A DNA stretch of 64,000 bases from an uncultured Solirubrobacteraceae bacterium (GCA_964588985.1 CAZPQW010000008.1:68509-132508), one strand, 5' to 3'; positions 1-64,000 are shown, counted from the first letter of the stretch. Notes: a model not told the origin generated them from the letters alone. Program-made: numbers and translations.

Positions 1-686
1 CGGACATGATCTGCCTGTCGAAGGCGCTCTCGGGCGGGTTCGTGCCGATCGGGGCCCTGCTCGTCAGTCGCTCCGCCTTCGAGCGGGTGTTCGACCGGAT
101 GAAGCGGGCTGTGCGTCACGGCTCGACGTTCGGTGGAAACGACCTCGCCGCCGCCGCCGCGCTGGCGACGTTGCGCGCGTTCGACCGCGAAGACCTGATC
201 GCTCACGCCGAGCGCATGGGCGATCTGCTGTTCGCGCTGACCCGACCGCTGGTTGAACGCTACGAGATCGTCCGCGACGTGCGCGGCAAGGGGCTGATGT
301 GGGGGATCGAACTGGGCCCACCCGAACGCAACGGCAAGCTGTCGATGTGGAGCGCAATCGAGCGCGCGCAGCCGGGAGTGTTCTCACAGCTGGTGACCGT
401 GCCGCTGTTCCACGACCATCAGATCTTCTGCCAGGTCGCGGGCCGCCACATGAACGTGATCAAGGCGCTGCCCGCGATGGTCATCGAGGAACGGGAGATC
501 AGGCGCTTCGCGGCCGCCCTCGAGGAGGTCGTCGCCGGAGCCGAGCACGCGTCGCGGGCGATGGTGCGGCTCGGCTGGCGCACCGCCCGCCGGGTCTCGC
601 GCGAACAGCTCGACGGCCGCCCATTCGCGCATACGGGGCCCCGCAACGGCTCCCACCCGCGCCACCTGGCGAAAGCCGGTCGCTAG
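1..686 (+). CDS. Class III PLP-dependent aminotransferase, C-terminal part (HpnO/ornithine aminotransferase-like); 5' end lies outside the window
   Basis: DMICLSKALSGG (PLP lysine), HGSTFGGN, VRGKGLMWGIEL motifs; frame is open at the window edge. Confidence 0.85.
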   Translation, partial: DMICLSKALSGGFVPIGALLVSRSAFERVFDRMKRAVRHGSTFGGNDLAAAAALATLRAFDREDLIAHAERMGDLLFALTRPLVERYEIVRDVRGKGLMWGIELGPPERNGKLSMWSAIERAQPGVFSQLVTVPLFHDHQIFCQVAGRHMNVIKALPAMVIEEREIRRFAAALEEVVAGAEHASRAMVRLGWRTARRVSREQLDGRPFAHTGPRNGSHPRHLAKAGR

Positions 687-1322
687 ATGGCATCTCGCGT
701 CGAGCCGATGAAGCGGGAGGATCACGCCGCTCGTCGCGCCACCGCAGCCGACCTGCCGGTGCTCACGCGGATGCTCGTACGCGCCTTTATGGACGATCCG
801 GTGGCGGTGTGGGCGTGCAGGCGGGAGCGATTGCGCCCGCGGATGCTCGAAGGCATGTATCGCTCGCGGTTGCGCCAGATGCTCGCGCACGAGGAGGTCT
901 GGACCAACCCGGACCGCACCAGCGCGGCGCTGTGGATGCCACCCGAGCGCTGGAAAACCACGCTGCGTCAAGACGCGGCGCTGGTTCGATGCTTCTTGAG
1001 CCCACACCTGATGGTGCGCCTGCCGATGATCGCCGTGGGTCTCAGCGGCGTGCAGCGAGCGCATCCGCGCACGCCGCCCCACTGGTACCTGTCGCTGCTC
1101 GGCACCGATCCGGACGCCCAGGGTCAGGGGTATGGGTCGGCGGTTCTCCGGCCGGTGCTCGAACAGTGCGACATCGACGGCGTGGGGGCGTATCTCGAGT
1201 CTTCCAAGCGACGCAACCTCGACTTCTACGCGCGCTACGGCTTTCGGGTCGAGGGTGAGCTGCGACTTCCGTTCGGCGGCCCCACGATGTGGCCGATGTG
1301 GCGTGAGCCGCTGGGCGGATGA
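687..1322 (+). CDS. GNAT N-acetyltransferase (puromycin acetyltransferase-like)
   Basis: WYLSLLGTDPDAQGQGYG acetyl-CoA motif A; AYLES..RNLDFYARYGF. Confidence 0.85.
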   Translation: MASRVEPMKREDHAARRATAADLPVLTRMLVRAFMDDPVAVWACRRERLRPRMLEGMYRSRLRQMLAHEEVWTNPDRTSAALWMPPERWKTTLRQDAALVRCFLSPHLMVRLPMIAVGLSGVQRAHPRTPPHWYLSLLGTDPDAQGQGYGSAVLRPVLEQCDIDGVGAYLESSKRRNLDFYARYGFRVEGELRLPFGGPTMWPMWREPLGG

Positions 1323-1335
1323 CTCTGACCGATAG

Positions 1336-3018
1336 CTAGAAGACGCGACCGAACCGCGTCGCGATGTCGTAAGGGTAGATGTACATGGTCATCGCTTCGA
1401 AGCGATAGGCGGCGAGCGGCTTCCCGAGCCCCGCGGGAAGCGCGCGGACTTCGATGCCGTTGGCGTCCACCACGAGGAACGTGTGCCGCCGCTGTGGGAC
1501 GTACCACGCCGGCACGTACGCCTGGAAGCCCGGGCAGAGGTTCGTGCCTTCAGGGTTTTCGCAGTCCTCCACGGGTCTGAGAAGCACGCGGTTGTGAGAG
1601 GCCCACGTCACGCCGGACGCATCACCGAAGTTGGTGTAGCCGACCTGCACGTGGTTGGCCGCGGCGATGCGGATGATGTTCTCTCCGCTGCTGGCGGTCG
1701 TCTTGGTGACGTTCACATAGTCGCTGGTCAGGCCCACGAGGCTCGCGACGAAGAACACCGACGCGCCGAGCGCGATCAGCCATCGTGTCGCCGAGCGCCT
1801 CGCCATGAGCAGGGGGATCACCGCGCCCACCGCGAAGAGGGCGGTCGCGTAATACGATTCGTGCGTCGTCGTCGGACCTTCCCCCGCTATCCAGAACGCG
1901 CCTGCCGCGCACGCCGGGGAGCTGACCCAGTAGATGATGTGAAGGGAGCGCGCGAGCTCGCCGGGCGGTCGCGAGAGGGCCCGGCGAAGGCCGGACCAGA
2001 CGAACGTGCCGGCGGTCCAGAGGCCGACGACGATCAGCGCGAGCAGCGCAGCCGACATCACCACGTCGCTCGCGATCCCCAGCGCGGCGTGCATCGGGCC
2101 CGGCGCTTCGGTTCCGAGATAGCCGTTGAAGAGCTGCTTCAGCCCCTTGAACAGCAGTTCCGCCCTGGCCGGGAGTTCCGCCAGGGTCGCGGTGTGAATC
2201 GGCGAGGGCAGCAGGAGGAAGCCTTCCGCTTTCATGATCGCCGCCGTGATCTTCTCCACCGGGATCGACACGGCCACCGTCGTCAGGGCGGATACGGCGA
2301 GCAGTCGGGAGCGCCTGTCTCGCTGTGCGGCCGCGAACAGCGCGGTGAGCGCGAGCGGGACGACGGTCGTGATCGCCAGCAGCAGATCGGAGGCGAGACA
2401 CGCGCCGACCACGACGCCCAGGATCGGCGGGACCGCGAACGTCGTCAGCCGCCGTCGTCCCTCCTCGCGCGTCAGCCAGATCAGGTACGCGCCCACCAGC
2501 GCGGTGCACGGATAGACCGTGTTGTGCGAGAACGGCGCCATGAAGAACGTCAGCGCTATCGGCGAGGCGACGACGCCGAGGAGCACCGCGAGGATCGCCG
2601 CGCGGCGGCCGGCCAGCTGCTGGACCGACCACCCCACGATCAGGGCGGTGATGAAGAACAGCAGCGTCGGCGCGACGCTCCACAGCTCCCGGTGCAGCGG
2701 CAGCTTCGCGGTCAGCAGCCCGAACCAGAGCGAGGCCCACTGCGGGGAGGAGCCCATCACCGTATGCCCGCCGGTGCCCGTTTCGACGAGCGTTTCCGGC
2801 ATCACGTATGCAGAGCCGACGCTCGGGTTCCACGCGAGTGCCGCGAGGTTATGCGGCAGTTGCGCTGCGAACACGACCAGATAGCCGGCCGCGATCGCGA
2901 ACGGGACGAGCCAGGGCAGGAGGCTTGCGTCGAGCGAGCGCGGGAAGGAGCCGTCCCGGGCGATCGCCTCCGCGTGCCCCCACGGCTCGCCGCCGACGTC
3001 AATCTTGCTGCGGGCCAA
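1336..3018 (-). CDS. Polytopic membrane protein, GT-C glycosyltransferase-like; paralogue of 2999..4735
   Basis: Many hydrophobic segments followed by a soluble C-terminal domain; shares HESYYAT, LFKGLK.LFNGYLG and YIYPYDIA motifs with the neighbour; TTG start uncertain. Confidence 0.65.
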   Translation of the reverse strand: MARSKIDVGGEPWGHAEAIARDGSFPRSLDASLLPWLVPFAIAAGYLVVFAAQLPHNLAALAWNPSVGSAYVMPETLVETGTGGHTVMGSSPQWASLWFGLLTAKLPLHRELWSVAPTLLFFITALIVGWSVQQLAGRRAAILAVLLGVVASPIALTFFMAPFSHNTVYPCTALVGAYLIWLTREEGRRRLTTFAVPPILGVVVGACLASDLLLAITTVVPLALTALFAAAQRDRRSRLLAVSALTTVAVSIPVEKITAAIMKAEGFLLLPSPIHTATLAELPARAELLFKGLKQLFNGYLGTEAPGPMHAALGIASDVVMSAALLALIVVGLWTAGTFVWSGLRRALSRPPGELARSLHIIYWVSSPACAAGAFWIAGEGPTTTHESYYATALFAVGAVIPLLMARRSATRWLIALGASVFFVASLVGLTSDYVNVTKTTASSGENIIRIAAANHVQVGYTNFGDASGVTWASHNRVLLRPVEDCENPEGTNLCPGFQAYVPAWYVPQRRHTFLVVDANGIEVRALPAGLGKPLAAYRFEAMTMYIYPYDIATRFGRVF

Positions 3019-4735
3019 GGCGCGAGGCGATGTCGTAGGGGTATATGTACATGCTCATCGCTCCCAGCCGATATGTGGCGAGCGGCTTGCCGAGGCCGGG
3101 CGGGAGGGAGCTGACCCAGCCTTCGCCGCTCACCGTCAGCAGGAAGGTGTGGCGTTCCCGGGGTACGTACCACGCCGGCGTGCTCATCAGGTAGAAGGGG
3201 CAGATGTCGGCGCCCTGTGGGTTTTCGCACGCCATCAGCGGCCTGACGGTCACGCGCCCGTGCGTGATCCACGTGAAGACCGACGTTCCGTAGCCGCCGT
3301 AGCCGACCGGCACGTTGTTCGCGCGGGCGATTCGGGTGACGCTCGCGGTGTCAGCGGCGATCCCGTTGGTTAGGTTCATGTAATTGCCCGTCAGCCCCAC
3401 GAGGCTCGCGAGGAAGAAGATCGAAGCGCCCACGGGAACCAGGATGCGGCCCAGCCGGCCGGCGGACAGCAGCAGCGGTATCACCGCGGCCACCGAGAAC
3501 AGGGCGGTCGCGTAATACGATTCGTGGAGGTCCGTCCCGCCGCCCGTTTCCGCCGCGATCCAGAACACGGCGCACACCGAGGCCGCCGACCCAACCCAGT
3601 AAACGACGTGCAGAGAGCGGGCCAGCTCATCCGGCGTCTGCGCGCCGCGCCTGCGCAGCGCCGCCCAGATGAGCCTCGCCGTGGCGAGTATCCCGAGCAC
3701 GATCAGCGCGAGCAGGGCAGCGGACATGACCACGTCGCTCGCGAGCCCCAGCGCGGGGTGAAGGGTGCCGGGCGCGGTCGGGCCGCCCAGATAGCCGTTG
3801 AAGAGGCCCTTCAAGCCCTTGAACAGGAGCGTCGCGCGTTCGGGGAGTTCCGACAGCGGTACCGCGTGGGCAGGCGTGGGCAGCTTGAGATACCCGGACG
3901 AGCGCATGATCGACGAGATCAGCGAGGACACCCCGAGCGCCACCGCCAACGTGCTCAGGGCCGACACGGCGAGCACGCGCGCACGGCGGCCCGGTTGCAC
4001 GCCGGCGAGGATCGCCGTCACGGCCAGCGGGACGATCGCCGTGGCCACGAACAGCAGGTCCGATGCCAGGCACGCGCCGACCGCCACCCCCGCGAGCGGC
4101 GGCACCGCCCAGGTCAACGCCGGCCTTCGTCCCTCTCCGCGCGCCAGCCAGACGAGGTACGCGCCGAGCAGGGCGGTGCCCGGGTACACGAAGTTGTGCG
4201 CGTTGGGCGCCATGAAGAACACGAGCGCGAACGGCGAGGCGATCACGCAGATCAGCACGGCGAGGATCGCCGCGCGTCGGGTGCTCAGGCGCGCGACCGA
4301 CCAGCCGACGATCAGGGCGGTCGCGAGGAACAGCAGCGTCGGCGCGATCTCCCACAGCTGGCGATGCAGCGGCAGCCCCGCCGTGAGCAGGCCGATCCAC
4401 AGCGACAGCCACTGCCCCGAGGAGCTGATCACGGTGTTGCCCCCGGAGCCTGAGCCGGCGAGCGTTTCCGGCAAGGCGAAGGCCGACGCGTAGTCTGGGT
4501 CCCACTGCAGCTCGGTCACGTTGCGCTGCAGGTGCACTACGAACACCACGACATACACGGTCGCGATCGCGAGCGGGAGCTGCCACAGCAGGGTGAGGAG
4601 CTTGTCTCCACCCAGCCTGTCGGCCAGGGGGCGCGCGGACCAGTGCGCGGAGGTGGTGTTCGCGACGCCTGGTGCGCCCGCCGCCTCCGACGCCAGGTCC
4701 GCGTCGGCCGAGTGTCGATGCTCACGCCACCACAT
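2999..4735 (-). CDS. Polytopic membrane protein, GT-C glycosyltransferase-like; paralogue of 1336..3018
   Basis: Multi-TM; acidic WDPD loop after the first TM; divergent from a nucleotide-sugar operon. Confidence 0.65.
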   Translation of the reverse strand: MWWREHRHSADADLASEAAGAPGVANTTSAHWSARPLADRLGGDKLLTLLWQLPLAIATVYVVVFVVHLQRNVTELQWDPDYASAFALPETLAGSGSGGNTVISSSGQWLSLWIGLLTAGLPLHRQLWEIAPTLLFLATALIVGWSVARLSTRRAAILAVLICVIASPFALVFFMAPNAHNFVYPGTALLGAYLVWLARGEGRRPALTWAVPPLAGVAVGACLASDLLFVATAIVPLAVTAILAGVQPGRRARVLAVSALSTLAVALGVSSLISSIMRSSGYLKLPTPAHAVPLSELPERATLLFKGLKGLFNGYLGGPTAPGTLHPALGLASDVVMSAALLALIVLGILATARLIWAALRRRGAQTPDELARSLHVVYWVGSAASVCAVFWIAAETGGGTDLHESYYATALFSVAAVIPLLLSAGRLGRILVPVGASIFFLASLVGLTGNYMNLTNGIAADTASVTRIARANNVPVGYGGYGTSVFTWITHGRVTVRPLMACENPQGADICPFYLMSTPAWYVPRERHTFLLTVSGEGWVSSLPPGLGKPLATYRLGAMSMYIYPYDIASRLGPQQD

Positions 4736-4959
4736 GGAAGCGCGAGTCTAAACAGCGTTGTGACTAAAGCAAGAACGATGTGGCTGATTGGAATTCCGAC
4801 AACGCTCGTGGGACCCTCAATTGGCATGAAATCTATCTTCGCCGCCACGAGCCAGTCGGAAACATAAGTAGCCAAATCAGTGAAAAACGCACGATCTTCT
4901 GTCGCGATCACCTACGATGCGACGAAATGGGATCGCGGCTGAGAAATCGAAAAGGGTAA
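4736..4959. promoter_or_regulatory. AT-richer divergent promoter region between the GT-C-like pair and the sugar operon
   Basis: Non-coding and visibly AT-rich; TAGACT 9 nt before the minus-strand ATG at 4735. Confidence 0.45.
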
Positions 4960-5583
4960 ATGTCACTGTCCGACAACAGTCACAGCGTCACCTACCTGTC
5001 CGCGGCCGCCGACCTGGCGTGGACGATCGAGCCATGCGACCTCGACGCGATGGCGCGGGGGCTCGCGGCGGTCCGTGAGCGCCGCGGCAGGCTGTTCATC
5101 CTCGGGGTGGGCGGTGGCGCCGGACACGCTTCGCACGCGGTCAACGACTTCCGCAAGCTGTGCGCGATCGAGAGCTACGCGCCGACCGACAACGTCTCCG
5201 AGCTGACCGCACGGACCAACGACGATGGCTGGGAGACGGCGTACAGCGCTTGGCTGGAGGTCTCGCGGCTGTCCGAGCGCGACGCGCTGCTCGTGTTCTC
5301 CGTCGGCGGCGGATCGCGCGAGCACAACGTCTCCACGAATCTGGTGCGGGCGATGGAGGCCGCACACGAGGCCGGGGCGTCGATCTACGGCGTCGTCGGC
5401 GCTCCCGGCGGCACGCTCGGGGAACTCGCCGACGTGGCGATCCGCATCGAACCGCCGGCGGCGCTGCGCACCCCTCTCGTGGAGTCGTTTCAAGCGGTTG
5501 TCTGGCACGCGCTCGTCTCCCATCCAGAGCTTGCGGTCAAAGAAGGCCACTGGGAGTCGCTCGCCGCACCCGCCAAGCCGTGA
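4960..5583 (+). CDS. gmhA: SIS-domain phosphosugar isomerase (GmhA / LmbN C-terminal domain-like)
   Basis: RLFILGVGGGAGHASH, LTARTNDDGW, LLVFSVGGGS..NLVRA; operon context. Confidence 0.85.
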   Translation: MSLSDNSHSVTYLSAAADLAWTIEPCDLDAMARGLAAVRERRGRLFILGVGGGAGHASHAVNDFRKLCAIESYAPTDNVSELTARTNDDGWETAYSAWLEVSRLSERDALLVFSVGGGSREHNVSTNLVRAMEAAHEAGASIYGVVGAPGGTLGELADVAIRIEPPAALRTPLVESFQAVVWHALVSHPELAVKEGHWESLAAPAKP

Positions 5584-6236
5584 GCGCCGGCTGGGCCTTC
5601 GCGCCCGACCGCGGTCCCATGGTGCTCGCGTCAGCTTCCCGCGAAGGTCCCGCGCGCAGCCCGCGAGCGGCGGTGTTCCTGGATCGCGACGGAGTCATCA
5701 ACGAGCTGATCGCGGACCCGATCACCGGGCGGGGCGAGTCTCCGCTGCGCGTGGAGGACGTGAGGCTCCTCCCCGGCGCCGCCGCGGCGGTCGCACTCCT
5801 CGCGCGGGCCGGCTACGTGCTGGTGTGCGTCTCCAATCAGCCCGCGGCCGCGAAGGCCACCGTATCGCTCGCAGGGCTGCGGGACGTGCACGAGCGAGTG
5901 ATCGAGCTGCTGGCCCGCGAGGGTGTCCGTCTCGACCGCTCCTATCTGTGTCCACACCATCCCGAAGGCGTGGTGGCCGAGCTCGCCGGGGCGTGCGACT
6001 GCCGCAAGCCACGCCCCGGGATGCTGGATGCGGCCTGCGACGCGCTCGCCCTCGACCGTGGCGGATCCTGGATGGTCGGAGACACCGACGCGGATATCGG
6101 AGCGGGCCTCGCGGCCGGATGTCGGACGCTGATGATCCGCAACTCGGGCAGCGCTCACAAGCGTTTGCAGGGATTCCACGCGGACGCCATCGCCGACAGT
6201 CTCATCGACGGGATCGAGCGGCTTCCCCTCGATTAA
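5580..6236 (+). CDS. gmhB: HAD-IIIA sugar bisphosphate phosphatase (GmhB / LmbK-like)
   Basis: VFLDRDGVIN, VSNQ, CPHHP..CDCRKPRPGM, MVGD; GTG overlaps the upstream stop. Confidence 0.9.
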   Translation: MSAGWAFAPDRGPMVLASASREGPARSPRAAVFLDRDGVINELIADPITGRGESPLRVEDVRLLPGAAAAVALLARAGYVLVCVSNQPAAAKATVSLAGLRDVHERVIELLAREGVRLDRSYLCPHHPEGVVAELAGACDCRKPRPGMLDAACDALALDRGGSWMVGDTDADIGAGLAAGCRTLMIRNSGSAHKRLQGFHADAIADSLIDGIERLPLD

Positions 6237-6294
6237 ACAGAGACATTCACACAAATCGTCGCTCGTTATGGTGGCGCTCGACAGGGAATTCATC

Positions 6295-7005
6295 ATGCTC
6301 GATCAGATCTCCACACGCATATTCGCCGACGGCGCCGACCTCGACGGCATCCTCGCTCTTGCCGCCGATCCACACATATCGGGATTCACCACCAACCCGA
6401 CGTTGATGCGCAAGGTGGGACTCACTGACTACGGGCGCTTCGCGCAGGAGCTGCTCGAGCGCGTCACCGAGCACCCGATCTCCTTCGAGGTGTTCGCCGA
6501 CACCGCTCCGGAGATGCGCCGCCAGGCCCACACGATCGCCTCCTGGGGAGAGAACGTGTACGTGAAGATCCCCGTCACGTCGACGACCGGTGAGTCGATG
6601 GCGCAGCTGGCGAGAGAGCTCTCCGAGGATGGGGTGAAAGTGAACGTGACCGCGCTGTTCACCACCGCGCAGGTCGAGCTGATCGCGGCGGCGGTCGCGA
6701 ACGGCGCGCCGTCGTACATCTCCGTGTTCGCCGGCCGCATCGCGGACGCGGGAGTCGATCCGATCCCGATCATGGCGCGCTCACTCGAGATCATGGAGCA
6801 GGCGCCCCACGCGGAGCTGATCTGGGCCTCGCCGCGGGAGATCCTCAACCTCGTCCAGGCAAACGAGATCGGCTGTCACATCATCACGATCACCCACGAC
6901 CTGCTGAAGAAGCTCGACAGCCTCGGCAAGAGCCTCGAGCAGTACTCGCTCGAGACCGTCCAGATGTTCCACGACGACGCGTTGGCCGCGGGCTTCACCC
7001 TCTAG
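6295..7005 (+). CDS. tal: Small transaldolase (TalC/FSA family; LmbR-like)
   Basis: FADGAD, GFTTNPT, ISFEV, VYVKIP (Schiff-base Lys), VNVT, SVFAGR; AGGGA before ATG 6295 (alternative start 6268). Confidence 0.9.
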   Translation: MLDQISTRIFADGADLDGILALAADPHISGFTTNPTLMRKVGLTDYGRFAQELLERVTEHPISFEVFADTAPEMRRQAHTIASWGENVYVKIPVTSTTGESMAQLARELSEDGVKVNVTALFTTAQVELIAAAVANGAPSYISVFAGRIADAGVDPIPIMARSLEIMEQAPHAELIWASPREILNLVQANEIGCHIITITHDLLKKLDSLGKSLEQYSLETVQMFHDDALAAGFTL

Positions 7006-7009
7006 TCGC

Positions 7010-7993
7010 GTGAGTAGAGCCTGCATCACCGGTGGCGCGGGGTTCATCGGCAGCAACCTCGCCGATCGGCTCGTCGAGCGCGGATTCGAGGTCGCGATCC
7101 TCGACGACTTCAGCACCGGGCGTCGCGAGTTCGTCACGGAGCTCGAGAACACGCCGGGCGTGCGGCTGATCGAGGGCGACGTGCGCGACATCTCCGCGGT
7201 AGAGAGCGCCGTCGAGGGCTGCGACTGGGTCTTTCACCTGCAGGCGAACGCCGATCTGCGTGGCGGCGTGGAACATCCGCGGCGCGACCTCGAACAGAAC
7301 ACGATCACGACCGCGAACGTGCTCGAGGCGATGCGACGCCACGGCGTCAGCCGGATCGTGTTCTCCTCCACCGGCTCCGTCTACGGCGAGCCGGAGGTCT
7401 TCCCAACCCCGGAGGACGCCCCCTTCCCTGTGCAGACCTCGCTGTACGCGGCGTCCAAGCTCGCCGGCGAGGGTCTGATCGAGGCCTACGCGACCGGCTT
7501 TGGCTTCACGGGCGTGATCTGCAGATTCGTGTCGGTGCTCGGCGAGCGCTACACCCACGGGCACGTGTTCGACTTCTACCGCGCGCTCAAGCGCGACCCC
7601 ACGCGCCTGCGCGTGCTCGGCGACGGCCGCCAGGAGAAGTCCTACCTGTACGTACAGGACTGCGTCGCGGCGATCCTCGCCGCGGTCGATCGCCACGGCG
7701 AGGATCCGGGCGCGCACATCTACAACCTCGGGACCGACGAAACCCTCGTGGTCGACGAGTCGATCGCGCTGATCGCCGGGCACCTCTCCGCCTCGCCCGA
7801 GATCGAGCACACCGGCGGGCGTCGGGGATGGGTCGGCGACAGCCCGCTCATCCGCCTCGACACCACGCGCATCCGCAGCCTCGGCTGGCGCCCGCAGCTG
7901 ACCATCGAGCAGGCCGTGGTCCGCACGCTCGAGTGGTTCGACGCCAACGAGTACGCGTGGGCCGAACAGGAGATCGAGAGCGCGCTGTCATGA
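7010..7993 (+). CDS. NAD-dependent nucleotide-sugar epimerase/dehydratase (LmbM-like)
   Basis: TGGAGFIG, SSTGSVYG, YAASK extended-SDR motifs. Confidence 0.9.
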   Translation: MSRACITGGAGFIGSNLADRLVERGFEVAILDDFSTGRREFVTELENTPGVRLIEGDVRDISAVESAVEGCDWVFHLQANADLRGGVEHPRRDLEQNTITTANVLEAMRRHGVSRIVFSSTGSVYGEPEVFPTPEDAPFPVQTSLYAASKLAGEGLIEAYATGFGFTGVICRFVSVLGERYTHGHVFDFYRALKRDPTRLRVLGDGRQEKSYLYVQDCVAAILAAVDRHGEDPGAHIYNLGTDETLVVDESIALIAGHLSASPEIEHTGGRRGWVGDSPLIRLDTTRIRSLGWRPQLTIEQAVVRTLEWFDANEYAWAEQEIESALS

Positions 7994-8976
7994 GCGTCAT
8001 CTTCAGCCGCGCGCCCTTGCGGATCTCGCTCGGCGGGGGCGGCACCGACCTGCCCTCCTACTACCGCGAGCACGGCGGCTTCCTCGTCTCGGGCGCGATC
8101 GACAAGTACGCCTACATGCTCACCCACACCACCTTCCAGCGGCGCTACAGGATGAAGTACTCCGAGCTGGAGGAGGTCGAGGAGATCAGCCAGATCCGCC
8201 ACCCGATACTGCGCGAGAGCCTGCTGCGCCACTGGGCCGGCAGCCCCCTCGAGATCGCCTCCGTGGCCGACGTCCCGGCCGGCACCGGGATGGGGTCCTC
8301 CGGCGCATACACGGTGGCGCTGCTGAAGGGCCTCGCGCGCGCACGCTGCACCGCGATCACCCCCGGGGACCTGGCCGAGGCGGCGTGCGAGATCGAGATC
8401 GACGTGCTCGGCGAGCCGGTCGGCAAGCAGGACCCCTACGTCGCCGCCCACGGCGGGATCTGCGCCTACACGTTCAACCCGGACGGGAGCGTCGACGTCG
8501 AGCCGCTCGAGCTGGACCCCACGACGCTGAGGCGGATGCGCGACCAGCTGCTGCTGTTCTACACCGGCGAGGCGCGCTCGGCCTCGCACATGCTCGCCGA
8601 CCAGGACACGCGTTCGAAGGCCGGGGACGAGCAGATGCTCGCCAACCTGCATCGCACGAAGGAGCTGGGTCGGCAGAGTCACGAGCTGCTGCGCGGCGGG
8701 CGCCTGGAGGAGTACGCGGAGCTGATGCACGAGCACTGGGAGCACAAGCGCGCCCGCTCGCCGGGGATGAGCGACGGCCGCATCGACATGCTGTATGAGA
8801 TCGCGCGCCGCACCGGCGCCATCGGCGGCAAGCTCGTGGGCGCCGGCGGCGGCGGGTTCCTGCTCGTCTACACGCTCAGGCCCGAGGAGACCAGGCAGGC
8901 GATGGCGGAGGAGAACGCGCAGGAGCTCGCGTTCGACTTCGAGTTCTCCGGCGCATACGCGAGCGAGTACGCATGA
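7990..8976 (+). CDS. hddA: GHMP sugar-phosphate kinase (HddA / LmbP-like)
   Basis: RAPLRISLGGGGTD, PAGTGMGSSG, GKQD, GGKLVGAGGGG. Confidence 0.9.
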   Translation: MSVIFSRAPLRISLGGGGTDLPSYYREHGGFLVSGAIDKYAYMLTHTTFQRRYRMKYSELEEVEEISQIRHPILRESLLRHWAGSPLEIASVADVPAGTGMGSSGAYTVALLKGLARARCTAITPGDLAEAACEIEIDVLGEPVGKQDPYVAAHGGICAYTFNPDGSVDVEPLELDPTTLRRMRDQLLLFYTGEARSASHMLADQDTRSKAGDEQMLANLHRTKELGRQSHELLRGGRLEEYAELMHEHWEHKRARSPGMSDGRIDMLYEIARRTGAIGGKLVGAGGGGFLLVYTLRPEETRQAMAEENAQELAFDFEFSGAYASEYA

Positions 8977-10007
8977 GCAGAGACGGCCTGAGGGTGGCCG
9001 TGCTCGGCTGCGGGCAGATCGGCGCCAAGAGGGCACAGGCCCTCGCGCCACAGGACACGATCGTCGGCTGCTGCGACCTGAACATCGCGGCTGCCGAGGA
9101 GCTCGCCGCGCGTCACGGCGCCCGTGTGTGCGCCACGCCACAGGAGCTGGTCGCGCTCGATCCGGACGTGGTGGTCGTCGCCGCCGTCCACGACCAGCTC
9201 GCGGGGCTCGTCGAGCTGTCCCTCGCCGCGGGGGCGCACGTGCTCGTCGAGAAGCCCGCCGCGATCTCGACCGCGCAGATCGATCGCCTGCTCGTCTGCC
9301 AGCGGATCAGCGGCCGACTCGTGAAGGTCGGCTTCAACCACCGCTTCCACCCCGGGATCGCCCGCGCCGTCGAGGAGGTTCATTCCGGGCGCCACGGCGA
9401 GCTGATGCACCTGCGAGCCCGCTACGGCCACGGCGGGCGCCCCGGCTACGACCGCGAGTGGCGCGCCCAGCCGGCCCGCTCGGGCGGCGGCGAGCTGATC
9501 GACCAGGGGATGCACCTGCTGGACCTCACCAACTGGATCGCCGGTCCGCTGCCGCTGCACTCCGCGCTGCTGCGCACGCAGTTCTGGGACGCGGAGGTCG
9601 AGGACAACGCCGCGCTGTTGCTCGGCGAGCCGGGGCAGCGGACCGGCCCGTGGGCGATGCTGCACGTGAGCTGGACGGAGTGGAAGAACCTCTTCTCGCT
9701 CGAGATCTACTGCCATACCGCCAAGCTCCAGATCGACGGGCTCGTGCGCTCCTACGGACCGCAGCGGCTGCGGATCTACACGATGGGACCGGAGCTCGGG
9801 CCCCCCGCGCTCGAGGAGATCCATTACTCGGCGGAGGATGGCTCGTGGGCCGCGGAATGGGAGCACTTCGCGGAGGCCGTGGTATCCGGCGACGGGCGCG
9901 CGCTGCTCGGCGATCTGCGCTCCGCGCGCGACGCCTGGGAGCAGGTGGAGGCCGCGTACGAGACCGACGTGTACGCCGACATGCGCTCGTTGGCGACGCT
10001 TCGATAG
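8973..10007 (+). CDS. Gfo/Idh/MocA family oxidoreductase (LmbZ/CcbZ-like)
   Basis: GCGQIG, HVLVEKP, VGFNHRFHP, GGGELIDQGMHLLD. Confidence 0.88.
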   Translation: MSRDGLRVAVLGCGQIGAKRAQALAPQDTIVGCCDLNIAAAEELAARHGARVCATPQELVALDPDVVVVAAVHDQLAGLVELSLAAGAHVLVEKPAAISTAQIDRLLVCQRISGRLVKVGFNHRFHPGIARAVEEVHSGRHGELMHLRARYGHGGRPGYDREWRAQPARSGGGELIDQGMHLLDLTNWIAGPLPLHSALLRTQFWDAEVEDNAALLLGEPGQRTGPWAMLHVSWTEWKNLFSLEIYCHTAKLQIDGLVRSYGPQRLRIYTMGPELGPPALEEIHYSAEDGSWAAEWEHFAEAVVSGDGRALLGDLRSARDAWEQVEAAYETDVYADMRSLATLR

Positions 10008-10020
10008 TAGAGGTCACGAG

Positions 10021-11418
10021 ATGGACGCCCCAGTCGAGACGAATCGCTCCGAGCCGATCGCCGTGGTGGGCCTCTGGCACCTGGGGAGCGTGATCGCGGC
10101 ATGCCTGGCGGACGCCGGCAACGACGTCATCGGCCTCGACCCCGACCGCGCCGTCGTCGTCGGGCTCGGCGAAGGTCACCCGCCGGTTTCCGAGCCGGGA
10201 CTCCAGGAGCTGCTCGCCGGCAACGCCTCACGCATGGAGTTCACCAGCGACCCGAGGGAGCTCGCGCGGGCGCGCTGCGCGTGGCTGACATTCGACACAC
10301 CCGTCGCCGACGACGACGTCGCGGACGTCGAATGGGTGCTCGACCAGGCGGTCGAGCTGCTCGCGCACCTGCGCGAGGACACGCTCGTGGTCGTCTCCTC
10401 GCAGCTGCCCGTCGGCAGCAGCGCGCGCCTGCACGAGCGCTGTGCCGCCGCGCGCGGCCCGGCCGGTGCGCTGCGCTTCGCGTGCGTGCCCGAGAACCTC
10501 AGGCTCGGCAGCGCACTCGAGTCGTTCCGCGAGCCCGACCGGATCGTCGCGGGGGTGCGCACCGAGGCCGACCGCGACGAGCTCGCCGAGCTGCTCGCGC
10601 CGTTTTGCTCGGAGGTGCAGTGGATGCGGGTGGAGTCCGCGGAGATGACCAAGCACGCGCTCAACGGGTTCCTCGCCACGTCGGTCGCGTTCATCAACGA
10701 GATCGCGTCGATCTGCGAGTCGGTCGGAGCCGACGCGCAGGAGGTCTCGCGCGGCCTCAAGAGCGAGCGGCGGATCGGCCCGCGCGCGTACCTAGGTCCG
10801 GGCGACGCGTTCGCCGGCGGAACGCTCGCGCGCGACATCGGCTTCCTGCGCGGCCTGGCCAAGCGCGAGGGGCTGCCCGCACACGTGTTCGCCGGAGTCG
10901 CGGACGGCAACGCCGCGCACAAGCACTGGACCCGGCGCAAGCTGACCGAGCTGCTCGGCGAGGATCTCGAGGACGGACATGACGTCCTGCGCGACCGCCG
11001 CGTGGCGATCTGGGGGCTCACCTACAAGCCGGGCACCGACACCCTGCGTCGGTCGAGCGCGATCGAGCTGTGCCGATGGCTGCTCACCGAGGGCGCCAAC
11101 GTGCGCGCCCACGACCCGGCCGTCAGTGCGCTGCCCTCGGACCTCGCGACCAGGATCGAGCTGTGCGACTCCCCGTTGGAGGCCGCCCGCGACGCGGAGA
11201 TCCTCGTCGTGTGCACGCCCTGGCCCGACTACCTCGAGGTGCCCGCTGAGGAGGTGCTCGAGGCCATGGCGTATGCGAGTGTGATCGACCCGGCGGGAGC
11301 GCTCAGCGCCACGCTCGGCCACCACCCGGGCCTGCGCTACGTGCGCGTCGGCTCGCCGTCGGAGCTCCCCGTGAGCAGGGGAACCGCCACCACGGCCGCG
11401 CAAGAGGCTCGCAGATGA
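10021..11418 (+). CDS. UDP-glucose/GDP-mannose dehydrogenase family protein lacking the catalytic Cys (LmbL-like)
   Basis: VVGLWHLG, PENLRLG, AEMTKHALN, WGLTYKPGTD; AFAGGTLARD where GxGGSCxxKD is canonical. Confidence 0.85.
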   Translation: MDAPVETNRSEPIAVVGLWHLGSVIAACLADAGNDVIGLDPDRAVVVGLGEGHPPVSEPGLQELLAGNASRMEFTSDPRELARARCAWLTFDTPVADDDVADVEWVLDQAVELLAHLREDTLVVVSSQLPVGSSARLHERCAAARGPAGALRFACVPENLRLGSALESFREPDRIVAGVRTEADRDELAELLAPFCSEVQWMRVESAEMTKHALNGFLATSVAFINEIASICESVGADAQEVSRGLKSERRIGPRAYLGPGDAFAGGTLARDIGFLRGLAKREGLPAHVFAGVADGNAAHKHWTRRKLTELLGEDLEDGHDVLRDRRVAIWGLTYKPGTDTLRRSSAIELCRWLLTEGANVRAHDPAVSALPSDLATRIELCDSPLEAARDAEILVVCTPWPDYLEVPAEEVLEAMAYASVIDPAGALSATLGHHPGLRYVRVGSPSELPVSRGTATTAAQEARR

Positions 11419-12290
11419 GCGAGGTCCTCGCCGGGCGCACCGCGCTGATCACGGGGGCAAGCCACGGACTCGGGTTGGAGATCGCGCGCGCGTATCTCGA
11501 CGCGGGCGCGGCCGGCATCGTCATCTGTGGGCGCGACCGGATCGCGCTGGAGGGCGCGCTCGGCGAGTTGAGCGAGCGGGCGGCCCCGGGCCAGACGGTG
11601 CTCGGCGAGCCGGCGGACGTTTCGCGCGCGGACGACGTCGAGCGGCTTGTGGCACTTGCGCTGGACCGGCTGGGGGAGGTCACGATCCTCGTGTCGAACG
11701 CCGGCGTGTACGGGCCGAAGGGCGCGATCGAGGACGTGGACTGGCTCGAGTGGACGCGGGCGGTGGAGATCAACCTGCTCGGCTCGGTGCTGCCCGCGCG
11801 GGCGCTCGTCCCGCACTTCCGCGAGCGTGGCTACGGCAAGATCGTCCAGCTCTCAGGGGGAGGAGCGACCGGCCCGCTCCCGGGTCTCAGCGCCTACGCT
11901 GCCTCCAAGGCGGCGGTCGTGCGCTTCGCGGAGACGCTCGCGGAAGAGCTGCGCGAGAGCCGCGTCGACGTCAACGCGATCGCGCCCGGGGCGCTCAACA
12001 CGCGGATGCTCGACGAGGTTCTCAACGCCGGCGCCGAGCGGGTGGGGGAGGACTTCTACCGGCGCGCGCTCGAGCAGCAACGCAGCGGCGGAGTCCCGCT
12101 GAGCAAGGGGGCCGAGCTGGCGGTGTTCCTCGGCTCGGCCGCGAGCGACGGCATCACCGGCAAGCTGCTCAGCGCGGTCTGGGATCCATGGGCGGATCTC
12201 CCGGCGCACGTCGCGGAGCTCGAATCGGACGTCTACACCCTGCGCCGGATCGTGCCCGGAGATCGGGGACTGGACTGGGGGGAGGTGTGA
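11415..12290 (+). CDS. Classical SDR oxidoreductase (putative NDP-sugar ketoreductase)
   Basis: TGASHGLG, SNAG, YAASK, NAIAPG. Confidence 0.85.
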   Translation: MSEVLAGRTALITGASHGLGLEIARAYLDAGAAGIVICGRDRIALEGALGELSERAAPGQTVLGEPADVSRADDVERLVALALDRLGEVTILVSNAGVYGPKGAIEDVDWLEWTRAVEINLLGSVLPARALVPHFRERGYGKIVQLSGGGATGPLPGLSAYAASKAAVVRFAETLAEELRESRVDVNAIAPGALNTRMLDEVLNAGAERVGEDFYRRALEQQRSGGVPLSKGAELAVFLGSAASDGITGKLLSAVWDPWADLPAHVAELESDVYTLRRIVPGDRGLDWGEV

Positions 12291-13027
12291 GTGCCCGCGC
12301 GGAGCCGCCTCCGGTGTGCATCCTCGCGGGCGGACGCGGAACGCGCCTCGGAGAGCGCGCCCGCGGCGTGCCGAAGCCGCTCGTCGAGGTCGCCGGAGAG
12401 CCGTTCCTGATCCACCAGCTGCGGCTGCTCGCGACGCACCGCGTGCGCGAGGTCGTGATCTGCGTCGGATACCGGGGCGAGATGATCGAGTCGCGCATCG
12501 GCATGGAGCGCTTCGGGATCGAGATCGCCTACAGCTACGACAGCCCGGCCCTGGACGGCACGCTCGGCGCGATCCGGCGTGCGCTCGCGCTGCTGGGCGA
12601 GCGCTTCCTCGTCCTCTACGGGGACACGTATCTACGCGTCGACTACGAGGCCGCGGACAGGGCGTGGCGCGACAGCGGGCTCGCGGCGCTGATGGTCGTG
12701 CTGCGCAACGATGGGAGATGGGACGCCTCGAACGTCCGCTACGAGCGCGGGCGCGTCCTCGCGCACGACAAGCAAGCCCCCACGGCCGACATGCGGTGGA
12801 TCGACTACGGCCTGGGCGGGCTCACGGCGCGGGCGCTGGAGGCCGTGCCGGAGTCCGAGTCCGACCTCTCGGCGCTCTACCGCGAGCTCGCCCGGCGCGG
12901 ACAGCTGTGCGGCTACCCGGTCGACGAGCGCTTCTACGAGATCGGCACGCCCGACGCCCTTGAGGAGACGGCGGAGTTCCTGCGCGAAAGCGCCCGCGAC
13001 GACGCTCAGGCCGCGCGCCGCGCGTAG
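12287..13027 (+). CDS. Sugar-1-phosphate nucleotidyltransferase (HddC / LmbO-like)
   Basis: ILAGGRGTRL..PKPL, VLYGDTY, FYEIGTP; GTG overlaps the SDR stop. Confidence 0.88.
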   Translation: MSARAEPPPVCILAGGRGTRLGERARGVPKPLVEVAGEPFLIHQLRLLATHRVREVVICVGYRGEMIESRIGMERFGIEIAYSYDSPALDGTLGAIRRALALLGERFLVLYGDTYLRVDYEAADRAWRDSGLAALMVVLRNDGRWDASNVRYERGRVLAHDKQAPTADMRWIDYGLGGLTARALEAVPESESDLSALYRELARRGQLCGYPVDERFYEIGTPDALEETAEFLRESARDDAQAARRA

Positions 13028-13962
13028 ACGCCACGGCGCATCGCGAGCGAGTGGCGCAGGTCGATCGAGTGGTCGAGCGACTCCGCCGGTGGCAGCGGCA
13101 GCCGTGGGCTCGACCCTCCCGCGCGCCAGCCCGCGAGCCGTCCTCGCAGCGCGAGCAGATCGCGGGAGATCCACAGGTCGCCGCACACCACGATCGCCTC
13201 GGTGACCAGCGTCCTCAGAGTCGTGGAGCCGTGCAGGAGGCCGTAGCGGCGCAGCATGTACCCGCGCCCGTAGCCCGCCTGACGACGTTGCCACGGTGAG
13301 CGATATCCGTGCGTCGCGGAGCCGATGTGGATTCCCACGGCATCCGGTTCGGCCACCGAGCGCCAGCCCGCGACACGCAGTCTGACCGCGAGGTCGAAGT
13401 CCTCCATGTAGGCGACGATCGTCTCGTCCAGGCCACCCAGCTCCTCCCACGCCGCGCGCCGGTAGAGCCCGGCGGAGCCTCCGGCGCCGAGGAACACGGG
13501 CTTGGAGTCATGCGCACGCGAGGCCGGGAGCCCCTGCAGGCGTGGGAAGCCGGCGAGGATCGGGTCTGCGGCAAAGCCCATGCCGTCGATCAGCTCCTCG
13601 CCCGGTTTGAGCATCAGCGAGCCGACCGAGCCCACGCCCGGGTCCCCTTCGAGGTGGCGGACCATTCGCTCAAGGAAGTCGGGACGACAGTCGACGTCGT
13701 TGTTGAGCAGCAATACGGCTTCGCCCGAGCCCGCGGCGACGCCCAGGTTGCACGCAACGGGGAAGCCGAGATTCTCGTCGATCTCCACGACCTGCACCGC
13801 CGGCCACTCGGCGTACAACCGCGCCCGCGTGTCGTCGGTCGAGCCGTTGTCCACCACGATCACGTGGTGCGGGATCGTCTGGGCACGCAGGTGACGCAGG
13901 CAGCTCTCGGTGAGCTCAAAGCGGTTGTAGGCGAGCATCACCACGTCGATCGACATCGGCAT
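13006..13962 (-). CDS. GT2 family glycosyltransferase
   Basis: VVDNGSTD, NLGF..ACNLG, LLLNND, YMEDFDL; start uncertain (13956/13962/13998). Confidence 0.88.
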   Translation of the reverse strand: MPMSIDVVMLAYNRFELTESCLRHLRAQTIPHHVIVVDNGSTDDTRARLYAEWPAVQVVEIDENLGFPVACNLGVAAGSGEAVLLLNNDVDCRPDFLERMVRHLEGDPGVGSVGSLMLKPGEELIDGMGFAADPILAGFPRLQGLPASRAHDSKPVFLGAGGSAGLYRRAAWEELGGLDETIVAYMEDFDLAVRLRVAGWRSVAEPDAVGIHIGSATHGYRSPWQRRQAGYGRGYMLRRYGLLHGSTTLRTLVTEAIVVCGDLWISRDLLALRGRLAGWRAGGSSPRLPLPPAESLDHSIDLRHSLAMRRGVYARRAA

Positions 13963-14185
13963 GGGGGCAATGTAGTCGCTGCGGTCCGTGTTCGCCACTA
14001 GTCAGAAACGAAGTTGTGAAAGAGGCCGGTTGCGTGAATGAGTGACAGGGCTCTCGACGGCACGGCTCTGTTCCCTGTAAACGCTGGTGTTGATCGGGTT
14101 TCCCGATTCGGCGTCGGACTGGACCGGGCGGTGAGCACGAGTCGGTCTCGACAGCCGCGCTGCAAGTGCGACGACCGCTGGTAGC

Positions 14186-15538
14186 TTGCGGGCCGTGCAG
14201 TCTCCACGTACAAGCTTGACGACGCGCACCACGTGTCGGATCTGCGGCTCGCCGCATCTGGTGCCGGTGCTATCGCTGGGTGAGCAGTACATCGCGGGCG
14301 CGTTCGCGGAGCCCGGCGGCGAACAGCCGGTCTCGCGACGCATACCGCTCGACCTGGTGAGATGCGACACGGCGCGCAACGAGAACGGCTGCGGCCTGGT
14401 GCAACTGCGTCACACCGTGCCTGGGGCCATTCTCTATCGCTCTTACTGGTATCGCAGCGGCGTCAACCGCACGATGACGCGAAACCTGCACGAGATCGCG
14501 GCTCAGGCGGAGGAGATGGTGAACCTGGGCCCTGGTGATTTGGTAATCGACATCGGCTGCAACGACGGCACGCTGCTCGACGGGTACAAGGCCTCTGATC
14601 TGAAGTACCTGGGCTTCGATCCCTCCGACGTCGGTCGCTACGCGGTCGAGAAGGGCTATGAGGTGGTGCGCGACTTCTACGCGTATGAGCACCTGCGCGA
14701 GCGGCACGTCGACCGCAAGGCCCGGATCATCACCAGCATCGCGATGTTCTATGACCTCGAGTATCCGTGCGCGTTCGTCGAAGCCGTCTCGCGGGCGCTC
14801 GCGGACGACGGTGTGTGGGTGATGGAGCTGCACTACCTGCCCGCGATGCTCGACATGAACCAGTTCGACGCGATCGTGCACGAGCATCTGGAGTACTACT
14901 CGCTCGCGGTGATCGAGCGGCTGCTGGGCGACGCCGGCCTGCGGGTCGTACGCGCCGAGCTAAACGACATCAACGGGGGCTCGATACGCCTCTTCATACG
15001 CCGCGCCAATCGCTTCGCGCCCGCGGGCGAACACGCGGAGAAACTCCAGCAGCTGCGCGTTCGCGAGTTCGAGATGGCGCTCGACGCGCCCGAACCTTAC
15101 GAGCGCTTCGCGTCGGCGACCGAAGCGGTCCGCGACAGCCTGGCGTCGATGTGTCGCACGCTCGTCGAGGAAGGCAAGACGATCCACGTGTACGGCGCAT
15201 CGACGAAGGGCAACACGATCCTCCAATACGCGGGCATCGACAGCACGCTCGTTCCCTACGCGGCCGACCGCAACCCCGACAAGCACGGCTCGGAGACGAT
15301 CGGCACGAAGATCCCGATCATCAGCGAGGAGCAATCCCGGGAGATGCGTCCCGACTACTACCTCGCGCTGCCGTGGCACTTCCTCGACGAGTTCCTCGAT
15401 CGCGAGCGCGAGTTCCTCGAGCGCGGAGGTCAGTTCATAGTGCCGATGCCCGAGGTTCACCTCGTCTCGGCGATGCCGGATGTGCAGATCGAATCGCGCG
15501 CGCATGAGGGTGGGCTCGTCTCACACACCAACTCCTGA
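14186..15538 (+). CDS. NDP-sugar C-methyltransferase (Zn-binding N-terminus, SAM domain, C-methyltransferase C-terminus)
   Basis: CRICG, C..CGLVQL, DIGCNDG, HEHLEYYS, YGASTKG, LPWHF. Confidence 0.88.
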   Translation: MRAVQSPRTSLTTRTTCRICGSPHLVPVLSLGEQYIAGAFAEPGGEQPVSRRIPLDLVRCDTARNENGCGLVQLRHTVPGAILYRSYWYRSGVNRTMTRNLHEIAAQAEEMVNLGPGDLVIDIGCNDGTLLDGYKASDLKYLGFDPSDVGRYAVEKGYEVVRDFYAYEHLRERHVDRKARIITSIAMFYDLEYPCAFVEAVSRALADDGVWVMELHYLPAMLDMNQFDAIVHEHLEYYSLAVIERLLGDAGLRVVRAELNDINGGSIRLFIRRANRFAPAGEHAEKLQQLRVREFEMALDAPEPYERFASATEAVRDSLASMCRTLVEEGKTIHVYGASTKGNTILQYAGIDSTLVPYAADRNPDKHGSETIGTKIPIISEEQSREMRPDYYLALPWHFLDEFLDREREFLERGGQFIVPMPEVHLVSAMPDVQIESRAHEGGLVSHTNS

Positions 15539-15557
15539 CCGCGATCTGACCGAGTCA

Positions 15558-16562
15558 ATGCCGATTCGCGTCGGAATCCTCAGCACATGGAACACTCGCT
15601 GCGGGATCGCGGAGTACACGCGGCACCTCGTGGACGCCATGCGCAGGCAGGGCGAAGTGGAGGTGACTGTGCTGAGCTCGCGCAATTTCGGAGAGCGCGC
15701 CCTGGCGCCGCCGGAGGATTGGGTCGAGCCCGCCTTCGACGTGCAGATCTGGCATCCCGAACACAGCTTCGATCTCGACGTCGAGACGATCCTCGATCTC
15801 GACCTCGACGTTCTCCACGTCCAGTACAGCAACCTGTTCTACGACCGCGGTCGTCTGATCGAGCTGTTGCGGCGCTTCCCGGGGGTGACGGCGCTCACCT
15901 ACCACGACAAGGGCGGCGTGCGCTCCTTCCCGTACGACCTGCCCGATCTTCTCTACGCCCACCGTGAGGATGTGGGCGTCGGGCCGCGGCGTTTCATCCC
16001 TCAGGGAATCGACCTGCGCAGGCCGGTCGTCAAGACGTTCGGACTGGGCAAGTCACGGCTGGACGTGATCGGGGAGATCTGCGATCGCAACGACTGGGAC
16101 TTCCAGCACAGCTTCGGCGAGGATCGCTGGCTCGAGAGCGAGGAGCTCTTCGCCTGGCTGAGGGACTCCGACGCGATCGTGCTGTGGTACGACGAAGACC
16201 CGCGGTCTGGCGGAAGCGCCGGCGCGCCGCTGGCCATCGGCACCCGCAGACCGGTGTTCGTCAACGACACGGAGTGGTTCAGCGATCTCCCCGAGCGCAC
16301 CTCGACGCTGCGCAAGCTTCACACTCCTGAGGAGCTCGAGCTGGCGATGCGCGAGGTGCTCGACGATCCCTACGCCGAGAGGCGCACCTGGGATCGGGTC
16401 GCCCAGACGCTGCTGAGCGACTTCCGCGCGGCGCGTTCGAGGCCGCCGATGCATGTCCCCAGGACGTGCGATCCAGTGCGGGGGCGCATCTTCGTGACGC
16501 TCGACCACAAGCCCCTTCGGCGCGTTGCTCGCCAAATGAAGTCGCTCGCACCCAGCGTGTGA
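15558..16562 (+). CDS. Glycosyltransferase, GT4/GT-B-like, compact
   Basis: GILSTWNTRCGIAEYT N-terminus, DVLHVQY, GSAGAPLAIG.RRPV. Confidence 0.65.
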   Translation: MPIRVGILSTWNTRCGIAEYTRHLVDAMRRQGEVEVTVLSSRNFGERALAPPEDWVEPAFDVQIWHPEHSFDLDVETILDLDLDVLHVQYSNLFYDRGRLIELLRRFPGVTALTYHDKGGVRSFPYDLPDLLYAHREDVGVGPRRFIPQGIDLRRPVVKTFGLGKSRLDVIGEICDRNDWDFQHSFGEDRWLESEELFAWLRDSDAIVLWYDEDPRSGGSAGAPLAIGTRRPVFVNDTEWFSDLPERTSTLRKLHTPEELELAMREVLDDPYAERRTWDRVAQTLLSDFRAARSRPPMHVPRTCDPVRGRIFVTLDHKPLRRVARQMKSLAPSV

Positions 16563-18067
16563 GCGATCCATCGCGTCCGGTCGCACAGCCGGTGGACGTC
16601 TGGGGCGAGACGCCGTCCGACGTGCTCGACACGCCGGATGCGGGGGTGGCGGCGATCCGCGGTGGCGCCATGCGCATCAGCGGCTACGCGATCTGCATCG
16701 CGGCGAGCGTCGTCTCCTCCGCGCTGATGCTCCGACATTTGGGTGTGGTGGCCACCGGCGAGTACGTCACCGTGCTGTCGCTCGTGACGATCAGCAGCAG
16801 CATCACCGACGGCGGCCTGGCGACGATCGGGGTGCGCGAGCTGAGCACGCTTCCACCAGCGCGCGCCCGGAGCTTCTTCCGAAACCTCGCGGGGGCGCGT
16901 CTGCTGTTCATCGCCGGCGGGATGATCTTCGCGCTCGCGTTCGCGCTCCTCAGCGGGTACTCCACGACGATGGTGGAGGGTGTGGTGTTCGCGAGCATCG
17001 GGTTCGCATCGCTCACCACGCAGACGACCTATCTGCTGCCGCTGATGGCCCGGTTGCGCTTGGACTGGGTGACCGCGGTCGAAACCCTGCGACAGATCGG
17101 CGCGGCGGTCGTGGTGGTGATGCTCGTGCTCATCGGCGCGCCGCTGCTGCCGTTCTGGGCGGCGACGATCCCGGCCGGGATCGTGGCGACGGCGCTCGCG
17201 GCGGTCCTGATACGCCGATCGATGCCGCTGCTGCCCGCGTTCGACCGCGCCGTGTTGGGGCCACTCATACGTCGCACGCTGCCATATTCGCTGGCGACCG
17301 CCGTCGGCATCGTCTACTTCCGGCTCGCGATCCTGGTCATGTCGTACGTGTCCACCGGCCAGCAGACCGGCTACTACGGAGCCTCCTTCCGAATCGTCGA
17401 AGCCCTGTTCGTGATCCCGCACCTGATCGTCGGGTCGACGCTCCCCATCTTCGCGAGGGCGGCGCGCGACGACCGCAAACGCCTGGACTACGCGCTCGGC
17501 CGCACGTTCGAGGTGTGCCTGCTGACGGGCCTGGCGGCGGGGCTCGCTCTCGTCACGGGCTCGCACTTCATCATCCAGGTCGTCGCGGGGCCGAAGTTCG
17601 CGCCAGCCGCCATCGTCCTGAGCATCCAGGGAGTCGCGCTGGTCGCGACGTTCGTGGGAGCGGTGTTCGGCTACGGGCTTTTGAGCCTCGAGCGCTATCG
17701 CGAGGTGCTCGTGATCAACCTGGGGGTTCTCCTGTTGAGCGGCCTGCTCACCGGCGTGTTCGCCTCGCGCTACGGTGCGCTCGGCGCGGCCGGCGCGACG
17801 ACCTTCGTGGAGCTGCTCTACACGGGGCTGCTCGCCCTCGCGCTAGTTCGCGCGGGCGCCCGGCCGCAGACGTCGCTCGCCGGGATGGCCCGCTTCGTCT
17901 TCTCGGCGCTGCTCGGCGTGCCTCTCCTATTGGTCCCGGGCATCCCCGACGTCGCGAGGCCGGCACTGGCCGTTGCCGTCTACTGCGCGGCGCTGCTGGC
18001 GCTCGGCGCGGTGCCGCGCGAGATCCTGGTCCTGATTCCCGGCCTGCGTCGCAAACTGCCTCTCTGA
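16559..18067 (+). CDS. Oligosaccharide flippase (Wzx / MOP superfamily)
   Basis: About 12-14 TM segments; RHLG..TGEY, DGGL, GYYGASFRI. Confidence 0.85.
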   Translation: MSDPSRPVAQPVDVWGETPSDVLDTPDAGVAAIRGGAMRISGYAICIAASVVSSALMLRHLGVVATGEYVTVLSLVTISSSITDGGLATIGVRELSTLPPARARSFFRNLAGARLLFIAGGMIFALAFALLSGYSTTMVEGVVFASIGFASLTTQTTYLLPLMARLRLDWVTAVETLRQIGAAVVVVMLVLIGAPLLPFWAATIPAGIVATALAAVLIRRSMPLLPAFDRAVLGPLIRRTLPYSLATAVGIVYFRLAILVMSYVSTGQQTGYYGASFRIVEALFVIPHLIVGSTLPIFARAARDDRKRLDYALGRTFEVCLLTGLAAGLALVTGSHFIIQVVAGPKFAPAAIVLSIQGVALVATFVGAVFGYGLLSLERYREVLVINLGVLLLSGLLTGVFASRYGALGAAGATTFVELLYTGLLALALVRAGARPQTSLAGMARFVFSALLGVPLLLVPGIPDVARPALAVAVYCAALLALGAVPREILVLIPGLRRKLPL

Positions 18068-18077
18068 GACGGAGGAC

Positions 18078-18809
18078 TCACCGCATCGGTGTCGCGAGCC
18101 AGTTGACGATCTTCGACGAGTCCGCGAAAGCGGAGCGTGCGAACGGCCCTTCGCCCGTGAGCGAGAAGATGCGATAGCCGAGCTCCGTGAGCACGTCCCA
18201 CGGGGCCTCCGGTGGATCTCCGTACATGGCGGAAGCCTCCGCGACGTGCTCGAAGATAACGACCGGTTGCACCCTGGCGAGCACGCCGCGCCCACCCTCC
18301 AGCACCGCGCGCTCAGCTCCCTCGACGTCGATCTTGACGACGCTCGGGGTCAGCTCGCCGATCTCGTCATCCAGCGTTGAGACCTGCACGTCGATGTAAA
18401 CCGGGCCGCCCTGAGCGTCGCTGAGACTCGGATGTCTGCGCAGGCCGCTCCAGCCGTCGAGCTTGGTGAAGTGACAGAACTTCGTCACCTCTTTCCTCGC
18501 GCCGATCGCGAGCGCTCGACAGTCCACGGCCGGGAACTCGCGGGCGATCTCGGTGGCCAGGCCCGGGATCGGCTCGAATGCCAGGTGGCGCCCGCGTGGC
18601 GCGATCCGCACCGCGTCGCGCAGGCCCTGCCCTTTGTTGGCTCCCACGTCGACGTATGTGCTGTCGCTTCTAAGCAAGCTCGCGAGGGCCACCTCCATCG
18701 CGAGGTCTTCGCGCAGCGCTTGGCGCGCCTCCGCGTCGATCGCCCCCAACAGGTGGGTCTTCTGTGTACGCAGCGCCACCCCCCAGATCGCTCTTTTGTA
18801 CAAGGACAC
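18078..18809 (-). CDS. FkbM family methyltransferase
   Basis: VDVGANKG, AFEP, TLDD, VKIDVEGAE, IFEH. Confidence 0.88.
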   Translation of the reverse strand: MSLYKRAIWGVALRTQKTHLLGAIDAEARQALREDLAMEVALASLLRSDSTYVDVGANKGQGLRDAVRIAPRGRHLAFEPIPGLATEIAREFPAVDCRALAIGARKEVTKFCHFTKLDGWSGLRRHPSLSDAQGGPVYIDVQVSTLDDEIGELTPSVVKIDVEGAERAVLEGGRGVLARVQPVVIFEHVAEASAMYGDPPEAPWDVLTELGYRIFSLTGEGPFARSAFADSSKIVNWLATPMR

Positions 18810-18966
18810 GCGCGTGAGCGTATCTGCAGGCCGCGCTGAGATTGGACGTCTGCGTCGCTCGGTCGCTCGTATGGGGTCTCCAGCCGGTCCACGTTGTCTC
18901 TGACCGCGTCGTCGTCCGAGGTCTCGCGACCTACGATGCTGTTGTGGCTCTCCTTGGCTTGCGTCC

Positions 18967-19806
18967 ATGAGGCTTCGCCTCTACCACCATCCGGACGGCG
19001 CGCGCGTGGCCTACCGCGAGCTCGGAGCGGGCCCGCCCCTCGCGCTGCTGCACTCCGGCCTGCTGTCGCACAAGGAGTGGGAGCCGGCTGTCGAGCAGCT
19101 CACCGACCGCTTCCGCGTGGTGCTCCCCGACCTGCCGCTGCACGGCGACTCCGAGGATCGGCCGCGCCACCCCTACACGCTCGACTGGTTCGCCGACGTG
19201 CTCGGCGGCTTCGCGGCGGAGGTGCTCGGGCCGCGACCTCTGATCGCCGGCCACGCGGCCGGCGCCGAGATCGCCCTGCAGGCCGTCCTGTCCGGTCGAG
19301 TTCGGCCCGGGCGCCTGGTGCTGATGCCCAACCGCCTGCACGCCGCACCGGCGGGAAGCGCCGCGCGCACCGCCTGGCAGCTGACCGCGAGGGCGGCCGC
19401 CGTCCCCGGGCTCGACCGCCTGCTCTCCCACGGCACGCGCGCGGTGTTCACCCCCGAGCGCGGCCTGCGCCTCTCCGCCCGCGCCAACCCCGCCGCCGCG
19501 GACCTCTTCCGCCACGCCTTCGCGGACGTTCCCGGCAACTCCAGCCTCGCGCGCTCGTGGGCGAAGTGCGCGCGCGGGTGGCCGCGGGGACCGCAGACGC
19601 ACCTGCTCGAGCTCTACCCGCGGCTGGAGATGCCCGTGCTCCTGCTGTGGGCGGACCGCGACCGATTGCACCCGCTCGCGGCGGCCGAAGAGGCGCTCGC
19701 GCTGCTGCCGCGGGGCCAGCTGCGCGTGCTCGAGAGCACGGGGTTCCTGATGGCCTACGACGACCCGGTGGGGCTCGCACGGGAGCTGGCCGCGTTCTGC
19801 GGGTAG
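18967..19806 (+). CDS. Alpha/beta-hydrolase fold protein with degenerate catalytic triad
   Basis: LLHSG, PDLPLHGDS, GHAAG in place of GxSxG, LLLWADRD. Confidence 0.8.
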   Translation: MRLRLYHHPDGARVAYRELGAGPPLALLHSGLLSHKEWEPAVEQLTDRFRVVLPDLPLHGDSEDRPRHPYTLDWFADVLGGFAAEVLGPRPLIAGHAAGAEIALQAVLSGRVRPGRLVLMPNRLHAAPAGSAARTAWQLTARAAAVPGLDRLLSHGTRAVFTPERGLRLSARANPAAADLFRHAFADVPGNSSLARSWAKCARGWPRGPQTHLLELYPRLEMPVLLLWADRDRLHPLAAAEEALALLPRGQLRVLESTGFLMAYDDPVGLARELAAFCG

Positions 19807-19845
19807 GGTTCGAGGCGCCAAATTTCCGTGTCACGAGGAGACCAA

Positions 19846-21171
19846 ATGCCATCCGAGCAGCAGCTGTGGGGCGCAGAGACAACCAAGGCCGTCGAGAACT
19901 TCCCGATCTCCGGTGAGACCGTGCCCGTATCCGTGGTCCACTGGCTCGCGCGCATCAAGGGCGCCGCGGCGGTCGTCAACGGCGAGCTCGGCCTGCTCTC
20001 CAAGCGCAGCGCCACACGCATCCACAAGGCGGCCGGCGAGATCGCGGCGGGCAAGCACGACAGCCAGTTCCCGATCGACGTGTTCCAGACCGGCTCGGGC
20101 ACCTCGACGAACATGAACGCCAACGAGGTGATCGGCAAGCTCGCAGGGGAGGGCGTCCATCCGAATGACCACGTCAACATGGGCCAGTCCTCCAACGACG
20201 TGTTCCCCTCCGCGGTGCACCTCGCGGCGCTCGACGTCGCCCAGAACGAGCTGCTGCCGGCGCTCAAACTGCTCGAGCGCTCGTTCGCGAAAAAGGCGAA
20301 GAGCTTCCACAACGTGGTGAAGTCCGGCCGCACCCACCTGATGGACGCCGTTCCCGTCACCGTCGGGCAGGAGTTCGCGGGCTACGCCGCGCAGATGGCG
20401 CTGGGTCAAGAGCGCGTGCAGGCGGCACTCGTCCACGTCGGGCAGATCCCGCTCGGCGGCACCGCCACCGGCACCGGCCTGAACACCCACCCGAAGTTCG
20501 CGGAGAAGGTGCGCGCGCGCCTGAAGAGGGAATCGGGCCTCAAGCAGATCGCCGCTCCGCTCGACCCGTTCGAGGCGCAGGCCAACCGCGACGCGCTCGT
20601 GGAGCTCTCCGGGGCGCTGAAGGTGATCGCCGTGTCGCTCACCAAGATCGCGGGCGACCTCGCGCTGATGGGCTCGGGCCCGCGCGCGGGCATCGGCGAG
20701 CTGTTCCTGCCCGAGCTGCAGAAGGGCTCCTCGATCATGCCCGGCAAGGTCAACCCGGTGATCCCCGAGGTCGTGCTGCAGGTCTCCGCGCAGGTGATCG
20801 GCAACGACACAGCGATCACCGTCGGCGGGCTGCAGGGCCAGTTCGAGCTGAACGTGCGCATCCCGCTGATCGCCCGCAACCTGCTCCAGTCGCTCGGGCT
20901 GCTGTCCTCCACCGCGCGCGTGTTCGCGGAGAAGTGTGTCGACGGGATCCAGGTCAACAAGGCCGGCGCGGCGGCGTCCGCCGGGGCCACGCTCGCGGTG
21001 GCCACTGCCCTCAACGGCGCGATCGGCTACGACAAGGCGACCGTGATCGTCAAAAAGGCGACCGCCACAGGGCGCCCGCTGCGCGAGATCGCGCTCGAGG
21101 AGGGCGTCGACGCGAAGCTGTACGACGAAACGATCGACCTGCGCAAGATCGCGCGAGGGAACCAGGCGTAG
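19846..21171 (+). CDS. fumC: Class II fumarate hydratase
   Basis: FQTGSGTSTNMN, HPNDHVN, GRTHLMDA, GSSIMPGKVNP; GAGGAG RBS. Confidence 0.95.
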   Translation: MPSEQQLWGAETTKAVENFPISGETVPVSVVHWLARIKGAAAVVNGELGLLSKRSATRIHKAAGEIAAGKHDSQFPIDVFQTGSGTSTNMNANEVIGKLAGEGVHPNDHVNMGQSSNDVFPSAVHLAALDVAQNELLPALKLLERSFAKKAKSFHNVVKSGRTHLMDAVPVTVGQEFAGYAAQMALGQERVQAALVHVGQIPLGGTATGTGLNTHPKFAEKVRARLKRESGLKQIAAPLDPFEAQANRDALVELSGALKVIAVSLTKIAGDLALMGSGPRAGIGELFLPELQKGSSIMPGKVNPVIPEVVLQVSAQVIGNDTAITVGGLQGQFELNVRIPLIARNLLQSLGLLSSTARVFAEKCVDGIQVNKAGAAASAGATLAVATALNGAIGYDKATVIVKKATATGRPLREIALEEGVDAKLYDETIDLRKIARGNQA

Positions 21172-21304
21172 GACGTCGACGCTGAGCCTCGCTACCAATC
21201 ACCTTGGCGGACAGAGGCGACCCAACTGCCTTCGGCACCGCGCGTAGCACTTGTCCTGCTCTCCATGACGGTCGTGCTCCCCTTTCTGGGACAATCTCGC
21301 ACGG

Positions 21305-21808
21305 ATGTATCGGAGACTTGTCCTTGCGCTCGCAGTATGCGCCCCGGTCGCGGCCTTCGTCCTGTTGACCAGCCAGCCGGTCCGATACGCTTCGCGTCTG
21401 GCGCCACCTCTGCCGCGTTACGCACTAGTGCCCCCGGTCGTATCCATCGCATCGCTGAGGGGTGGCCCTGTGCTTGTGAACTTCTGGGCTAGCTGGTGTC
21501 ATCCCTGCCAGGAAGAGGCTGCTGCGCTCGCCGCTTTCGCACACACTCGAAGAGCCCACGGTCGGCTCGTCGGCATCGATGTCGGGGACGACGCTGCGGA
21601 CGGCGAGAAGTTTGTCGCCCGGTACAAGTGGGATTTTTCGGCTCTTCGTGATCCCAGCGAAAGGGTCGCTGGTGCGTACGCCGTACCGGGTCTGCCGACG
21701 ACGATCATCCTTGATAGCCAGAGCCGCATCATCGGGCGGCTTTTCGGGCCTCAGACCGAGGTATCACTCAGCCATGCGCTGCAGCTCGCCTCGGCGGGCC
21801 ATGTCTGA
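21305..21808 (+). CDS. TlpA/ResA-like thiol-disulfide oxidoreductase, membrane-anchored or exported
   Basis: VLVNFWASWCHPC, GLPTT (cis-Pro loop), hydrophobic N-terminus. Confidence 0.85.
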   Translation: MYRRLVLALAVCAPVAAFVLLTSQPVRYASRLAPPLPRYALVPPVVSIASLRGGPVLVNFWASWCHPCQEEAAALAAFAHTRRAHGRLVGIDVGDDAADGEKFVARYKWDFSALRDPSERVAGAYAVPGLPTTIILDSQSRIIGRLFGPQTEVSLSHALQLASAGHV

Positions 21809-21893
21809 TGTGCTGGTGATCCCACACGCCATGCAAAGACGCTTCCGCCGCCCATAGGCGACGGAAGCGGGCGCGGTGCTCGTTACGTCCTGG

Positions 21894-22256
21894 TCATTCC
21901 GTCCGTTTGTATTTGGCGCTAAAGCCCGATGTGAACGTCGAGTGGTCGTGCGCGTAGGGTTCCGAGTTGATGGTTTTAAAGGCTTCAAAAATCTGCGCAC
22001 GTGCTTCCGGCGGGCAGATAAGGCCTTCGTTGCGTATGCCAGGGCAAATGATTCCTACACCTGCTGGTTCGGTTAGGTTCCAGATCAATTCCACTTTCGG
22101 ACCGAACACGCTTTCGCCGCTTTTGATTCCGTGGTTGGTGGCCCACTGGACCCATTCGGATGCGCTCGCCTGGCCGACTCCAACTGTCGACATGGAAGTT
22201 GTAATAACTGCCACAGTGCATAGGAAGCGCCTTGCTGCACGTGGAGAGATGGCCAT
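21894..22256 (-). CDS. Small secreted hypothetical protein
   Basis: AGGAGG RBS; signal peptide ending QASA; two Cys in the mature part. Confidence 0.6.
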   Translation of the reverse strand: MAISPRAARRFLCTVAVITTSMSTVGVGQASASEWVQWATNHGIKSGESVFGPKVELIWNLTEPAGVGIICPGIRNEGLICPPEARAQIFEAFKTINSEPYAHDHSTFTSGFSAKYKRTE

Positions 22257-22260
22257 CCTC

Positions 22261-22926
22261 TCATCCTCCTTGGATTGTGATGGTAGAGCCACCGGGCAAT
22301 GGGGTAAGGCTTACCGGCACGCTCGCTGACTCTAGAGCCCATCCGTTCTCTACGACGGGAACCGCTCTAGTGGTCCCGTCCGAAAAGGCGACCTGTACTG
22401 ATGACACGCCGGTTGGCTCGATACCGGCCATCGCCACGTTTCCCCCCGTTGGATAGTAATAAGTCTCAAACGTACCTTGAGAATTGGCAGCTGGCTCAGT
22501 GCATGTCGAGCCTTTCGGGTAGCGACCGTCAGCGCTGCGGTTAGGAGAGATTGTGACACATATCCCGCCTTCACCGGACTGAGAGATCCAGCTCGCGACG
22601 GCCGGTGCCGTCGTGGGCAGCCGCCGAATCGTGGATGGTATTGGGAAGTTCGGGCCGTCGGAGCCCGGTTCGAGTCGCCAGGTTGGTCCGTCGGCGCCAA
22701 TCGTGGCGGCAGCGGCGAATGCCGCACTTGGAGTCAGGCCAGTCGGTCCGGTGCTGTTGAGCGCCGGATAAAGCTCTGAAATCGACGGCGTCGTTGCTGC
22801 GGTTGCTTTGCCACTGCCAGTGTCAATGAAATAAATGAGCGTCGCGGTGGCTGCGAGGCAGACTAGGCCCGCAAGCTGGGCCAGTCTCTTACCCCGCAGG
22901 CTGAAACCATCGAGGGGGCCTGTCAT
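22261..22926 (-). CDS. Secreted or membrane-anchored hypothetical protein
   Basis: GAGGAAG RBS; N-terminal hydrophobic helix; Cys pair (GICV..STCT); 4 nt from the next gene. Confidence 0.6.
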   Translation of the reverse strand: MTGPLDGFSLRGKRLAQLAGLVCLAATATLIYFIDTGSGKATAATTPSISELYPALNSTGPTGLTPSAAFAAAATIGADGPTWRLEPGSDGPNFPIPSTIRRLPTTAPAVASWISQSGEGGICVTISPNRSADGRYPKGSTCTEPAANSQGTFETYYYPTGGNVAMAGIEPTGVSSVQVAFSDGTTRAVPVVENGWALESASVPVSLTPLPGGSTITIQGG

Positions 22927-23145
22927 AGATTACTTCCTCTCGGTAGGCTCTACATGGATCAGGCTAGTGAAATGATATTAGCAGCTCGCACCCGAGACCG
23001 TCGAGCAGGATTCACTCCGCATGCGTCAAACTCGAACCATGGCATGTAGCCTAGCGTCCGAGGTCGATCGATGATGCTAGCTCAGCATCTTGGCACTTGT
23101 GGCTGAAGGCCATGAGGTAAATGAACCTGGTTGACTCGGCCGCAC

Positions 23146-23177
23146 CGGAACCCGGCGTAGCCGTTTTAGTTCCCGGC
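23146..23177. terminator. Hairpin downstream of the GH2 gene, possible terminator
   Basis: GGAAC-CCGGCGTAGCCG-TTTTA-GTTCC nested dyad just past the GH2 stop. Confidence 0.3.
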
Positions 23178-23194
23178 ATTTATCGGGCCATTAG

Positions 23195-25033
23195 CTAGAG
23201 CGCGTCGAACAGGCGCCCGACGGTCCTCGCGGCCGGCTTGGCCCGCCCGGCGTAGGTGAACAGCCCCTTCTGGTTGATCCCTTCGATCAGCTTCAGGCGC
23301 GGCAGCACGCGGTGGATCGAGCCGCCGTTGAAGGTCGGCGTGAGCGGGTAGTCGCGCAGCAGCCACACGAGCATCGCGCTGAGCTTCGGGTCGGCGGCGT
23401 ACACGGCGATGTGCGCCGCGAGCAGCCGCGACTGGAACGCGTAGCTCCCGGCGCTCCCCGGCGGGTTGAGCGCGTTCGATTCGGCGCCGAACTCGCTGAT
23501 CACGAGCACCTTGCCCGCGAACGTGCGCTCCATCGCCGCGAGTCGCGCGCGCATCTGCGCCCGCAGCTGGGCGGTCGTCGCGTGCGGCGAGTCATACCAG
23601 CCGGAGTAGTCCGTCTCGGCGACCGCGTCCGCTTCCGAGTACAGCGCGCCCGCGTGCACGGGCGGGTGAGTGCCCCACACGTCCACCGCGACCATCCGCG
23701 TCGGGTCGTGCGCGTGCAGCCAGCCGCACAGGTCGCGCACGTATCGGATCTCCTCGCTCGAGTGCCCGTTGTCGGCGACCTCGTTGACGAGGTTCCACGC
23801 GAAGATCGACGGGTGCAGCTCGGCGGCGGTCGCCGCGGTGCGCGCCTGCTGCTCGGCTTCCGCGTTCAGTTGCGGCGTGCTCGGGAGCCAGTTGCCGGCG
23901 CCTTCCACCGGCCCGACCCCCTGCCACACGAGGATCCCCGCCGCGTCGAGCCGTTCCAGCAGAGCGGGGTCGAGCGGGTGCTGCGCGCGTGCCGCGTTCG
24001 CGTGGATCGCCTTCAGCTCCGCCACGATCTCGTCCTCGTCGCTCGCGGTGAGCGCGTCGCCGTGTCCGCGCGCGTCCTCCTGGATCGACGCGCCGTGGAG
24101 CTTCAGCTGTTCTCCATTTAGATAGATATGGCCGCCGTGCCAGGTCAGCTGGCGCAGGCCGATCCGTGCGCTGTAGCTGGACTCCGCGCCGGCCGCCAGG
24201 GTCAGCTGGTAGAGGTTGGGATGCGTCGGCGACCACAGGGCGGGCTGAGTCACGTCCGCGGTTGCCGTCGCGGTCGCCGACTGGCCCTGGGCGAGCGTCA
24301 CCGCGTGGAACGCGAGGGGGATCGTCTGGGCTTCGTGGACGAGCGAGCCCGTGGGGACGATCGTCCGTTCGGGCCCGTAGTTGTGCACCAACACGCTCAC
24401 CTTCACGCGCGCGTCGCCGGCCTGCAGGGTCGTCTGGAGCGTGGGGCTCGACAGCTCGCTCGCGCCGATCGGGCGCACTTCGACCTCGCCGTCGAGGCCG
24501 CCCCAGTTGAACCACGTGCGGTGAAAGCCCGCGCGCGACTGCGCCGCGGGGTTGCGCCAGTCGATCCGCACGACCACCGCGTGCGTGCCCGCGGCAAGGC
24601 TCGCGCGCTCTTCGAACGGCACGTAGGAGCCCCGGTGCGAGCCGAGTTTGCGCCCGTCCACGAACACGCTCGCCTGGAAGTTCGCCGACTGGAAGCTCAG
24701 CGCGTAGGTGCCCGCCTGCGCGGCCTTGAACGTCGTGCGGTACCACGCCACCGAGCCTTCGTAGTTGACCGTTCCCCTGGGGCCGGTGTAGTGGGTGGCG
24801 TCGACCACGTTCGGAACGGTCACGGCGGCGCCCGAGAAGCGGCCGCGCTGCCAGCCGAGCGCCGCGCCGTGGTCCTTCGGGTCGGTGCGCAGCGTCCAAC
24901 GAGTGAGCGCGGTGCGCCCGCCTGGGCCTTCGAACAGCAGCAGCTGGCTCGGCGGCGCGTACGCCGCGGCGGCGGTCGCCGCGAGCATCAGGCAGGCGAT
25001 CGCGATAGCTAACGCTGTCTTTCGCTGAAGCAT
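23195..25033 (-). CDS. Secreted glycoside hydrolase family 2 (beta-glucuronidase/galactosidase-like)
   Basis: Signal peptide; AWYRTTF, LWSP..P.LY, WNLVNE (acid/base), ISEFGA (nucleophile), NQKGL. Confidence 0.85.
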   Translation of the reverse strand: MLQRKTALAIAIACLMLAATAAAAYAPPSQLLLFEGPGGRTALTRWTLRTDPKDHGAALGWQRGRFSGAAVTVPNVVDATHYTGPRGTVNYEGSVAWYRTTFKAAQAGTYALSFQSANFQASVFVDGRKLGSHRGSYVPFEERASLAAGTHAVVVRIDWRNPAAQSRAGFHRTWFNWGGLDGEVEVRPIGASELSSPTLQTTLQAGDARVKVSVLVHNYGPERTIVPTGSLVHEAQTIPLAFHAVTLAQGQSATATATADVTQPALWSPTHPNLYQLTLAAGAESSYSARIGLRQLTWHGGHIYLNGEQLKLHGASIQEDARGHGDALTASDEDEIVAELKAIHANAARAQHPLDPALLERLDAAGILVWQGVGPVEGAGNWLPSTPQLNAEAEQQARTAATAAELHPSIFAWNLVNEVADNGHSSEEIRYVRDLCGWLHAHDPTRMVAVDVWGTHPPVHAGALYSEADAVAETDYSGWYDSPHATTAQLRAQMRARLAAMERTFAGKVLVISEFGAESNALNPPGSAGSYAFQSRLLAAHIAVYAADPKLSAMLVWLLRDYPLTPTFNGGSIHRVLPRLKLIEGINQKGLFTYAGRAKPAARTVGRLFDAL

Positions 25034-25061
25034 GTTCTCCCTCAACAACTTCCGCGCGCGA

Positions 25062-27401
25062 TCAGAGCGGCGCGACCACAGCGGGCTCGGCCGCCGCGGC
25101 GAGCAGCCGCTCGAGCAGCACGCGCGCGCCGGCCTTGTGCAGGGGTTCGTTGAGGTTGCCGCACTTGGGCGACTGTACGCACGACGGGCAGCCTTTGGAG
25201 CACGGGCACTCCGCGATCAGGCGGTGCGCGTCGCCGCACAGCTCCTCGAAACGAGCGAACGCCGTGCGCGTGATTCCGATCCCACCCGGGTGGCCGTCAT
25301 ATATAAAAATCGTCGGAACCCCGGTCTGCGGGTGGAAGTTCGTCGACAGGCCGCCGATGTCCCAGCGGTCGCACATCGCGATCAGCGGCAGCACCGCGAT
25401 CTGCGCATGCTCCGTCGCGTGCAGCGAGCCCAGCAGCGCCTCCATCGACAGCTCCTCCGCCAGCTCCGTCGCGTCGAGCTCGAACCACAGCGCCTGCGTC
25501 GAGAAGCTCGTCGACGGCAGGTCGAGCGCCACGATGTCCACCTGCGCGTGGTCGATGAGTCGCCTGCGCTGGTAGGCGAGCACCGTGTCGGTCACCGACA
25601 CCTCGCCAAACGACAGCGTTACCCCAAGCGTTTCGCGGCGATCGAGCAGTTTCACGATCTCCGTGTCGGTGTCGCTCTTCGGCTGCGTGTACCAGTCGCC
25701 GTCGAACGGCGACACCAGCGCGCGGCGGCGCTCGAGGTCGAGCTCGCGGACCTCGTACGAGCGCCCCTGGTGCATGTAGATCGCGCCCTCGTGCACCGTC
25801 GAGTGGGCGCGCGCCGCCTCCGTGGAGCCGAGCAGCTCGCCCGAGGAGACGTCCACGATCGCGAAGCTCTCAGGCGAAGCCGAGCGCAGCGACACCTCGC
25901 CCGCCGGGTAGCCGCCCGGCTGGCGCAGCACGTACGTCGTCGGCGCCACCGTCCCACGGCGCCTGAGCGCGCCCGCGCTCTCCAGGTGCTCCGCGTGAGT
26001 CTCCCAGCGCGGCCCCAGGAACTCCGCGTCCCCGCCGCTCAGCGGACCCTCGTGCGCCGCGCACAGCAGGTGCGAGCGGAAGATCGGCGCGCTCTCGTGG
26101 TCGAGGATCGCCGCCTCCACCGGCCGGTCGAGGAAGTCTTCGGGGTGGCGGCAGAAGAACTGGTCGAGCGCGTCCTCGCCCGCCACGTACATCGCCAGGC
26201 CCCGCCCGCGGCGTCCCGCACGCCCCCACATCTGGCGCAGCGACGCGACCGTGCCGGGGAACGTCACCACCACCGCCGCGTCGAGCTCGCCGATGTCGAT
26301 CCCCAGCTCCAGCGCGTCGGTCGTGATCACCGCGTGCAGCTCGCCCTTCGTCAACCGCGCCTCCAGCTCGCGACGCTGCTGGGCGGTGTAGCCCGCGCGG
26401 TAGGGGACCACCAGCTCGGCCAGCCTGTGCCCGTCAGGGTGCTCCGGGTCGGTGTCCTGCAGGTCCTGTTTGACCAGGCGCGCCAGCACCTCCACGCCCT
26501 TGCGCGACTTCATGAAGCAGATCGTCCGCGCGCCGTCGCGCACCAGCCGCGCCAACAGCTCCGCCGCCTCGCCCAGCGCCGAGCGGCGCGTGCCGAGCTT
26601 GTCGTCCGTCAGAGGCGGGTTCCACACCGCGATTCGCCGCTGCGGCGCCGGCGAGCCGTCCTCGTCGATCAGGCGCACGTCCTCCAGGCCCGTCAGACGC
26701 TCCGCCAGCTCGACCGGGTTCGCGATCGTCGCCGAGGTCATCAGGAAGATTGGCTCCGTTCCATAAGCCGCCGCGATCCGGCGCAGGCGGCGCAGCACGT
26801 TCGCCACGTGCGAGCCGAACACGCCGCGGTACACGTGCGCCTCGTCGATCACCACCACCGCCAGGTTCGCGAACAGGTCCGCCCACGCCGCGTGGTTCGG
26901 CAGGATGCCCACGTGCAGCATGTCGGGGTTCGTCAGCACCACGTTCGCCGACCTGCGGATCTGCGCGCGCGCCTCGCGCGGCGTGTCGCCGTCGTAGATC
27001 GCCGGGCGCACCCGCTTCGGCAGGCCGAACGAGGTCAGCGCGCGCGCCTGGTCCTGGGCGAGCGCCTTCGTCGGATACAGGTACAGCGCCCGCGCACGCG
27101 TCTGTTCGCACAGGATGTGAAGCGTCGGCAGGTTGAAGCACATCGACTTCCCCGACGCCGTCCCCGTCGTCACGATCGTCGGGCCTTCGGTCGCAGCGTG
27201 GATCGCCTCCGCCTGGTGGGAGTACAGGCGCTCGATCCCCATCCGCTCGAGCGCTGCCAGCACCTCCGGGTGAAGTTCCACAGGAACGTTTATCAGCCGC
27301 GCCTTGGTCGGGCCTTCGCGCGCCTCGCGCACCAGCCGCCCGTCCTCCAACCCTGCATCGAGCAGCGCGCTCCACGGCTCGGTTTTACGGTCGAGGGCCA
27401 A
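25062..27401 (-). CDS. DEAH-box helicase with C-terminal DUF1998 (MrfA/Hrq1/SftH family)
   Basis: LYSHQ, TGTASGKS, DEAH, SAT, LELGIDIG, QMWGRAGR, C..CPC..GCPSC. Confidence 0.92.
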   Translation of the reverse strand: MALDRKTEPWSALLDAGLEDGRLVREAREGPTKARLINVPVELHPEVLAALERMGIERLYSHQAEAIHAATEGPTIVTTGTASGKSMCFNLPTLHILCEQTRARALYLYPTKALAQDQARALTSFGLPKRVRPAIYDGDTPREARAQIRRSANVVLTNPDMLHVGILPNHAAWADLFANLAVVVIDEAHVYRGVFGSHVANVLRRLRRIAAAYGTEPIFLMTSATIANPVELAERLTGLEDVRLIDEDGSPAPQRRIAVWNPPLTDDKLGTRRSALGEAAELLARLVRDGARTICFMKSRKGVEVLARLVKQDLQDTDPEHPDGHRLAELVVPYRAGYTAQQRRELEARLTKGELHAVITTDALELGIDIGELDAAVVVTFPGTVASLRQMWGRAGRRGRGLAMYVAGEDALDQFFCRHPEDFLDRPVEAAILDHESAPIFRSHLLCAAHEGPLSGGDAEFLGPRWETHAEHLESAGALRRRGTVAPTTYVLRQPGGYPAGEVSLRSASPESFAIVDVSSGELLGSTEAARAHSTVHEGAIYMHQGRSYEVRELDLERRRALVSPFDGDWYTQPKSDTDTEIVKLLDRRETLGVTLSFGEVSVTDTVLAYQRRRLIDHAQVDIVALDLPSTSFSTQALWFELDATELAEELSMEALLGSLHATEHAQIAVLPLIAMCDRWDIGGLSTNFHPQTGVPTIFIYDGHPGGIGITRTAFARFEELCGDAHRLIAECPCSKGCPSCVQSPKCGNLNEPLHKAGARVLLERLLAAAAEPAVVAPL

Positions 27402-27422
27402 GGACTTGAGATAGTAGGGGGG

Positions 27423-28304
27423 ATGTCCGCCGAGGTCGCCGAGCGCTGGGCCAAAGCCCGCTCCTTCCACCATTCGCTCTATCCCGCCGAGCGGATCGCC
27501 GCCGAGCGCACCCAAAGCGTGTCCGTGTGCCTGCCCGCGCTCGAGTGCGCGGCGACGATCGGGCACGTCGTGGGGGAACTGGTCGCGCTGCGTGAGCTGG
27601 GGGCGATCGACGAGATCGTCGTGGTTGACGCGGGATCGGCGGACGGCACCGCCGAGATCGCCGCGCGCGCTGGAGCGAGCGTTTATCAGGAGGCCGAGTT
27701 GATGGGCTCGCACGGCCCGGTGCTCGGCAAGGGCGATGCGATGTGGCGGGCGCTGTCGGTGCTCGACGGCGAGCTCGTGTGCTTCCTCGACGCCGACACC
27801 GAGGATTTCTCCTCGCACTTCGCCACCGGCCTCCTCGGGGCGCTCGTGTGCGAGCCGGAAGTGTCGTTCGTCAAGGCGTTCTACCGCCGCCCGCTCGATC
27901 GCGGCGGTGTCTCGGACGGGGAGGGCGGCGGGCGCGTGAATCACCTGATGGCGCGACCCGCGCTCGCGCTGTTCTACCCCGAGCTCGCCGGCGTGCGCCA
28001 GCCGCTCGCCGGAGAGGTCGCAGCGCGGCGCGAGCTGCTCGAAGCGCTGCCGTTCGCCACCGGCTACGGCGTCGAGATCGCGATGGTGATCGACGTCTGG
28101 CGGCGGGTCGGGCTCGACGGGATGGCGCAGGTGGACTTGGACGAGCACCGCAACCCGCACCAGCCGCTCTCCGCGCTCACGGGGATGGCCACGACCGTGC
28201 TGGGCACGATCGCGCGGCGCGCGGAGCAGGACGGGCGCCTGCGCGACGTCGACGTTCCCGCGCTCGTCGAACGCCCCGCGCTCGCGAGCGTGTCGGTGGC
28301 GTGA
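27423..28304 (+). CDS. gpgS: Glucosyl-3-phosphoglycerate synthase
   Basis: SVCLPA, GKGDAMW, FLDAD, GGRVN, QPLAGE, GYGVEI, HRNPHQ. Confidence 0.88.
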   Translation: MSAEVAERWAKARSFHHSLYPAERIAAERTQSVSVCLPALECAATIGHVVGELVALRELGAIDEIVVVDAGSADGTAEIAARAGASVYQEAELMGSHGPVLGKGDAMWRALSVLDGELVCFLDADTEDFSSHFATGLLGALVCEPEVSFVKAFYRRPLDRGGVSDGEGGGRVNHLMARPALALFYPELAGVRQPLAGEVAARRELLEALPFATGYGVEIAMVIDVWRRVGLDGMAQVDLDEHRNPHQPLSALTGMATTVLGTIARRAEQDGRLRDVDVPALVERPALASVSVA

Positions 28305-29125
28305 TGCGCTGCCTGTACCTGGACCTCGACGGCACGCTGCTCGGGCGCGGCGCGTCGCTGATGCACGACGGCGAGGGGGAGGTCACGATCGACGGGGTGC
28401 GCGCGGTGCAGGCTTGCCTGCGCGCGGGCGTGGAGGTCGTGCTGATGTCGGGCCGCCGCCGTGTGCAGGTGTTCGAGGACGCGCGTCTGCTCGGGCAGAG
28501 CTCGTTCATCTACGAGGCTGGCGCGTGCGTCGTGCTGGAGGGCGAGGAGCACTGGCTCACCGGCGATCTGCTTCCGGGCGAGCTGAGCATCGCCGATCAG
28601 ATCGAGCAGGCGGGCGCTCCGGCGCTGCTGCTCGAGCACTACGCCGGGCGCCTCGAGTACCACGAGCCGTGGCACCTGCAGCGTGAGGTCTCGCATCTGT
28701 TCCGTGGCCTCGTCGACGCGCTCGAAGTCGACGAGCTGCTCGCCGAGCGCGGCCACGGGAACCTGCGGCTGGTCGACAACGGCGTCGTCCATCGGCGCTC
28801 GGAGGCGCTCGCCGCGCTGCCGCACGTGCGCGGCTACCACCTCGTTCCCGCGGGAGCGGCGAAGGCGACCGCGGTGGAGTTCCATCGGCGTGCGCGCGGC
28901 TACGCGCGCGAGGAGACCTTCGCGGTGGGCGACTCGCGCGAGGATCTCGCCTGTGCCGCGCAGGTCGAGACGTTCTGGCTCGTCGCCAACGCGGTCGAGC
29001 GCGACCCGTCGATGCGCGAGGCCAGCGGTGCCCATCCGAACGTGAGGGTGGCCGAGGCGGGGCACGGGTCCGGTGTGTACGAGGCGGTGGTCGCGACGTT
29101 GATGGGCGGCGCCTCGACCGCCTGA
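28304..29125 (+). CDS. Cof-type HAD phosphatase, probable glucosyl-3-phosphoglycerate phosphatase
   Basis: YLDLDGTLL, MSGR, K motif, VGDSREDL; translationally coupled to gpgS. Confidence 0.75.
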   Translation: MRCLYLDLDGTLLGRGASLMHDGEGEVTIDGVRAVQACLRAGVEVVLMSGRRRVQVFEDARLLGQSSFIYEAGACVVLEGEEHWLTGDLLPGELSIADQIEQAGAPALLLEHYAGRLEYHEPWHLQREVSHLFRGLVDALEVDELLAERGHGNLRLVDNGVVHRRSEALAALPHVRGYHLVPAGAAKATAVEFHRRARGYAREETFAVGDSREDLACAAQVETFWLVANAVERDPSMREASGAHPNVRVAEAGHGSGVYEAVVATLMGGASTA

Positions 29126-29133
29126 GCGCGGGC

Positions 29134-29340
29134 CTACTTGGCCAGCAGATCGAGCGCCTCGCGGTTGCGCTCGACGGCGCGCTTGAGCCGCGCCTGGAAG
29201 TCCTTGTCGGCGCGTCGCCTGGCGATCCGGTCGTCGATCGCGGCGCGGATGATCTCCGACACGGACGTCTCCTCGACCATCGCCAGCGCGTCGATCGCGC
29301 GAGCCTGATCATCGTCGAGACGGAGGCTGATTGTCTTCAT
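29134..29340 (-). CDS. Ribbon-helix-helix (CopG-like) protein, putative antitoxin
   Basis: KTISLRLDD beta strand, SVSEIIRAAI; GAAGGAG RBS. Confidence 0.8.
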   Translation of the reverse strand: MKTISLRLDDDQARAIDALAMVEETSVSEIIRAAIDDRIARRRADKDFQARLKRAVERNREALDLLAK

Positions 29341-29385
29341 GACTTGGTGCTCCTTCGGCTCGGTTGCACTTCAAATCATGGCACA

Positions 29386-29450
29386 TATCAAGATAGCTAT
29401 CAACCTGTATTAGAACAATCTAGATACCAAGCCATCATGCTAGGATGATG
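29386..29450. promoter_or_regulatory. Cluster of short dyads, putative RHH operator and divergent promoters
   Basis: TATCAAGATA (29386), perfect GATAGCTATC (29392-29401), ATCTAGAT (29418-29425), CATCAT-N6-ATGATG (29433-29450); TAGGAT 8 nt before the Fic ATG. Confidence 0.5.
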
Positions 29451-29454
29451 CCAG

Positions 29455-29835
29455 ATGGTGGGACTCGGAGACTTCCTGCTTGCCGCGGAAGCGGTACTCG
29501 GGATCGACGCCGAGCGAATCGCACGAGCCACGCGTATCCCGCTCGCCGAGTCCGCCTTGGCCGCCCCGTTCGTGAGCTTCGAAGGCAGGGATCTGTATCC
29601 CGACCCGATCGAGCGCGCCGCGATCCTCGCCTCGCGGATCATGCGCAACCACCCGCTCCCCGACGGCAACAGGCGCGTCGCGCTCGTGCTGATGGACATG
29701 TACCTCGACGAGCACGGGCTGCGCCTGAGCGCGACGGCCGAGGACGTCGACCGGACGTTTCGAGCACTCGCCGCCGGCCGCATGCCCGAGGCCGACTTCG
29801 CTCGCTGGGTGGGTGGGTGGGTCGAGCGGGTCTAG
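29455..29835 (+). CDS. Fic/Doc family toxin
   Basis: ESALAAP, LYP....AA, NHPLPDGNRR Fido motif. Confidence 0.85.
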   Translation: MVGLGDFLLAAEAVLGIDAERIARATRIPLAESALAAPFVSFEGRDLYPDPIERAAILASRIMRNHPLPDGNRRVALVLMDMYLDEHGLRLSATAEDVDRTFRALAAGRMPEADFARWVGGWVERV

Positions 29836-30037
29836 TCAAACGCGCCGACGTTAATGGTTACAGCTGCAACCGAACAATAGTCAGGAACACGACAAGCCCC
29901 GTGGTGTCGTTATAGAACGTGTATTTGGGCGAGTTTTCCGGCCTAGCAAACAAAATGCCGCCTGATCAATCAGGTCGCTTTGTTCGCTTCCTTAGCATCC
30001 GCATCATCATGAACAAGACCAGCGCCAATGGGCTCTG

Positions 30038-31909
30038 ATGCAGCCGGCAGCACGCGCGCGAGCGTCAATGCGGGATCCGGTCAGCCTGGCGCTCACGATC
30101 GTGTTCCTATGCATGTCGGCATTCTACCTTTGGAGGACAGCCTGTCGAGCTCCACTTTCGTTGCACAGCTCATCGGTCAGCCAGTACAACGAACTTGCCG
30201 ACGCATTCATCCACCTGCGCCTCTGGATCGCACACTTTTCGGCCGCCCTGCTCGGCCCGGAACCTCTCAACCAGGCACTGAGACCCGCCGTCTTGAACAA
30301 CTACGGTGAGGATTCTCTATACGCCGGCCATGTATATCTCGCGTGGGGTCCCGCACCGGTTGTGGTCCTGCTGGTGCCCTTGCATCTACTCGGCTTCGAG
30401 CCGTCCGCAAGCGTAATAATGGCTCCCTTCGCGATTGTCGGCTTGGGATTCGCGCTGGCCGCCCTTCGCGTAGGCCTGAGGCAGATTGCCGACGTGCCGC
30501 TGTGGATGTGCATCCTGGCTGCGCTGACTCTAGCTTGCGCTTCGGTGGTACCGGACCTCCTGCGAGTGTCTGAGGTGTATCACGAGGCGATCGTTGGAGG
30601 CTATTGCTTCACGATGGCAGGCGTGTGGCTCGCTGTCTCAGCCATAGCTGATCGGCGGGCGTCTCTGACGCGCCTCGGCCTTTTGAGTCTTTGTCTTGGC
30701 CTGGCCGCTGGTTCCAGACCCCCGCTCGCGCTGACGGCTCTCATACTCGTGCCCGTCTTCGTAAGGCTCAAGTCGACCATGTCACGTCGAGACTTGCTCG
30801 TCGCTCTCCTGGCGCCAATCGGTGTTTGCTTTGTGCTTCTTGGCACGTATAACTATGCTCGCTATGGCAATCCGTTGGAAGTCGGAGAGCGGTACGTCAT
30901 AGGCGAGCCTCCCAAAGACTTGGGTGAACTCAGCTACCTGCCGATCGGATTGTGGTCGTATCTCCTGGCTCCACCGCGGCTTAGCGTGCTCTTCCCGTTC
31001 ATCGCGACGATTAACCCTCAGATCAGCTATCCGTTCGTGGTGCCGGCGCACTACGCCGCAGAGGCAACGGGCGGCTTGGTGCCGGTAGCACCGATCGCGA
31101 TCTTCGTCGTAGCGTTGCCGTGGGTCTGGCGATATCGCTCGTCTTCGCTCGGATCGCTTGCCCCGTTCCTGCTGACGATTGTGGGCGTTGGCGTGGCGAT
31201 CCTGTTCTTCTTGGCGTATGCGATCTTCAGCGCCACCGAGCGCTATGAGGCCGACTTCATGTCACTGTTTCTATTCAGTGCACTCCTGGTGTGGCTTTCA
31301 CTGTCAGCACACGCTCGAGGCCCACGCCGGATTTTGTTGCGGGTCGGCGGAGGACTGCTCGCCACGTGGGGTTGCGTGGCGGGGGTCGCCGTCAGCTCCA
31401 GCGGTCTCCAGAATCACCCCGATGCGTGGCGATCGCTGGTAGGCGTTGGCTCGCCGTTGTCAACCGCAATCGCGACGGTCGCGGGGCACCCGATTCTCGC
31501 AGACGTGTATGCGCCATGGATCGTGGGAACTCCTGAAAGATATGGTCTCGCCACCAGCGTATCGACCATCTGGTTGAGCGCCGGTAATGAAGCATTCGTG
31601 ACTATCGTGTCGCCCGATAGCCGTGATGTCACCCTTGAAGCAGACATCAGTCCTGGTCCTGCGCTCAATACCAGCGCACTGCTGGAGGTGCGTATCAGCG
31701 GCCCGGGTTCCAGTCAGCGTGTTCTCCAGCTACCTGGTCTGGGTGGAAACGTGCGGATGGTGACGCATGTTGCCCGCGGCGTGAACAAACTTGTGCTCAG
31801 CCCGATCAGTGTGTCGAAGACTGGAGATGGATCGACCGTACCGGCAATCAGCACCGAACTGGGGTTTCCGCTCATGATCATGACGAACATCCATCTCCTG
31901 GACCGCTGA
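30038..31909 (+). CDS. Polytopic membrane protein with extracellular C-terminal domain, GT-C-like
   Basis: Multi-TM; YN.LADAF, EDSLY, VYHEAI, YNYARYGNPLE, ERYEADF; atypical codon usage. Confidence 0.6.
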   Translation: MQPAARARASMRDPVSLALTIVFLCMSAFYLWRTACRAPLSLHSSSVSQYNELADAFIHLRLWIAHFSAALLGPEPLNQALRPAVLNNYGEDSLYAGHVYLAWGPAPVVVLLVPLHLLGFEPSASVIMAPFAIVGLGFALAALRVGLRQIADVPLWMCILAALTLACASVVPDLLRVSEVYHEAIVGGYCFTMAGVWLAVSAIADRRASLTRLGLLSLCLGLAAGSRPPLALTALILVPVFVRLKSTMSRRDLLVALLAPIGVCFVLLGTYNYARYGNPLEVGERYVIGEPPKDLGELSYLPIGLWSYLLAPPRLSVLFPFIATINPQISYPFVVPAHYAAEATGGLVPVAPIAIFVVALPWVWRYRSSSLGSLAPFLLTIVGVGVAILFFLAYAIFSATERYEADFMSLFLFSALLVWLSLSAHARGPRRILLRVGGGLLATWGCVAGVAVSSSGLQNHPDAWRSLVGVGSPLSTAIATVAGHPILADVYAPWIVGTPERYGLATSVSTIWLSAGNEAFVTIVSPDSRDVTLEADISPGPALNTSALLEVRISGPGSSQRVLQLPGLGGNVRMVTHVARGVNKLVLSPISVSKTGDGSTVPAISTELGFPLMIMTNIHLLDR

Positions 31910-31913
31910 CCGG

Positions 31914-33029
31914 CTACTCCCCCGACAGCCGTCGCCAAGCGCGGCGCCAGAACCCCGGCTGAGGGCGCCTGCGCCACAGCGCCGGTGGGGGGACGGTGGC
32001 GCGCACGAGCGCGACCCAGTCGTCCAGCGGGAGCTCGCCCGAGATCAGACGACCGAGCGCGCCAGTGACCGGCGCGCCCACGCCCGCTGCCTCGAGCGCC
32101 CGCGCGAGCAGCGGCACCGACTCGAGCGCCTCGACCGCCTGCCCGATCTGCGCCGGTATCTCAGCGGCGGGCACACCCGCGGCGAGCAGCTCGCCGGCGC
32201 GACGGTTGCGGCTCTCGCGAGCGAGCGCCGTCGCCACGAGATCGCCCGCGCCGGCCAGGCCGATCATCGACTCCGGCCGCGCCCCCAGCGTCTCCGCATA
32301 GCGCCACACCTCCGCGAAGATGTGCCCCGCGGCCGCTCCCGCCGCGTTCAGCCCCTGCGCCTCGGTCGCGCCCGCCGCGAGCGCGGCGGCGTTCTTGGCG
32401 GCTCCCGCGAGCTCCACGCCGACGGGATCGTCGGACTGCTCGCACACGACACCCGCGCGCGTGAACACCTGCGCGAGCGAGCGAGCGAGGTCCTCCTCGC
32501 TCGACGCGGCCACCAGCCCGGCGCCCGCGTGGACCATCTCCTGCGCGTGCGCCGGACCGCCCACGCACGCAACCCGATCGGGGCCGAAGTGTTTGCTCAA
32601 CACCACCGTCGGTGGCGTCCCCAGCGGCGGGACGAGGCCCTTTGCGACGGACACCACAGCGGTGCGCCTGCCCAGGCCGGACGCGCCGAGACGGTCGATC
32701 ACCTCGCCCAGCCCGCGCGAGGGCACGGCCAGAAACACGTAGTCCGCTCGTGCCACCCCCACCGAGGCCGCCTCGATGCGCAGGTGGGAGGGTAGCTCCA
32801 CCCCGGGCAGGTACGCGCGGTTCTCGCGCTCGCGGTCGATCAGCTCCGCCTGATCGGCAGTGCGCGTCTGCAATGTCGTGCGCAGCCCGCCGCGCGCGAG
32901 CAGCACCGCGAGCGCCGTCCCGAACGACCCCGCGCCGATCACCGTCGCGCGCCTGGCCCCCGGCGTGGGAAGCGAACGGGCGCGCGCGCTACGCCCGGCC
33001 GGGCTGGCGGTAGGCTCGGGCTCGGACAT
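31914..33029 (-). CDS. gpsA: NAD(P)H-dependent glycerol-3-phosphate dehydrogenase
   Basis: GAGSFGTALA, ENRAYLPG, AVPS, AKGL, GVELAGAAKN, GLAGAGDL, SRNRRAG; start uncertain. Confidence 0.9.
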   Translation of the reverse strand: MSEPEPTASPAGRSARARSLPTPGARRATVIGAGSFGTALAVLLARGGLRTTLQTRTADQAELIDRERENRAYLPGVELPSHLRIEAASVGVARADYVFLAVPSRGLGEVIDRLGASGLGRRTAVVSVAKGLVPPLGTPPTVVLSKHFGPDRVACVGGPAHAQEMVHAGAGLVAASSEEDLARSLAQVFTRAGVVCEQSDDPVGVELAGAAKNAAALAAGATEAQGLNAAGAAAGHIFAEVWRYAETLGARPESMIGLAGAGDLVATALARESRNRRAGELLAAGVPAAEIPAQIGQAVEALESVPLLARALEAAGVGAPVTGALGRLISGELPLDDWVALVRATVPPPALWRRRPQPGFWRRAWRRLSGE

Positions 33030-33032
33030 CTG

Positions 33033-34367
33033 ATGAGCGAGCCTAGCGATACCCACGAGCCCGCCGCGCCATGGCGCAACTGGGCCGGCGACGAGCGCTG
33101 CACGCCGGCCGCCGTCCAGCACCCCGGCTCGGTCGAGGAGATCTCCCGCGCGATCGCCCGGGCGGCGGCTGAGGGCCGGCGGGTGCGGGTCGCGGGATCG
33201 GGCCACTCCTTCAGCGACATCGCCTGCACCGACGGGACGATGCTCGCGCTCGACCGCCTCGCCGACGTGCTCGACGTCGACCGCTCCGCGGGCCTCGTGC
33301 GTGTGCAGGCGGGCATCACGATCCGCGAGCTCAGCAGGCGGCTGATCGCGCACGGGCTGGCGCTCGAGAACCTCGGCGACATCGACATCCAGACGATCGC
33401 CGGCGCGATCTCCACCGCCACGCACGGCACCGGCGCGAGCCTGCGCAACCTCTCCTCACAGGTGAGCGAGCTCACAATCGTGCTCGCCGACGGCTCCACG
33501 CTCGTCTGCTCCGAGGAGCGAGACGCCGAGGTCTTCCGCGCCGCGCGAGTCGGCCTCGGCGCGCTCGGCGCGATCGCGGAGGTCACGCTGCGCTGCGTGC
33601 CGGCGTTCACGCTGCGCGGCGTCGACGCCCCGATGGCGCTCGACGAGACGCTCGATCGCTTCGAGGAGCTCGCGCTCGCCAACGACCACTTCGAGTTCCT
33701 CGTCTTCCCCCACGCCGACGCGGCGCTCACGCGCACCAACAACCGCACCGACGAGCCGCCACGCCCGCGCAGCCGCGCGGGCGCGTTCGCGCACGACGTC
33801 GCGCTCAACAACGGCGTGCTCGAACTGCTGTGCCGCGTGGGGCGCCGCATCCCGAGCTGGATCCCGCGGATCAATCGGCTCGCCACCCGGCTCGCCGGCA
33901 GCTCCACGCGCGTGGACCGCTCCGCGGAGATCTTCGCCAGCCCGCGCCTCGTGCGCTTCACCGAGATGGAGTACGCGCTGCCGCGCGCGCGAACCGCCGA
34001 GGCCGTGCGCCGGGTGATGGAGCTGATCGAGCGGCGTCGCTTCGCGGTGCCGTTCCCGATCGAGGCGCGGACGGTCGCGCCCGACGACGCGTTCCTCAGC
34101 ACCGCCGCCGGGCGCGAGAGCGGCTTCGTGGCGGTGCACATGTACAAGGGGATGGAGTGGCGGCCGTACTTCCAGGCCGTCGCGGAGATCATGGACTCGC
34201 TCGACGGCCGTCCCCACTGGGGCAAGCGCCACTTCCACACCGCCGACACGCTGCGGGGGCGCTACCCCGACTGGGCTCGCTTCCAGGCGGTGCGTGCGCG
34301 CCTGGACCCGGACGGGCGCTTCGCCAACGCTTGGACCGATCGCGTGCTCGGACCGGTGAATGGCTGA
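33033..34367 (+). CDS. FAD-linked aldonolactone oxidoreductase (L-gulono/D-arabinono-1,4-lactone oxidase family)
   Basis: WRNWAG, GSGHSFS, GAISTATHGTG, EMEYA, GRPHWGK. Confidence 0.9.
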   Translation: MSEPSDTHEPAAPWRNWAGDERCTPAAVQHPGSVEEISRAIARAAAEGRRVRVAGSGHSFSDIACTDGTMLALDRLADVLDVDRSAGLVRVQAGITIRELSRRLIAHGLALENLGDIDIQTIAGAISTATHGTGASLRNLSSQVSELTIVLADGSTLVCSEERDAEVFRAARVGLGALGAIAEVTLRCVPAFTLRGVDAPMALDETLDRFEELALANDHFEFLVFPHADAALTRTNNRTDEPPRPRSRAGAFAHDVALNNGVLELLCRVGRRIPSWIPRINRLATRLAGSSTRVDRSAEIFASPRLVRFTEMEYALPRARTAEAVRRVMELIERRRFAVPFPIEARTVAPDDAFLSTAAGRESGFVAVHMYKGMEWRPYFQAVAEIMDSLDGRPHWGKRHFHTADTLRGRYPDWARFQAVRARLDPDGRFANAWTDRVLGPVNG

Positions 34368-35559
34368 GGCGCAGTACGAGCGACTGGAGCGCGCGACCGC
34401 CGAGCTGGACGCGCCCTTCGCGCTCGTCGACCTCGACGCGCTGTGGGCCAACGCCGAGGACCTCGAACGCCGCGCAGCCTCCAAGCCGATCCGGTTGGCG
34501 AGCAAGTCGCTGCGCTGCCGGTCACTTCAGGAACACTTGCTCTCGCGCGCCGGCTTCCAGGGGACGCTCGCGTTCACGCTGCCCGAGACCGTGTGGCTCG
34601 CCGCCCATGGCGCGGAGGATCTGCTCGTCGCCTATCCGACCGCCGATCGCGGTGCGCTCGCGAAGCTCGCGGACTGCGGCGCGCGGGTGACGGTGATGGT
34701 CGACGACGTGGAGCAACTCGAGCTGATCGAGCGCGCCGTCCCCGCTGCGGCGCCGGTGCGCGTGTGCATCGACATCGACGCCGGCTGGTGGATCCTCGGC
34801 GGACGGGTGCGCGTGGGCGCGAAGCGCTCGCCGCTGCACACCCCCGCGCAGGTCGCCGCGTTCGCGGGGGAGATCCTCGCTCGCGAGCGCCTGCGGCTCG
34901 TGGGGATCATGGCCTACGAGGCGCAGATCGCGGGCGTCGGAGACTCGCCGGCGGGCAGGCCTTTGCGCGCCCGCGCTATCCGCGCGATGCAGGCGCGCTC
35001 CGGGCCCGAGCTAGCCGGGCGCCGGGCAGAGATGGTGGCGGCGGTCGAGGACCTGCTCCGCGTGCACGGAGCGCCCCCACTGGAGCTCGTCAACGGCGGC
35101 GGCACCGGCAGCCTCGAGGTCACCGCCGCAGGGGCGGACGTGACAGAGGTAACGGCGGGCTCCGGCCTCTACGGGCCGACGCTGTTCGATTCGTATCGCG
35201 CGTTCACGCCCAGGCCGGCGGCGATGTTCGCGCTGCCCGTCGTGCGTCGTCCCGGACGTGGAGTGGTCACAGCGCTCGGCGGCGGCTATCTCGCGTCGGG
35301 CCCCGCGGACGCCGCGCGCCTGCCGCGGCCCTATCTACCGAGCGGCCTGCGGCTCGACCGCCAGGAGGGAGCGGGCGAGGTGCAGACGCCGCTGCTCGGA
35401 GACGCCGCGGACAGAATCGCGATCGGCGAGCGCGTGTACATGCGCCACGCGAAGGCCGGCGAGCTGTGCGAGCGCTTCGCGAGCCTGCACCTGCTCGAAG
35501 GCGATCGCATCGTCGATCAAGTGCCCACCTACCGCGGTGAGGGACAATGCTTCCTGTGA
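34360..35559 (+). CDS. Fold-type III PLP enzyme (amino acid deaminase/aldolase, alanine racemase-like)
   Basis: IRLASKSLRC (PLP Lys), GIMAYEAQ, VNGGGTGS, GAGEVQTP, RHAKAGE. Confidence 0.85.
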   Translation: MAEAQYERLERATAELDAPFALVDLDALWANAEDLERRAASKPIRLASKSLRCRSLQEHLLSRAGFQGTLAFTLPETVWLAAHGAEDLLVAYPTADRGALAKLADCGARVTVMVDDVEQLELIERAVPAAAPVRVCIDIDAGWWILGGRVRVGAKRSPLHTPAQVAAFAGEILARERLRLVGIMAYEAQIAGVGDSPAGRPLRARAIRAMQARSGPELAGRRAEMVAAVEDLLRVHGAPPLELVNGGGTGSLEVTAAGADVTEVTAGSGLYGPTLFDSYRAFTPRPAAMFALPVVRRPGRGVVTALGGGYLASGPADAARLPRPYLPSGLRLDRQEGAGEVQTPLLGDAADRIAIGERVYMRHAKAGELCERFASLHLLEGDRIVDQVPTYRGEGQCFL

Positions 35560-36797
35560 GCACCAATTCCGAGGAGTCGACGCTGGAGGGGGCGCTGCGC
35601 GAAGTGGTGGAGACGCTCGCGCCGATCGACCGCACGCCCTGCTCGCCCGGGGAGCGCGAGGCCGCCGACTGGCTCGCCGCGCGGCTCGAACAGGTCCCGA
35701 GCGTGGAGGTGACACTCGAGGACGAGTCCTCGTGGGGCACGTTCCCGCCGACCGCAACCGCGCTCGGCGTGGCCGGGCTGCTCGCCTCCGCGCTCGTGCT
35801 GCGCGACAGGCGGGTCGCCGGCGCGCTGATCGCCGCGGTGGGGCTGGCCGGGATCGTCGACGAGGCGCAGAACGGGCCGCGGATCCTGCGCCGTCTCGTG
35901 CGTAGGCGCCGCGACACAGTCAACGTGCTCGCCCGTGCGGGTGCATGGGGCGCCGGTGGGCGTGACAACGGCGATGTTGGCGAGAGACGACAGAAGGGCA
36001 CCGTGGTCGTGATCGCCCACCACGACGCGCCACAGACGGGCTTCCTGTTCGACCAGTCGCTCCAGAAGCGCGTTTACGAGCTCGCCCCGTCGCTGCTCGA
36101 AAGGACTAAGACGCCCGCTCCGCAATGGTGGATCGGCCTCGCGGGACCGCTGCTCACGATCGCCGGGGCCGCCACCCGCCGCCGTCGGTTCGCACACGCG
36201 GCGCTCGCGATAGGCGCGTTCGGCACGGCGATCGTCGCCGACGTGTGGCGCAGCCCGACGGTGCAGGGAGCGAACGACAACCTCTCCGGCGTCGCCACGC
36301 TCGTCGCGCTCGCGGAGATGCTCGAGCGCGAGCCGCTCCCAGACCTGCGCGTGCTGCTCGTCTCCTGCGGCGCGGAGGAGACGCTCCAAGACGGCATCCG
36401 CGCATTCGTCGCTCGCCACCGCCACGAGCTCGACCCCGAGCGCACGTGGTTCGTGAACCTCGACACCGTCGGCTCGCCACATCTGGTGATGCTCGAGGCC
36501 GAGGGGCCCGTGTGGATGGAGGAGTACGCCGGGCCTTGGCTGCGCGACCTGTTCGCCGACTGCGCGCAGCGCCTGGAGATCCCTCTGCACCGCGGCTACC
36601 GGGCGCGCGCTTCGACCGACAGCGTGATACCCAGCCGCGCCGGCTACCCCACCGCGACGCTCGTGTCGATGACCGACTGGCGCAGCCCAGCCAACTACCA
36701 CCTGCCGAGCGACGTCCCCGCGAACCTCGACTACGGCACGGTCGCCCAGGCGACGCGGCTGGTCTACGACGCGATGCGGGTGCTCGCCGAGCGCTGA
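35547..36797 (+). CDS. M28 family metallopeptidase with TM segments
   Basis: IAHHD, GANDNLSG, GAEE, NLDTVG, YHLPSD. Confidence 0.82.
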   Translation: MLPVSTNSEESTLEGALREVVETLAPIDRTPCSPGEREAADWLAARLEQVPSVEVTLEDESSWGTFPPTATALGVAGLLASALVLRDRRVAGALIAAVGLAGIVDEAQNGPRILRRLVRRRRDTVNVLARAGAWGAGGRDNGDVGERRQKGTVVVIAHHDAPQTGFLFDQSLQKRVYELAPSLLERTKTPAPQWWIGLAGPLLTIAGAATRRRRFAHAALAIGAFGTAIVADVWRSPTVQGANDNLSGVATLVALAEMLEREPLPDLRVLLVSCGAEETLQDGIRAFVARHRHELDPERTWFVNLDTVGSPHLVMLEAEGPVWMEEYAGPWLRDLFADCAQRLEIPLHRGYRARASTDSVIPSRAGYPTATLVSMTDWRSPANYHLPSDVPANLDYGTVAQATRLVYDAMRVLAER

Positions 36798-36800
36798 AGC

Positions 36801-37241
36801 TCAGACGACGTCGGCGAGCCCGCGCCCCGCGGCCTCCAGAGACCGCGCGCCGCGCGCCTCGAGGATCACCTGCAGATCAAGGATGCGCGTGTCGAAGCTG
36901 TCGAGGCGGTTCTCAGCGGCGACCGCGTACGCGGGCACGCCAGACTGGCGCGCGCGTGTGGCGATCTCGAACGCGAGGCTGCCGGCGAGCGTGCGCTCCT
37001 CCAGATGCGCCGCCGCGATCACGACGGCGCGAGAGCGACGCATGCGCGCGTCGAAGTCGATCCCGTCAAGCAGAGCGCGCACGTCCTCGGTCGCCTCGTC
37101 GGCGGGTGAGAGCGGGCAGAGATCGGGCTCGGGCAGCCCGCCGGCCTGCACGCCGCGGCCGATCGCGGCAGCGACGGCGGACGTGGACAGCCGCGGGCCG
37201 AACGCGGTGCTGGCGATGAGCAGCTGTCTCGGGGGAGTCAT
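36801..37241 (-). CDS. Short glycerate-kinase-like protein (internally deleted)
   Basis: N-terminal LIAS.AF...LS..AVAAAI.RG and C-terminal DFDARM..S.AVV...LEERTLAG....IA.RARQ.GVP.YAV resemble the two ends of class I glycerate kinase. Confidence 0.5.
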   Translation of the reverse strand: MTPPRQLLIASTAFGPRLSTSAVAAAIGRGVQAGGLPEPDLCPLSPADEATEDVRALLDGIDFDARMRRSRAVVIAAAHLEERTLAGSLAFEIATRARQSGVPAYAVAAENRLDSFDTRILDLQVILEARGARSLEAAGRGLADVV

Positions 37242-37270
37242 CGTGGCCACGATCGGGCATCCTTCCAGCA

Positions 37271-38308
37271 ATGGCGGCCACGAAGGGTGAGCACACGATC
37301 GTGGAGGCCTGCGGCCAGGAGGTTCGCGTGAGCAACCCGGGCAAGGTGTTCTTCCCCGAGCGTGGGATAACGAAGCTGGATCTCGTGAACTACTACCTCG
37401 AGTGCGCCCAGGCGGTGGTGCTCCACCTGCGCGAGCGCCCGACGGTGATGAAGCGCTGGGTCAACGGCGTGGAGGGCGAGCCGTTCTTCCAGAAGCGCGT
37501 GCCCGACAGCGCTCCCGAGTGGCTACAGACCGCAACCGTCACGTTCCCCAGCGGCCGCCACGCTCGCGAGCTGGTGCCCAACGACGCGGCGCACCTCGTG
37601 TGGGGCGTGAACCTCGGCGTGATCGACTGGAATCCGTGGCCCGTTCGCCGCGTCGACCTCGACCACCCGGACGAGCTGCGCGTCGACCTCGACCCGTGCC
37701 CGGACGTGCCGTTCGCGGAGGTGCGCGAGGTCGCGCTGTGCGTGCGCGAGGTGCTCGACGAGCATCGGCTCGTCGGCTTCCCCAAGACCTCCGGCTCGCG
37801 CGGCATCCACATCTACGTGCGCCTGGAGCCCGAGCACAGCTTCGAAGAGGTGCGCCGTGCGGCGCTCGCGCTCGCGCGCGAGGTCGAGCGGCGGATGCCC
37901 GGTAGGGCGACGAGCCGCTGGTGGAAGGAGGAACGCGAGGGCGTGTTCATCGACTACAACCAGAACGCCCGCGACCGCACCGTCGCCTCGGCGTACTCCG
38001 TGCGCGCCGTGCCCGACGCGCGCGTGTCGTGCCCGCTCGACTGGAGCGAGGTGGCGGACGTGGACCCGGCGGAGCTGCGCCTGGAGACCGTCCCCGCGCG
38101 GCTGCGCGAGCACGGCGATCCTTCCGCGGACATCGACTCGCACCCAGGCAGCCTCTCGCCGCTGCTGGAGCTCGCGGCGCGCGACGAGCGCGAGGGTCTC
38201 GGCGACGCGCCGTGGCCGCCGCACTTCCGCAAGCAGAAGGGAGAGCCGCCGCGCGTGCAGCCGAGCCGCGCGAAGGACGCGGCGGCGAGCGAGGAGGTGG
38301 ACGCGTGA
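37271..38308 (+). CDS. Stand-alone LigD-type primase-polymerase (Prim-PolC-like)
   Basis: SNPGKVFFP, TKLDLVNYY, FFQK, RVDLDP, KTSGSRGIH, FIDYNQN, YSVR. Confidence 0.9.
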   Translation: MAATKGEHTIVEACGQEVRVSNPGKVFFPERGITKLDLVNYYLECAQAVVLHLRERPTVMKRWVNGVEGEPFFQKRVPDSAPEWLQTATVTFPSGRHARELVPNDAAHLVWGVNLGVIDWNPWPVRRVDLDHPDELRVDLDPCPDVPFAEVREVALCVREVLDEHRLVGFPKTSGSRGIHIYVRLEPEHSFEEVRRAALALAREVERRMPGRATSRWWKEEREGVFIDYNQNARDRTVASAYSVRAVPDARVSCPLDWSEVADVDPAELRLETVPARLREHGDPSADIDSHPGSLSPLLELAARDEREGLGDAPWPPHFRKQKGEPPRVQPSRAKDAAASEEVDA

Positions 38309-39267
38309 GCCTCCCGCTGCAGGCACCGGTGAAGCCGCAACTCGCGCTGTCGCGCAAGGAGCTGCCGGTTGGCCCGGAGTACAGCTACGAGATAAAGCTC
38401 GACGGCTTTCGCTGTCTGGCGTTCGTCGACGGCAAGGACGTGTTCCTGCAGTCGCGCAGCGGCAAGCCGCTCGGGCGCTACTTTCCCGAGCTGCTGTCGC
38501 TCCCCGCGGGACGCTACGTGCTGGACGGCGAGATCGTGGTTAGAGACAAGGACGGCCGCGAGGACTTCGACGCGCTCAGCCAGCGCATCCACCCCGCGGT
38601 ATCGCGAATCGAGCGCCTGTCGGTGGAGACGCCCGCGTGCTACGTGGCGTTCGACCTGCTCGCCCACGACGACACGGTGCTGCTCGACCTTCCCTTCACG
38701 GAGCGCCGCACCGCGCTCGAGCGACTGCTCGCGGGCACGGAGTTCGCCGCGGCGCCGGTCGAGCTGATGCAAACGGCGCAGACCGCCGAGGAGGCCGCCG
38801 TATGGCTCGAGCACGAGGAGGGCGCGATCGCGAAGGAGCGCTCCGCTCCGTACCGCCCCGGCGAGCGAAAGGGGATGGTGAAGGTCAAGCGTGTGCGCAC
38901 GATCGACACGGTGCTCGTCGGCTGGCGCCCGGGCAAGGAGCCGGACACCGTGGGAGCGCTGATCCTGGGCTTGTACGACGGGGACGAGCTGCGCGTGGTC
39001 GGACACTGCTCCGGGCTGAGCGCGTCGGAGAAGCGACGGCTGGTGGGGTTCCTCGCGCCGTATGAGACCGGCGAGCGCGGCTCGGCGGACCCGAGCCGCT
39101 GGAGCGCGGGCAAGGACCTCGAGTGGGTGGGCCTGCGCCCGGAGCTCGTGATCGAGATCGACTTCGACCATGTCTCCGCCGGCAGGATCCGACATGGTGC
39201 GAAGCTGCGCCGCTGGCGCGAGGACAAGCCGCCCGCGCAGTGCACGTTCGACCAGCTCCAAAGCTGA
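38305..39267 (+). CDS. ligC: ATP-dependent DNA ligase, LigC type
   Basis: EIKLDGFR, RYFPEL, LDGEIV, FDLL, EGAIAK, YRPG, KVK; OB domain. Confidence 0.88.
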   Translation: MSLPLQAPVKPQLALSRKELPVGPEYSYEIKLDGFRCLAFVDGKDVFLQSRSGKPLGRYFPELLSLPAGRYVLDGEIVVRDKDGREDFDALSQRIHPAVSRIERLSVETPACYVAFDLLAHDDTVLLDLPFTERRTALERLLAGTEFAAAPVELMQTAQTAEEAAVWLEHEEGAIAKERSAPYRPGERKGMVKVKRVRTIDTVLVGWRPGKEPDTVGALILGLYDGDELRVVGHCSGLSASEKRRLVGFLAPYETGERGSADPSRWSAGKDLEWVGLRPELVIEIDFDHVSAGRIRHGAKLRRWREDKPPAQCTFDQLQS

Positions 39268-39288
39268 GCGTCCACTAGCATCAGCGAG

Positions 39289-40011
39289 GTGAGCGGCGAC
39301 GGCGAGAGCACGGCTACGGTCGCCGAGGAGGAGTACCTGCAGATCCTGTTCTGGCTGCAGGAGGCTGGCCTGGGGATGACCGGCGCCAACGTGGCCCGCG
39401 CTATGCAGCTGTCGGCCCCGACCGTGCACGAGATGATCGGACGCCTAGAGCGCGACGGCTACATCACGCGCGGTGCCGACCGGGCGATCGCGTTCACAGC
39501 CAGCGGCGCCGAGCACGCCGAGGGCATCGTGCGCCGCCATCGCCTGATCGAGCGCTTCCTCACCGATGTCCTCGGTATCCCATGGGATGAGGTCCACGAG
39601 GAGGCTGAGCGCCTCGAGCACGCGATGTCGCCGGTACTGGAGGAGCGCATGCTTGCGGCGATCGGCGACGCGAAGACCTGTCCACACGGCCACCCGATCG
39701 CGGCCGGCGCGCGCCTTGCGGGCGTGCCGCTGGCCGACGTGGAGATCGGCGCGAGAGTGCGCATCCTGCGCTTCGAGAACGAGGCCGAGGATCTCCTGCA
39801 CTACCTCAAGGTCTCGGGGCTAGAGCCGGGGCTCGACGGGACGATGGCCGAGCGAGATGATGAGCATGTGACCGTGACCGCGGCGGACGGCCGGCCGCTG
39901 ACGCTCACCCTCAGCGTCGCCGAGACTGTGTCGGTGATCGCCGACCCATCTCCCCCGCCGCGTACTGCGCTACCTGAGCAACTGGTTCTGGGCCAGCGCT
40001 ACGGGCGCTAG
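39289..40011 (+). CDS. DtxR/IdeR/MntR family metal-dependent repressor with FeoA-like domain
   Basis: EEYL, SAPTV, RRHRLIERFL, HEEAERLEH, TCPHGHPI. Confidence 0.92.
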   Translation: MSGDGESTATVAEEEYLQILFWLQEAGLGMTGANVARAMQLSAPTVHEMIGRLERDGYITRGADRAIAFTASGAEHAEGIVRRHRLIERFLTDVLGIPWDEVHEEAERLEHAMSPVLEERMLAAIGDAKTCPHGHPIAAGARLAGVPLADVEIGARVRILRFENEAEDLLHYLKVSGLEPGLDGTMAERDDEHVTVTAADGRPLTLTLSVAETVSVIADPSPPPRTALPEQLVLGQRYGR

Positions 40012-41504
40012 AGCGAGCGGTAAGCCTCGGCGAGGCGCCTGACGCCGGTGTCGATCTGCTCGGGGGTGACTCCAGAGTAGGCGATGCGCAGGGTGTTCTC
40101 GCCGCCCTCCAGGAGGAAGTCGGTGCCCTTCACGAACGACACGCCACGGTCGGCGGCGGCCTGGAAGAGCGCGTGGACGTCTGTGCCCTCGGGGAGCGTG
40201 ACCCACATGAAATAGCCGCCCTGGGGAACCATGTAGGCGGCGTCCGGCAGGTCGCGGCGCAGCGCGTCGGCTAGGGCTTGCGCACGCTCTGCGAGCGCGT
40301 GCTTGACGGTCTCGATCGAGCGGTCGATCGCGCCCGAGGCGCAGAACTCGTACACGATCGACTGGGCGACCATGTTCGGGGAGATGTAGGTGTTGGTCGC
40401 CAACTGGCCGATCGCGGAGATCACGTCGGGCGGGCCGACGAGATAGCCGACGCGAATGCCGGGGCAGACGGTCTTGGAGAACGACGACGCGTACACGACC
40501 CGCTGCGGGTCCATCGAGAGCATCGTGGGCAGCGTCTCGCCGCTGAAGCGCAGCGCGACGTACGGGTCGTCCTCGAACACGATGAAGTCATGCTCGGCGG
40601 TCAGCGCGAGCAGCGCCCGGCGCTTCTCCAGAGAGAGCGTGTAGCCGGCGGGGTTCTGGAAGTTGGGGATGATGTGCGCGAGCTTGGGGTTGACTCCCCC
40701 GGAGGCGAGCAGGCTGGCGAGCGCGTCGGTGTTGATGCCATCGGGCTGCAGCTCGACCGCGTGCAGGCGCGCGCCTCGCTGGCGCAGCGAGAGCAGCGTG
40801 CGGTCATAGGAGGGGCGCTCCACGATCACGTCGTCGCCCGAGCGCACGAGGTGCTCGAACAGGAACGCGTCCGCCTGCATCGACCCGTTCGTGACGAGCA
40901 CGCGCTCGGGCTCCACGCCGTGGAGGTCGGCGATCCAGCTGCGCAGGCGCGGGTAGCCGACCGATGTGCCGTATGCGGTCGTGCCCGCGGGGTCGCTCTC
41001 GAACGCGCGCACGGCCGCGTCGCGCAGGCCCTCCACGTCGACGATGTCGAGCGACGGGGCGCCGCGCGCGAAGGAGATGGTGGGTCCGGCTGGAGTGCTC
41101 ACAGCCGGGTAGCTTAGGCGTCCGAGCAACTCGTCGTAGTCGTGGGTCAGATCACGCGCCGCACGCTCGAGCTTGTCGCGGAAGCGCAGCATCTCGTCGG
41201 GCCGCGGGGGCACGGGGGCAAGAGGCGGCGGCGGTGCCGCCGGCGGTGACGATTGTGGCGTCGCAGGGGCGACCACCGGCGGCGGAGCGCTCGTTGAGGC
41301 CGGCGGCGTGGGAGTAGGCGATGGAGGAGGCGGAGCGGGCGTGAACGGGGGTGGCGATTGGCGCTCGACCCTCTCGTCCACGATCCGGCCTCCGCCCTCC
41401 GGCGAGGGGGCGCTGACCCCGCGACTGACCGCGTCCAGCGTGCGCTCGAGCTCGAGGATCTTTCGCTCGAGCTCGCCCAGCGTCCGCGTGACCTCAGGGT
41501 CCAT
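40008..41504 (-). CDS. Class I/II PLP aminotransferase (2-aminoadipate transaminase-like) with an N-terminal coiled-coil and Pro-rich extension
   Basis: ISFARG, TNGS, IPNFQNPAG, EDDPY, SFSKT..PG.RVG; alternative start GTG at 41102. Confidence 0.85.
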   Translation of the reverse strand: MDPEVTRTLGELERKILELERTLDAVSRGVSAPSPEGGGRIVDERVERQSPPPFTPAPPPPSPTPTPPASTSAPPPVVAPATPQSSPPAAPPPPLAPVPPRPDEMLRFRDKLERAARDLTHDYDELLGRLSYPAVSTPAGPTISFARGAPSLDIVDVEGLRDAAVRAFESDPAGTTAYGTSVGYPRLRSWIADLHGVEPERVLVTNGSMQADAFLFEHLVRSGDDVIVERPSYDRTLLSLRQRGARLHAVELQPDGINTDALASLLASGGVNPKLAHIIPNFQNPAGYTLSLEKRRALLALTAEHDFIVFEDDPYVALRFSGETLPTMLSMDPQRVVYASSFSKTVCPGIRVGYLVGPPDVISAIGQLATNTYISPNMVAQSIVYEFCASGAIDRSIETVKHALAERAQALADALRRDLPDAAYMVPQGGYFMWVTLPEGTDVHALFQAAADRGVSFVKGTDFLLEGGENTLRIAYSGVTPEQIDTGVRRLAEAYRSL

Positions 41505-41557
41505 TGGTGTCTAGCGTATCGGCCTCTGGGCGCGCGTGACTGTTAGGGGCCGGCGGC

Positions 41558-42453
<896 letters not shown>

Positions 42454-42454
<1 letters not shown>

Positions 42455-43617
42455 CAGGCGGACGCTCCGACCGTGTCTCCTGCGGCGAGCGCAACGACCA
42501 TCTCGGCTGCCTCGTTCATGGTCTTCGCGGCGTGCACGTTAGGCAGCGCGGCCTCCTGCAGCAGGCGGCGCCCCTCGACGTCGTTGGTGCCGTCGAGGCG
42601 CACCACGAACGGAACGGACGGTTTGATGTCTCCAAAGGCCGCGATCAGGCCGTTGGCGACCTCGTCGCACCGCGTGATGCCGCCGAAGATGTTGAAGAGC
42701 ACGGCCTTGACCGCGTCGTTGGCAAGCAGCAGGTCCACGGCCTGCTTGATCTTCTCCGCGTTGGAGCCGCCGCCAGCGTCGAGGAAGTTCGCGGGCGAGC
42801 CGCCCGCCTGGGCGACCACGTCGAGGGTCGACATCACCAGGCCGGCTCCGTTGCCGAGAATGCCGATGTCGCCGTCGAGCTTGACGTACTGGACGCCCTC
42901 TTCCTTGGCGCGACGCTCGATCGGGTCTTCGTTCTCGCTGTCCGACAGCGACTGGTTGTCGGGGTGGCGATAGAGGGCGTTGCCGTCGAGCGACACCTTC
43001 GAGTCGAGCGCCTTGACTTCCCTGTCCGGCGTGACGATCAACGGGTTGATCTCCGCGAGCGAGGCGTCCTCCTGCAGCCACACCTCGTACAGCGCGACGA
43101 GCGCGTCGGCGACGCCGTCGATCACGTCCGCGTCCGCGCCGCCGTCGGTGGCGATCTTCACGGCCTCCTCGCGGGAAAGACCGGCGAGCGGGTCCACGTG
43201 GTGGCGGATCAGCTTCTCGGGCGTCTTCTCGGCGACCTCTTCGATGTCGACGCCGCCTTCGACGCTGAACATCACGAGCGGCTTCTTGGCGGAGCGGTCC
43301 AGCAGCACGGAGGCGTAGTACTCGGAGGCGATGTCCGAGGCGTGCTCGATCCACAGCGTGCGCACGATGTGCCCGTGGATATCCATGCCTAGGATGTTGG
43401 TCGCGTGCTCGAGCGCCTCGTTCTCGTTGGCCGCGAGCTTCACGCCGCCGGCCTTGCCGCGCCCGCCGATCAGAACCTGCGCCTTCACGACGACCGGGTA
43501 GCCGATCTCGTTGGCCGCGCGAACGGCGTCCTGCACGGTCGTGACCGGCTGACCGGAGGACACCCTCAATCCGTGACGGGCGAACAGCTGCTTGCCCTGA
43601 TACTCCAACAGGTCCAT
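42454..43617 (-). CDS. sucC: Succinyl-CoA synthetase beta subunit
   Basis: MDLLEYQGK, KAQVLIGGRGKAGG, EINPL, GNGAGL, NFLD.GG, NIFGGI.RCD. Confidence 0.96.
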
Positions 43618-43733
43618 TGCGGCGCGGGACTCTAACGCAAGACGCTTGACAGCGCGGACACGAGGGGCGGGCGGGCCGGGACGGAGTGGGCGGACCGCGC
43701 CGAGTGGCCTCCGCAGGGCATAATGCCGGCGCT

Positions 43734-44414
43734 ATGGCCATTCCAAAGAACGTCACCTTCGTCACATTCGACGTGTACGGCACCCTGATCGACTGGGAGA
43801 CGGGGATCTACGACGCCTTCGCCAAGGAGGCGGCGCGCGACGACGTGGAGATCGACCGCGCGGTGCTGCTCCCGATGTTCCAGGAGATCTCGCGCGAAAT
43901 CGAGGGCGGCTCCTACGAGCTCTACGCGGAGGTCCTCAGGCGCACGGCGATCGAGATCGCCAAACGGCTCGAGTGGAACCTCGAGCCCTCGCGTTCAGGC
44001 TTCCTGCCGGACTCCGTGCAGCGCTGGATGCCCTTCAAGGAAACGAACATCCAGCTGCAGAAGCTCGCCAAGAAATACCAGCTGGGGCTGTTGTCGAACA
44101 TCGACGACAAGCTGCTCGGCCAGACGCGCCGGCACATCCCGACCGACTTCGACCTCGTGGTCACCGCTCAGCAGGTGCGCTCATACAAGCCCGAACTGCC
44201 GCACTTCACGGAGTGCGCTAGGCGCATGGGCGGCAAGCGCGGCTGGGTGCATGTGGCGGCGAGCCACTACCACGACGTGGCGCCTTGCATCAAACAGCGC
44301 GTGCCGGTTATCTGGGTGAATCGCAACAAGGAGGTACTCGACTCCTCCCAGAAGAAGCCGACCGCCGAAGTGACCAGCCTCAAAGAGGCCGCCAAACTCC
44401 TCGGCGTCACCTGA
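43734..44414 (+). CDS. Haloacid dehalogenase type II-like HAD hydrolase
   Basis: TFDVYGTLIDW, LSN, SYKP, HVAAS.YHD. Confidence 0.85.
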   Translation: MAIPKNVTFVTFDVYGTLIDWETGIYDAFAKEAARDDVEIDRAVLLPMFQEISREIEGGSYELYAEVLRRTAIEIAKRLEWNLEPSRSGFLPDSVQRWMPFKETNIQLQKLAKKYQLGLLSNIDDKLLGQTRRHIPTDFDLVVTAQQVRSYKPELPHFTECARRMGGKRGWVHVAASHYHDVAPCIKQRVPVIWVNRNKEVLDSSQKKPTAEVTSLKEAAKLLGVT

Positions 44415-44420
44415 GCTGCC

Positions 44421-45218
44421 GTGCGGGCGATCGCCCTGCACCCAGGCGTACTCGTCGTAACTAGCGCCCTGCTGCAGGTCAACTGCGTGATGGTGCGCGG
44501 CGGCGTTGAGGGCGCCGAGGGCGGGGAGACGTTCGTGATCGACTCGCCGGTGCTTCCCGACGAGCTCGATGCGCTGCCCGCGCTGTTGGAGCAGGCGCAG
44601 TTTCCGACTCCGAGCGGCCTGCTCGTCACCCACGGCGACTGGGGCCACCTGCTCGGGCGGCTGGCGTTCCCCGGAGTGGCGCTCGGGTGCGCTGAAAGTA
44701 CCGCGGAGCGTCTGCGCGCGGCGCCCGGCGAGGCGCAGCGCGAGTTGCGGGCGTTCGACGAAGGCCTGATGATCGAGCGTGTTCGCCCGCTCGCGCTCGG
44801 AGCGGTGCAGGCTCTGCCTGTGCCGGGGCGCTGCGGGGTTGGCGACCGGGAGCTGGAGCTGCACCCGGCGGAGGGCCATACGCCGGACGGGATGGCGGTG
44901 ATGGTGCCGTGGGCGAGCGTGCTCGTCGCGGGGGACTACCTGTCGGTGGCGGAGCTGCCGACGCTGAGCGTCGGCGGAGACTTCGGCGCTTACCTCGCCA
45001 CGCTCGAGCGATTGCGCGGACTCGTAGCGCGCTCTGAGCAAGTCGTTCCGGGTCACGGCCCGATCCTCGAATCCGGGCGGGCGCTGCGCGTCCTCGAGGA
45101 GGATGTCGCGTATCTGGAAGCGCTGGCGAAGGGGGACGAGGTCGCGCTTCCGGACTCTCGCCGCGGTGCCGTTCACCGGCGGCAGCACATGGAGAACGTT
45201 GCGGTTTTGAGGTCGTGA
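44421..45218 (+). CDS. MBL-fold metallo-hydrolase with variant metal motif
   Basis: VIDS, THGDWGH, GHTPDG, AGD, VPGHG. Confidence 0.8.
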   Translation: MRAIALHPGVLVVTSALLQVNCVMVRGGVEGAEGGETFVIDSPVLPDELDALPALLEQAQFPTPSGLLVTHGDWGHLLGRLAFPGVALGCAESTAERLRAAPGEAQRELRAFDEGLMIERVRPLALGAVQALPVPGRCGVGDRELELHPAEGHTPDGMAVMVPWASVLVAGDYLSVAELPTLSVGGDFGAYLATLERLRGLVARSEQVVPGHGPILESGRALRVLEEDVAYLEALAKGDEVALPDSRRGAVHRRQHMENVAVLRS

Positions 45219-45362
45219 GCCGAGTCGGAGACGACCACAGCGCCTGTATCCACAAGCGCTGAATGCGAAAAGTACCCTATCGGCGGGGCTGGCCCCGAGA
45301 ACCAAGACAGCATGTGAAGTCTGGTAGTCCGCTGCTAGCCGGCGCAAAGTAGCCTGTTCCAA

Positions 45363-46319
45363 ATGCTAGCTGAGTTCCGTGTGCACGGCTTGTCCACAAA
45401 GAATCTAATCCGAGTCGCGCGTGACACCGATGGGGCACGCATGCAGGCCCTACGCGCCTTCATGTTCCTCTTCGCCCGTCGTGTGACCCCGTTCTTGGGA
45501 GTGGAGCACGACGGTGTGCGCTACGTCCTCAGTCCTCGCGAGTCCACAGGAGTCAGCTATCCGACGTTCGTGCGTGGCTACTTCGACGAGGAAACGGTGC
45601 ACAGCATGGTCACCGCGCTTGCGCGGCACGCTGGAATCACCACGATCGAGGGGGCTAGCGTTCTTGAGATCGGGGCGAACATCGGAACGGAGACGGTCTC
45701 CCTGCTGATCCGCCATGGCGTCGAGAGCGTCGTCGCGATCGAGCCCGACGCCGAGAACGTTCGCTTTCTACGTGCGAACCTTGCTTTGAACGGCGTTCAA
45801 GAGCGGGTCGAGGTTCACGAGCTTGCGCTCTCGAACGTCGATGCGACGGTCGTGCTCGAGCACGCAGAGGACAACTGGGGCGATCACCGGGTGCGTGTCG
45901 CCGACTCATGGGGCCCCGATCTTCATGCCGAGGACCAGCGCGTCACCTCTGAGGTCTCGGCCAGGCGGCTGGACTCGCTGGTTGAGGCGGGCGCGATCGA
46001 CATCAGTGCGATAGATCTGGTTTGGATGGACGCGCAGGGTCACGAGGGACACATTCTCGAAGGCGCAACGCGGCTCGTGGCCGCAGGCATTCCGGTTGTG
46101 ACCGAGTACTGGCCATACGGCCTGCGTCGTGCCGGTGCTCTCGACCGATTCCACGAGCTGATCGCCGAGCACTACAACGAGGTGGTCGACCTGCGGGAGC
46201 CGGCGGTGGCGCTCAGCGCCGAGGAAGTGGCGGGGCTCGTCGATCGGTACTCGACAGATGACGAGTCCGACCCGACGGTTCGCTACACGGATCTTCTGCT
46301 GCTGCCTCGCGGGCGCTAG
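45363..46319 (+). CDS. FkbM family methyltransferase
   Basis: LEIGANIG, AIEP, RLD, WMDAQGHE, EYWP. Confidence 0.85.
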   Translation: MLAEFRVHGLSTKNLIRVARDTDGARMQALRAFMFLFARRVTPFLGVEHDGVRYVLSPRESTGVSYPTFVRGYFDEETVHSMVTALARHAGITTIEGASVLEIGANIGTETVSLLIRHGVESVVAIEPDAENVRFLRANLALNGVQERVEVHELALSNVDATVVLEHAEDNWGDHRVRVADSWGPDLHAEDQRVTSEVSARRLDSLVEAGAIDISAIDLVWMDAQGHEGHILEGATRLVAAGIPVVTEYWPYGLRRAGALDRFHELIAEHYNEVVDLREPAVALSAEEVAGLVDRYSTDDESDPTVRYTDLLLLPRGR

Positions 46320-46774
46320 CGCGCGCCGTTCCGTCGCACGTACCAGTTGACGGTCATCTCCGCGACGATCTCGTCCTCGGAGTTGGTGAGCTCGACTTTG
46401 ATCGGGAAGCGGACCCGCCCCTCCTGCTTCAGCTGCGCGATTAGCGCGGCGCTGTCCTCGGTGAAGCGCCCGGTGGCGGTGATCTCGCCCTTGGCGAGCT
46501 TGCGGTAGGAGATCTCGGCGGACTCGGCGAGCGGCGTGATCTCGCCCATCAGGTCGAGGAACGAGCCGACGAACGCGGCGCCCGAGGCGGCCTCGCCGGC
46601 GGAGAAGAGCGCGCCGGCGTGCAGGGAGCCGACGTGGTTGTGGCCGGTCTCGACGTCGGGGAGCGTGACGACGCCGTGGTCGGACGCGACCTTGACGGTC
46701 TTCAGGCCGAGGTGCACGTTGTAGGGGATCGCCTGACTGAGCCCGGCGGCGATGGCGTCGTAGTCGACCGACAT
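46316..46774 (-). CDS. Hotdog-fold thioesterase-like protein (DUF4442/PaaI)
   Basis: IPYN.HLG, NHVGSLHAGALF; GAGGAG RBS. Confidence 0.8.
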   Translation of the reverse strand: MSVDYDAIAAGLSQAIPYNVHLGLKTVKVASDHGVVTLPDVETGHNHVGSLHAGALFSAGEAASGAAFVGSFLDLMGEITPLAESAEISYRKLAKGEITATGRFTEDSAALIAQLKQEGRVRFPIKVELTNSEDEIVAEMTVNWYVRRNGAR

Positions 46775-46778
46775 CTCC

Positions 46779-48599
46779 TCAGCTCTCCGCGTCGGCACTC
46801 TTGATCGTCGCGATCGGGGCTCCCGCCTGGATCGGCGCGCCCTCGCTGATGGGCAGATCGACGATCGTGCCGGCCTTGTGGGCGGTGATCTCGTTCTCCA
46901 TCTTCATCGCCTCGATGATGCACAGCAACTGGCCCTCGGCGACGGTGTCGCCCTGTTTGACGAGCACCTTCCACATGTTCCCCTGCAGCGGCGAGGGGAG
47001 CGTGTCAGGGCCTCCTGCGCTGGTGGACTTGCGCTCGCCGCGCTTGGGCGCCTTGCGCCCGGCGCTGGCTCCGTTCGCTGCGGCACCGCCACCTCCGCCG
47101 CCGGCGAAGGGCGGTCCGATGACGCGCACGTCGAAGCGCTTACCGGAGACCTCGACGGCGTAGCTCTGCTCGACCTTCTGCTCCTCCTCGCCGTCTGTGT
47201 CGGCGGGCGCGGCGGGCTTGGGAAAGGCGAGCGTCTTGAGCCACTTCTTGTCCTCGAGCAGCTCCCTGCACGTATCGCCTTTGGCCCACTGCTCGGTGGC
47301 GAGCAGCGCCTGGTGGAAGGGGATGAGCGTCTTCAGGCCCTCGATCTCGTATTCGCCGAGCGCGCGCAGCATGCGCTTGGTGGCCTGCTCGCGGTCGGCG
47401 TCCCAGACGATCAGCTTGGACACCATCGGGTCGTACATTGGCGAGACTTCCCCGCCGGCCTTCACGCCTGAGTCCACGCGCACGCCGGGGCCTTTGGGCT
47501 CGATGTAGGCGCCGATCTTGCCGGGGGCGGGGGCGAAGTTCTTGGAGGCGTCCTCGGCGTTGATGCGGCACTCGATCGCGTGGCCCCGCAGCTCCACGTC
47601 GGCCTGGGCGTAGGCCAGTTCCTCGCCGGCGGCCGCTTTGATGCCCTCCTTGACGATGTCGATGCCGGTGGTCATCTCGGTGACGCAGTGCTCGACCTGC
47701 ACGCGCGTGTTCATCTCGAGGAAGAAATACTCGGGCTCGCCGTTCGCGCTCTCGGCGAGCAGACCCTCGATGGTGCCGGCGCCGACGTAGTCGACGGCCT
47801 TCGCGGCGTTGACGCCGATCGCTCCGATGCGCTCGCGCATCTGCGGGTCGACGACCCATTCGGGCGCGGGGGACTCCTCGATGACCTTCTGGTGGCGGCG
47901 CTGGATGGAGCAGTCGCGCTCGCCTAGGTGGATGACGTTGCCGTGGCGGTCGGCGAGGATCTGCACCTCGACGTGGCGCGGGTCGTGCAGGTAGCGCTCG
48001 AGGTAGACGGTGGCGTCGGAGAAGAACTTCTCGCCTTCGCGGCTGGAGCCCTCGAACGCGCCCTCGAGCTCGTCCTCGGTGAGCGCGACGCGGAAGCCCT
48101 TGCCGCCGCCGCCGCCGGCGGCCTTGACCGCGACGGGGAAGCCGATCTCGTCGGTGGCGATGCGCAGCGCGTCGGCGACCGTGGCGACGGGCTCTGTGGT
48201 GCCCGGCACGATCGGCACTCCCGCGGCCTGCATCAGCTCGCGTGCCTTCGTCTTCGAGCCCATCGAGTCGATCGCGCTGGCGGGTGGGCCGATGAACACG
48301 ATCCCCGCGTCCTCGCAGGCCTGTGCGAACGGAGCGTTCTCGGCGAGGAAGCCGTAGCCGGGGTGGATCGCCTCGGCGCCGGAGCGGCGGGCGGCGTCGA
48401 GGATCTTCTCGACGTTGAGGTAGTTCTCCGCGGCGGGGCCGTCGCCGAGGTTGTAGGCCTCGCCGGCGCGCTTGACGTGCGGCGCGTCGCGGTCGATCTC
48501 GGAGTACACGGCAACGCTCGCGACGCCGAGCTCGTCGAGCGCGCGGGCGATGCGGACGGCGATCTCGCCGCGGTTGGCAATTAGGACCTTGGTGAACAT
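46779..48599 (-). CDS. Acyl-CoA carboxylase alpha subunit (biotin carboxylase plus biotin carrier)
   Basis: VLIANRGEIA, HPGYGFLAEN, RDCSIQRRHQK, EMNTR, EAMKM biotinylation site. Confidence 0.95.
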   Translation of the reverse strand: MFTKVLIANRGEIAVRIARALDELGVASVAVYSEIDRDAPHVKRAGEAYNLGDGPAAENYLNVEKILDAARRSGAEAIHPGYGFLAENAPFAQACEDAGIVFIGPPASAIDSMGSKTKARELMQAAGVPIVPGTTEPVATVADALRIATDEIGFPVAVKAAGGGGGKGFRVALTEDELEGAFEGSSREGEKFFSDATVYLERYLHDPRHVEVQILADRHGNVIHLGERDCSIQRRHQKVIEESPAPEWVVDPQMRERIGAIGVNAAKAVDYVGAGTIEGLLAESANGEPEYFFLEMNTRVQVEHCVTEMTTGIDIVKEGIKAAAGEELAYAQADVELRGHAIECRINAEDASKNFAPAPGKIGAYIEPKGPGVRVDSGVKAGGEVSPMYDPMVSKLIVWDADREQATKRMLRALGEYEIEGLKTLIPFHQALLATEQWAKGDTCRELLEDKKWLKTLAFPKPAAPADTDGEEEQKVEQSYAVEVSGKRFDVRVIGPPFAGGGGGGAAANGASAGRKAPKRGERKSTSAGGPDTLPSPLQGNMWKVLVKQGDTVAEGQLLCIIEAMKMENEITAHKAGTIVDLPISEGAPIQAGAPIATIKSADAES

Positions 48600-48621
48600 C
48601 GGCCGGGAAGCTTAGTTAAGA

Positions 48622-48640
48622 GGCGGCCTCGAGGGCCGCC
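48622..48640 (-). terminator. Putative intrinsic terminator of the cys operon
   Basis: GGCGGCC-5nt-GGCCGCC stem followed by TCTT on the minus strand, 40 nt after the cysN stop. Confidence 0.45.
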
Positions 48641-48679
48641 CCGCGGGTCGCGTGGCGATTCTGCCGGCGCTGGGTGCGC

Positions 48680-49969
48680 TCACGTGGCCTCGACGATCAT
48701 CCCCGCGCCGACGGTGCCGTTGGTGGTCTCGTCGATGAGGATGAAGCTGCCGGTGCGGCGGTTGCTCGTGTAGGGGTCGAACACGAGCGGGGAGCTGGTG
48801 CGCAGGCGTACTCGGCCGATGTCGTTGAGCTCGAGCTGCCCGGAGGGGTCGATGCGCTCGAGCGTGTGCACCTCGAGCAGGTCGTCGATCGAGTCCACGA
48901 TCGCGGTGACGTGACGCGAGGTGTGCTTGAGCAGGTAGCGCGCGCCGGCGCGCAGCGGCGCGTCGGCCATCCAGCACACGTCCGCGTGCAGCTCGCGCGC
49001 GACCACGGGAGACTCGTCGGGGTGGCAGATCAGCTCGCCGCGGGAGATGTCGAGGTCGTCCTCCAGGCGCAGCGTGAGCGACATCGGCGCCATCGCCTCC
49101 GCGAGCTCGCCGTCGTAGGTGTCGATCGCGGCGATCCGGGTGCGCCCTCCTGCGGGCAGCACCGCGACCTCGTCGCCGACGCGCAGCGCGCCGCTGGCGA
49201 GCTGGCCCGCGTAGCCGCGGTAATCGCTCGTGGCTGCAGCGGCGGCCGCCGCTGGCCGGATGACCCACTGCACGGGGAAGCGCGCGGGCTTCTCGTCTGG
49301 GTGGTCGTAGGCGACCTCCACCTGCTCGAGCAGGTCGAGCAGCACCGGGCCGTCGTACCAGTCCATCCGCTGCGAGCGCTCCACGACGTTGTCGCCCTCG
49401 AGCGCGGACATCGGGATGTAGGAGGTTGCGATCCGCCGCGGGTTCTTGCCGCCGCGGAGCTTCTCCGCAAAGGCCTCGAACTCGGCGACGAGCTCCTCGT
49501 AGCGGGCCTGGGAGTAGTCGACGAGGTCCATCTTGTTGATCGCCACGACCATCTCGGGGATGCCGAGCAGCGCGCTCAGGAACGCGTGGCGCTTCGACTG
49601 CTCCAGGACGCCCCTGCGCGCGTCGATCAGCACCACGGCCACATCCGCGGTGGACGCGCCGGTGACCATGTTGCGCGTGTACTGGCGGTGGCCGGGGCAG
49701 TCGGCGATGATGAAGCGGCGCTTGAGCGTGGCGAAATAGCGGTACGCGACGTCGATCGTGATGCCCTGCTCACGCTCAGCGCGCAGCCCGTCGGTGAGCA
49801 GCGCGAGGTCGAGCGTGCCCTCGCCGCCGCGGCGCTCGGAGGCCTGCGCGACGTGCTCGAGCTGATCCTCGAACACCTGCTTGGAGTCGTACAGCAGCCT
49901 GCCGATGAGCGTGCTCTTGCCGTCGTCGACCGAGCCGGCGGTGGTAAAGCGCAGGAGGTCGAGGGTCAC
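48680..49969 (-). CDS. cysN: Sulfate adenylyltransferase subunit 1 (no fused APS kinase)
   Basis: GSVDDGKST, EREQGITIDVAY, DCPGH, NKMD, SAL; ends TVGAGMI. Confidence 0.95.
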   Translation of the reverse strand: MTLDLLRFTTAGSVDDGKSTLIGRLLYDSKQVFEDQLEHVAQASERRGGEGTLDLALLTDGLRAEREQGITIDVAYRYFATLKRRFIIADCPGHRQYTRNMVTGASTADVAVVLIDARRGVLEQSKRHAFLSALLGIPEMVVAINKMDLVDYSQARYEELVAEFEAFAEKLRGGKNPRRIATSYIPMSALEGDNVVERSQRMDWYDGPVLLDLLEQVEVAYDHPDEKPARFPVQWVIRPAAAAAAATSDYRGYAGQLASGALRVGDEVAVLPAGGRTRIAAIDTYDGELAEAMAPMSLTLRLEDDLDISRGELICHPDESPVVARELHADVCWMADAPLRAGARYLLKHTSRHVTAIVDSIDDLLEVHTLERIDPSGQLELNDIGRVRLRTSSPLVFDPYTSNRRTGSFILIDETTNGTVGAGMIVEAT

Positions 49970-49988
49970 GGGTGCTCGACTCGGGGCA

Positions 49989-50906
49989 CTAGAAGTAGCC
50001 GGCCTTCTTGCGGTCCTCCATCGCGGCCTCCGAGACCCGATCGTCCGCGCGGGTCTCGCCCCGCTCGGTGATGCGCGTGGCCGCGATCTCGAGCACGACC
50101 TCCTCGAGCGTGGTGGCGCGCGATCGCACGCCACCGGTGCAGCTCATGTCGCCGACCGTGCGGTAGCGCACCGTGTCGGTGAACACCTCCTCACCCTCGA
50201 TCAGCTCGGTGCCCTCGCGCCACGCGTACAGCATCCCGTCGCGCTTGAACACCTCGCGGTCGTGGGAGAAGTAGATCGACGGGACCTCGAGCTGCTCCTG
50301 GTCGATGTACTCCCACACGTCGAGCTCGGTCCAGTTCGACAGCGGGAACACGCGCACGTGCTCGCCCTTCTTGATCCGCCCGTTGTAGAGGTTCCACAGC
50401 TCCGGGCGCTGGTTCTTGGGGTCCCACTGGCCGAAGTCGTCGCGGAAGGACATGATCCGCTCCTTCGCCCGCGCGCGCTCCTCGTCGCGGCGCGCGCCGC
50501 CGAAGGCCGCGTCGAAGCCATGCTCCGCGATCGCGTCGAGCAGCGTGACTGTCTGCAGCTTGTTGCGCGAGGCGCGCGGCCCGGTCTCCTCTATCGCGCG
50601 TCCGCTGTCGATCGAGTCCTGCACGCTCGCCACGATCAGCCGCTCGCCCAGCTCGGCCACGCGGCGGTCGCGGAACTCGATCACCTCGGGGAAGTTGTGG
50701 CCCGTGTCGACGTGCATCAACGGGAACGGGAACGGCGCGGGACGGAACGCCTTCTCCGCCAAGCGCAGCAGCACGATCGAGTCCTTGCCGCCGCTGAACA
50801 GCAGCACCGGCCGCTCGAATTCGGCGGCCACCTCGCGCATCACGTGAATCGCCTCGGACTCCAGCGCCCGCAGATGGCTCAGCTGAGGGCGCGCGGCGAC
50901 GCTCAC
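49989..50906 (-). CDS. cysD: Sulfate adenylyltransferase subunit 2
   Basis: LESEAIH, FSGGKDS, GGARRDEE, QRPELW, MEDRKKAGYF. Confidence 0.96.
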   Translation of the reverse strand: MSVAARPQLSHLRALESEAIHVMREVAAEFERPVLLFSGGKDSIVLLRLAEKAFRPAPFPFPLMHVDTGHNFPEVIEFRDRRVAELGERLIVASVQDSIDSGRAIEETGPRASRNKLQTVTLLDAIAEHGFDAAFGGARRDEERARAKERIMSFRDDFGQWDPKNQRPELWNLYNGRIKKGEHVRVFPLSNWTELDVWEYIDQEQLEVPSIYFSHDREVFKRDGMLYAWREGTELIEGEEVFTDTVRYRTVGDMSCTGGVRSRATTLEEVVLEIAATRITERGETRADDRVSEAAMEDRKKAGYF

Positions 50907-50907
50907 G

Positions 50908-51612
50908 TCAGTCGCCGAACGTCTCGACGTGCAATCCGCACTCCGTCTTGTCCGTGCCTGCCCAGCGGCCCTCGCGGCCGCTGCCGGGCTGGGTGCACGG
51001 CGCGCAGCCGATCGACTCGTAGCCCTGGTCGTGCAGCGGGTTGTAGGGCAGGTCGCGCTCGTGGATGCGCCGCCACAGGTCCTTGTCGGTCCAGTGCGCG
51101 AGCGGGTTGTACTTCCACAGGCCGCGGCGCTCGTCGCGTTCGATCAACTCGGTTTCGGCGCGCGTGGGGCCCTGCTCGCGGCGGATGCCGGTGATCCAGC
51201 CCTCGGCTCCCGCTAGCGAGCTTTCCAACGCCGCGACCTTGGCCCCCGAGCAGCAGTGCTCGGGTCCGCTCCACGGTCGCTCGGGGTTGCTCGCGTCCTG
51301 AACCTCGATCGTCACGCCGAAGCGCTCCTCGAACGCGCGCCACGTCGCGAGCGTCTCAGGGAACAGCACGCCGGTGTCGATCGTCACGACCCTCACGGAC
51401 TTGCCCGTTCCTTGATCGAGCCTCAGTAGCTCGTCGAGCAGCACCGACTCCTCCTTCTGGAAGGAGCACAGCAGCACGGCGTGTTCACCGTGGCGGGCGG
51501 CCTCGCGCAGCGTGTGCGTCAGGCTCAGCGCCGGGTCGATCTTGACCTCTGCTGCTATGTGGCTGTTCAGCGGGCTCATTGGATCTTGGTCGTCTCGTTT
51601 CCTTGTCGGCAT
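50908..51612 (-). CDS. cysH: APS/PAPS reductase; the CC and CxxC motifs indicate a [4Fe-4S] APS reductase
   Basis: DTGVLFPET, HCC, WITGIRREQ, SIGCAPCT, REGRW, KTECGLH; start uncertain (51612/51579). Confidence 0.9.
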   Translation of the reverse strand: MPTRKRDDQDPMSPLNSHIAAEVKIDPALSLTHTLREAARHGEHAVLLCSFQKEESVLLDELLRLDQGTGKSVRVVTIDTGVLFPETLATWRAFEERFGVTIEVQDASNPERPWSGPEHCCSGAKVAALESSLAGAEGWITGIRREQGPTRAETELIERDERRGLWKYNPLAHWTDKDLWRRIHERDLPYNPLHDQGYESIGCAPCTQPGSGREGRWAGTDKTECGLHVETFGD

Positions 51613-51623
51613 CTCGGGGACAT

Positions 51624-53447
51624 CTATACAGCGCACTCGCCCTCGCCGCGAATCACTTCGAACGGGACGTTGCGGTTCCAGTCGATAAACGTGTTCATCG
51701 TCTCCAACCCGAAGTCCACCGGCAGCGACAGCTCCTTCACGAGGCCTTCGAGCTCGCCCGTGCCGATGCGCTGGGTGAACGGACCCCACTCCTCGCCGTC
51801 GGTGCGGTTGGCCTCGTAGTGGCGGATCCAGCGCTCGATCGCCTCGGGCACGCGCTTGGCCGGTAGGCGCAGCTTCAGGCGCGTGCCGAACACCACCTCG
51901 CCTCCTTCGTACACGCCGCCCACGTGGGGGATGTACGCCGGGATCGTGTGGTCGCCCACTTTGATCGACGCGCCGTAGAAGCCGATGTCGGCCACGTGGT
52001 GCTGGGAGCAGCCGTTGGGGCAGCCGCTCATCTTGATGTGGATCTGACGGGTCAGCGGGTCGGTCAGCTCCATCGCTTCCACGCGCTCCTGGACCGCCTG
52101 GTTGAGGCCCATCGAGCTGGTGATCCCGAGCTTGCAGGAGTCAGTGCCGGGGCATGAGACGACGTCGTCGATTTCACGCGAACCGGCGTCGCCGAGACCG
52201 AGCTCGCCGAGCGCACGCCACACGTCGTACACGCTCTCCTCGCGCACCCAGCGCAGCAGCAGGTTCTGCTGCACGGTCGTGCGCGCGTAGCCTCCGGCGT
52301 AGGAGCGCATGATCGCCGCGAGACCGCGGAACTGCGCGGGCGTGAGGTCGCCACGGGTGATCTTGACCTCGACCGTCACGAAGCCGTCCTGCTTCTGCTC
52401 GGCCACGTTCGCCGCGCGGAAGCGCTCGAACTCCGAAAGGTCGCCGTTCGGGCTGCCGTAGCTCTGCGGCGGGGCGGGCGCGGACTCGCGCTCGTCGTGC
52501 ACGAACAGGCGGTGCTCGACGGAGAAGTCGCGTTCCTTGACCCAGTCGCCCTCGAGCTCCTCCTCGACCTGGCGGCGCAGCTCCTCGATGCCGAACTTGT
52601 CCACGAACACCTTGATGCGCGCGCGGGCGCGGTTCACGCGCAGCCACTCCTGGCGGTCGAAGATCCGGAACACCGCCTCGGCGATCTTCAGGTACTCGCC
52701 GTCGTCGAGCCCCACGAAGTCGTACAGCGCGGGCGCCACACGCGGCATGATCGACGTGCCGCCGCCGACGAGCATCTCAGCGCCGCGCACCTCGCGGCCG
52801 TCGATCTCCTTGAGGCGCGCGCGGTAGGCGATGTCGTGGATGCCGCTGATCGCGCGGTCGCGCGGGCTGCCGTCGAACGCGGTCTTGATCTTGCGCGGCA
52901 TCGCCTGCGTGGTGGGATGGCGCACGAAGTAGCGCACGTACGCGCCCGCGTACGGGGTCATGTCGAACAGCTCGTCCTTCGCCACGCCCGCCCACGGGTC
53001 GGCGGTGACGTTGCGCACGGTGTTTCCGCAGCCCTCGCGGCTCGACAGCCCCGACTCGCTCAGCTCGTGGATCGCCGGCTCCATTTCCGCCAGCGGGATG
53101 TGGTGGATCTGGACGTTCTGACGGGTCGTGACGTGGCCCTTTTTCAGCGGCGCGTACTTCTCGACGACGTTCGCGAACGACTCCATCTGCTCGGGCGTGA
53201 CCCCGCCGAAGGGAAGCTTCACGCGGACCATGTTCACGTCCGGCTGGCGCTGGCCGTATACCCCCTGCTTGAGGCGGAACTTGATGAACTCGTCCTCGGG
53301 CGTGTCGCCGGCGAGGAATTTGGTCGCCTCCGTCTTGAAGTCGTCGAACTCCTGCTCGAGGATCGGGATCACATGCCCAGGGACGTTCTGCAGGACCTCT
53401 GGGTCCTCGAGCGTGCCGCGCTGGGCGGAGATGGAACCTGGCTCCAT
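51624..53447 (-). CDS. sir: Ferredoxin-dependent sulfite reductase (siroheme)
   Basis: GVYGQRQ, TTRQN, PRK.K, CPGTDSC and SGCPNGC cluster ligands; heads the cys operon; GGAGG RBS. Confidence 0.88.
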   Translation of the reverse strand: MEPGSISAQRGTLEDPEVLQNVPGHVIPILEQEFDDFKTEATKFLAGDTPEDEFIKFRLKQGVYGQRQPDVNMVRVKLPFGGVTPEQMESFANVVEKYAPLKKGHVTTRQNVQIHHIPLAEMEPAIHELSESGLSSREGCGNTVRNVTADPWAGVAKDELFDMTPYAGAYVRYFVRHPTTQAMPRKIKTAFDGSPRDRAISGIHDIAYRARLKEIDGREVRGAEMLVGGGTSIMPRVAPALYDFVGLDDGEYLKIAEAVFRIFDRQEWLRVNRARARIKVFVDKFGIEELRRQVEEELEGDWVKERDFSVEHRLFVHDERESAPAPPQSYGSPNGDLSEFERFRAANVAEQKQDGFVTVEVKITRGDLTPAQFRGLAAIMRSYAGGYARTTVQQNLLLRWVREESVYDVWRALGELGLGDAGSREIDDVVSCPGTDSCKLGITSSMGLNQAVQERVEAMELTDPLTRQIHIKMSGCPNGCSQHHVADIGFYGASIKVGDHTIPAYIPHVGGVYEGGEVVFGTRLKLRLPAKRVPEAIERWIRHYEANRTDGEEWGPFTQRIGTGELEGLVKELSLPVDFGLETMNTFIDWNRNVPFEVIRGEGECAV

Positions 53448-53525
53448 GTTGCGAAAACCTCCTGATCCGGACGCCTCGGCCCGGCTGCTGTTCGACTGTA
53501 CGCTTGGCGGGAGAGCTATTGGGCT

Positions 53526-53548
53526 AAAGCCTAGCGGCTTTTAGGTAT
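53526..53548. promoter_or_regulatory. AT-flanked dyad upstream of sir (operator or terminator)
   Basis: AAAGCC-TAGC-GGCTTT (53526-53541) overlapping CCTA-N8-TAGG (53530-53545). Confidence 0.4.
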
Positions 53549-53759
53549 TTATCCAGGGGTTGGGAGCATCGTGCTCAGGCTCGCGCGAGACCCCTTCGAG
53601 AACAGCCGCGCCCCGCCAGGGATCGAGTCGCTCCACGGGGCCGCTCGCGGCCGGTGCGGTGGCTCGCATGAACGTCTCCAACGCAGCCGCGATCGCTGCC
53701 GCCTCCTCGGGCGATGGGGCTGGCGTGAGGACGTGTGGTGTTCGGCCTGTGTCGGTCAT
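53541..53759 (-). CDS. Putative acyl-CoA carboxylase epsilon subunit
   Basis: PSPEEAAAIAAAL..Ala/Pro linker..PW pattern; lies on the same strand between the beta and alpha subunit genes. Confidence 0.65.
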   Translation of the reverse strand: MTDTGRTPHVLTPAPSPEEAAAIAAALETFMRATAPAASGPVERLDPWRGAAVLEGVSREPEHDAPNPWINT

Positions 53760-53838
53760 CCACATGCATTGTGACGGAGGACGGTGGGTTTGGACAATCC
53801 CCCGATTGTTCGGAACACCGATACACTTGCTATCGCAC

Positions 53839-54522
53839 ATGCCTTCGCCGCCGATCCCACGGGTGTCCGTTCCCGACCACGTCTTTGCCCGTCTCAGCGA
53901 GGCGATCCTCGCGGGGCACTACCGGCCGGGTGAAAGGTTGCCGCCACAGCGGGCGCTCGCGGCGGACCTGCAGGTGAACATGGCCTCGATCCGCGAGGCG
54001 CTCGGGCGCCTGGAGCAGCTTCGCCTGATCGACGTACGTCACGGCGACGGCGCACGGGTGCTCGACTGGCGACGCTCCGGCGGCCTGGAGGCGCTCGTGC
54101 TCCACGCGGGCGTCGGGTCGTCGGTGATCGGCGACGTGTTCGAGGCGCGACGGCTGCTGCTCGTCGAGGCGGCTCGACTTGCAGCTGGTCGGCGCTCGGA
54201 GAAGCAGGCCGTGGAGCTGGTCGGCCTGGCCGATGCGGTGGCGACGGCGATGGACGACGAGGCGGCACTGCTGGCCGACTGGGAGTTTATGGCGGCGCTC
54301 GTGGAGGCGGCGGGCAACCTGGTCTTCCAGCTGGTGATGAATTCGGTGCGCGAGCTCTACCTGCCGCACGCGCAGGCGTTCGCGGCGCTGGTGGAGCGCA
54401 GGGACGAGCTGTCGGCGTCATATGCGCGGGTGGCGTCCGCCGTGGGCGACGGCGATGGGCAGGCGGCGGCAGCTGAGATCGACGAGCTCGTCAGTGCGCA
54501 GGGCGCGCTGATGCTCGGATGA
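53839..54522 (+). CDS. GntR family (FadR subfamily) transcriptional regulator
   Basis: G.YRPGERLP, REAL..L, VRHGDG; C-terminal EARRLL, AAGN; dyad TGTTCGGAACA upstream. Confidence 0.9.
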   Translation: MPSPPIPRVSVPDHVFARLSEAILAGHYRPGERLPPQRALAADLQVNMASIREALGRLEQLRLIDVRHGDGARVLDWRRSGGLEALVLHAGVGSSVIGDVFEARRLLLVEAARLAAGRRSEKQAVELVGLADAVATAMDDEAALLADWEFMAALVEAAGNLVFQLVMNSVRELYLPHAQAFAALVERRDELSASYARVASAVGDGDGQAAAAEIDELVSAQGALMLG

Positions 54523-54776
54523 GCGCGGGGCTCGACAGCTTCATGTCCGCCGCGCCGCTGCCTCAGCGTGTGGGGATGCGCATACTCGTGGCGCTCGCGC
54601 GCCGTCCGCGGGGAGCGGCGCTGCTGGCGCGCGCTCCGCTGGCGGCGCAGGCCGCGAACGCGATCCTCGGGCTGGAGCGCTATGACGAGCCGGGGCTCGC
54701 GCACGAGCTCGGCTGGGACGCGGACGCGGTCGTGGCGCGCGGGCGCGCTCTGCGTCGCGCGGAGGGACGGCCGTGA
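54519..54776 (+). CDS. Small hypothetical protein, possible GMC dehydrogenase accessory subunit
   Basis: 4-nt overlaps with both neighbours; Y......LGWD motif. Confidence 0.55.
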   Translation: MSAGLDSFMSAAPLPQRVGMRILVALARRPRGAALLARAPLAAQAANAILGLERYDEPGLAHELGWDADAVVARGRALRRAEGRP

Positions 54777-56236
54777 CGGAGCTCCTCGACGCGGACGTGT
54801 GCGTGATCGGCGCGGGCGCCGGCGGAGCGGTGGTGGCGGCGGAGCTGGCGGAGGGCGGCGCGCGCGTGGTGCTGCTCGAGCAGGGCTCGCACCACGACCC
54901 CGACGGCTTCAGCGCACGCCCGCCGGAGATGCTTGCGCGCCTGTATCGCGACGGCGGGCAGACGACCACGCTCGGCTCGCCGCCGATCCTGCTGCCCCTC
55001 GGTCGCGGGCTGGGAGGCACGACGCTCGTGAACTCCGGCACGTGCTTTCGCACCCCCGCGCACGTGCTCGAGCGCTGGTCCGCGGAGTTCGGCCTCGAGC
55101 TGGACGAGGCCACGCTGCGGCCGTGCTTCGAGCGCGTGGAAGCTGCGCTGTCGGTGGCGGAGGTCACGCCCGAGCTGGCCGGCGCCAACGCCGCCGTGGC
55201 GCGGCGCGGCGCTGAGCGGCTGGGCTGGTCGCACGGCTACCTGCGGCGCAACGCGCGCGGATGTGTGGGCTCGGGCGTGTGCGTGTTCGGCTGCCCTACC
55301 TCCGCCAAGCAGCACACCGGGATCACCTACATCCCCCGCGCAACGGTCGCCGGGACACGGATCGTGACCGGTGCGGACGTGCGCGAGCTGATCGTCCGGG
55401 GCGGCGAGGCCCGCGGCGCCCGCGCGCGGCTCGCAGGAGGGCAAGCCGTCGAGGTGCGCGCGCCGACGGTGGTGGTCGCGTGCGGGACGATCCACACGCC
55501 GCTGCTGCTGGCGCGCAACCGGCTCGGAGGTGTTTCCGGGCAGCTCGGGCGCAACCTCGCGCTGCACCCCGCCACAGCGGCGTTTGCGCTGATGGAGGAG
55601 ACGGTTGACATGGCGCGCGGCGTGCCGCAGAGCTTCTACGTCGACGAGTTCGCCGCCGAGGGCGTCATGTTCGAGGGCGTCGCGGGGCCACCGGCGTATG
55701 CGGCGATGGCGCTGCCGCTCACCGGCGAGCGTCACGCGCGGGCGATGGCTCAGTACCCGCGTCTGGCCCAGTTCGGGCTGATGGTGAGCGACACATCGCG
55801 CGGGCAGGTGAGCTCGCTAGCGGGTAGGCCGGTGATCCGATACTCGCTCTCAGAGCAGGATGTGGTGAAGTTCCGCCTCGGCCTGGCGCGGCTGGAGGAG
55901 CTGTTCCTCGCGGCGGGTGCGCGCGAGGTCTACCTGCCGCTGCCGGAAGGTGTGGAGCCGGCCCGCGCGCGAGCACGAGACCTCAAACTGTTGGCGTTCC
56001 ATCCGCTCGGTACAGCCCGCGCGGACGCGTGTGCGACGCGCGGTGTCGTCGACGGCGACCTCGCGGTGCACGGCGTCCGCGGTGTGCACGTGGCGGACGG
56101 CTCGGTTGTGCCGAGCGCCCTGGGCGTGAATCCGCAGATGACGATCATGGCGCTCGCGACCCGGCTCGCCTTCCGGCTGCTCGGTCGCGCGGTGCCGCCC
56201 ACGAACGAGAGCGAGGAGACCGTATGTCCTTCCTGA
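54773..56236 (+). CDS. GMC family oxidoreductase (long-chain alcohol oxidase-like)
   Basis: IGAGAGG, GRGLGGTTLVN, C.G.G.C.FGCP, GRNL.LHP, HPLGT, DGS..P...GVNP. Confidence 0.9.
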   Translation: MTELLDADVCVIGAGAGGAVVAAELAEGGARVVLLEQGSHHDPDGFSARPPEMLARLYRDGGQTTTLGSPPILLPLGRGLGGTTLVNSGTCFRTPAHVLERWSAEFGLELDEATLRPCFERVEAALSVAEVTPELAGANAAVARRGAERLGWSHGYLRRNARGCVGSGVCVFGCPTSAKQHTGITYIPRATVAGTRIVTGADVRELIVRGGEARGARARLAGGQAVEVRAPTVVVACGTIHTPLLLARNRLGGVSGQLGRNLALHPATAAFALMEETVDMARGVPQSFYVDEFAAEGVMFEGVAGPPAYAAMALPLTGERHARAMAQYPRLAQFGLMVSDTSRGQVSSLAGRPVIRYSLSEQDVVKFRLGLARLEELFLAAGAREVYLPLPEGVEPARARARDLKLLAFHPLGTARADACATRGVVDGDLAVHGVRGVHVADGSVVPSALGVNPQMTIMALATRLAFRLLGRAVPPTNESEETVCPS

Positions 56237-56559
56237 TCGACCCACCGTGGCTGTACGCCACCGGCCGCGTGTACGGCCGCCTGATGCCCGAGCGCACGCC
56301 CGTGGCGAGAACGATTCACACCGCCACGGCGGGAGCGTTCCTCGCGACGAGCATCTCGCTGTACCTCAATCGGCCATGGACCAAGCCGATCTGGGAGGCC
56401 TGTCGTGCCGAGGACGGGCGCGACTGGATGCTCAACTCCGGGGTCTTCCGCTTCGATCCCAAGCGCGCCGGGAAACGGACGCACATCGTCTCGGCGCTGT
56501 TGTTCGCGACCTATCCATGGTGGTTGTGGCTCGGCGAACGGGCGGGGCGCAGGCGCTGA
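56224..56559 (+). CDS. Small membrane hypothetical protein
   Basis: GAGGAG RBS; MSFLIDPP start; hydrophobic segments; GRDWMLNSG. Confidence 0.65.
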   Translation: MSFLIDPPWLYATGRVYGRLMPERTPVARTIHTATAGAFLATSISLYLNRPWTKPIWEACRAEDGRDWMLNSGVFRFDPKRAGKRTHIVSALLFATYPWWLWLGERAGRRR

Positions 56560-56574
56560 GAGCGATGCCCGACA

Positions 56575-56604
56575 TCCATGTGGACGCGATTTCGTCCACA
56601 TGGA
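56575..56604. terminator. Perfect 12-bp inverted repeat between convergent genes, probable bidirectional terminator
   Basis: TCCATGTGGACG-CGATTT-CGTCCACATGGA, followed by CGCTTTT. Confidence 0.6.
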
Positions 56605-56625
56605 CGCTTTTGGATCCAGTGCCCC

Positions 56626-58266
56626 CTAGAGCGGGATGTTGCCGTGCTTGCGCTTCGGGCCCGGTTCGCGCTTGCTCTGCAGCGTGTGCAGCGCCGTGAT
56701 CAGTCGCGGGCGCGTCTCGTGCGGGACGATCACGTCGTCGATGTAGCCGCGCTCGGCCGCTGTGTAGGGGTTGGCGAAGCGCGCCTTGTAGTCGTCCATG
56801 AGCTTCTTGCGACGCTCGTCCGGCGTGGGGCTCGCGGCGATGTCGCGCCGGTAGATGATGTTCACGGCACCCTCCGGTCCCATCACCGCCACCTCGGAGG
56901 TGGGCCAGGCGAAGTTGAAGTCGGCGAGCAGGTGCTTTGAGGCCATCACGTCATAAGCGCCGCCGTAGGCCTTGCGTGTGATCACGGTGATCTTCGGCAC
57001 CGTGGCCTCCGTAAACGCGTACAGCAGCTTCGCGCCGTGGCGGATGATCCCGCCCCACTCCTGCGCGGTCCCCGGCAGGAAGCCCGGAACGTCGGTAAAC
57101 GTGATCAGCGGGATGTTGAACGCGTCGCACGTGCGCACGAATCGCGCGGCCTTCGCGGACGCGTCGATGTCGAGCACGCCCGCGAGCTGCGCAGGCTGGT
57201 TGCCGACGATCCCCACCGCGAAGCCGTCCAGCCGCGAGAAGCCGCAGATGATGTTCTTCGCGTGGTGCTCGTGGACCTCGAAGAACTCTTCGTCGTCGAC
57301 GATCAGCTTCACGACGTTGCGCATGTCGTAGGGCTTGTTGGGATTATCGGGCACGACCGTGTCGAGCTCTGGGTCCATGCGCAGCGGGTCGTCGGTGGGC
57401 TCGACGCGCGGGGCGGTCTGCATGTTGTTCTGCGGCAGGAAGCTGATCAGGTAGCGGCAGTCCTCCAGGCACGCGTCCTCGTCCTCGGAGGCGAAGTGCG
57501 CGACGCCGGACTTGGTGTTGTGCGACATCGCCCCGCCCAGCTCCTCGAAGCCGACTTCCTCGCCCGTGACCGTCTTGATCACTTCGGGGCCGGTGATGAA
57601 CATGTGCGAGGTCTCCTTGACCATGAAGATGAAGTCGGTGATCGCCGGCGAGTAGACGGCCCCGCCAGCGCACGGTCCCATGATCAGGCTGATCTGCGGG
57701 ATCACGCCGGAGCACTTGACGTTGCGCACGAACACGTCGCCGTAGGCGCCGAGGGAGACCACGCCCTCCTGGATACGCGCGCCGCCGGAATCGTTGATGC
57801 CGACCACCGGGCAGCCGATCTTCGCCGCGAGGTCCATGACCTTGCACATCTTCTCGCCCATCACCTCGCCGAGCGAGCCGCCGAACACCGTGAAGTCCTG
57901 GCTGAACACGCACACCGTGCGACCGTCGATCGTGCCGTGCCCGGTCACGACCGCGTCGCCCCACGGCCGGTTCTTCTGCATGTCGAAGTCGTAGGTGCGA
58001 TGGCGCACGAACGTGTCGAGCTCCTGGAAGGAGCCCGGGTCGAGCAGCTTCTCGACGCGCTCGCGGGCGGTGTACTTGCCGCGCGCGTGCTGCTTCTCCT
58101 CCGCCTCGGGCGAGGAGTGCAGGGCCGCCTCGCGCAGCTCGTGCAGCTGCTCGAGCTTCTCCTCGTAGGTCTCCGGAGCCTTCTGGCGAGGGGGCTTGCG
58201 GTGCCCGCTGCGAGAGGCCGCGAGCAGGGCCGCGTCTGTCTGTCTGTCGTGGGAGCTCGGGGTCAT
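56626..58266 (-). CDS. pccB: Acyl-CoA (propionyl-CoA) carboxylase carboxyltransferase beta subunit
   Basis: [53 protein letters not shown]. Confidence 0.93.
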
Positions 58267-58439
58267 GGGGCGCGGAATCTTAGCCGCTCGATGTCTCTAT
58301 CTGCCTCGCGCGGCGCCGGCCGCCGGATCGTGGGGTCCTACGGAGCGGCGCGACCAAGCTGAACCGCATCGCGAGCAATGTCGGAGACAGTTAGCCCAAA
58401 GAGATAGCTTTTCCCATAGCTCCGACTAATGTCGGGGCT

Positions 58440-59753
58440 ATGAAAGCTCGCCGCGCGATGGTGGCTGCAGTCTTGCGGCTGAGACGGGTCCCCTGGATTT
58501 GGAACAGGCTGGTCGCGGCGCTGGATGACCTCCGGCTGCTCGAGGGCTTGAGCCGGCCGTGGTGGCTGTATCGGGCTGAGGGGCGCGTGCCGGCGAGCAA
58601 GATCGTGAAGCGCTCGCCACGGCCTGTCACGAATGAGGATGTCGCACTTTGCGAGCGGCTGCTGACGGCGTTCACGAAGGCCACCGGCAGCGGCTCTACC
58701 GAGGGTGCGTCTGGGATATGGGGATGGATCATCGACAACCACTACGGTCGGCTCGTCGAAACGCTGGAGAGCCGCGATGCACCGGCGCTCGCCCGCCTCC
58801 TCGCGTCGATGTTCCAGGAGGAGTTCGTGTCCGGGATCACAGGTGATGCGGGCATCGATCATCACGAGACGAGGTTCGGAGCACGCATGTTGAGCCTCAG
58901 ATCGCTCGACAGCCTCGTGTCGTTGGCGGAGGCGATCGGCGCCGTGCCAGTCGAGTCAGCTGGACAGGGGCAGGCCGGGGTGGCGTTCCACGGCGGGCTC
59001 GCTGGTCTACTCGCACGAGTGGACGAGGCTCTTGGCTTTCGGATCGACTTCCCCGACATCGGTGCTCCCTGCGGCCTCGTCGTCGATGGACGCCTCGTAA
59101 CGCAGAACACTCCCGAGCAGGTATATGCGGCGCTGCGACTGGATCAGGCGGGACGCAATCACTTGCCGTCGCGCTCGGAGGCTGATCTCGAGATCGTTGA
59201 GATCGGCGGCGGCTACGGCGGTATGTGTTATTGGTTCCTATGTCTGCGTCCCGACATCGCCCGCTACACGATCGTCGATCTCCCGATCACGAACGTTCTG
59301 CAGGGTTACTTCTTGTCTCAGGCTTTGGGGCCGGGAGTCGTATCACTCTTCGGCGAGCCGCCGGCTCAGGTGAGGCTGCTTCCAGATTCCGCTCTCGCGG
59401 AAGTCGATGCACCGTTCGACATCATGGTGAACAAGGACGGCATGCCGGAGATGCCGCACGACACCATGGTGAACTACCTTGAGTGGGGACGCGCCAACTG
59501 CGACGGGCTCTTCTTCAGTTACAACCAAGAGGCGCGGGCTGAATACCACAAAGAATGGACCCAGGGCGTGGTTTCAGACGCGATCGAGCGAATCGGCGGC
59601 TTCACTCGCATCCGTCGTGACCATTCGTGGCTCAGGCGGGGTCATGTCGAGGAGATCTACATAAGGTCCGACATGTATCGGGCGGGGGTGGCGGTCAGGC
59701 CCGCGAGAATGGCCGATGATGCGCAGCACCGAGACGATCTAGCACCGCGGTGA
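58440..59753 (+). CDS. Putative sugar O-methyltransferase
   Basis: IVEIGGGYG, YTIVDLP, N..GMPEM; atypical codon usage. Confidence 0.72.
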   Translation: MKARRAMVAAVLRLRRVPWIWNRLVAALDDLRLLEGLSRPWWLYRAEGRVPASKIVKRSPRPVTNEDVALCERLLTAFTKATGSGSTEGASGIWGWIIDNHYGRLVETLESRDAPALARLLASMFQEEFVSGITGDAGIDHHETRFGARMLSLRSLDSLVSLAEAIGAVPVESAGQGQAGVAFHGGLAGLLARVDEALGFRIDFPDIGAPCGLVVDGRLVTQNTPEQVYAALRLDQAGRNHLPSRSEADLEIVEIGGGYGGMCYWFLCLRPDIARYTIVDLPITNVLQGYFLSQALGPGVVSLFGEPPAQVRLLPDSALAEVDAPFDIMVNKDGMPEMPHDTMVNYLEWGRANCDGLFFSYNQEARAEYHKEWTQGVVSDAIERIGGFTRIRRDHSWLRRGHVEEIYIRSDMYRAGVAVRPARMADDAQHRDDLAPR

Positions 59754-60369
59754 GCACCGCCGTGACCTCCTCGGTGGCGGCTTCCTCGGCTGCCTGCAGT
59801 TCAGTGGCGATGTCAGCGGAAGGCTCCGTGGGCTCCTCTGCGATCTCCTCCGGGGCGGACTCGGGCGCGGTGAGTTCCGGCTCCGGCTCGGTGGCCAGCT
59901 CCGCGACTGGGATCGGCTCGGCGCCAGGCTGAGCGCGGCGCCGGAAGAGTCGCGAGAAGAAGCTGCGACGCGGTTCTACGGCCGGCGCGGTCTCATGGGC
60001 TTCGCACTCTGGCTCTGCAATTGTGGGCTCTCGTGTTGGCGGGGGCGGCGGCTCTACGACGACCTCGGTCTCGCCTTTCGCCTCGTCGCCCGGCTCGCCG
60101 CTTTCGGCCGTCGCTGGCGCCGGCTCGGGCTCGACCATCTCGCGGGTCACGCTCAGCGTCACCTTCGTCCCCCACCCCGAGGCCTTGATCACGACCGTCC
60201 CGGTGGCGCCGTCGGCCTCCCATTCGACGCGCTCTTCCGGCTTTGTCTTGACGATCCGGATCTCGCCCAGCTCGCCGAGGTGGCGGGCGAGCGCTGCAGG
60301 GTCGCTCAGCTCAGCCCATAGCTCGGGCGGAGACTTGACCAGCGTGCGCTGCACCTCCGAGGAGACCAT
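59695..60369 (-). CDS. Hypothetical protein: SRPBCC-like N-terminal domain plus acidic Pro/Glu-rich tail
   Basis: RTLVKSPPELWAELSD, GWGTKV, C-terminal LD.LG.AHHRPFSR; GAGGAG RBS. Confidence 0.65.
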   Translation of the reverse strand: MVSSEVQRTLVKSPPELWAELSDPAALARHLGELGEIRIVKTKPEERVEWEADGATGTVVIKASGWGTKVTLSVTREMVEPEPAPATAESGEPGDEAKGETEVVVEPPPPPTREPTIAEPECEAHETAPAVEPRRSFFSRLFRRRAQPGAEPIPVAELATEPEPELTAPESAPEEIAEEPTEPSADIATELQAAEEAATEEVTAVLTAVLDRLGAAHHRPFSRA

Positions 60370-60428
60370 CGCTCCTCTGTTCGAGCGATCTCGCACGACT
60401 CCTTCCGCGGATGGTCCGTGCGTAGGCT

Positions 60429-61469
60429 CTATGCGGCGGATGGCGCGCCGTGCGCGTGCACGAGACCGCGCTCGTGCAGCAGCTCGGCGATCTGCACGGC
60501 GTTGAGCGCCGCGCCCTTGCGCAGGTTGTCCGCCACGATCCACAGGTCGAGCGCGCGCTCGTGGCCGGGGTCTCGGCGTATCCGCCCCACGAACACGTCG
60601 TCCTTGCCGGCCGCGTCGATCGCGAGCGGATACAGCGCCGCGTCGGGGTCATCGAGCACCGTCACGCCGGGAGCGGCGTCGAGCAGCTCCCGTGCGCGCT
60701 CGGGCGAGAGCTCCTCTCGCGTCTGCACGTTCACCGCCTCTGAGTGCCCGTTGACCACCGGTACGCGCACGCACGTGGCGGACACACGGATGTCCGGATC
60801 GCCGAGGATCTTGCGGGTCTCGTTGATGAGCTTGCGCTCCTCGTCGGTGTGGTCGTCGCCAGGCGCGAACGAGCCGGCGTGCGGAAGGGCGTTGAACGCG
60901 ATCCGGTGCGCGTAGGCGTCTGGAGGCTCGATCTCGTGCTCGTGGAGGAGCGCGTGGGACTGGTCGAGCAGCTCGTCCACCGCGGCCTTTCCGGTGCCGG
61001 AGACGGCCTGGTAGGTGCTGATCACAAGTCGCTCGATCCCCGCCTCGTCGTAGAGCGGCTTGAGTGCGACGACCATCTGCATCGTCGAGCAGTTGGGGTT
61101 CGCAACGATGCCGTGGTGGTCGGCGAGCGCGTCCGGGTTTACCTCGCTGACGACGAGCGGAACGTCGTCGCTCATGCGCCAGCGCGAGGAGTTGTCGATC
61201 ACGATCGCGCCGGCGTCCGCGAAGCGCGGAGCCCACTCGCCGGAGGTCGAGCCGCCGGCCGAGAACAGCGCGATGTCGAAGCCCTGGATCGACTCCTCGC
61301 TCAGGCCCTGCACCACCAGGCCGTCCTCGAGCTCACGCCCGACCGAGCGCTTGGAGGCGAATGGCACGATCTCGCTCGCCGGGAACTCGCGCTCGCGCAG
61401 TAGGCGCAGCATCAGCGTGCCCACCTGCCCGGTGGCGCCTACGACCGCTATTCGGTAGCCCTGGTCCAT
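60429..61469 (-). CDS. asd: Aspartate-semialdehyde dehydrogenase
   Basis: VVGATGQVG, IDNSS.WRM, ANPNCST, TYQAVSG.G, CVRVPV..GH, DNLRKGAALN. Confidence 0.96.
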   Translation of the reverse strand: MDQGYRIAVVGATGQVGTLMLRLLREREFPASEIVPFASKRSVGRELEDGLVVQGLSEESIQGFDIALFSAGGSTSGEWAPRFADAGAIVIDNSSRWRMSDDVPLVVSEVNPDALADHHGIVANPNCSTMQMVVALKPLYDEAGIERLVISTYQAVSGTGKAAVDELLDQSHALLHEHEIEPPDAYAHRIAFNALPHAGSFAPGDDHTDEERKLINETRKILGDPDIRVSATCVRVPVVNGHSEAVNVQTREELSPERARELLDAAPGVTVLDDPDAALYPLAIDAAGKDDVFVGRIRRDPGHERALDLWIVADNLRKGAALNAVQIAELLHERGLVHAHGAPSAA

Positions 61470-61501
61470 CGCGTCAGGGTATCGCGAGCTGGGCCGCGGC
61501 T

Positions 61502-61993
61502 CTACGGCTGAATCGCCATGATGGCGATGGTCACCAGGACGAGCACGCTGAGCAGTGTTCCGACCATGGAGAGGCGACGCACGGTTGCGCGGTACTCGTC
61601 GCTCATCGCGATCGTCCCGTCTCCAGCCGCCGCGATGTCGCGCGTCGCGAGCTGCTCCGCGCGTTTGGCCGTCGGGATCATCACCGCACCGACCAGGCCG
61701 CCGATGACTATCGCGGCGGTCAGCCCCCACTGGACGAAGAACTCGCTCCAGTGATGGCCGTCACTGGCGAGGAACACGCCGGCAGCCACCACCAGCACGA
61801 GGCCGCCGTTGATCAGTGTGCGCTCGATCGTGTACTCGATGCGATGCAGCACGGGCAGCGAGCGAGGGTCCTGCTTGGCGCCGACCGCGAACATCACCGG
61901 GTAGGCGAACGTCACGCCGAACGCGACCACCACGGCCATGATGTGGACGGCGAGGACGAAGTCGTAGAAGGACGCGGCGGGAGCGAGGGGCAT
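61502..61993 (-). CDS. Membrane protein, DUF2269-like
   Basis: Four TM segments; HIMAVVVAFG; ends MAIQP. Confidence 0.7.
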   Translation of the reverse strand: MPLAPAASFYDFVLAVHIMAVVVAFGVTFAYPVMFAVGAKQDPRSLPVLHRIEYTIERTLINGGLVLVVAAGVFLASDGHHWSEFFVQWGLTAAIVIGGLVGAVMIPTAKRAEQLATRDIAAAGDGTIAMSDEYRATVRRLSMVGTLLSVLVLVTIAIMAIQP

Positions 61994-62007
61994 GCGAGCC
62001 AGCCTAC

Positions 62008-63639
62008 TCAGAACGTCGGCGCGTACTTGCCGAAGACGTCCTGCATCGCAGCGCACACCTCGCCCATCGAGCATTTGTCCTTGAGCGCCTGGCGGATCGC
62101 CGGCAGCAGGTTCTCGCTGCCGCGCGAGACCTCGCGCAGCTCCTCCAGCCGCCGCTCCACGAGCGCGTGGTCGCGGTTGGCCTTGAACGCCGCGAGACGG
62201 TCGAGCTGTTCGCGCTCGGACTGGGGGTCCACGCGCAGCAGGTCGGGGACCTCGGCGGCGTCTTCGACGTACTTGTTGACCCCCACGACGATGTCCTGGC
62301 CGATGCGGTAGCGCTCCTGGTAGCCCCACGCCGACTCGTCGATCTCGCCGGTGATGAACTCGATCGCGTTGACCGAGCCGCCCAGCTCGTCCACCTTCTC
62401 GATCAGCTTCTGCGAGCGCTCTTCGATCTCGTCGGTGAGCGCCTCGACGAAGTAGGAGCCCGCGAACGGGTCCACCGTGTCGGTCGCTCCGGACTCGTGC
62501 GCGAGGATCTGCTGCGTGCGGAGCGCGATTTTGGCCGCGCGCTCGGTCGGCAGCGCGAGTGCCTCGTCGAAGCCGTTGGTGTGCAGCGACTGGGTACCGC
62601 CGCACACCGCCGCGAAGCCCTGGAGCGCCACGCGCACGATGTTGTTCTCCGGCTGCTGCGCCGTCAGCGTCACGCCGCCGGTCTGCGTGTGGAAGCGCAG
62701 CATCGTCGCCTTCGGGTTCGTCGCGCCGAAGCGCTCGCGCATGATGTGCGCCCACATACGGCGCGCAGCGCGGAACTTCGCGACCTCCTGGAAGACGTTG
62801 TTGTGGCCGTTGAAGAAGAACGCCAGGCGCGGCGCGAAGTCGTCCACTGACAGGCCCTTGTCGATCGCCGCCTGCACGTAGGCGATGCCAGAGGACAGCG
62901 TGAACGCGACCTCCTGCACCGCCGAGCAGCCCTTCTCGCGGAAGTGGTAGCCGGAGATCGAGATCGTGTTCCACTTCGGCACGTTCCGCTGGCAGTACTC
63001 GAACAGGTCCGTCGTCAGTCGCATCGTGGGCTCGGGCGGGTAGATGTAGTTGCCCCGTGCGATGTACTCCTTGAGCACGTCGTTCTGCGTGGTGCCGCGC
63101 AGCTGCTCGGAGGGCACTCCCTGCTCCTCGCCGACCAGCTCGTACAGCAGCAGCAGGCACGCGGCGGGGGCATTGATCGTCATCGACGTCGAGACCTGAT
63201 CGAGCGGGATGCCGTCGAACGCGGTGCGCATGTCGTCGATCGTGTCGATCGCCACGCCCGTGCGCCCGACCTCGCCGAGGCAGCGCGGGTTGTCGGAGTC
63301 GAGACCCAGCTGGGTGGGCAGGTCGAAGGCCATCGACAGCCCCGTCGAGCCCTTCGAGAGCAGGTAGCGGTAGCGCTCGTTGGACTCCTTCGCCGAGGCG
63401 TAGCCTGCGTACTGGCGCATCGTCCACGTCTGCTTGCGGTACATCTCGCGGTGCACGCCGCGCGCGTAGGGGAACTCGCCGGGCTCTCCGAGCTCGAGGC
63501 TCTCGGGTACGTCGGCCTCCGTGTACAGCTCGGAGATCGCGATGCCCGAGTCGGTGAAGCGACGCGGATCGTCCGGCCCCACGATCGGGGCCACGGTGAG
63601 GTCGTCGGTGTGGTCGTCTGCTGCGCTGGCGGTGGACAT
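62008..63639 (-). CDS. Methylmalonyl-CoA mutase, large substrate-binding subunit without B12-binding domain
   Basis: [16 protein letters not shown] (Tyr, MCM-type), [23 protein letters not shown]. Confidence 0.92.
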
Positions 63640-63714
63640 GCGGAGGATCATAAGGACCCGCGACGGGTGGACGTTCGCACGGGCGGAGAACGCTTCCAGG
63701 TATTCTCCCTCGGG

Positions 63715-64000
63715 ATGGCGACCTGTCTTGTCACCGGCGGTGCTGGGTTCCTGGGCTCGCACCTCTGTGACGAGCTGCTTGCGCGCGGCCACCGCGTCAT
63801 CTGCGTGGACAACTTCGAGACGGGGTCGCTCGCGAACATCGAGCACATCCGCGACCCCGAGCGTTTCCTGCACGTGGGCGTGGACATCGTCGAGCCGTAC
63901 TTCATCGACGAGCCGATCGACTTCGTCTACCACCTCGCCTCGCCCGCCTCGCCGATCGACTACCTGCGCCTGCCGCTGCACACGCTCAAGGTCGGCTCCT
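63715..64000 (+). CDS. NAD-dependent epimerase/dehydratase, UDP-glucuronate decarboxylase-like; 3' end lies outside the window
   Basis: MATCLVTGGAGFLGSHLCD..VDNFETG..YHLASPASP.DY, read directly from the sequence. Confidence 0.88.
   Translation, partial: MATCLVTGGAGFLGSHLCDELLARGHRVICVDNFETGSLANIEHIRDPERFLHVGVDIVEPYFIDEPIDFVYHLASPASPIDYLRLPLHTLKVGS

Follow-up and report, generated by a model that had tools for sequence, protein, structure and literature searches.

A candidate transaldolase-primed pathway for a nucleotide-activated higher sugar in a Solirubrobacteraceae bacterium

Nine co-directional genes on the + strand (g1–g9), most of which overlap, fill positions 4960–13027 of the window, that is, the stretch of 64,000 nucleotides of an uncultured Solirubrobacteraceae bacterium that was analyzed as a whole. 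The start and stop codons overlap by 4 bp at g1/g2, g4/g5, g5/g6, g7/g8, and g8/g9, and the intergenic gaps are of 4 nt (g3/g4), 13 nt (g6/g7), and 31–58 nt (g2/g3). A simple scan found no terminator-like sites on the + strand within the operon, and the GC3 is 0.86–0.88 in those genes in which it was measured. The families were assigned with Pfam and NCBIfam, by the comparison of bit scores with the curated cut-offs, and these assignments, together with the junctions, confirm the tightly coupled operon of nine genes and the families that had been proposed in a sequence-only reading of this DNA.

The first gene, g1 (4960–5583), encodes an SIS isomerase (SIS_2), a distant relative of GmhA, which is proposed to convert a ketose phosphate into an aldose phosphate in an LmbN-like step. 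It is followed by g2 (5580–6236, with start candidates at 5580, 5619, or 5673), a GmhB-like HAD-IIIA phosphatase (Pfam Hydrolase_like/HAD) that may act in an LmbK-like step, and g3 (6295–7005, with an alternative start at 6268), a short “staph-type” transaldolase (TAL_FSA, TIGR02134) with a proposed LmbR-like role in building the carbon chain. The g4 gene (7010–7993) encodes an extended-SDR NAD epimerase/dehydratase of an LmbM-like family (Pfam Epimerase, 166 bits), and g5 (7990–8976) a GHMP sugar-phosphate kinase (GHMP_kinases_N and _C), a candidate for an HddA/LmbP-like step. The remaining genes encode a Gfo/Idh/MocA NAD(P) oxidoreductase of an LmbZ-like family, assigned by Pfam (g6, 8973–10007), a nucleotide-sugar dehydrogenase homologue of an LmbL-like family, with three UDPG_MGDP_dh domains and no catalytic cysteine (g7, 10021–11418), a classical SDR that is proposed to be a ketoreductase (g8, 11415–12290; adh_short, 155 bits), and a sugar-1-phosphate nucleotidyltransferase (g9, 12287–13027; NTP_transferase, 64 bits), which may catalyze an HddC/LmbO-like step.

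On the − strand, a gene for a GT2 glycosyltransferase (13006–13998; Glycos_transf_2, 73 bits) converges on g9, and represents a candidate transferase, with homologues of 64–66% identity beside the module in L017, L025, L032, L049, and L061. The + strand beyond it carries a sugar C-methyltransferase-type protein (14186–15538; Methyltransf_14, 162 bits, plus Methyltransf_13 and _23), which possibly provides a further tailoring step and has an 83% identical homologue following the module in L023, and orfC (15480–16562), a soluble protein with a weakly GT4-like N-terminus (Glyco_trans_4_4, E 0.005, a lead only) and a 78% identical homologue in the same locus. These are followed by a polytopic membrane protein (16466–18067, + strand) with 13 hydrophobic segments and no Pfam match, which resembles the Wzx/MOP flippases weakly (NCBIfam Wzx_EPS, 41 bits against a cut-off of 800), and has homologues of 35–38% identity near the module in L036, L049, and L061. 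Two membrane proteins on the − strand, orfA (1336–3018) and orfB (2999–4735), are divergent from g1, each with 9–10 segments predicted by hydropathy; they are paralogues (57% identical) and form a syntenic pair in L023. Neither has a match in Pfam or NCBIfam, PMT_2 occurs on just 15% of the members of the named Atlas cluster closest to them, and the AF2 model, with a pLDDT of 41, is unusable; the two proteins are possibly GT-C-like. Positions 3–1322 hold a GNAT protein and a fragment of a class-III aminotransferase (3–686), which does not belong to the sugar (DegT) type and is the sole aminotransferase seen in the window. An FkbM methyltransferase is also found nearby. The scan took in 46 reading frames (9 + 16 + 21), which cover most of the window, apart from 28.4–31.9 kb and some short frames, and the remainder of the window, as scanned, is housekeeping.

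Four of the operon proteins recall the GDP-D-glycero-D-manno-heptose pathway, in which an isomerase, an anomeric kinase, a terminal phosphatase, and a nucleotidyltransferase provide the same four types of reaction through the same folds, and the named families closest to g1, g5, g2, and g9 are taken to be GmhA, HddA, GmhB, and HddC, respectively. These four proteins might then be divergent heptose enzymes, with g4, g6, g7, and g8 modifying the heptose, by epimerization or otherwise, in which case the product would be an NDP-heptose, a D-glycero-D-manno-heptose derivative modified at C6 or C4, and the transaldolase would merely boost the supply of sedoheptulose-7-P. The solved structures nearest to g1, which are those of GmhA, are also in favor of this possibility. 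All four proteins, however, score far below the NCBIfam equivalog cut-offs, with 43.8 bits against 209 for g1 (gmhA), 125 against 178 for g2 (GmhB, PRK08942), and 128 against 600 for g5 (HddA), while the matches of g9 to MurU (100 bits), G1P cytidylyltransferase (81), and HddC (74, with a cut-off of 300) are all sub-cut-off. Judged by these comparisons of sequence, g1, g2, g5, and g9 are not standard heptose enzymes.

The g2 protein passes the HAD-SF-IIIA cut-off, and its translation contains a DRDG motif and a CPHH...CDC loop. The g1 profile aligns to the solved GmhA structures with an altered, longer loop (SVGGG..E.NVS.N, as opposed to STSGKS.N), and 57 homologues linked to a transaldolase share 49–83% identity with the protein; like g1 itself, these match the GmhA models weakly (best E 9e-18 among all 58). 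The best NCBIfam match of g4 is GalE, at a sub-cut-off 149 bits, and its homologues in L001, L003, L023, L034, and L061 are 54–77% identical.

The g3 protein scores 151 bits with TAL_FSA and 322 bits with TIGR02134, above the curated cut-off of 282, and the lysine of its VKIP motif, the glutamate of SFEV, and the phenylalanine of SVFAGR are invariant (transaldolase set A1). These are presumably the residues that mark a transaldolase rather than a fructose-6-P aldolase, and the lysine is taken to be the one that forms the Schiff base. The annotation of TIGR02134 as an ordinary transaldolase is consistent with a heptose product, and the definition of the model on housekeeping enzymes of the pentose-phosphate pathway counts against the octose reading. 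Unlike such enzymes, g3 and the copies of at least 63 other genomes are found in nucleotide-sugar clusters.

This linkage was examined in 80 genome loci chosen by the transaldolase alone, the top-ranked 80 out of at least 597, which are distributed over 17 named phyla. A g1-type SIS protein is present in 63 of these loci, an HAD protein in 64, and either one in 72, with a median distance of 593 nt between the transaldolase and the SIS gene; where at least 5 kb is available on both sides of the transaldolase, the SIS gene is found in 46 of 53 loci. A g5-type GHMP kinase accompanies the transaldolase in 48 of the 80 loci, and in L011, a single reading frame fuses the HAD protein with the transaldolase. 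In the plasmid collection, a g1-type SIS occurs in five records, the same five that have the transaldolase module, and represent two lineages only. Exceptions are also found, given that neither SIS nor HAD lies within 10 kb in eight of the 80 loci, including the long Solirubrobacterales loci L017 and L032, while a tree of poor resolution places a Streptomyces plasmid transaldolase from outside any module among those that are module-linked. The transaldolases of Ligilactobacillus, Treponema, and Granulicatella adjoin unrelated genes of sugar uptake or breakdown, and share one side of a branch (90% SH-aLRT). No second transaldolase was seen in the scanned frames of the window. On this comparative evidence, the transaldolase is a conserved member of the pathway across many phyla, and its integral place in the cluster distinguishes the operon from the GDP-heptose pathway.

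The occurrence of this linkage in 63 of the 80 loci, across many phyla, and the phosphatase fusion in L011 argue against a mere boost in the supply of a heptose precursor. Sedoheptulose-7-P is already provided by transketolase, and a transaldolase would need erythrose-4-P, which is scarce, to make more of it, whereas ribose-5-P is abundant, so that, by this reasoning, a transaldolase would be a poor means of raising sedoheptulose-7-P, and an LmbR-type reaction is favored. Among the matches listed, the literature on heptose gene clusters is also devoid of the transaldolase, save for one general genome paper. The Pseudomonadota, which generally make ADP-heptose for their LPS in any case, carry a separate set with the transaldolase and a domain-swapped HldE-like protein (143 bits against a cut-off of 521, in the Proteobacterial variants). 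Core-only loci also exist (L022 and L075), made up of SIS, HAD, transaldolase, kinase, and nucleotidyltransferase genes, and do favor a heptose, which is nevertheless considered the less likely product.

The dehydrogenase homologue, g7, has all three domains of the UDP-glucose/GDP-mannose 6-dehydrogenases, exceeds the TIGR03026 cut-off (267 bits against 190), and can be aligned over its full length to solved UDP-glucose dehydrogenases (214 bits), with the lysine and asparagine of EMTKHALN and the aspartate of GGTLARD retained. The assignment of g7 as a UDP-glucose-dehydrogenase homologue thus holds at the level of the family, but not at the catalytic cysteine, given that its GGTL motif aligns to the GGSC of the solved enzymes, with threonine in the place of cysteine. 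This residue, Thr268, is invariant in the 46 sequences of the g7 subfamily (46/46), the GGTL motif is found in all nine close homologues from the loci, and a second lineage of cysteine-less dehydrogenases (GGNL) lies beside the transaldolase, SIS, and HAD genes in 13 further loci. In the mechanism of UDP-glucose dehydrogenase, the cysteine is needed to take a primary alcohol to an acid in two oxidation steps, and this reaction is therefore not expected of g7, which would probably oxidize a secondary side-chain hydroxyl, at C6. Heptoses also have a secondary alcohol at this position, and the loss of the cysteine therefore fits a heptose equally well, and cannot tell C7 from C8. The tailoring known in heptoses involves C4 dehydrogenases, cupin epimerases, and 4,6-dehydratases, whereas the operon has a Gfo/Idh/MocA oxidoreductase and a dehydrogenase homologue without the cysteine.

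The g7-type genes are accompanied by g6- and g8-type genes in 10 of 10 loci, the window included, and homologues of g8 (46–79% identical) lie beside g6 and g7 in L001, L003, L016, L023, L034, L042, L044, L050, and L061. The g6 protein falls in a subfamily of its own, with 355 representatives at E ≤ 1e-30, which, in the proteins listed, is joined to SDR, GHMP, HAD, methyltransferase, nucleotidyltransferase, SIS, or GT2 domains. The g6 type is found without g7 in eight loci (L012, L041, L047, L049, L051, L069, L072, and L080), although a contig end may conceal a g7-type gene in L047, and an obligate pair of the type of LmbL with LmbZ/CcbZ is therefore not general.

The octose genes of the lincosamides, as given in the tables consulted (PMC4351081, Table 2; PMC12945683, Table 1), include a transaldolase (R), isomerase (N), kinase (P), phosphatase (K), nucleotidyltransferase (O), epimerase (M), dehydrogenase (L), and oxidoreductase (Z). 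The operon has one member of each of these eight families in one co-directional block, a likeness, at the level of families only, that bears out the set named in the sequence-only reading. The interpretation as a lincosamide-type module is partly supported, by this set, the sub-cut-off heptose scores, the conserved transaldolase, and the surface-glycan context, while an obligate pair is not general and the idea of redeployment is disfavored. The operon differs from the lincosamide clusters in that it has no C6 aminotransferase of the LmbS/CcbS type, with the classical SDR g8 where the lmb cluster has LmbS, the isomerase and oxidoreductase are not fused to carrier proteins, the scanned frames contain neither LmbT/V/C/D/E/F-type nor resistance genes, the context is one of a GT2 and a Wzx-like protein, and the host is not a Streptomyces. 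A word-based search aimed at CcbZ, with its carrier-protein fusion, yielded 122 longer relatives of g6, with no PP-binding domain among the best 120, which were those listed, and a similar search for LmbN gave none by name among the matches listed; both results count as weak evidence. Neither S. lincolnensis nor any other Streptomyces locus is among the best 80 of the at least 597 transaldolase loci, and lmbR, if it belongs to the subfamily at all, is therefore no closer than ~49% to the Streptomyces query.

The operon is best read, with a probability of roughly 55%, as a transaldolase-primed pathway for an NDP-activated higher sugar, probably an octose, of the envelope glycan of this member of the Actinomycetota. 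In the scheme that we infer, for the length of the chain and the nucleotide as much as for every substrate and the acceptor, g3 would transfer a C3 unit from fructose-6-P or sedoheptulose-7-P to ribose-5-P, forming octulose-8-P, g1 would convert this to octose-8-P, g5 would phosphorylate C1, g2 would remove the terminal phosphate, and g9 would form the NDP-octose. In the tailoring, g4 would epimerize, g7 would probably oxidize the side-chain hydroxyl at C6, and g6 and g8 may complete a dehydration and reduction, or an epimerization. In the lincosamide route, Wang et al. reportedly established, in 2020, the order of 6-epimerization, 6,8-dehydration, 4-epimerization, and 6-transamination. With g8, a putative ketoreductase, standing where the lincosamide route has its aminotransferase, the pathway would yield a hydroxy sugar, perhaps an 8-deoxy-octose, instead of an amino-octose. 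Transfer of this sugar would fall to the convergent GT2, perhaps along with orfC, and the Wzx-like protein may flip a lipid-linked intermediate.

The chain length is probably C8, by reasoning and by analogy with LmbR, which forms octulose-8-P from ribose-5-P and either fructose-6-P or sedoheptulose-7-P (PMC5854111). The sequences themselves do not fix the acceptor, and the phosphate loop of g1 is unlike that of GmhA, which would suit another acceptor and another chain length, such as a C9 sugar from hexose-6-P, but a C8 sugar is the outcome in the one biochemical precedent, described in that source, in which a GmhA-like isomerase acts after a transaldolase (PMC5854111). Similarly, no initiating phosphoglycosyl transferase or polymerase was recognized in the window, as might be expected if the sugar ended up outside a polymer, for instance in a solute or in the head group of a glycolipid, while the adjoining GT2 and Wzx-like protein suggest a lipid-linked glycan. 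Departures of this type from an octose in an envelope polymer appear improbable.

A sugar for a secreted secondary metabolite, such as a lincosamide-like or other glycosylated antibiotic, is very improbable, even though lincomycin and celesticetin have the only characterized pathway with such a set of families, and methyltransferases of the C-methyltransferase and FkbM types are nearby, given the lack of antibiotic-assembly or resistance families in the scanned frames, the neighboring GT2 and Wzx-like protein, the presence of the module in small genomes (the Paceibacterota MAG L042) and on the plasmid of the intracellular Lawsonia, and a gene content that differs among close relatives, as in surface-glycan loci. 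No NRPS, condensation, thiol-transfer, or resistance families were found in the 46 scanned frames (37 of them flanking), nor were adenylation, carrier, mycothiol/ergothioneine-related, or PLP S-functionalization families. The earlier claims of a surface-glycan rather than an antibiotic context, with a glycosyltransferase and a flippase nearby, and no amino-acid, condensation, thiol-transfer, or resistance genes, are upheld by these findings, although the Wzx match is weak.

The complete set of nine families is clustered in eight other loci, from at least five phyla, which are found in a Lawsonia plasmid (L001), a Rhizobium chromid (L003), Chloroflexota (L016 and L044), Solirubrobacterales (L023 and L061), Paceibacterota (L042), and an unclassified genome (L034), with proteins in L001 and L003 that are 31–63% identical to those of the window. 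This wide distribution suggests that the envelope module is the older and commoner form, in comparison with the lincosamide use, and is contrary to the direction implied by a module “redeployed” from antibiotic synthesis. The core of the gene set of this soil actinobacterium is present in bacteria of many phyla.

The window, with a G+C content of approximately 69%, carries nine reading frames of high third-position G+C on the forward strand between positions 4960 and 13027, joined mostly by 4-bp start/stop overlaps or by gaps of 4–13 nt. A simple scan found no terminator-like site on this strand within the operon, and the promoter and terminator scan as a whole gave little information. The sequence-only reading had assigned a protein family to each of the nine genes, and this list was borne out gene by gene by Pfam and NCBIfam. 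The first gene, g1 (4960–5583), encodes an SIS isomerase that scores 43.8 bits with the GmhA model (cut-off 209), and is followed by g2 (5580–6236), a HAD-IIIA phosphatase (GmhB 125, cut-off 178), with a DRDG motif and a Cys/His loop in its translation. The transaldolase g3 (6295–7005) passes the cut-off of its model (TIGR02134, 322 against 282). The NAD epimerase/dehydratase g4 (7010–7993; Pfam Epimerase 166) has the GGAGFIGS and YAASK motifs, while the GHMP kinase g5 (7990–8976) has PAGTGMGSS and scores 128 with HddA (cut-off 600). These are followed by g6 (8973–10007), a Gfo/Idh/MocA protein recognized by Pfam only, g7 (10021–11418), a nucleotide-sugar dehydrogenase homologue (TIGR03026 267, cut-off 190), g8 (11415–12290), a classical SDR (adh_short 155) with the TGASHGLG and YAASK motifs, and g9 (12287–13027), a nucleotidyltransferase with a GGRGTRLG motif that scores 74 with HddC (cut-off 300).

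The distribution of this gene set was followed through the transaldolase, using a six-member alignment headed by the copy on a Streptomyces plasmid as the query for a genome scan, in which the best 80 of at least 597 stretches were analyzed. These 80 loci come from 17 named phyla, and include none from Streptomyces. A g1-type SIS protein (at least 45% identity) is present in 63 of these loci, a HAD phosphatase in 64, and one or the other in 72, while the GHMP kinase is found in 48, and the nucleotidyltransferase in 40. The SIS gene lies at a median distance of 593 nt from the transaldolase, and among the 53 loci that extend 5 kb or more in each direction, 46 contain it. Neither gene was found in the other eight loci, two of which are short contigs. 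In one Dormiibacterota MAG (L011, 9380–10693), a HAD phosphatase and a transaldolase domain are fused, in this order, in a single reading frame. Two more of the eight loci with neither gene are long Solirubrobacterales loci (L017 and L032, approximately 8850–12750), in which the GT2, transaldolase, epimerase, and GHMP kinase are 66–81% identical to those of the window. Not even a lax threshold revealed an SIS or HAD within 10 kb there, and these genomes may have a split module. The quick tree of the transaldolases left most of the deep branches poorly supported, and the Atlas search with g3 recovered generic transaldolase clusters only.

The module itself is real and widespread. The closest locus among the best 80, L023, lies on the chromosome of a Solirubrobacteraceae MAG, with a transaldolase 89% identical to g3 and a gene order that matches the window from orfA, upstream of the operon, through orfC, downstream of it; the named relatives of g7 also belong to the Solirubrobacteraceae, which places the organism in the Thermoleophilia (Actinomycetota). 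In plasmids, tblastn located g6-type and g3-type genes a few kb apart on plasmid 3 of Lawsonia intracellularis and on two Rhizobium megaplasmids, and the Lawsonia and Rhizobium jaguaris loci have all nine families clustered in other orders, at 31–63% identity. The five records with a g1-type SIS in the plasmid collection are exactly the five that carry the module, and represent two lineages only. A distant DNA search of the E. coli genomes with the enterobacterial module L079, for an O-antigen of known structure, returned no match.

The complete set of nine families recurs in eight loci other than the window (L001, L003, L016, L023, L034, L042, L044, and L061). Among the close relatives, the content ranges from the core of SIS, HAD, transaldolase, kinase, and nucleotidyltransferase (L022, L075), through the core with the epimerase (L036), with the epimerase and Gfo protein (L072), and with these two and another SDR (L012, L051), to a locus with the Gfo protein and a g8-type SDR without the dehydrogenase (L049), and the full set of the window, L023, and L061, with L050 cut at its start. 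Stepwise variation of this kind among close relatives is typical of variable surface-sugar loci.

The 58 SIS proteins linked to a transaldolase are closely related, with a mean column identity of 64% and 49–83% identity to g1, and match the GmhA models weakly (best E value 9e-18). Their loop at g1 residues ~112–127 is different from and longer than that of the solved GmhA proteins, with SVGGG..E.NVS.N in place of STSGKS.N. The STSG segment of GmhA, which aligns with this altered loop, is the region that binds the phosphate of the substrate.

The tailoring genes are also linked. In all 10 loci with a g7-type gene, the window included, genes of the g6 and g8 types are present as well, and eight loci have a g6-type gene and no g7-type one. 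In database proteins, the g6 type is joined to SDR, GHMP, HAD, methyltransferase, nucleotidyltransferase, SIS, and GT2 domains; some of these proteins may be read-through calls of overlapping genes, and adjacency is shown in either case. One 422-residue relative of g6 (P0133) was considered as a CcbZ-like fusion and rejected, given its low-complexity tail with no carrier domain. Aligned end to end with solved UDP-glucose dehydrogenases, g7 has GGTL where GGSC stands. All 46 aligned sequences have Thr at the Cys position, as do all nine close locus homologues, and only three dehydrogenase homologues, of 25 encountered, retain the Cys.

A second type of module was found in 13 further loci, mostly of Pseudomonadota, such as L071 (8801–19938). 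Here, the transaldolase, SIS, and HAD genes are accompanied by a distant dehydrogenase that also lacks the Cys, with Asn instead (GGNL; GGNLERD in L071), a distant Gfo protein, and an HldE-like kinase/adenylyltransferase, below the HldE cut-offs, with its domains swapped so that the adenylyltransferase comes first. The L071-type module also contains two epimerases, an RmlD-like protein, a methyltransferase, a GMD-like protein, and an N-terminal piece of a transketolase.

The nearest described pathway is that of the lincosamide sugar. In published accounts, LmbR is a transaldolase that forms octulose 8-phosphate from fructose 6-phosphate or sedoheptulose 7-phosphate and ribose 5-phosphate (PMC5854111), LmbN is the octulose 8-phosphate isomerase, and LmbP, LmbK, and LmbO are the kinase, phosphatase, and guanylyltransferase, with LmbL (dehydrogenase), LmbM (epimerase), LmbZ (oxidoreductase), and LmbS (aminotransferase) completing the set (PMC4351081; PMC12945683). 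GDP-octose is described as being converted to GDP-lincosamide by LmbM, LmbL, CcbZ, and CcbS. All eight families of this pathway shared with the window are present in its operon, a likeness at the level of families, as judged by the published gene tables, whereas an SDR stands where the lincosamide cluster has its aminotransferase (LmbS/CcbS), and all the other lmb cluster genes are absent from the operon. Searches of the PDB with g1, g3, g6, and g7 recovered no Lmb or Ccb sugar enzyme, and among the matches listed for longer relatives of g1 and g6, found with partial queries, there was no named LmbN or CcbZ and no PP-binding domain. The late steps of the lincosamide sugar pathway include a 6,8-dehydration.

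Upstream of the operon and divergent from it, orfA (1336–3018, reverse strand) and orfB (2999–4735, reverse strand) encode adjacent paralogous membrane proteins, 57% identical, with 9–10 predicted segments and a C-terminal soluble part; a syntenic pair is present in L023. Neither protein has a family match in Pfam or NCBIfam, the nearest named Atlas cluster has PMT_2 on only 15% of its members, the orfB search recovered unnamed actinobacterial clusters, and the AF2 model of orfB, from a four-sequence alignment, has a pLDDT of 41. The pair may be GT-C-like transferases. Downstream of g9 lie a convergent GT2 gene, a sugar C-methyltransferase-type gene (14186–15538, forward strand; Methyltransf_13/23/14), and orfC (15480–16562, forward strand), a soluble protein with a weak GT4 signal. 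Homologues of the latter two follow the module in L023 (83% and 78% identical, respectively), and the final sugar may be C-methylated. Further downstream come genes for a 13-segment membrane protein with a weak Wzx match, an FkbM methyltransferase, and a hydrolase.

Elsewhere in the window, the frames that were scanned are housekeeping genes, encoding fumarase, succinyl-CoA ligase, sulfate assimilation proteins, acyl-CoA carboxylase, methylmalonyl-CoA mutase, a helicase of ~1030 residues with DEAD, Helicase_C, Hrq1 winged-helix, and MrfA zinc-binding domains (25062–28160, reverse strand), and a stand-alone LigD primase-polymerase domain (37220–38308, forward strand). A small Fic/DOC protein is encoded at 29449–29835 (forward strand). 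Upstream of orfA, a class-III aminotransferase gene truncated at the edge of the window, with only its C-terminal part inside (3–686, forward strand), precedes a GNAT acetyltransferase gene (687–1322, forward strand); neither showed a link to the sugar operon. At 32796–34367 (forward strand) is a gene of the D-arabinono-1,4-lactone oxidase family. Another gene of this family, on the Streptomyces sp. 3211 plasmid (L002, 13616–14854), adjoins a transaldolase gene that belongs to no module, probably a coincidence.

Taken together, a pathway to an octose for the cell envelope is the preferred reading of the operon, with a probability of roughly 0.55. The transaldolase g3 would make the substrate of the pathway itself, beyond topping up sedoheptulose 7-phosphate, as suggested by its conserved pairing with a distinctive isomerase and phosphatase in many phyla, including one fusion, by the failure of the proteins to reach the heptose cut-offs, and by the parallel set in the Pseudomonadota, where ADP-heptose is generally made already. 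No second transaldolase was found in the scanned frames of the window. The precedent of LmbR points to octulose 8-phosphate as this substrate, a chain length that would follow from the analogy. The Cys-less g7 would suit the oxidation of a secondary hydroxyl of the side chain, and g7, g6, and g8 together could yield a deoxy or epimerised octose. A heptose derivative would fit the Cys-less dehydrogenase step equally, and is considered the less likely product. A different chain length or fate of the sugar, or a secondary metabolite, is less probable still.

As for the destination of the product, an envelope glycan is favored over an antibiotic by the GT2 and Wzx-like proteins encoded alongside, by the housekeeping neighborhood, and by the distribution of the module, which includes a Paceibacterota MAG and the plasmid of an intracellular pathogen. 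The sequence-only reading had argued for this non-antibiotic context from nearby glycosyltransferases and a flippase. The context stood in that no NRPS, carrier, condensation, or resistance families were found in the scanned frames and the GT2 is adjacent, although the supposed flippase, a 13-segment membrane protein, matches Wzx weakly (41 against 800 bits).

To our knowledge, the lincosamide antibiotics are the only known source of straight-chain octoses formed by a transaldolase. The search of the openly accessible literature found no connection between this kind of gene set and a glycan of the cell surface, and its matches were limited to lincosamides, plant and parasite metabolism, and heptose clusters without a role for a transaldolase. 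It is proposed tentatively, at somewhat short of even odds, that the transaldolase–SIS–HAD trio with the kinase and nucleotidyltransferase represents an unrecognized, widespread NDP-octose pathway in at least 16 phyla, from the Actinomycetota and Acidobacteriota to the Paceibacterota, that C8 aldoses and their deoxy forms are common units of bacterial envelopes, and that the lincosamide pathway was a late recruit from an envelope module, rather than the reverse.

If the product is indeed an NDP-octose, an entire class of nucleotide-activated sugars would have been missed so far. This would have consequences for glycan analysis, phage recognition, and immune recognition, would bear on how the lincosamide sugar evolved, and would provide a source of enzymes for the synthesis of higher-carbon sugars. 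Octoses would then be part of the envelopes of bacteria that abound in soil and sediment, and the genes for them would also be carried by a plasmid of Lawsonia, a pathogen of pigs.
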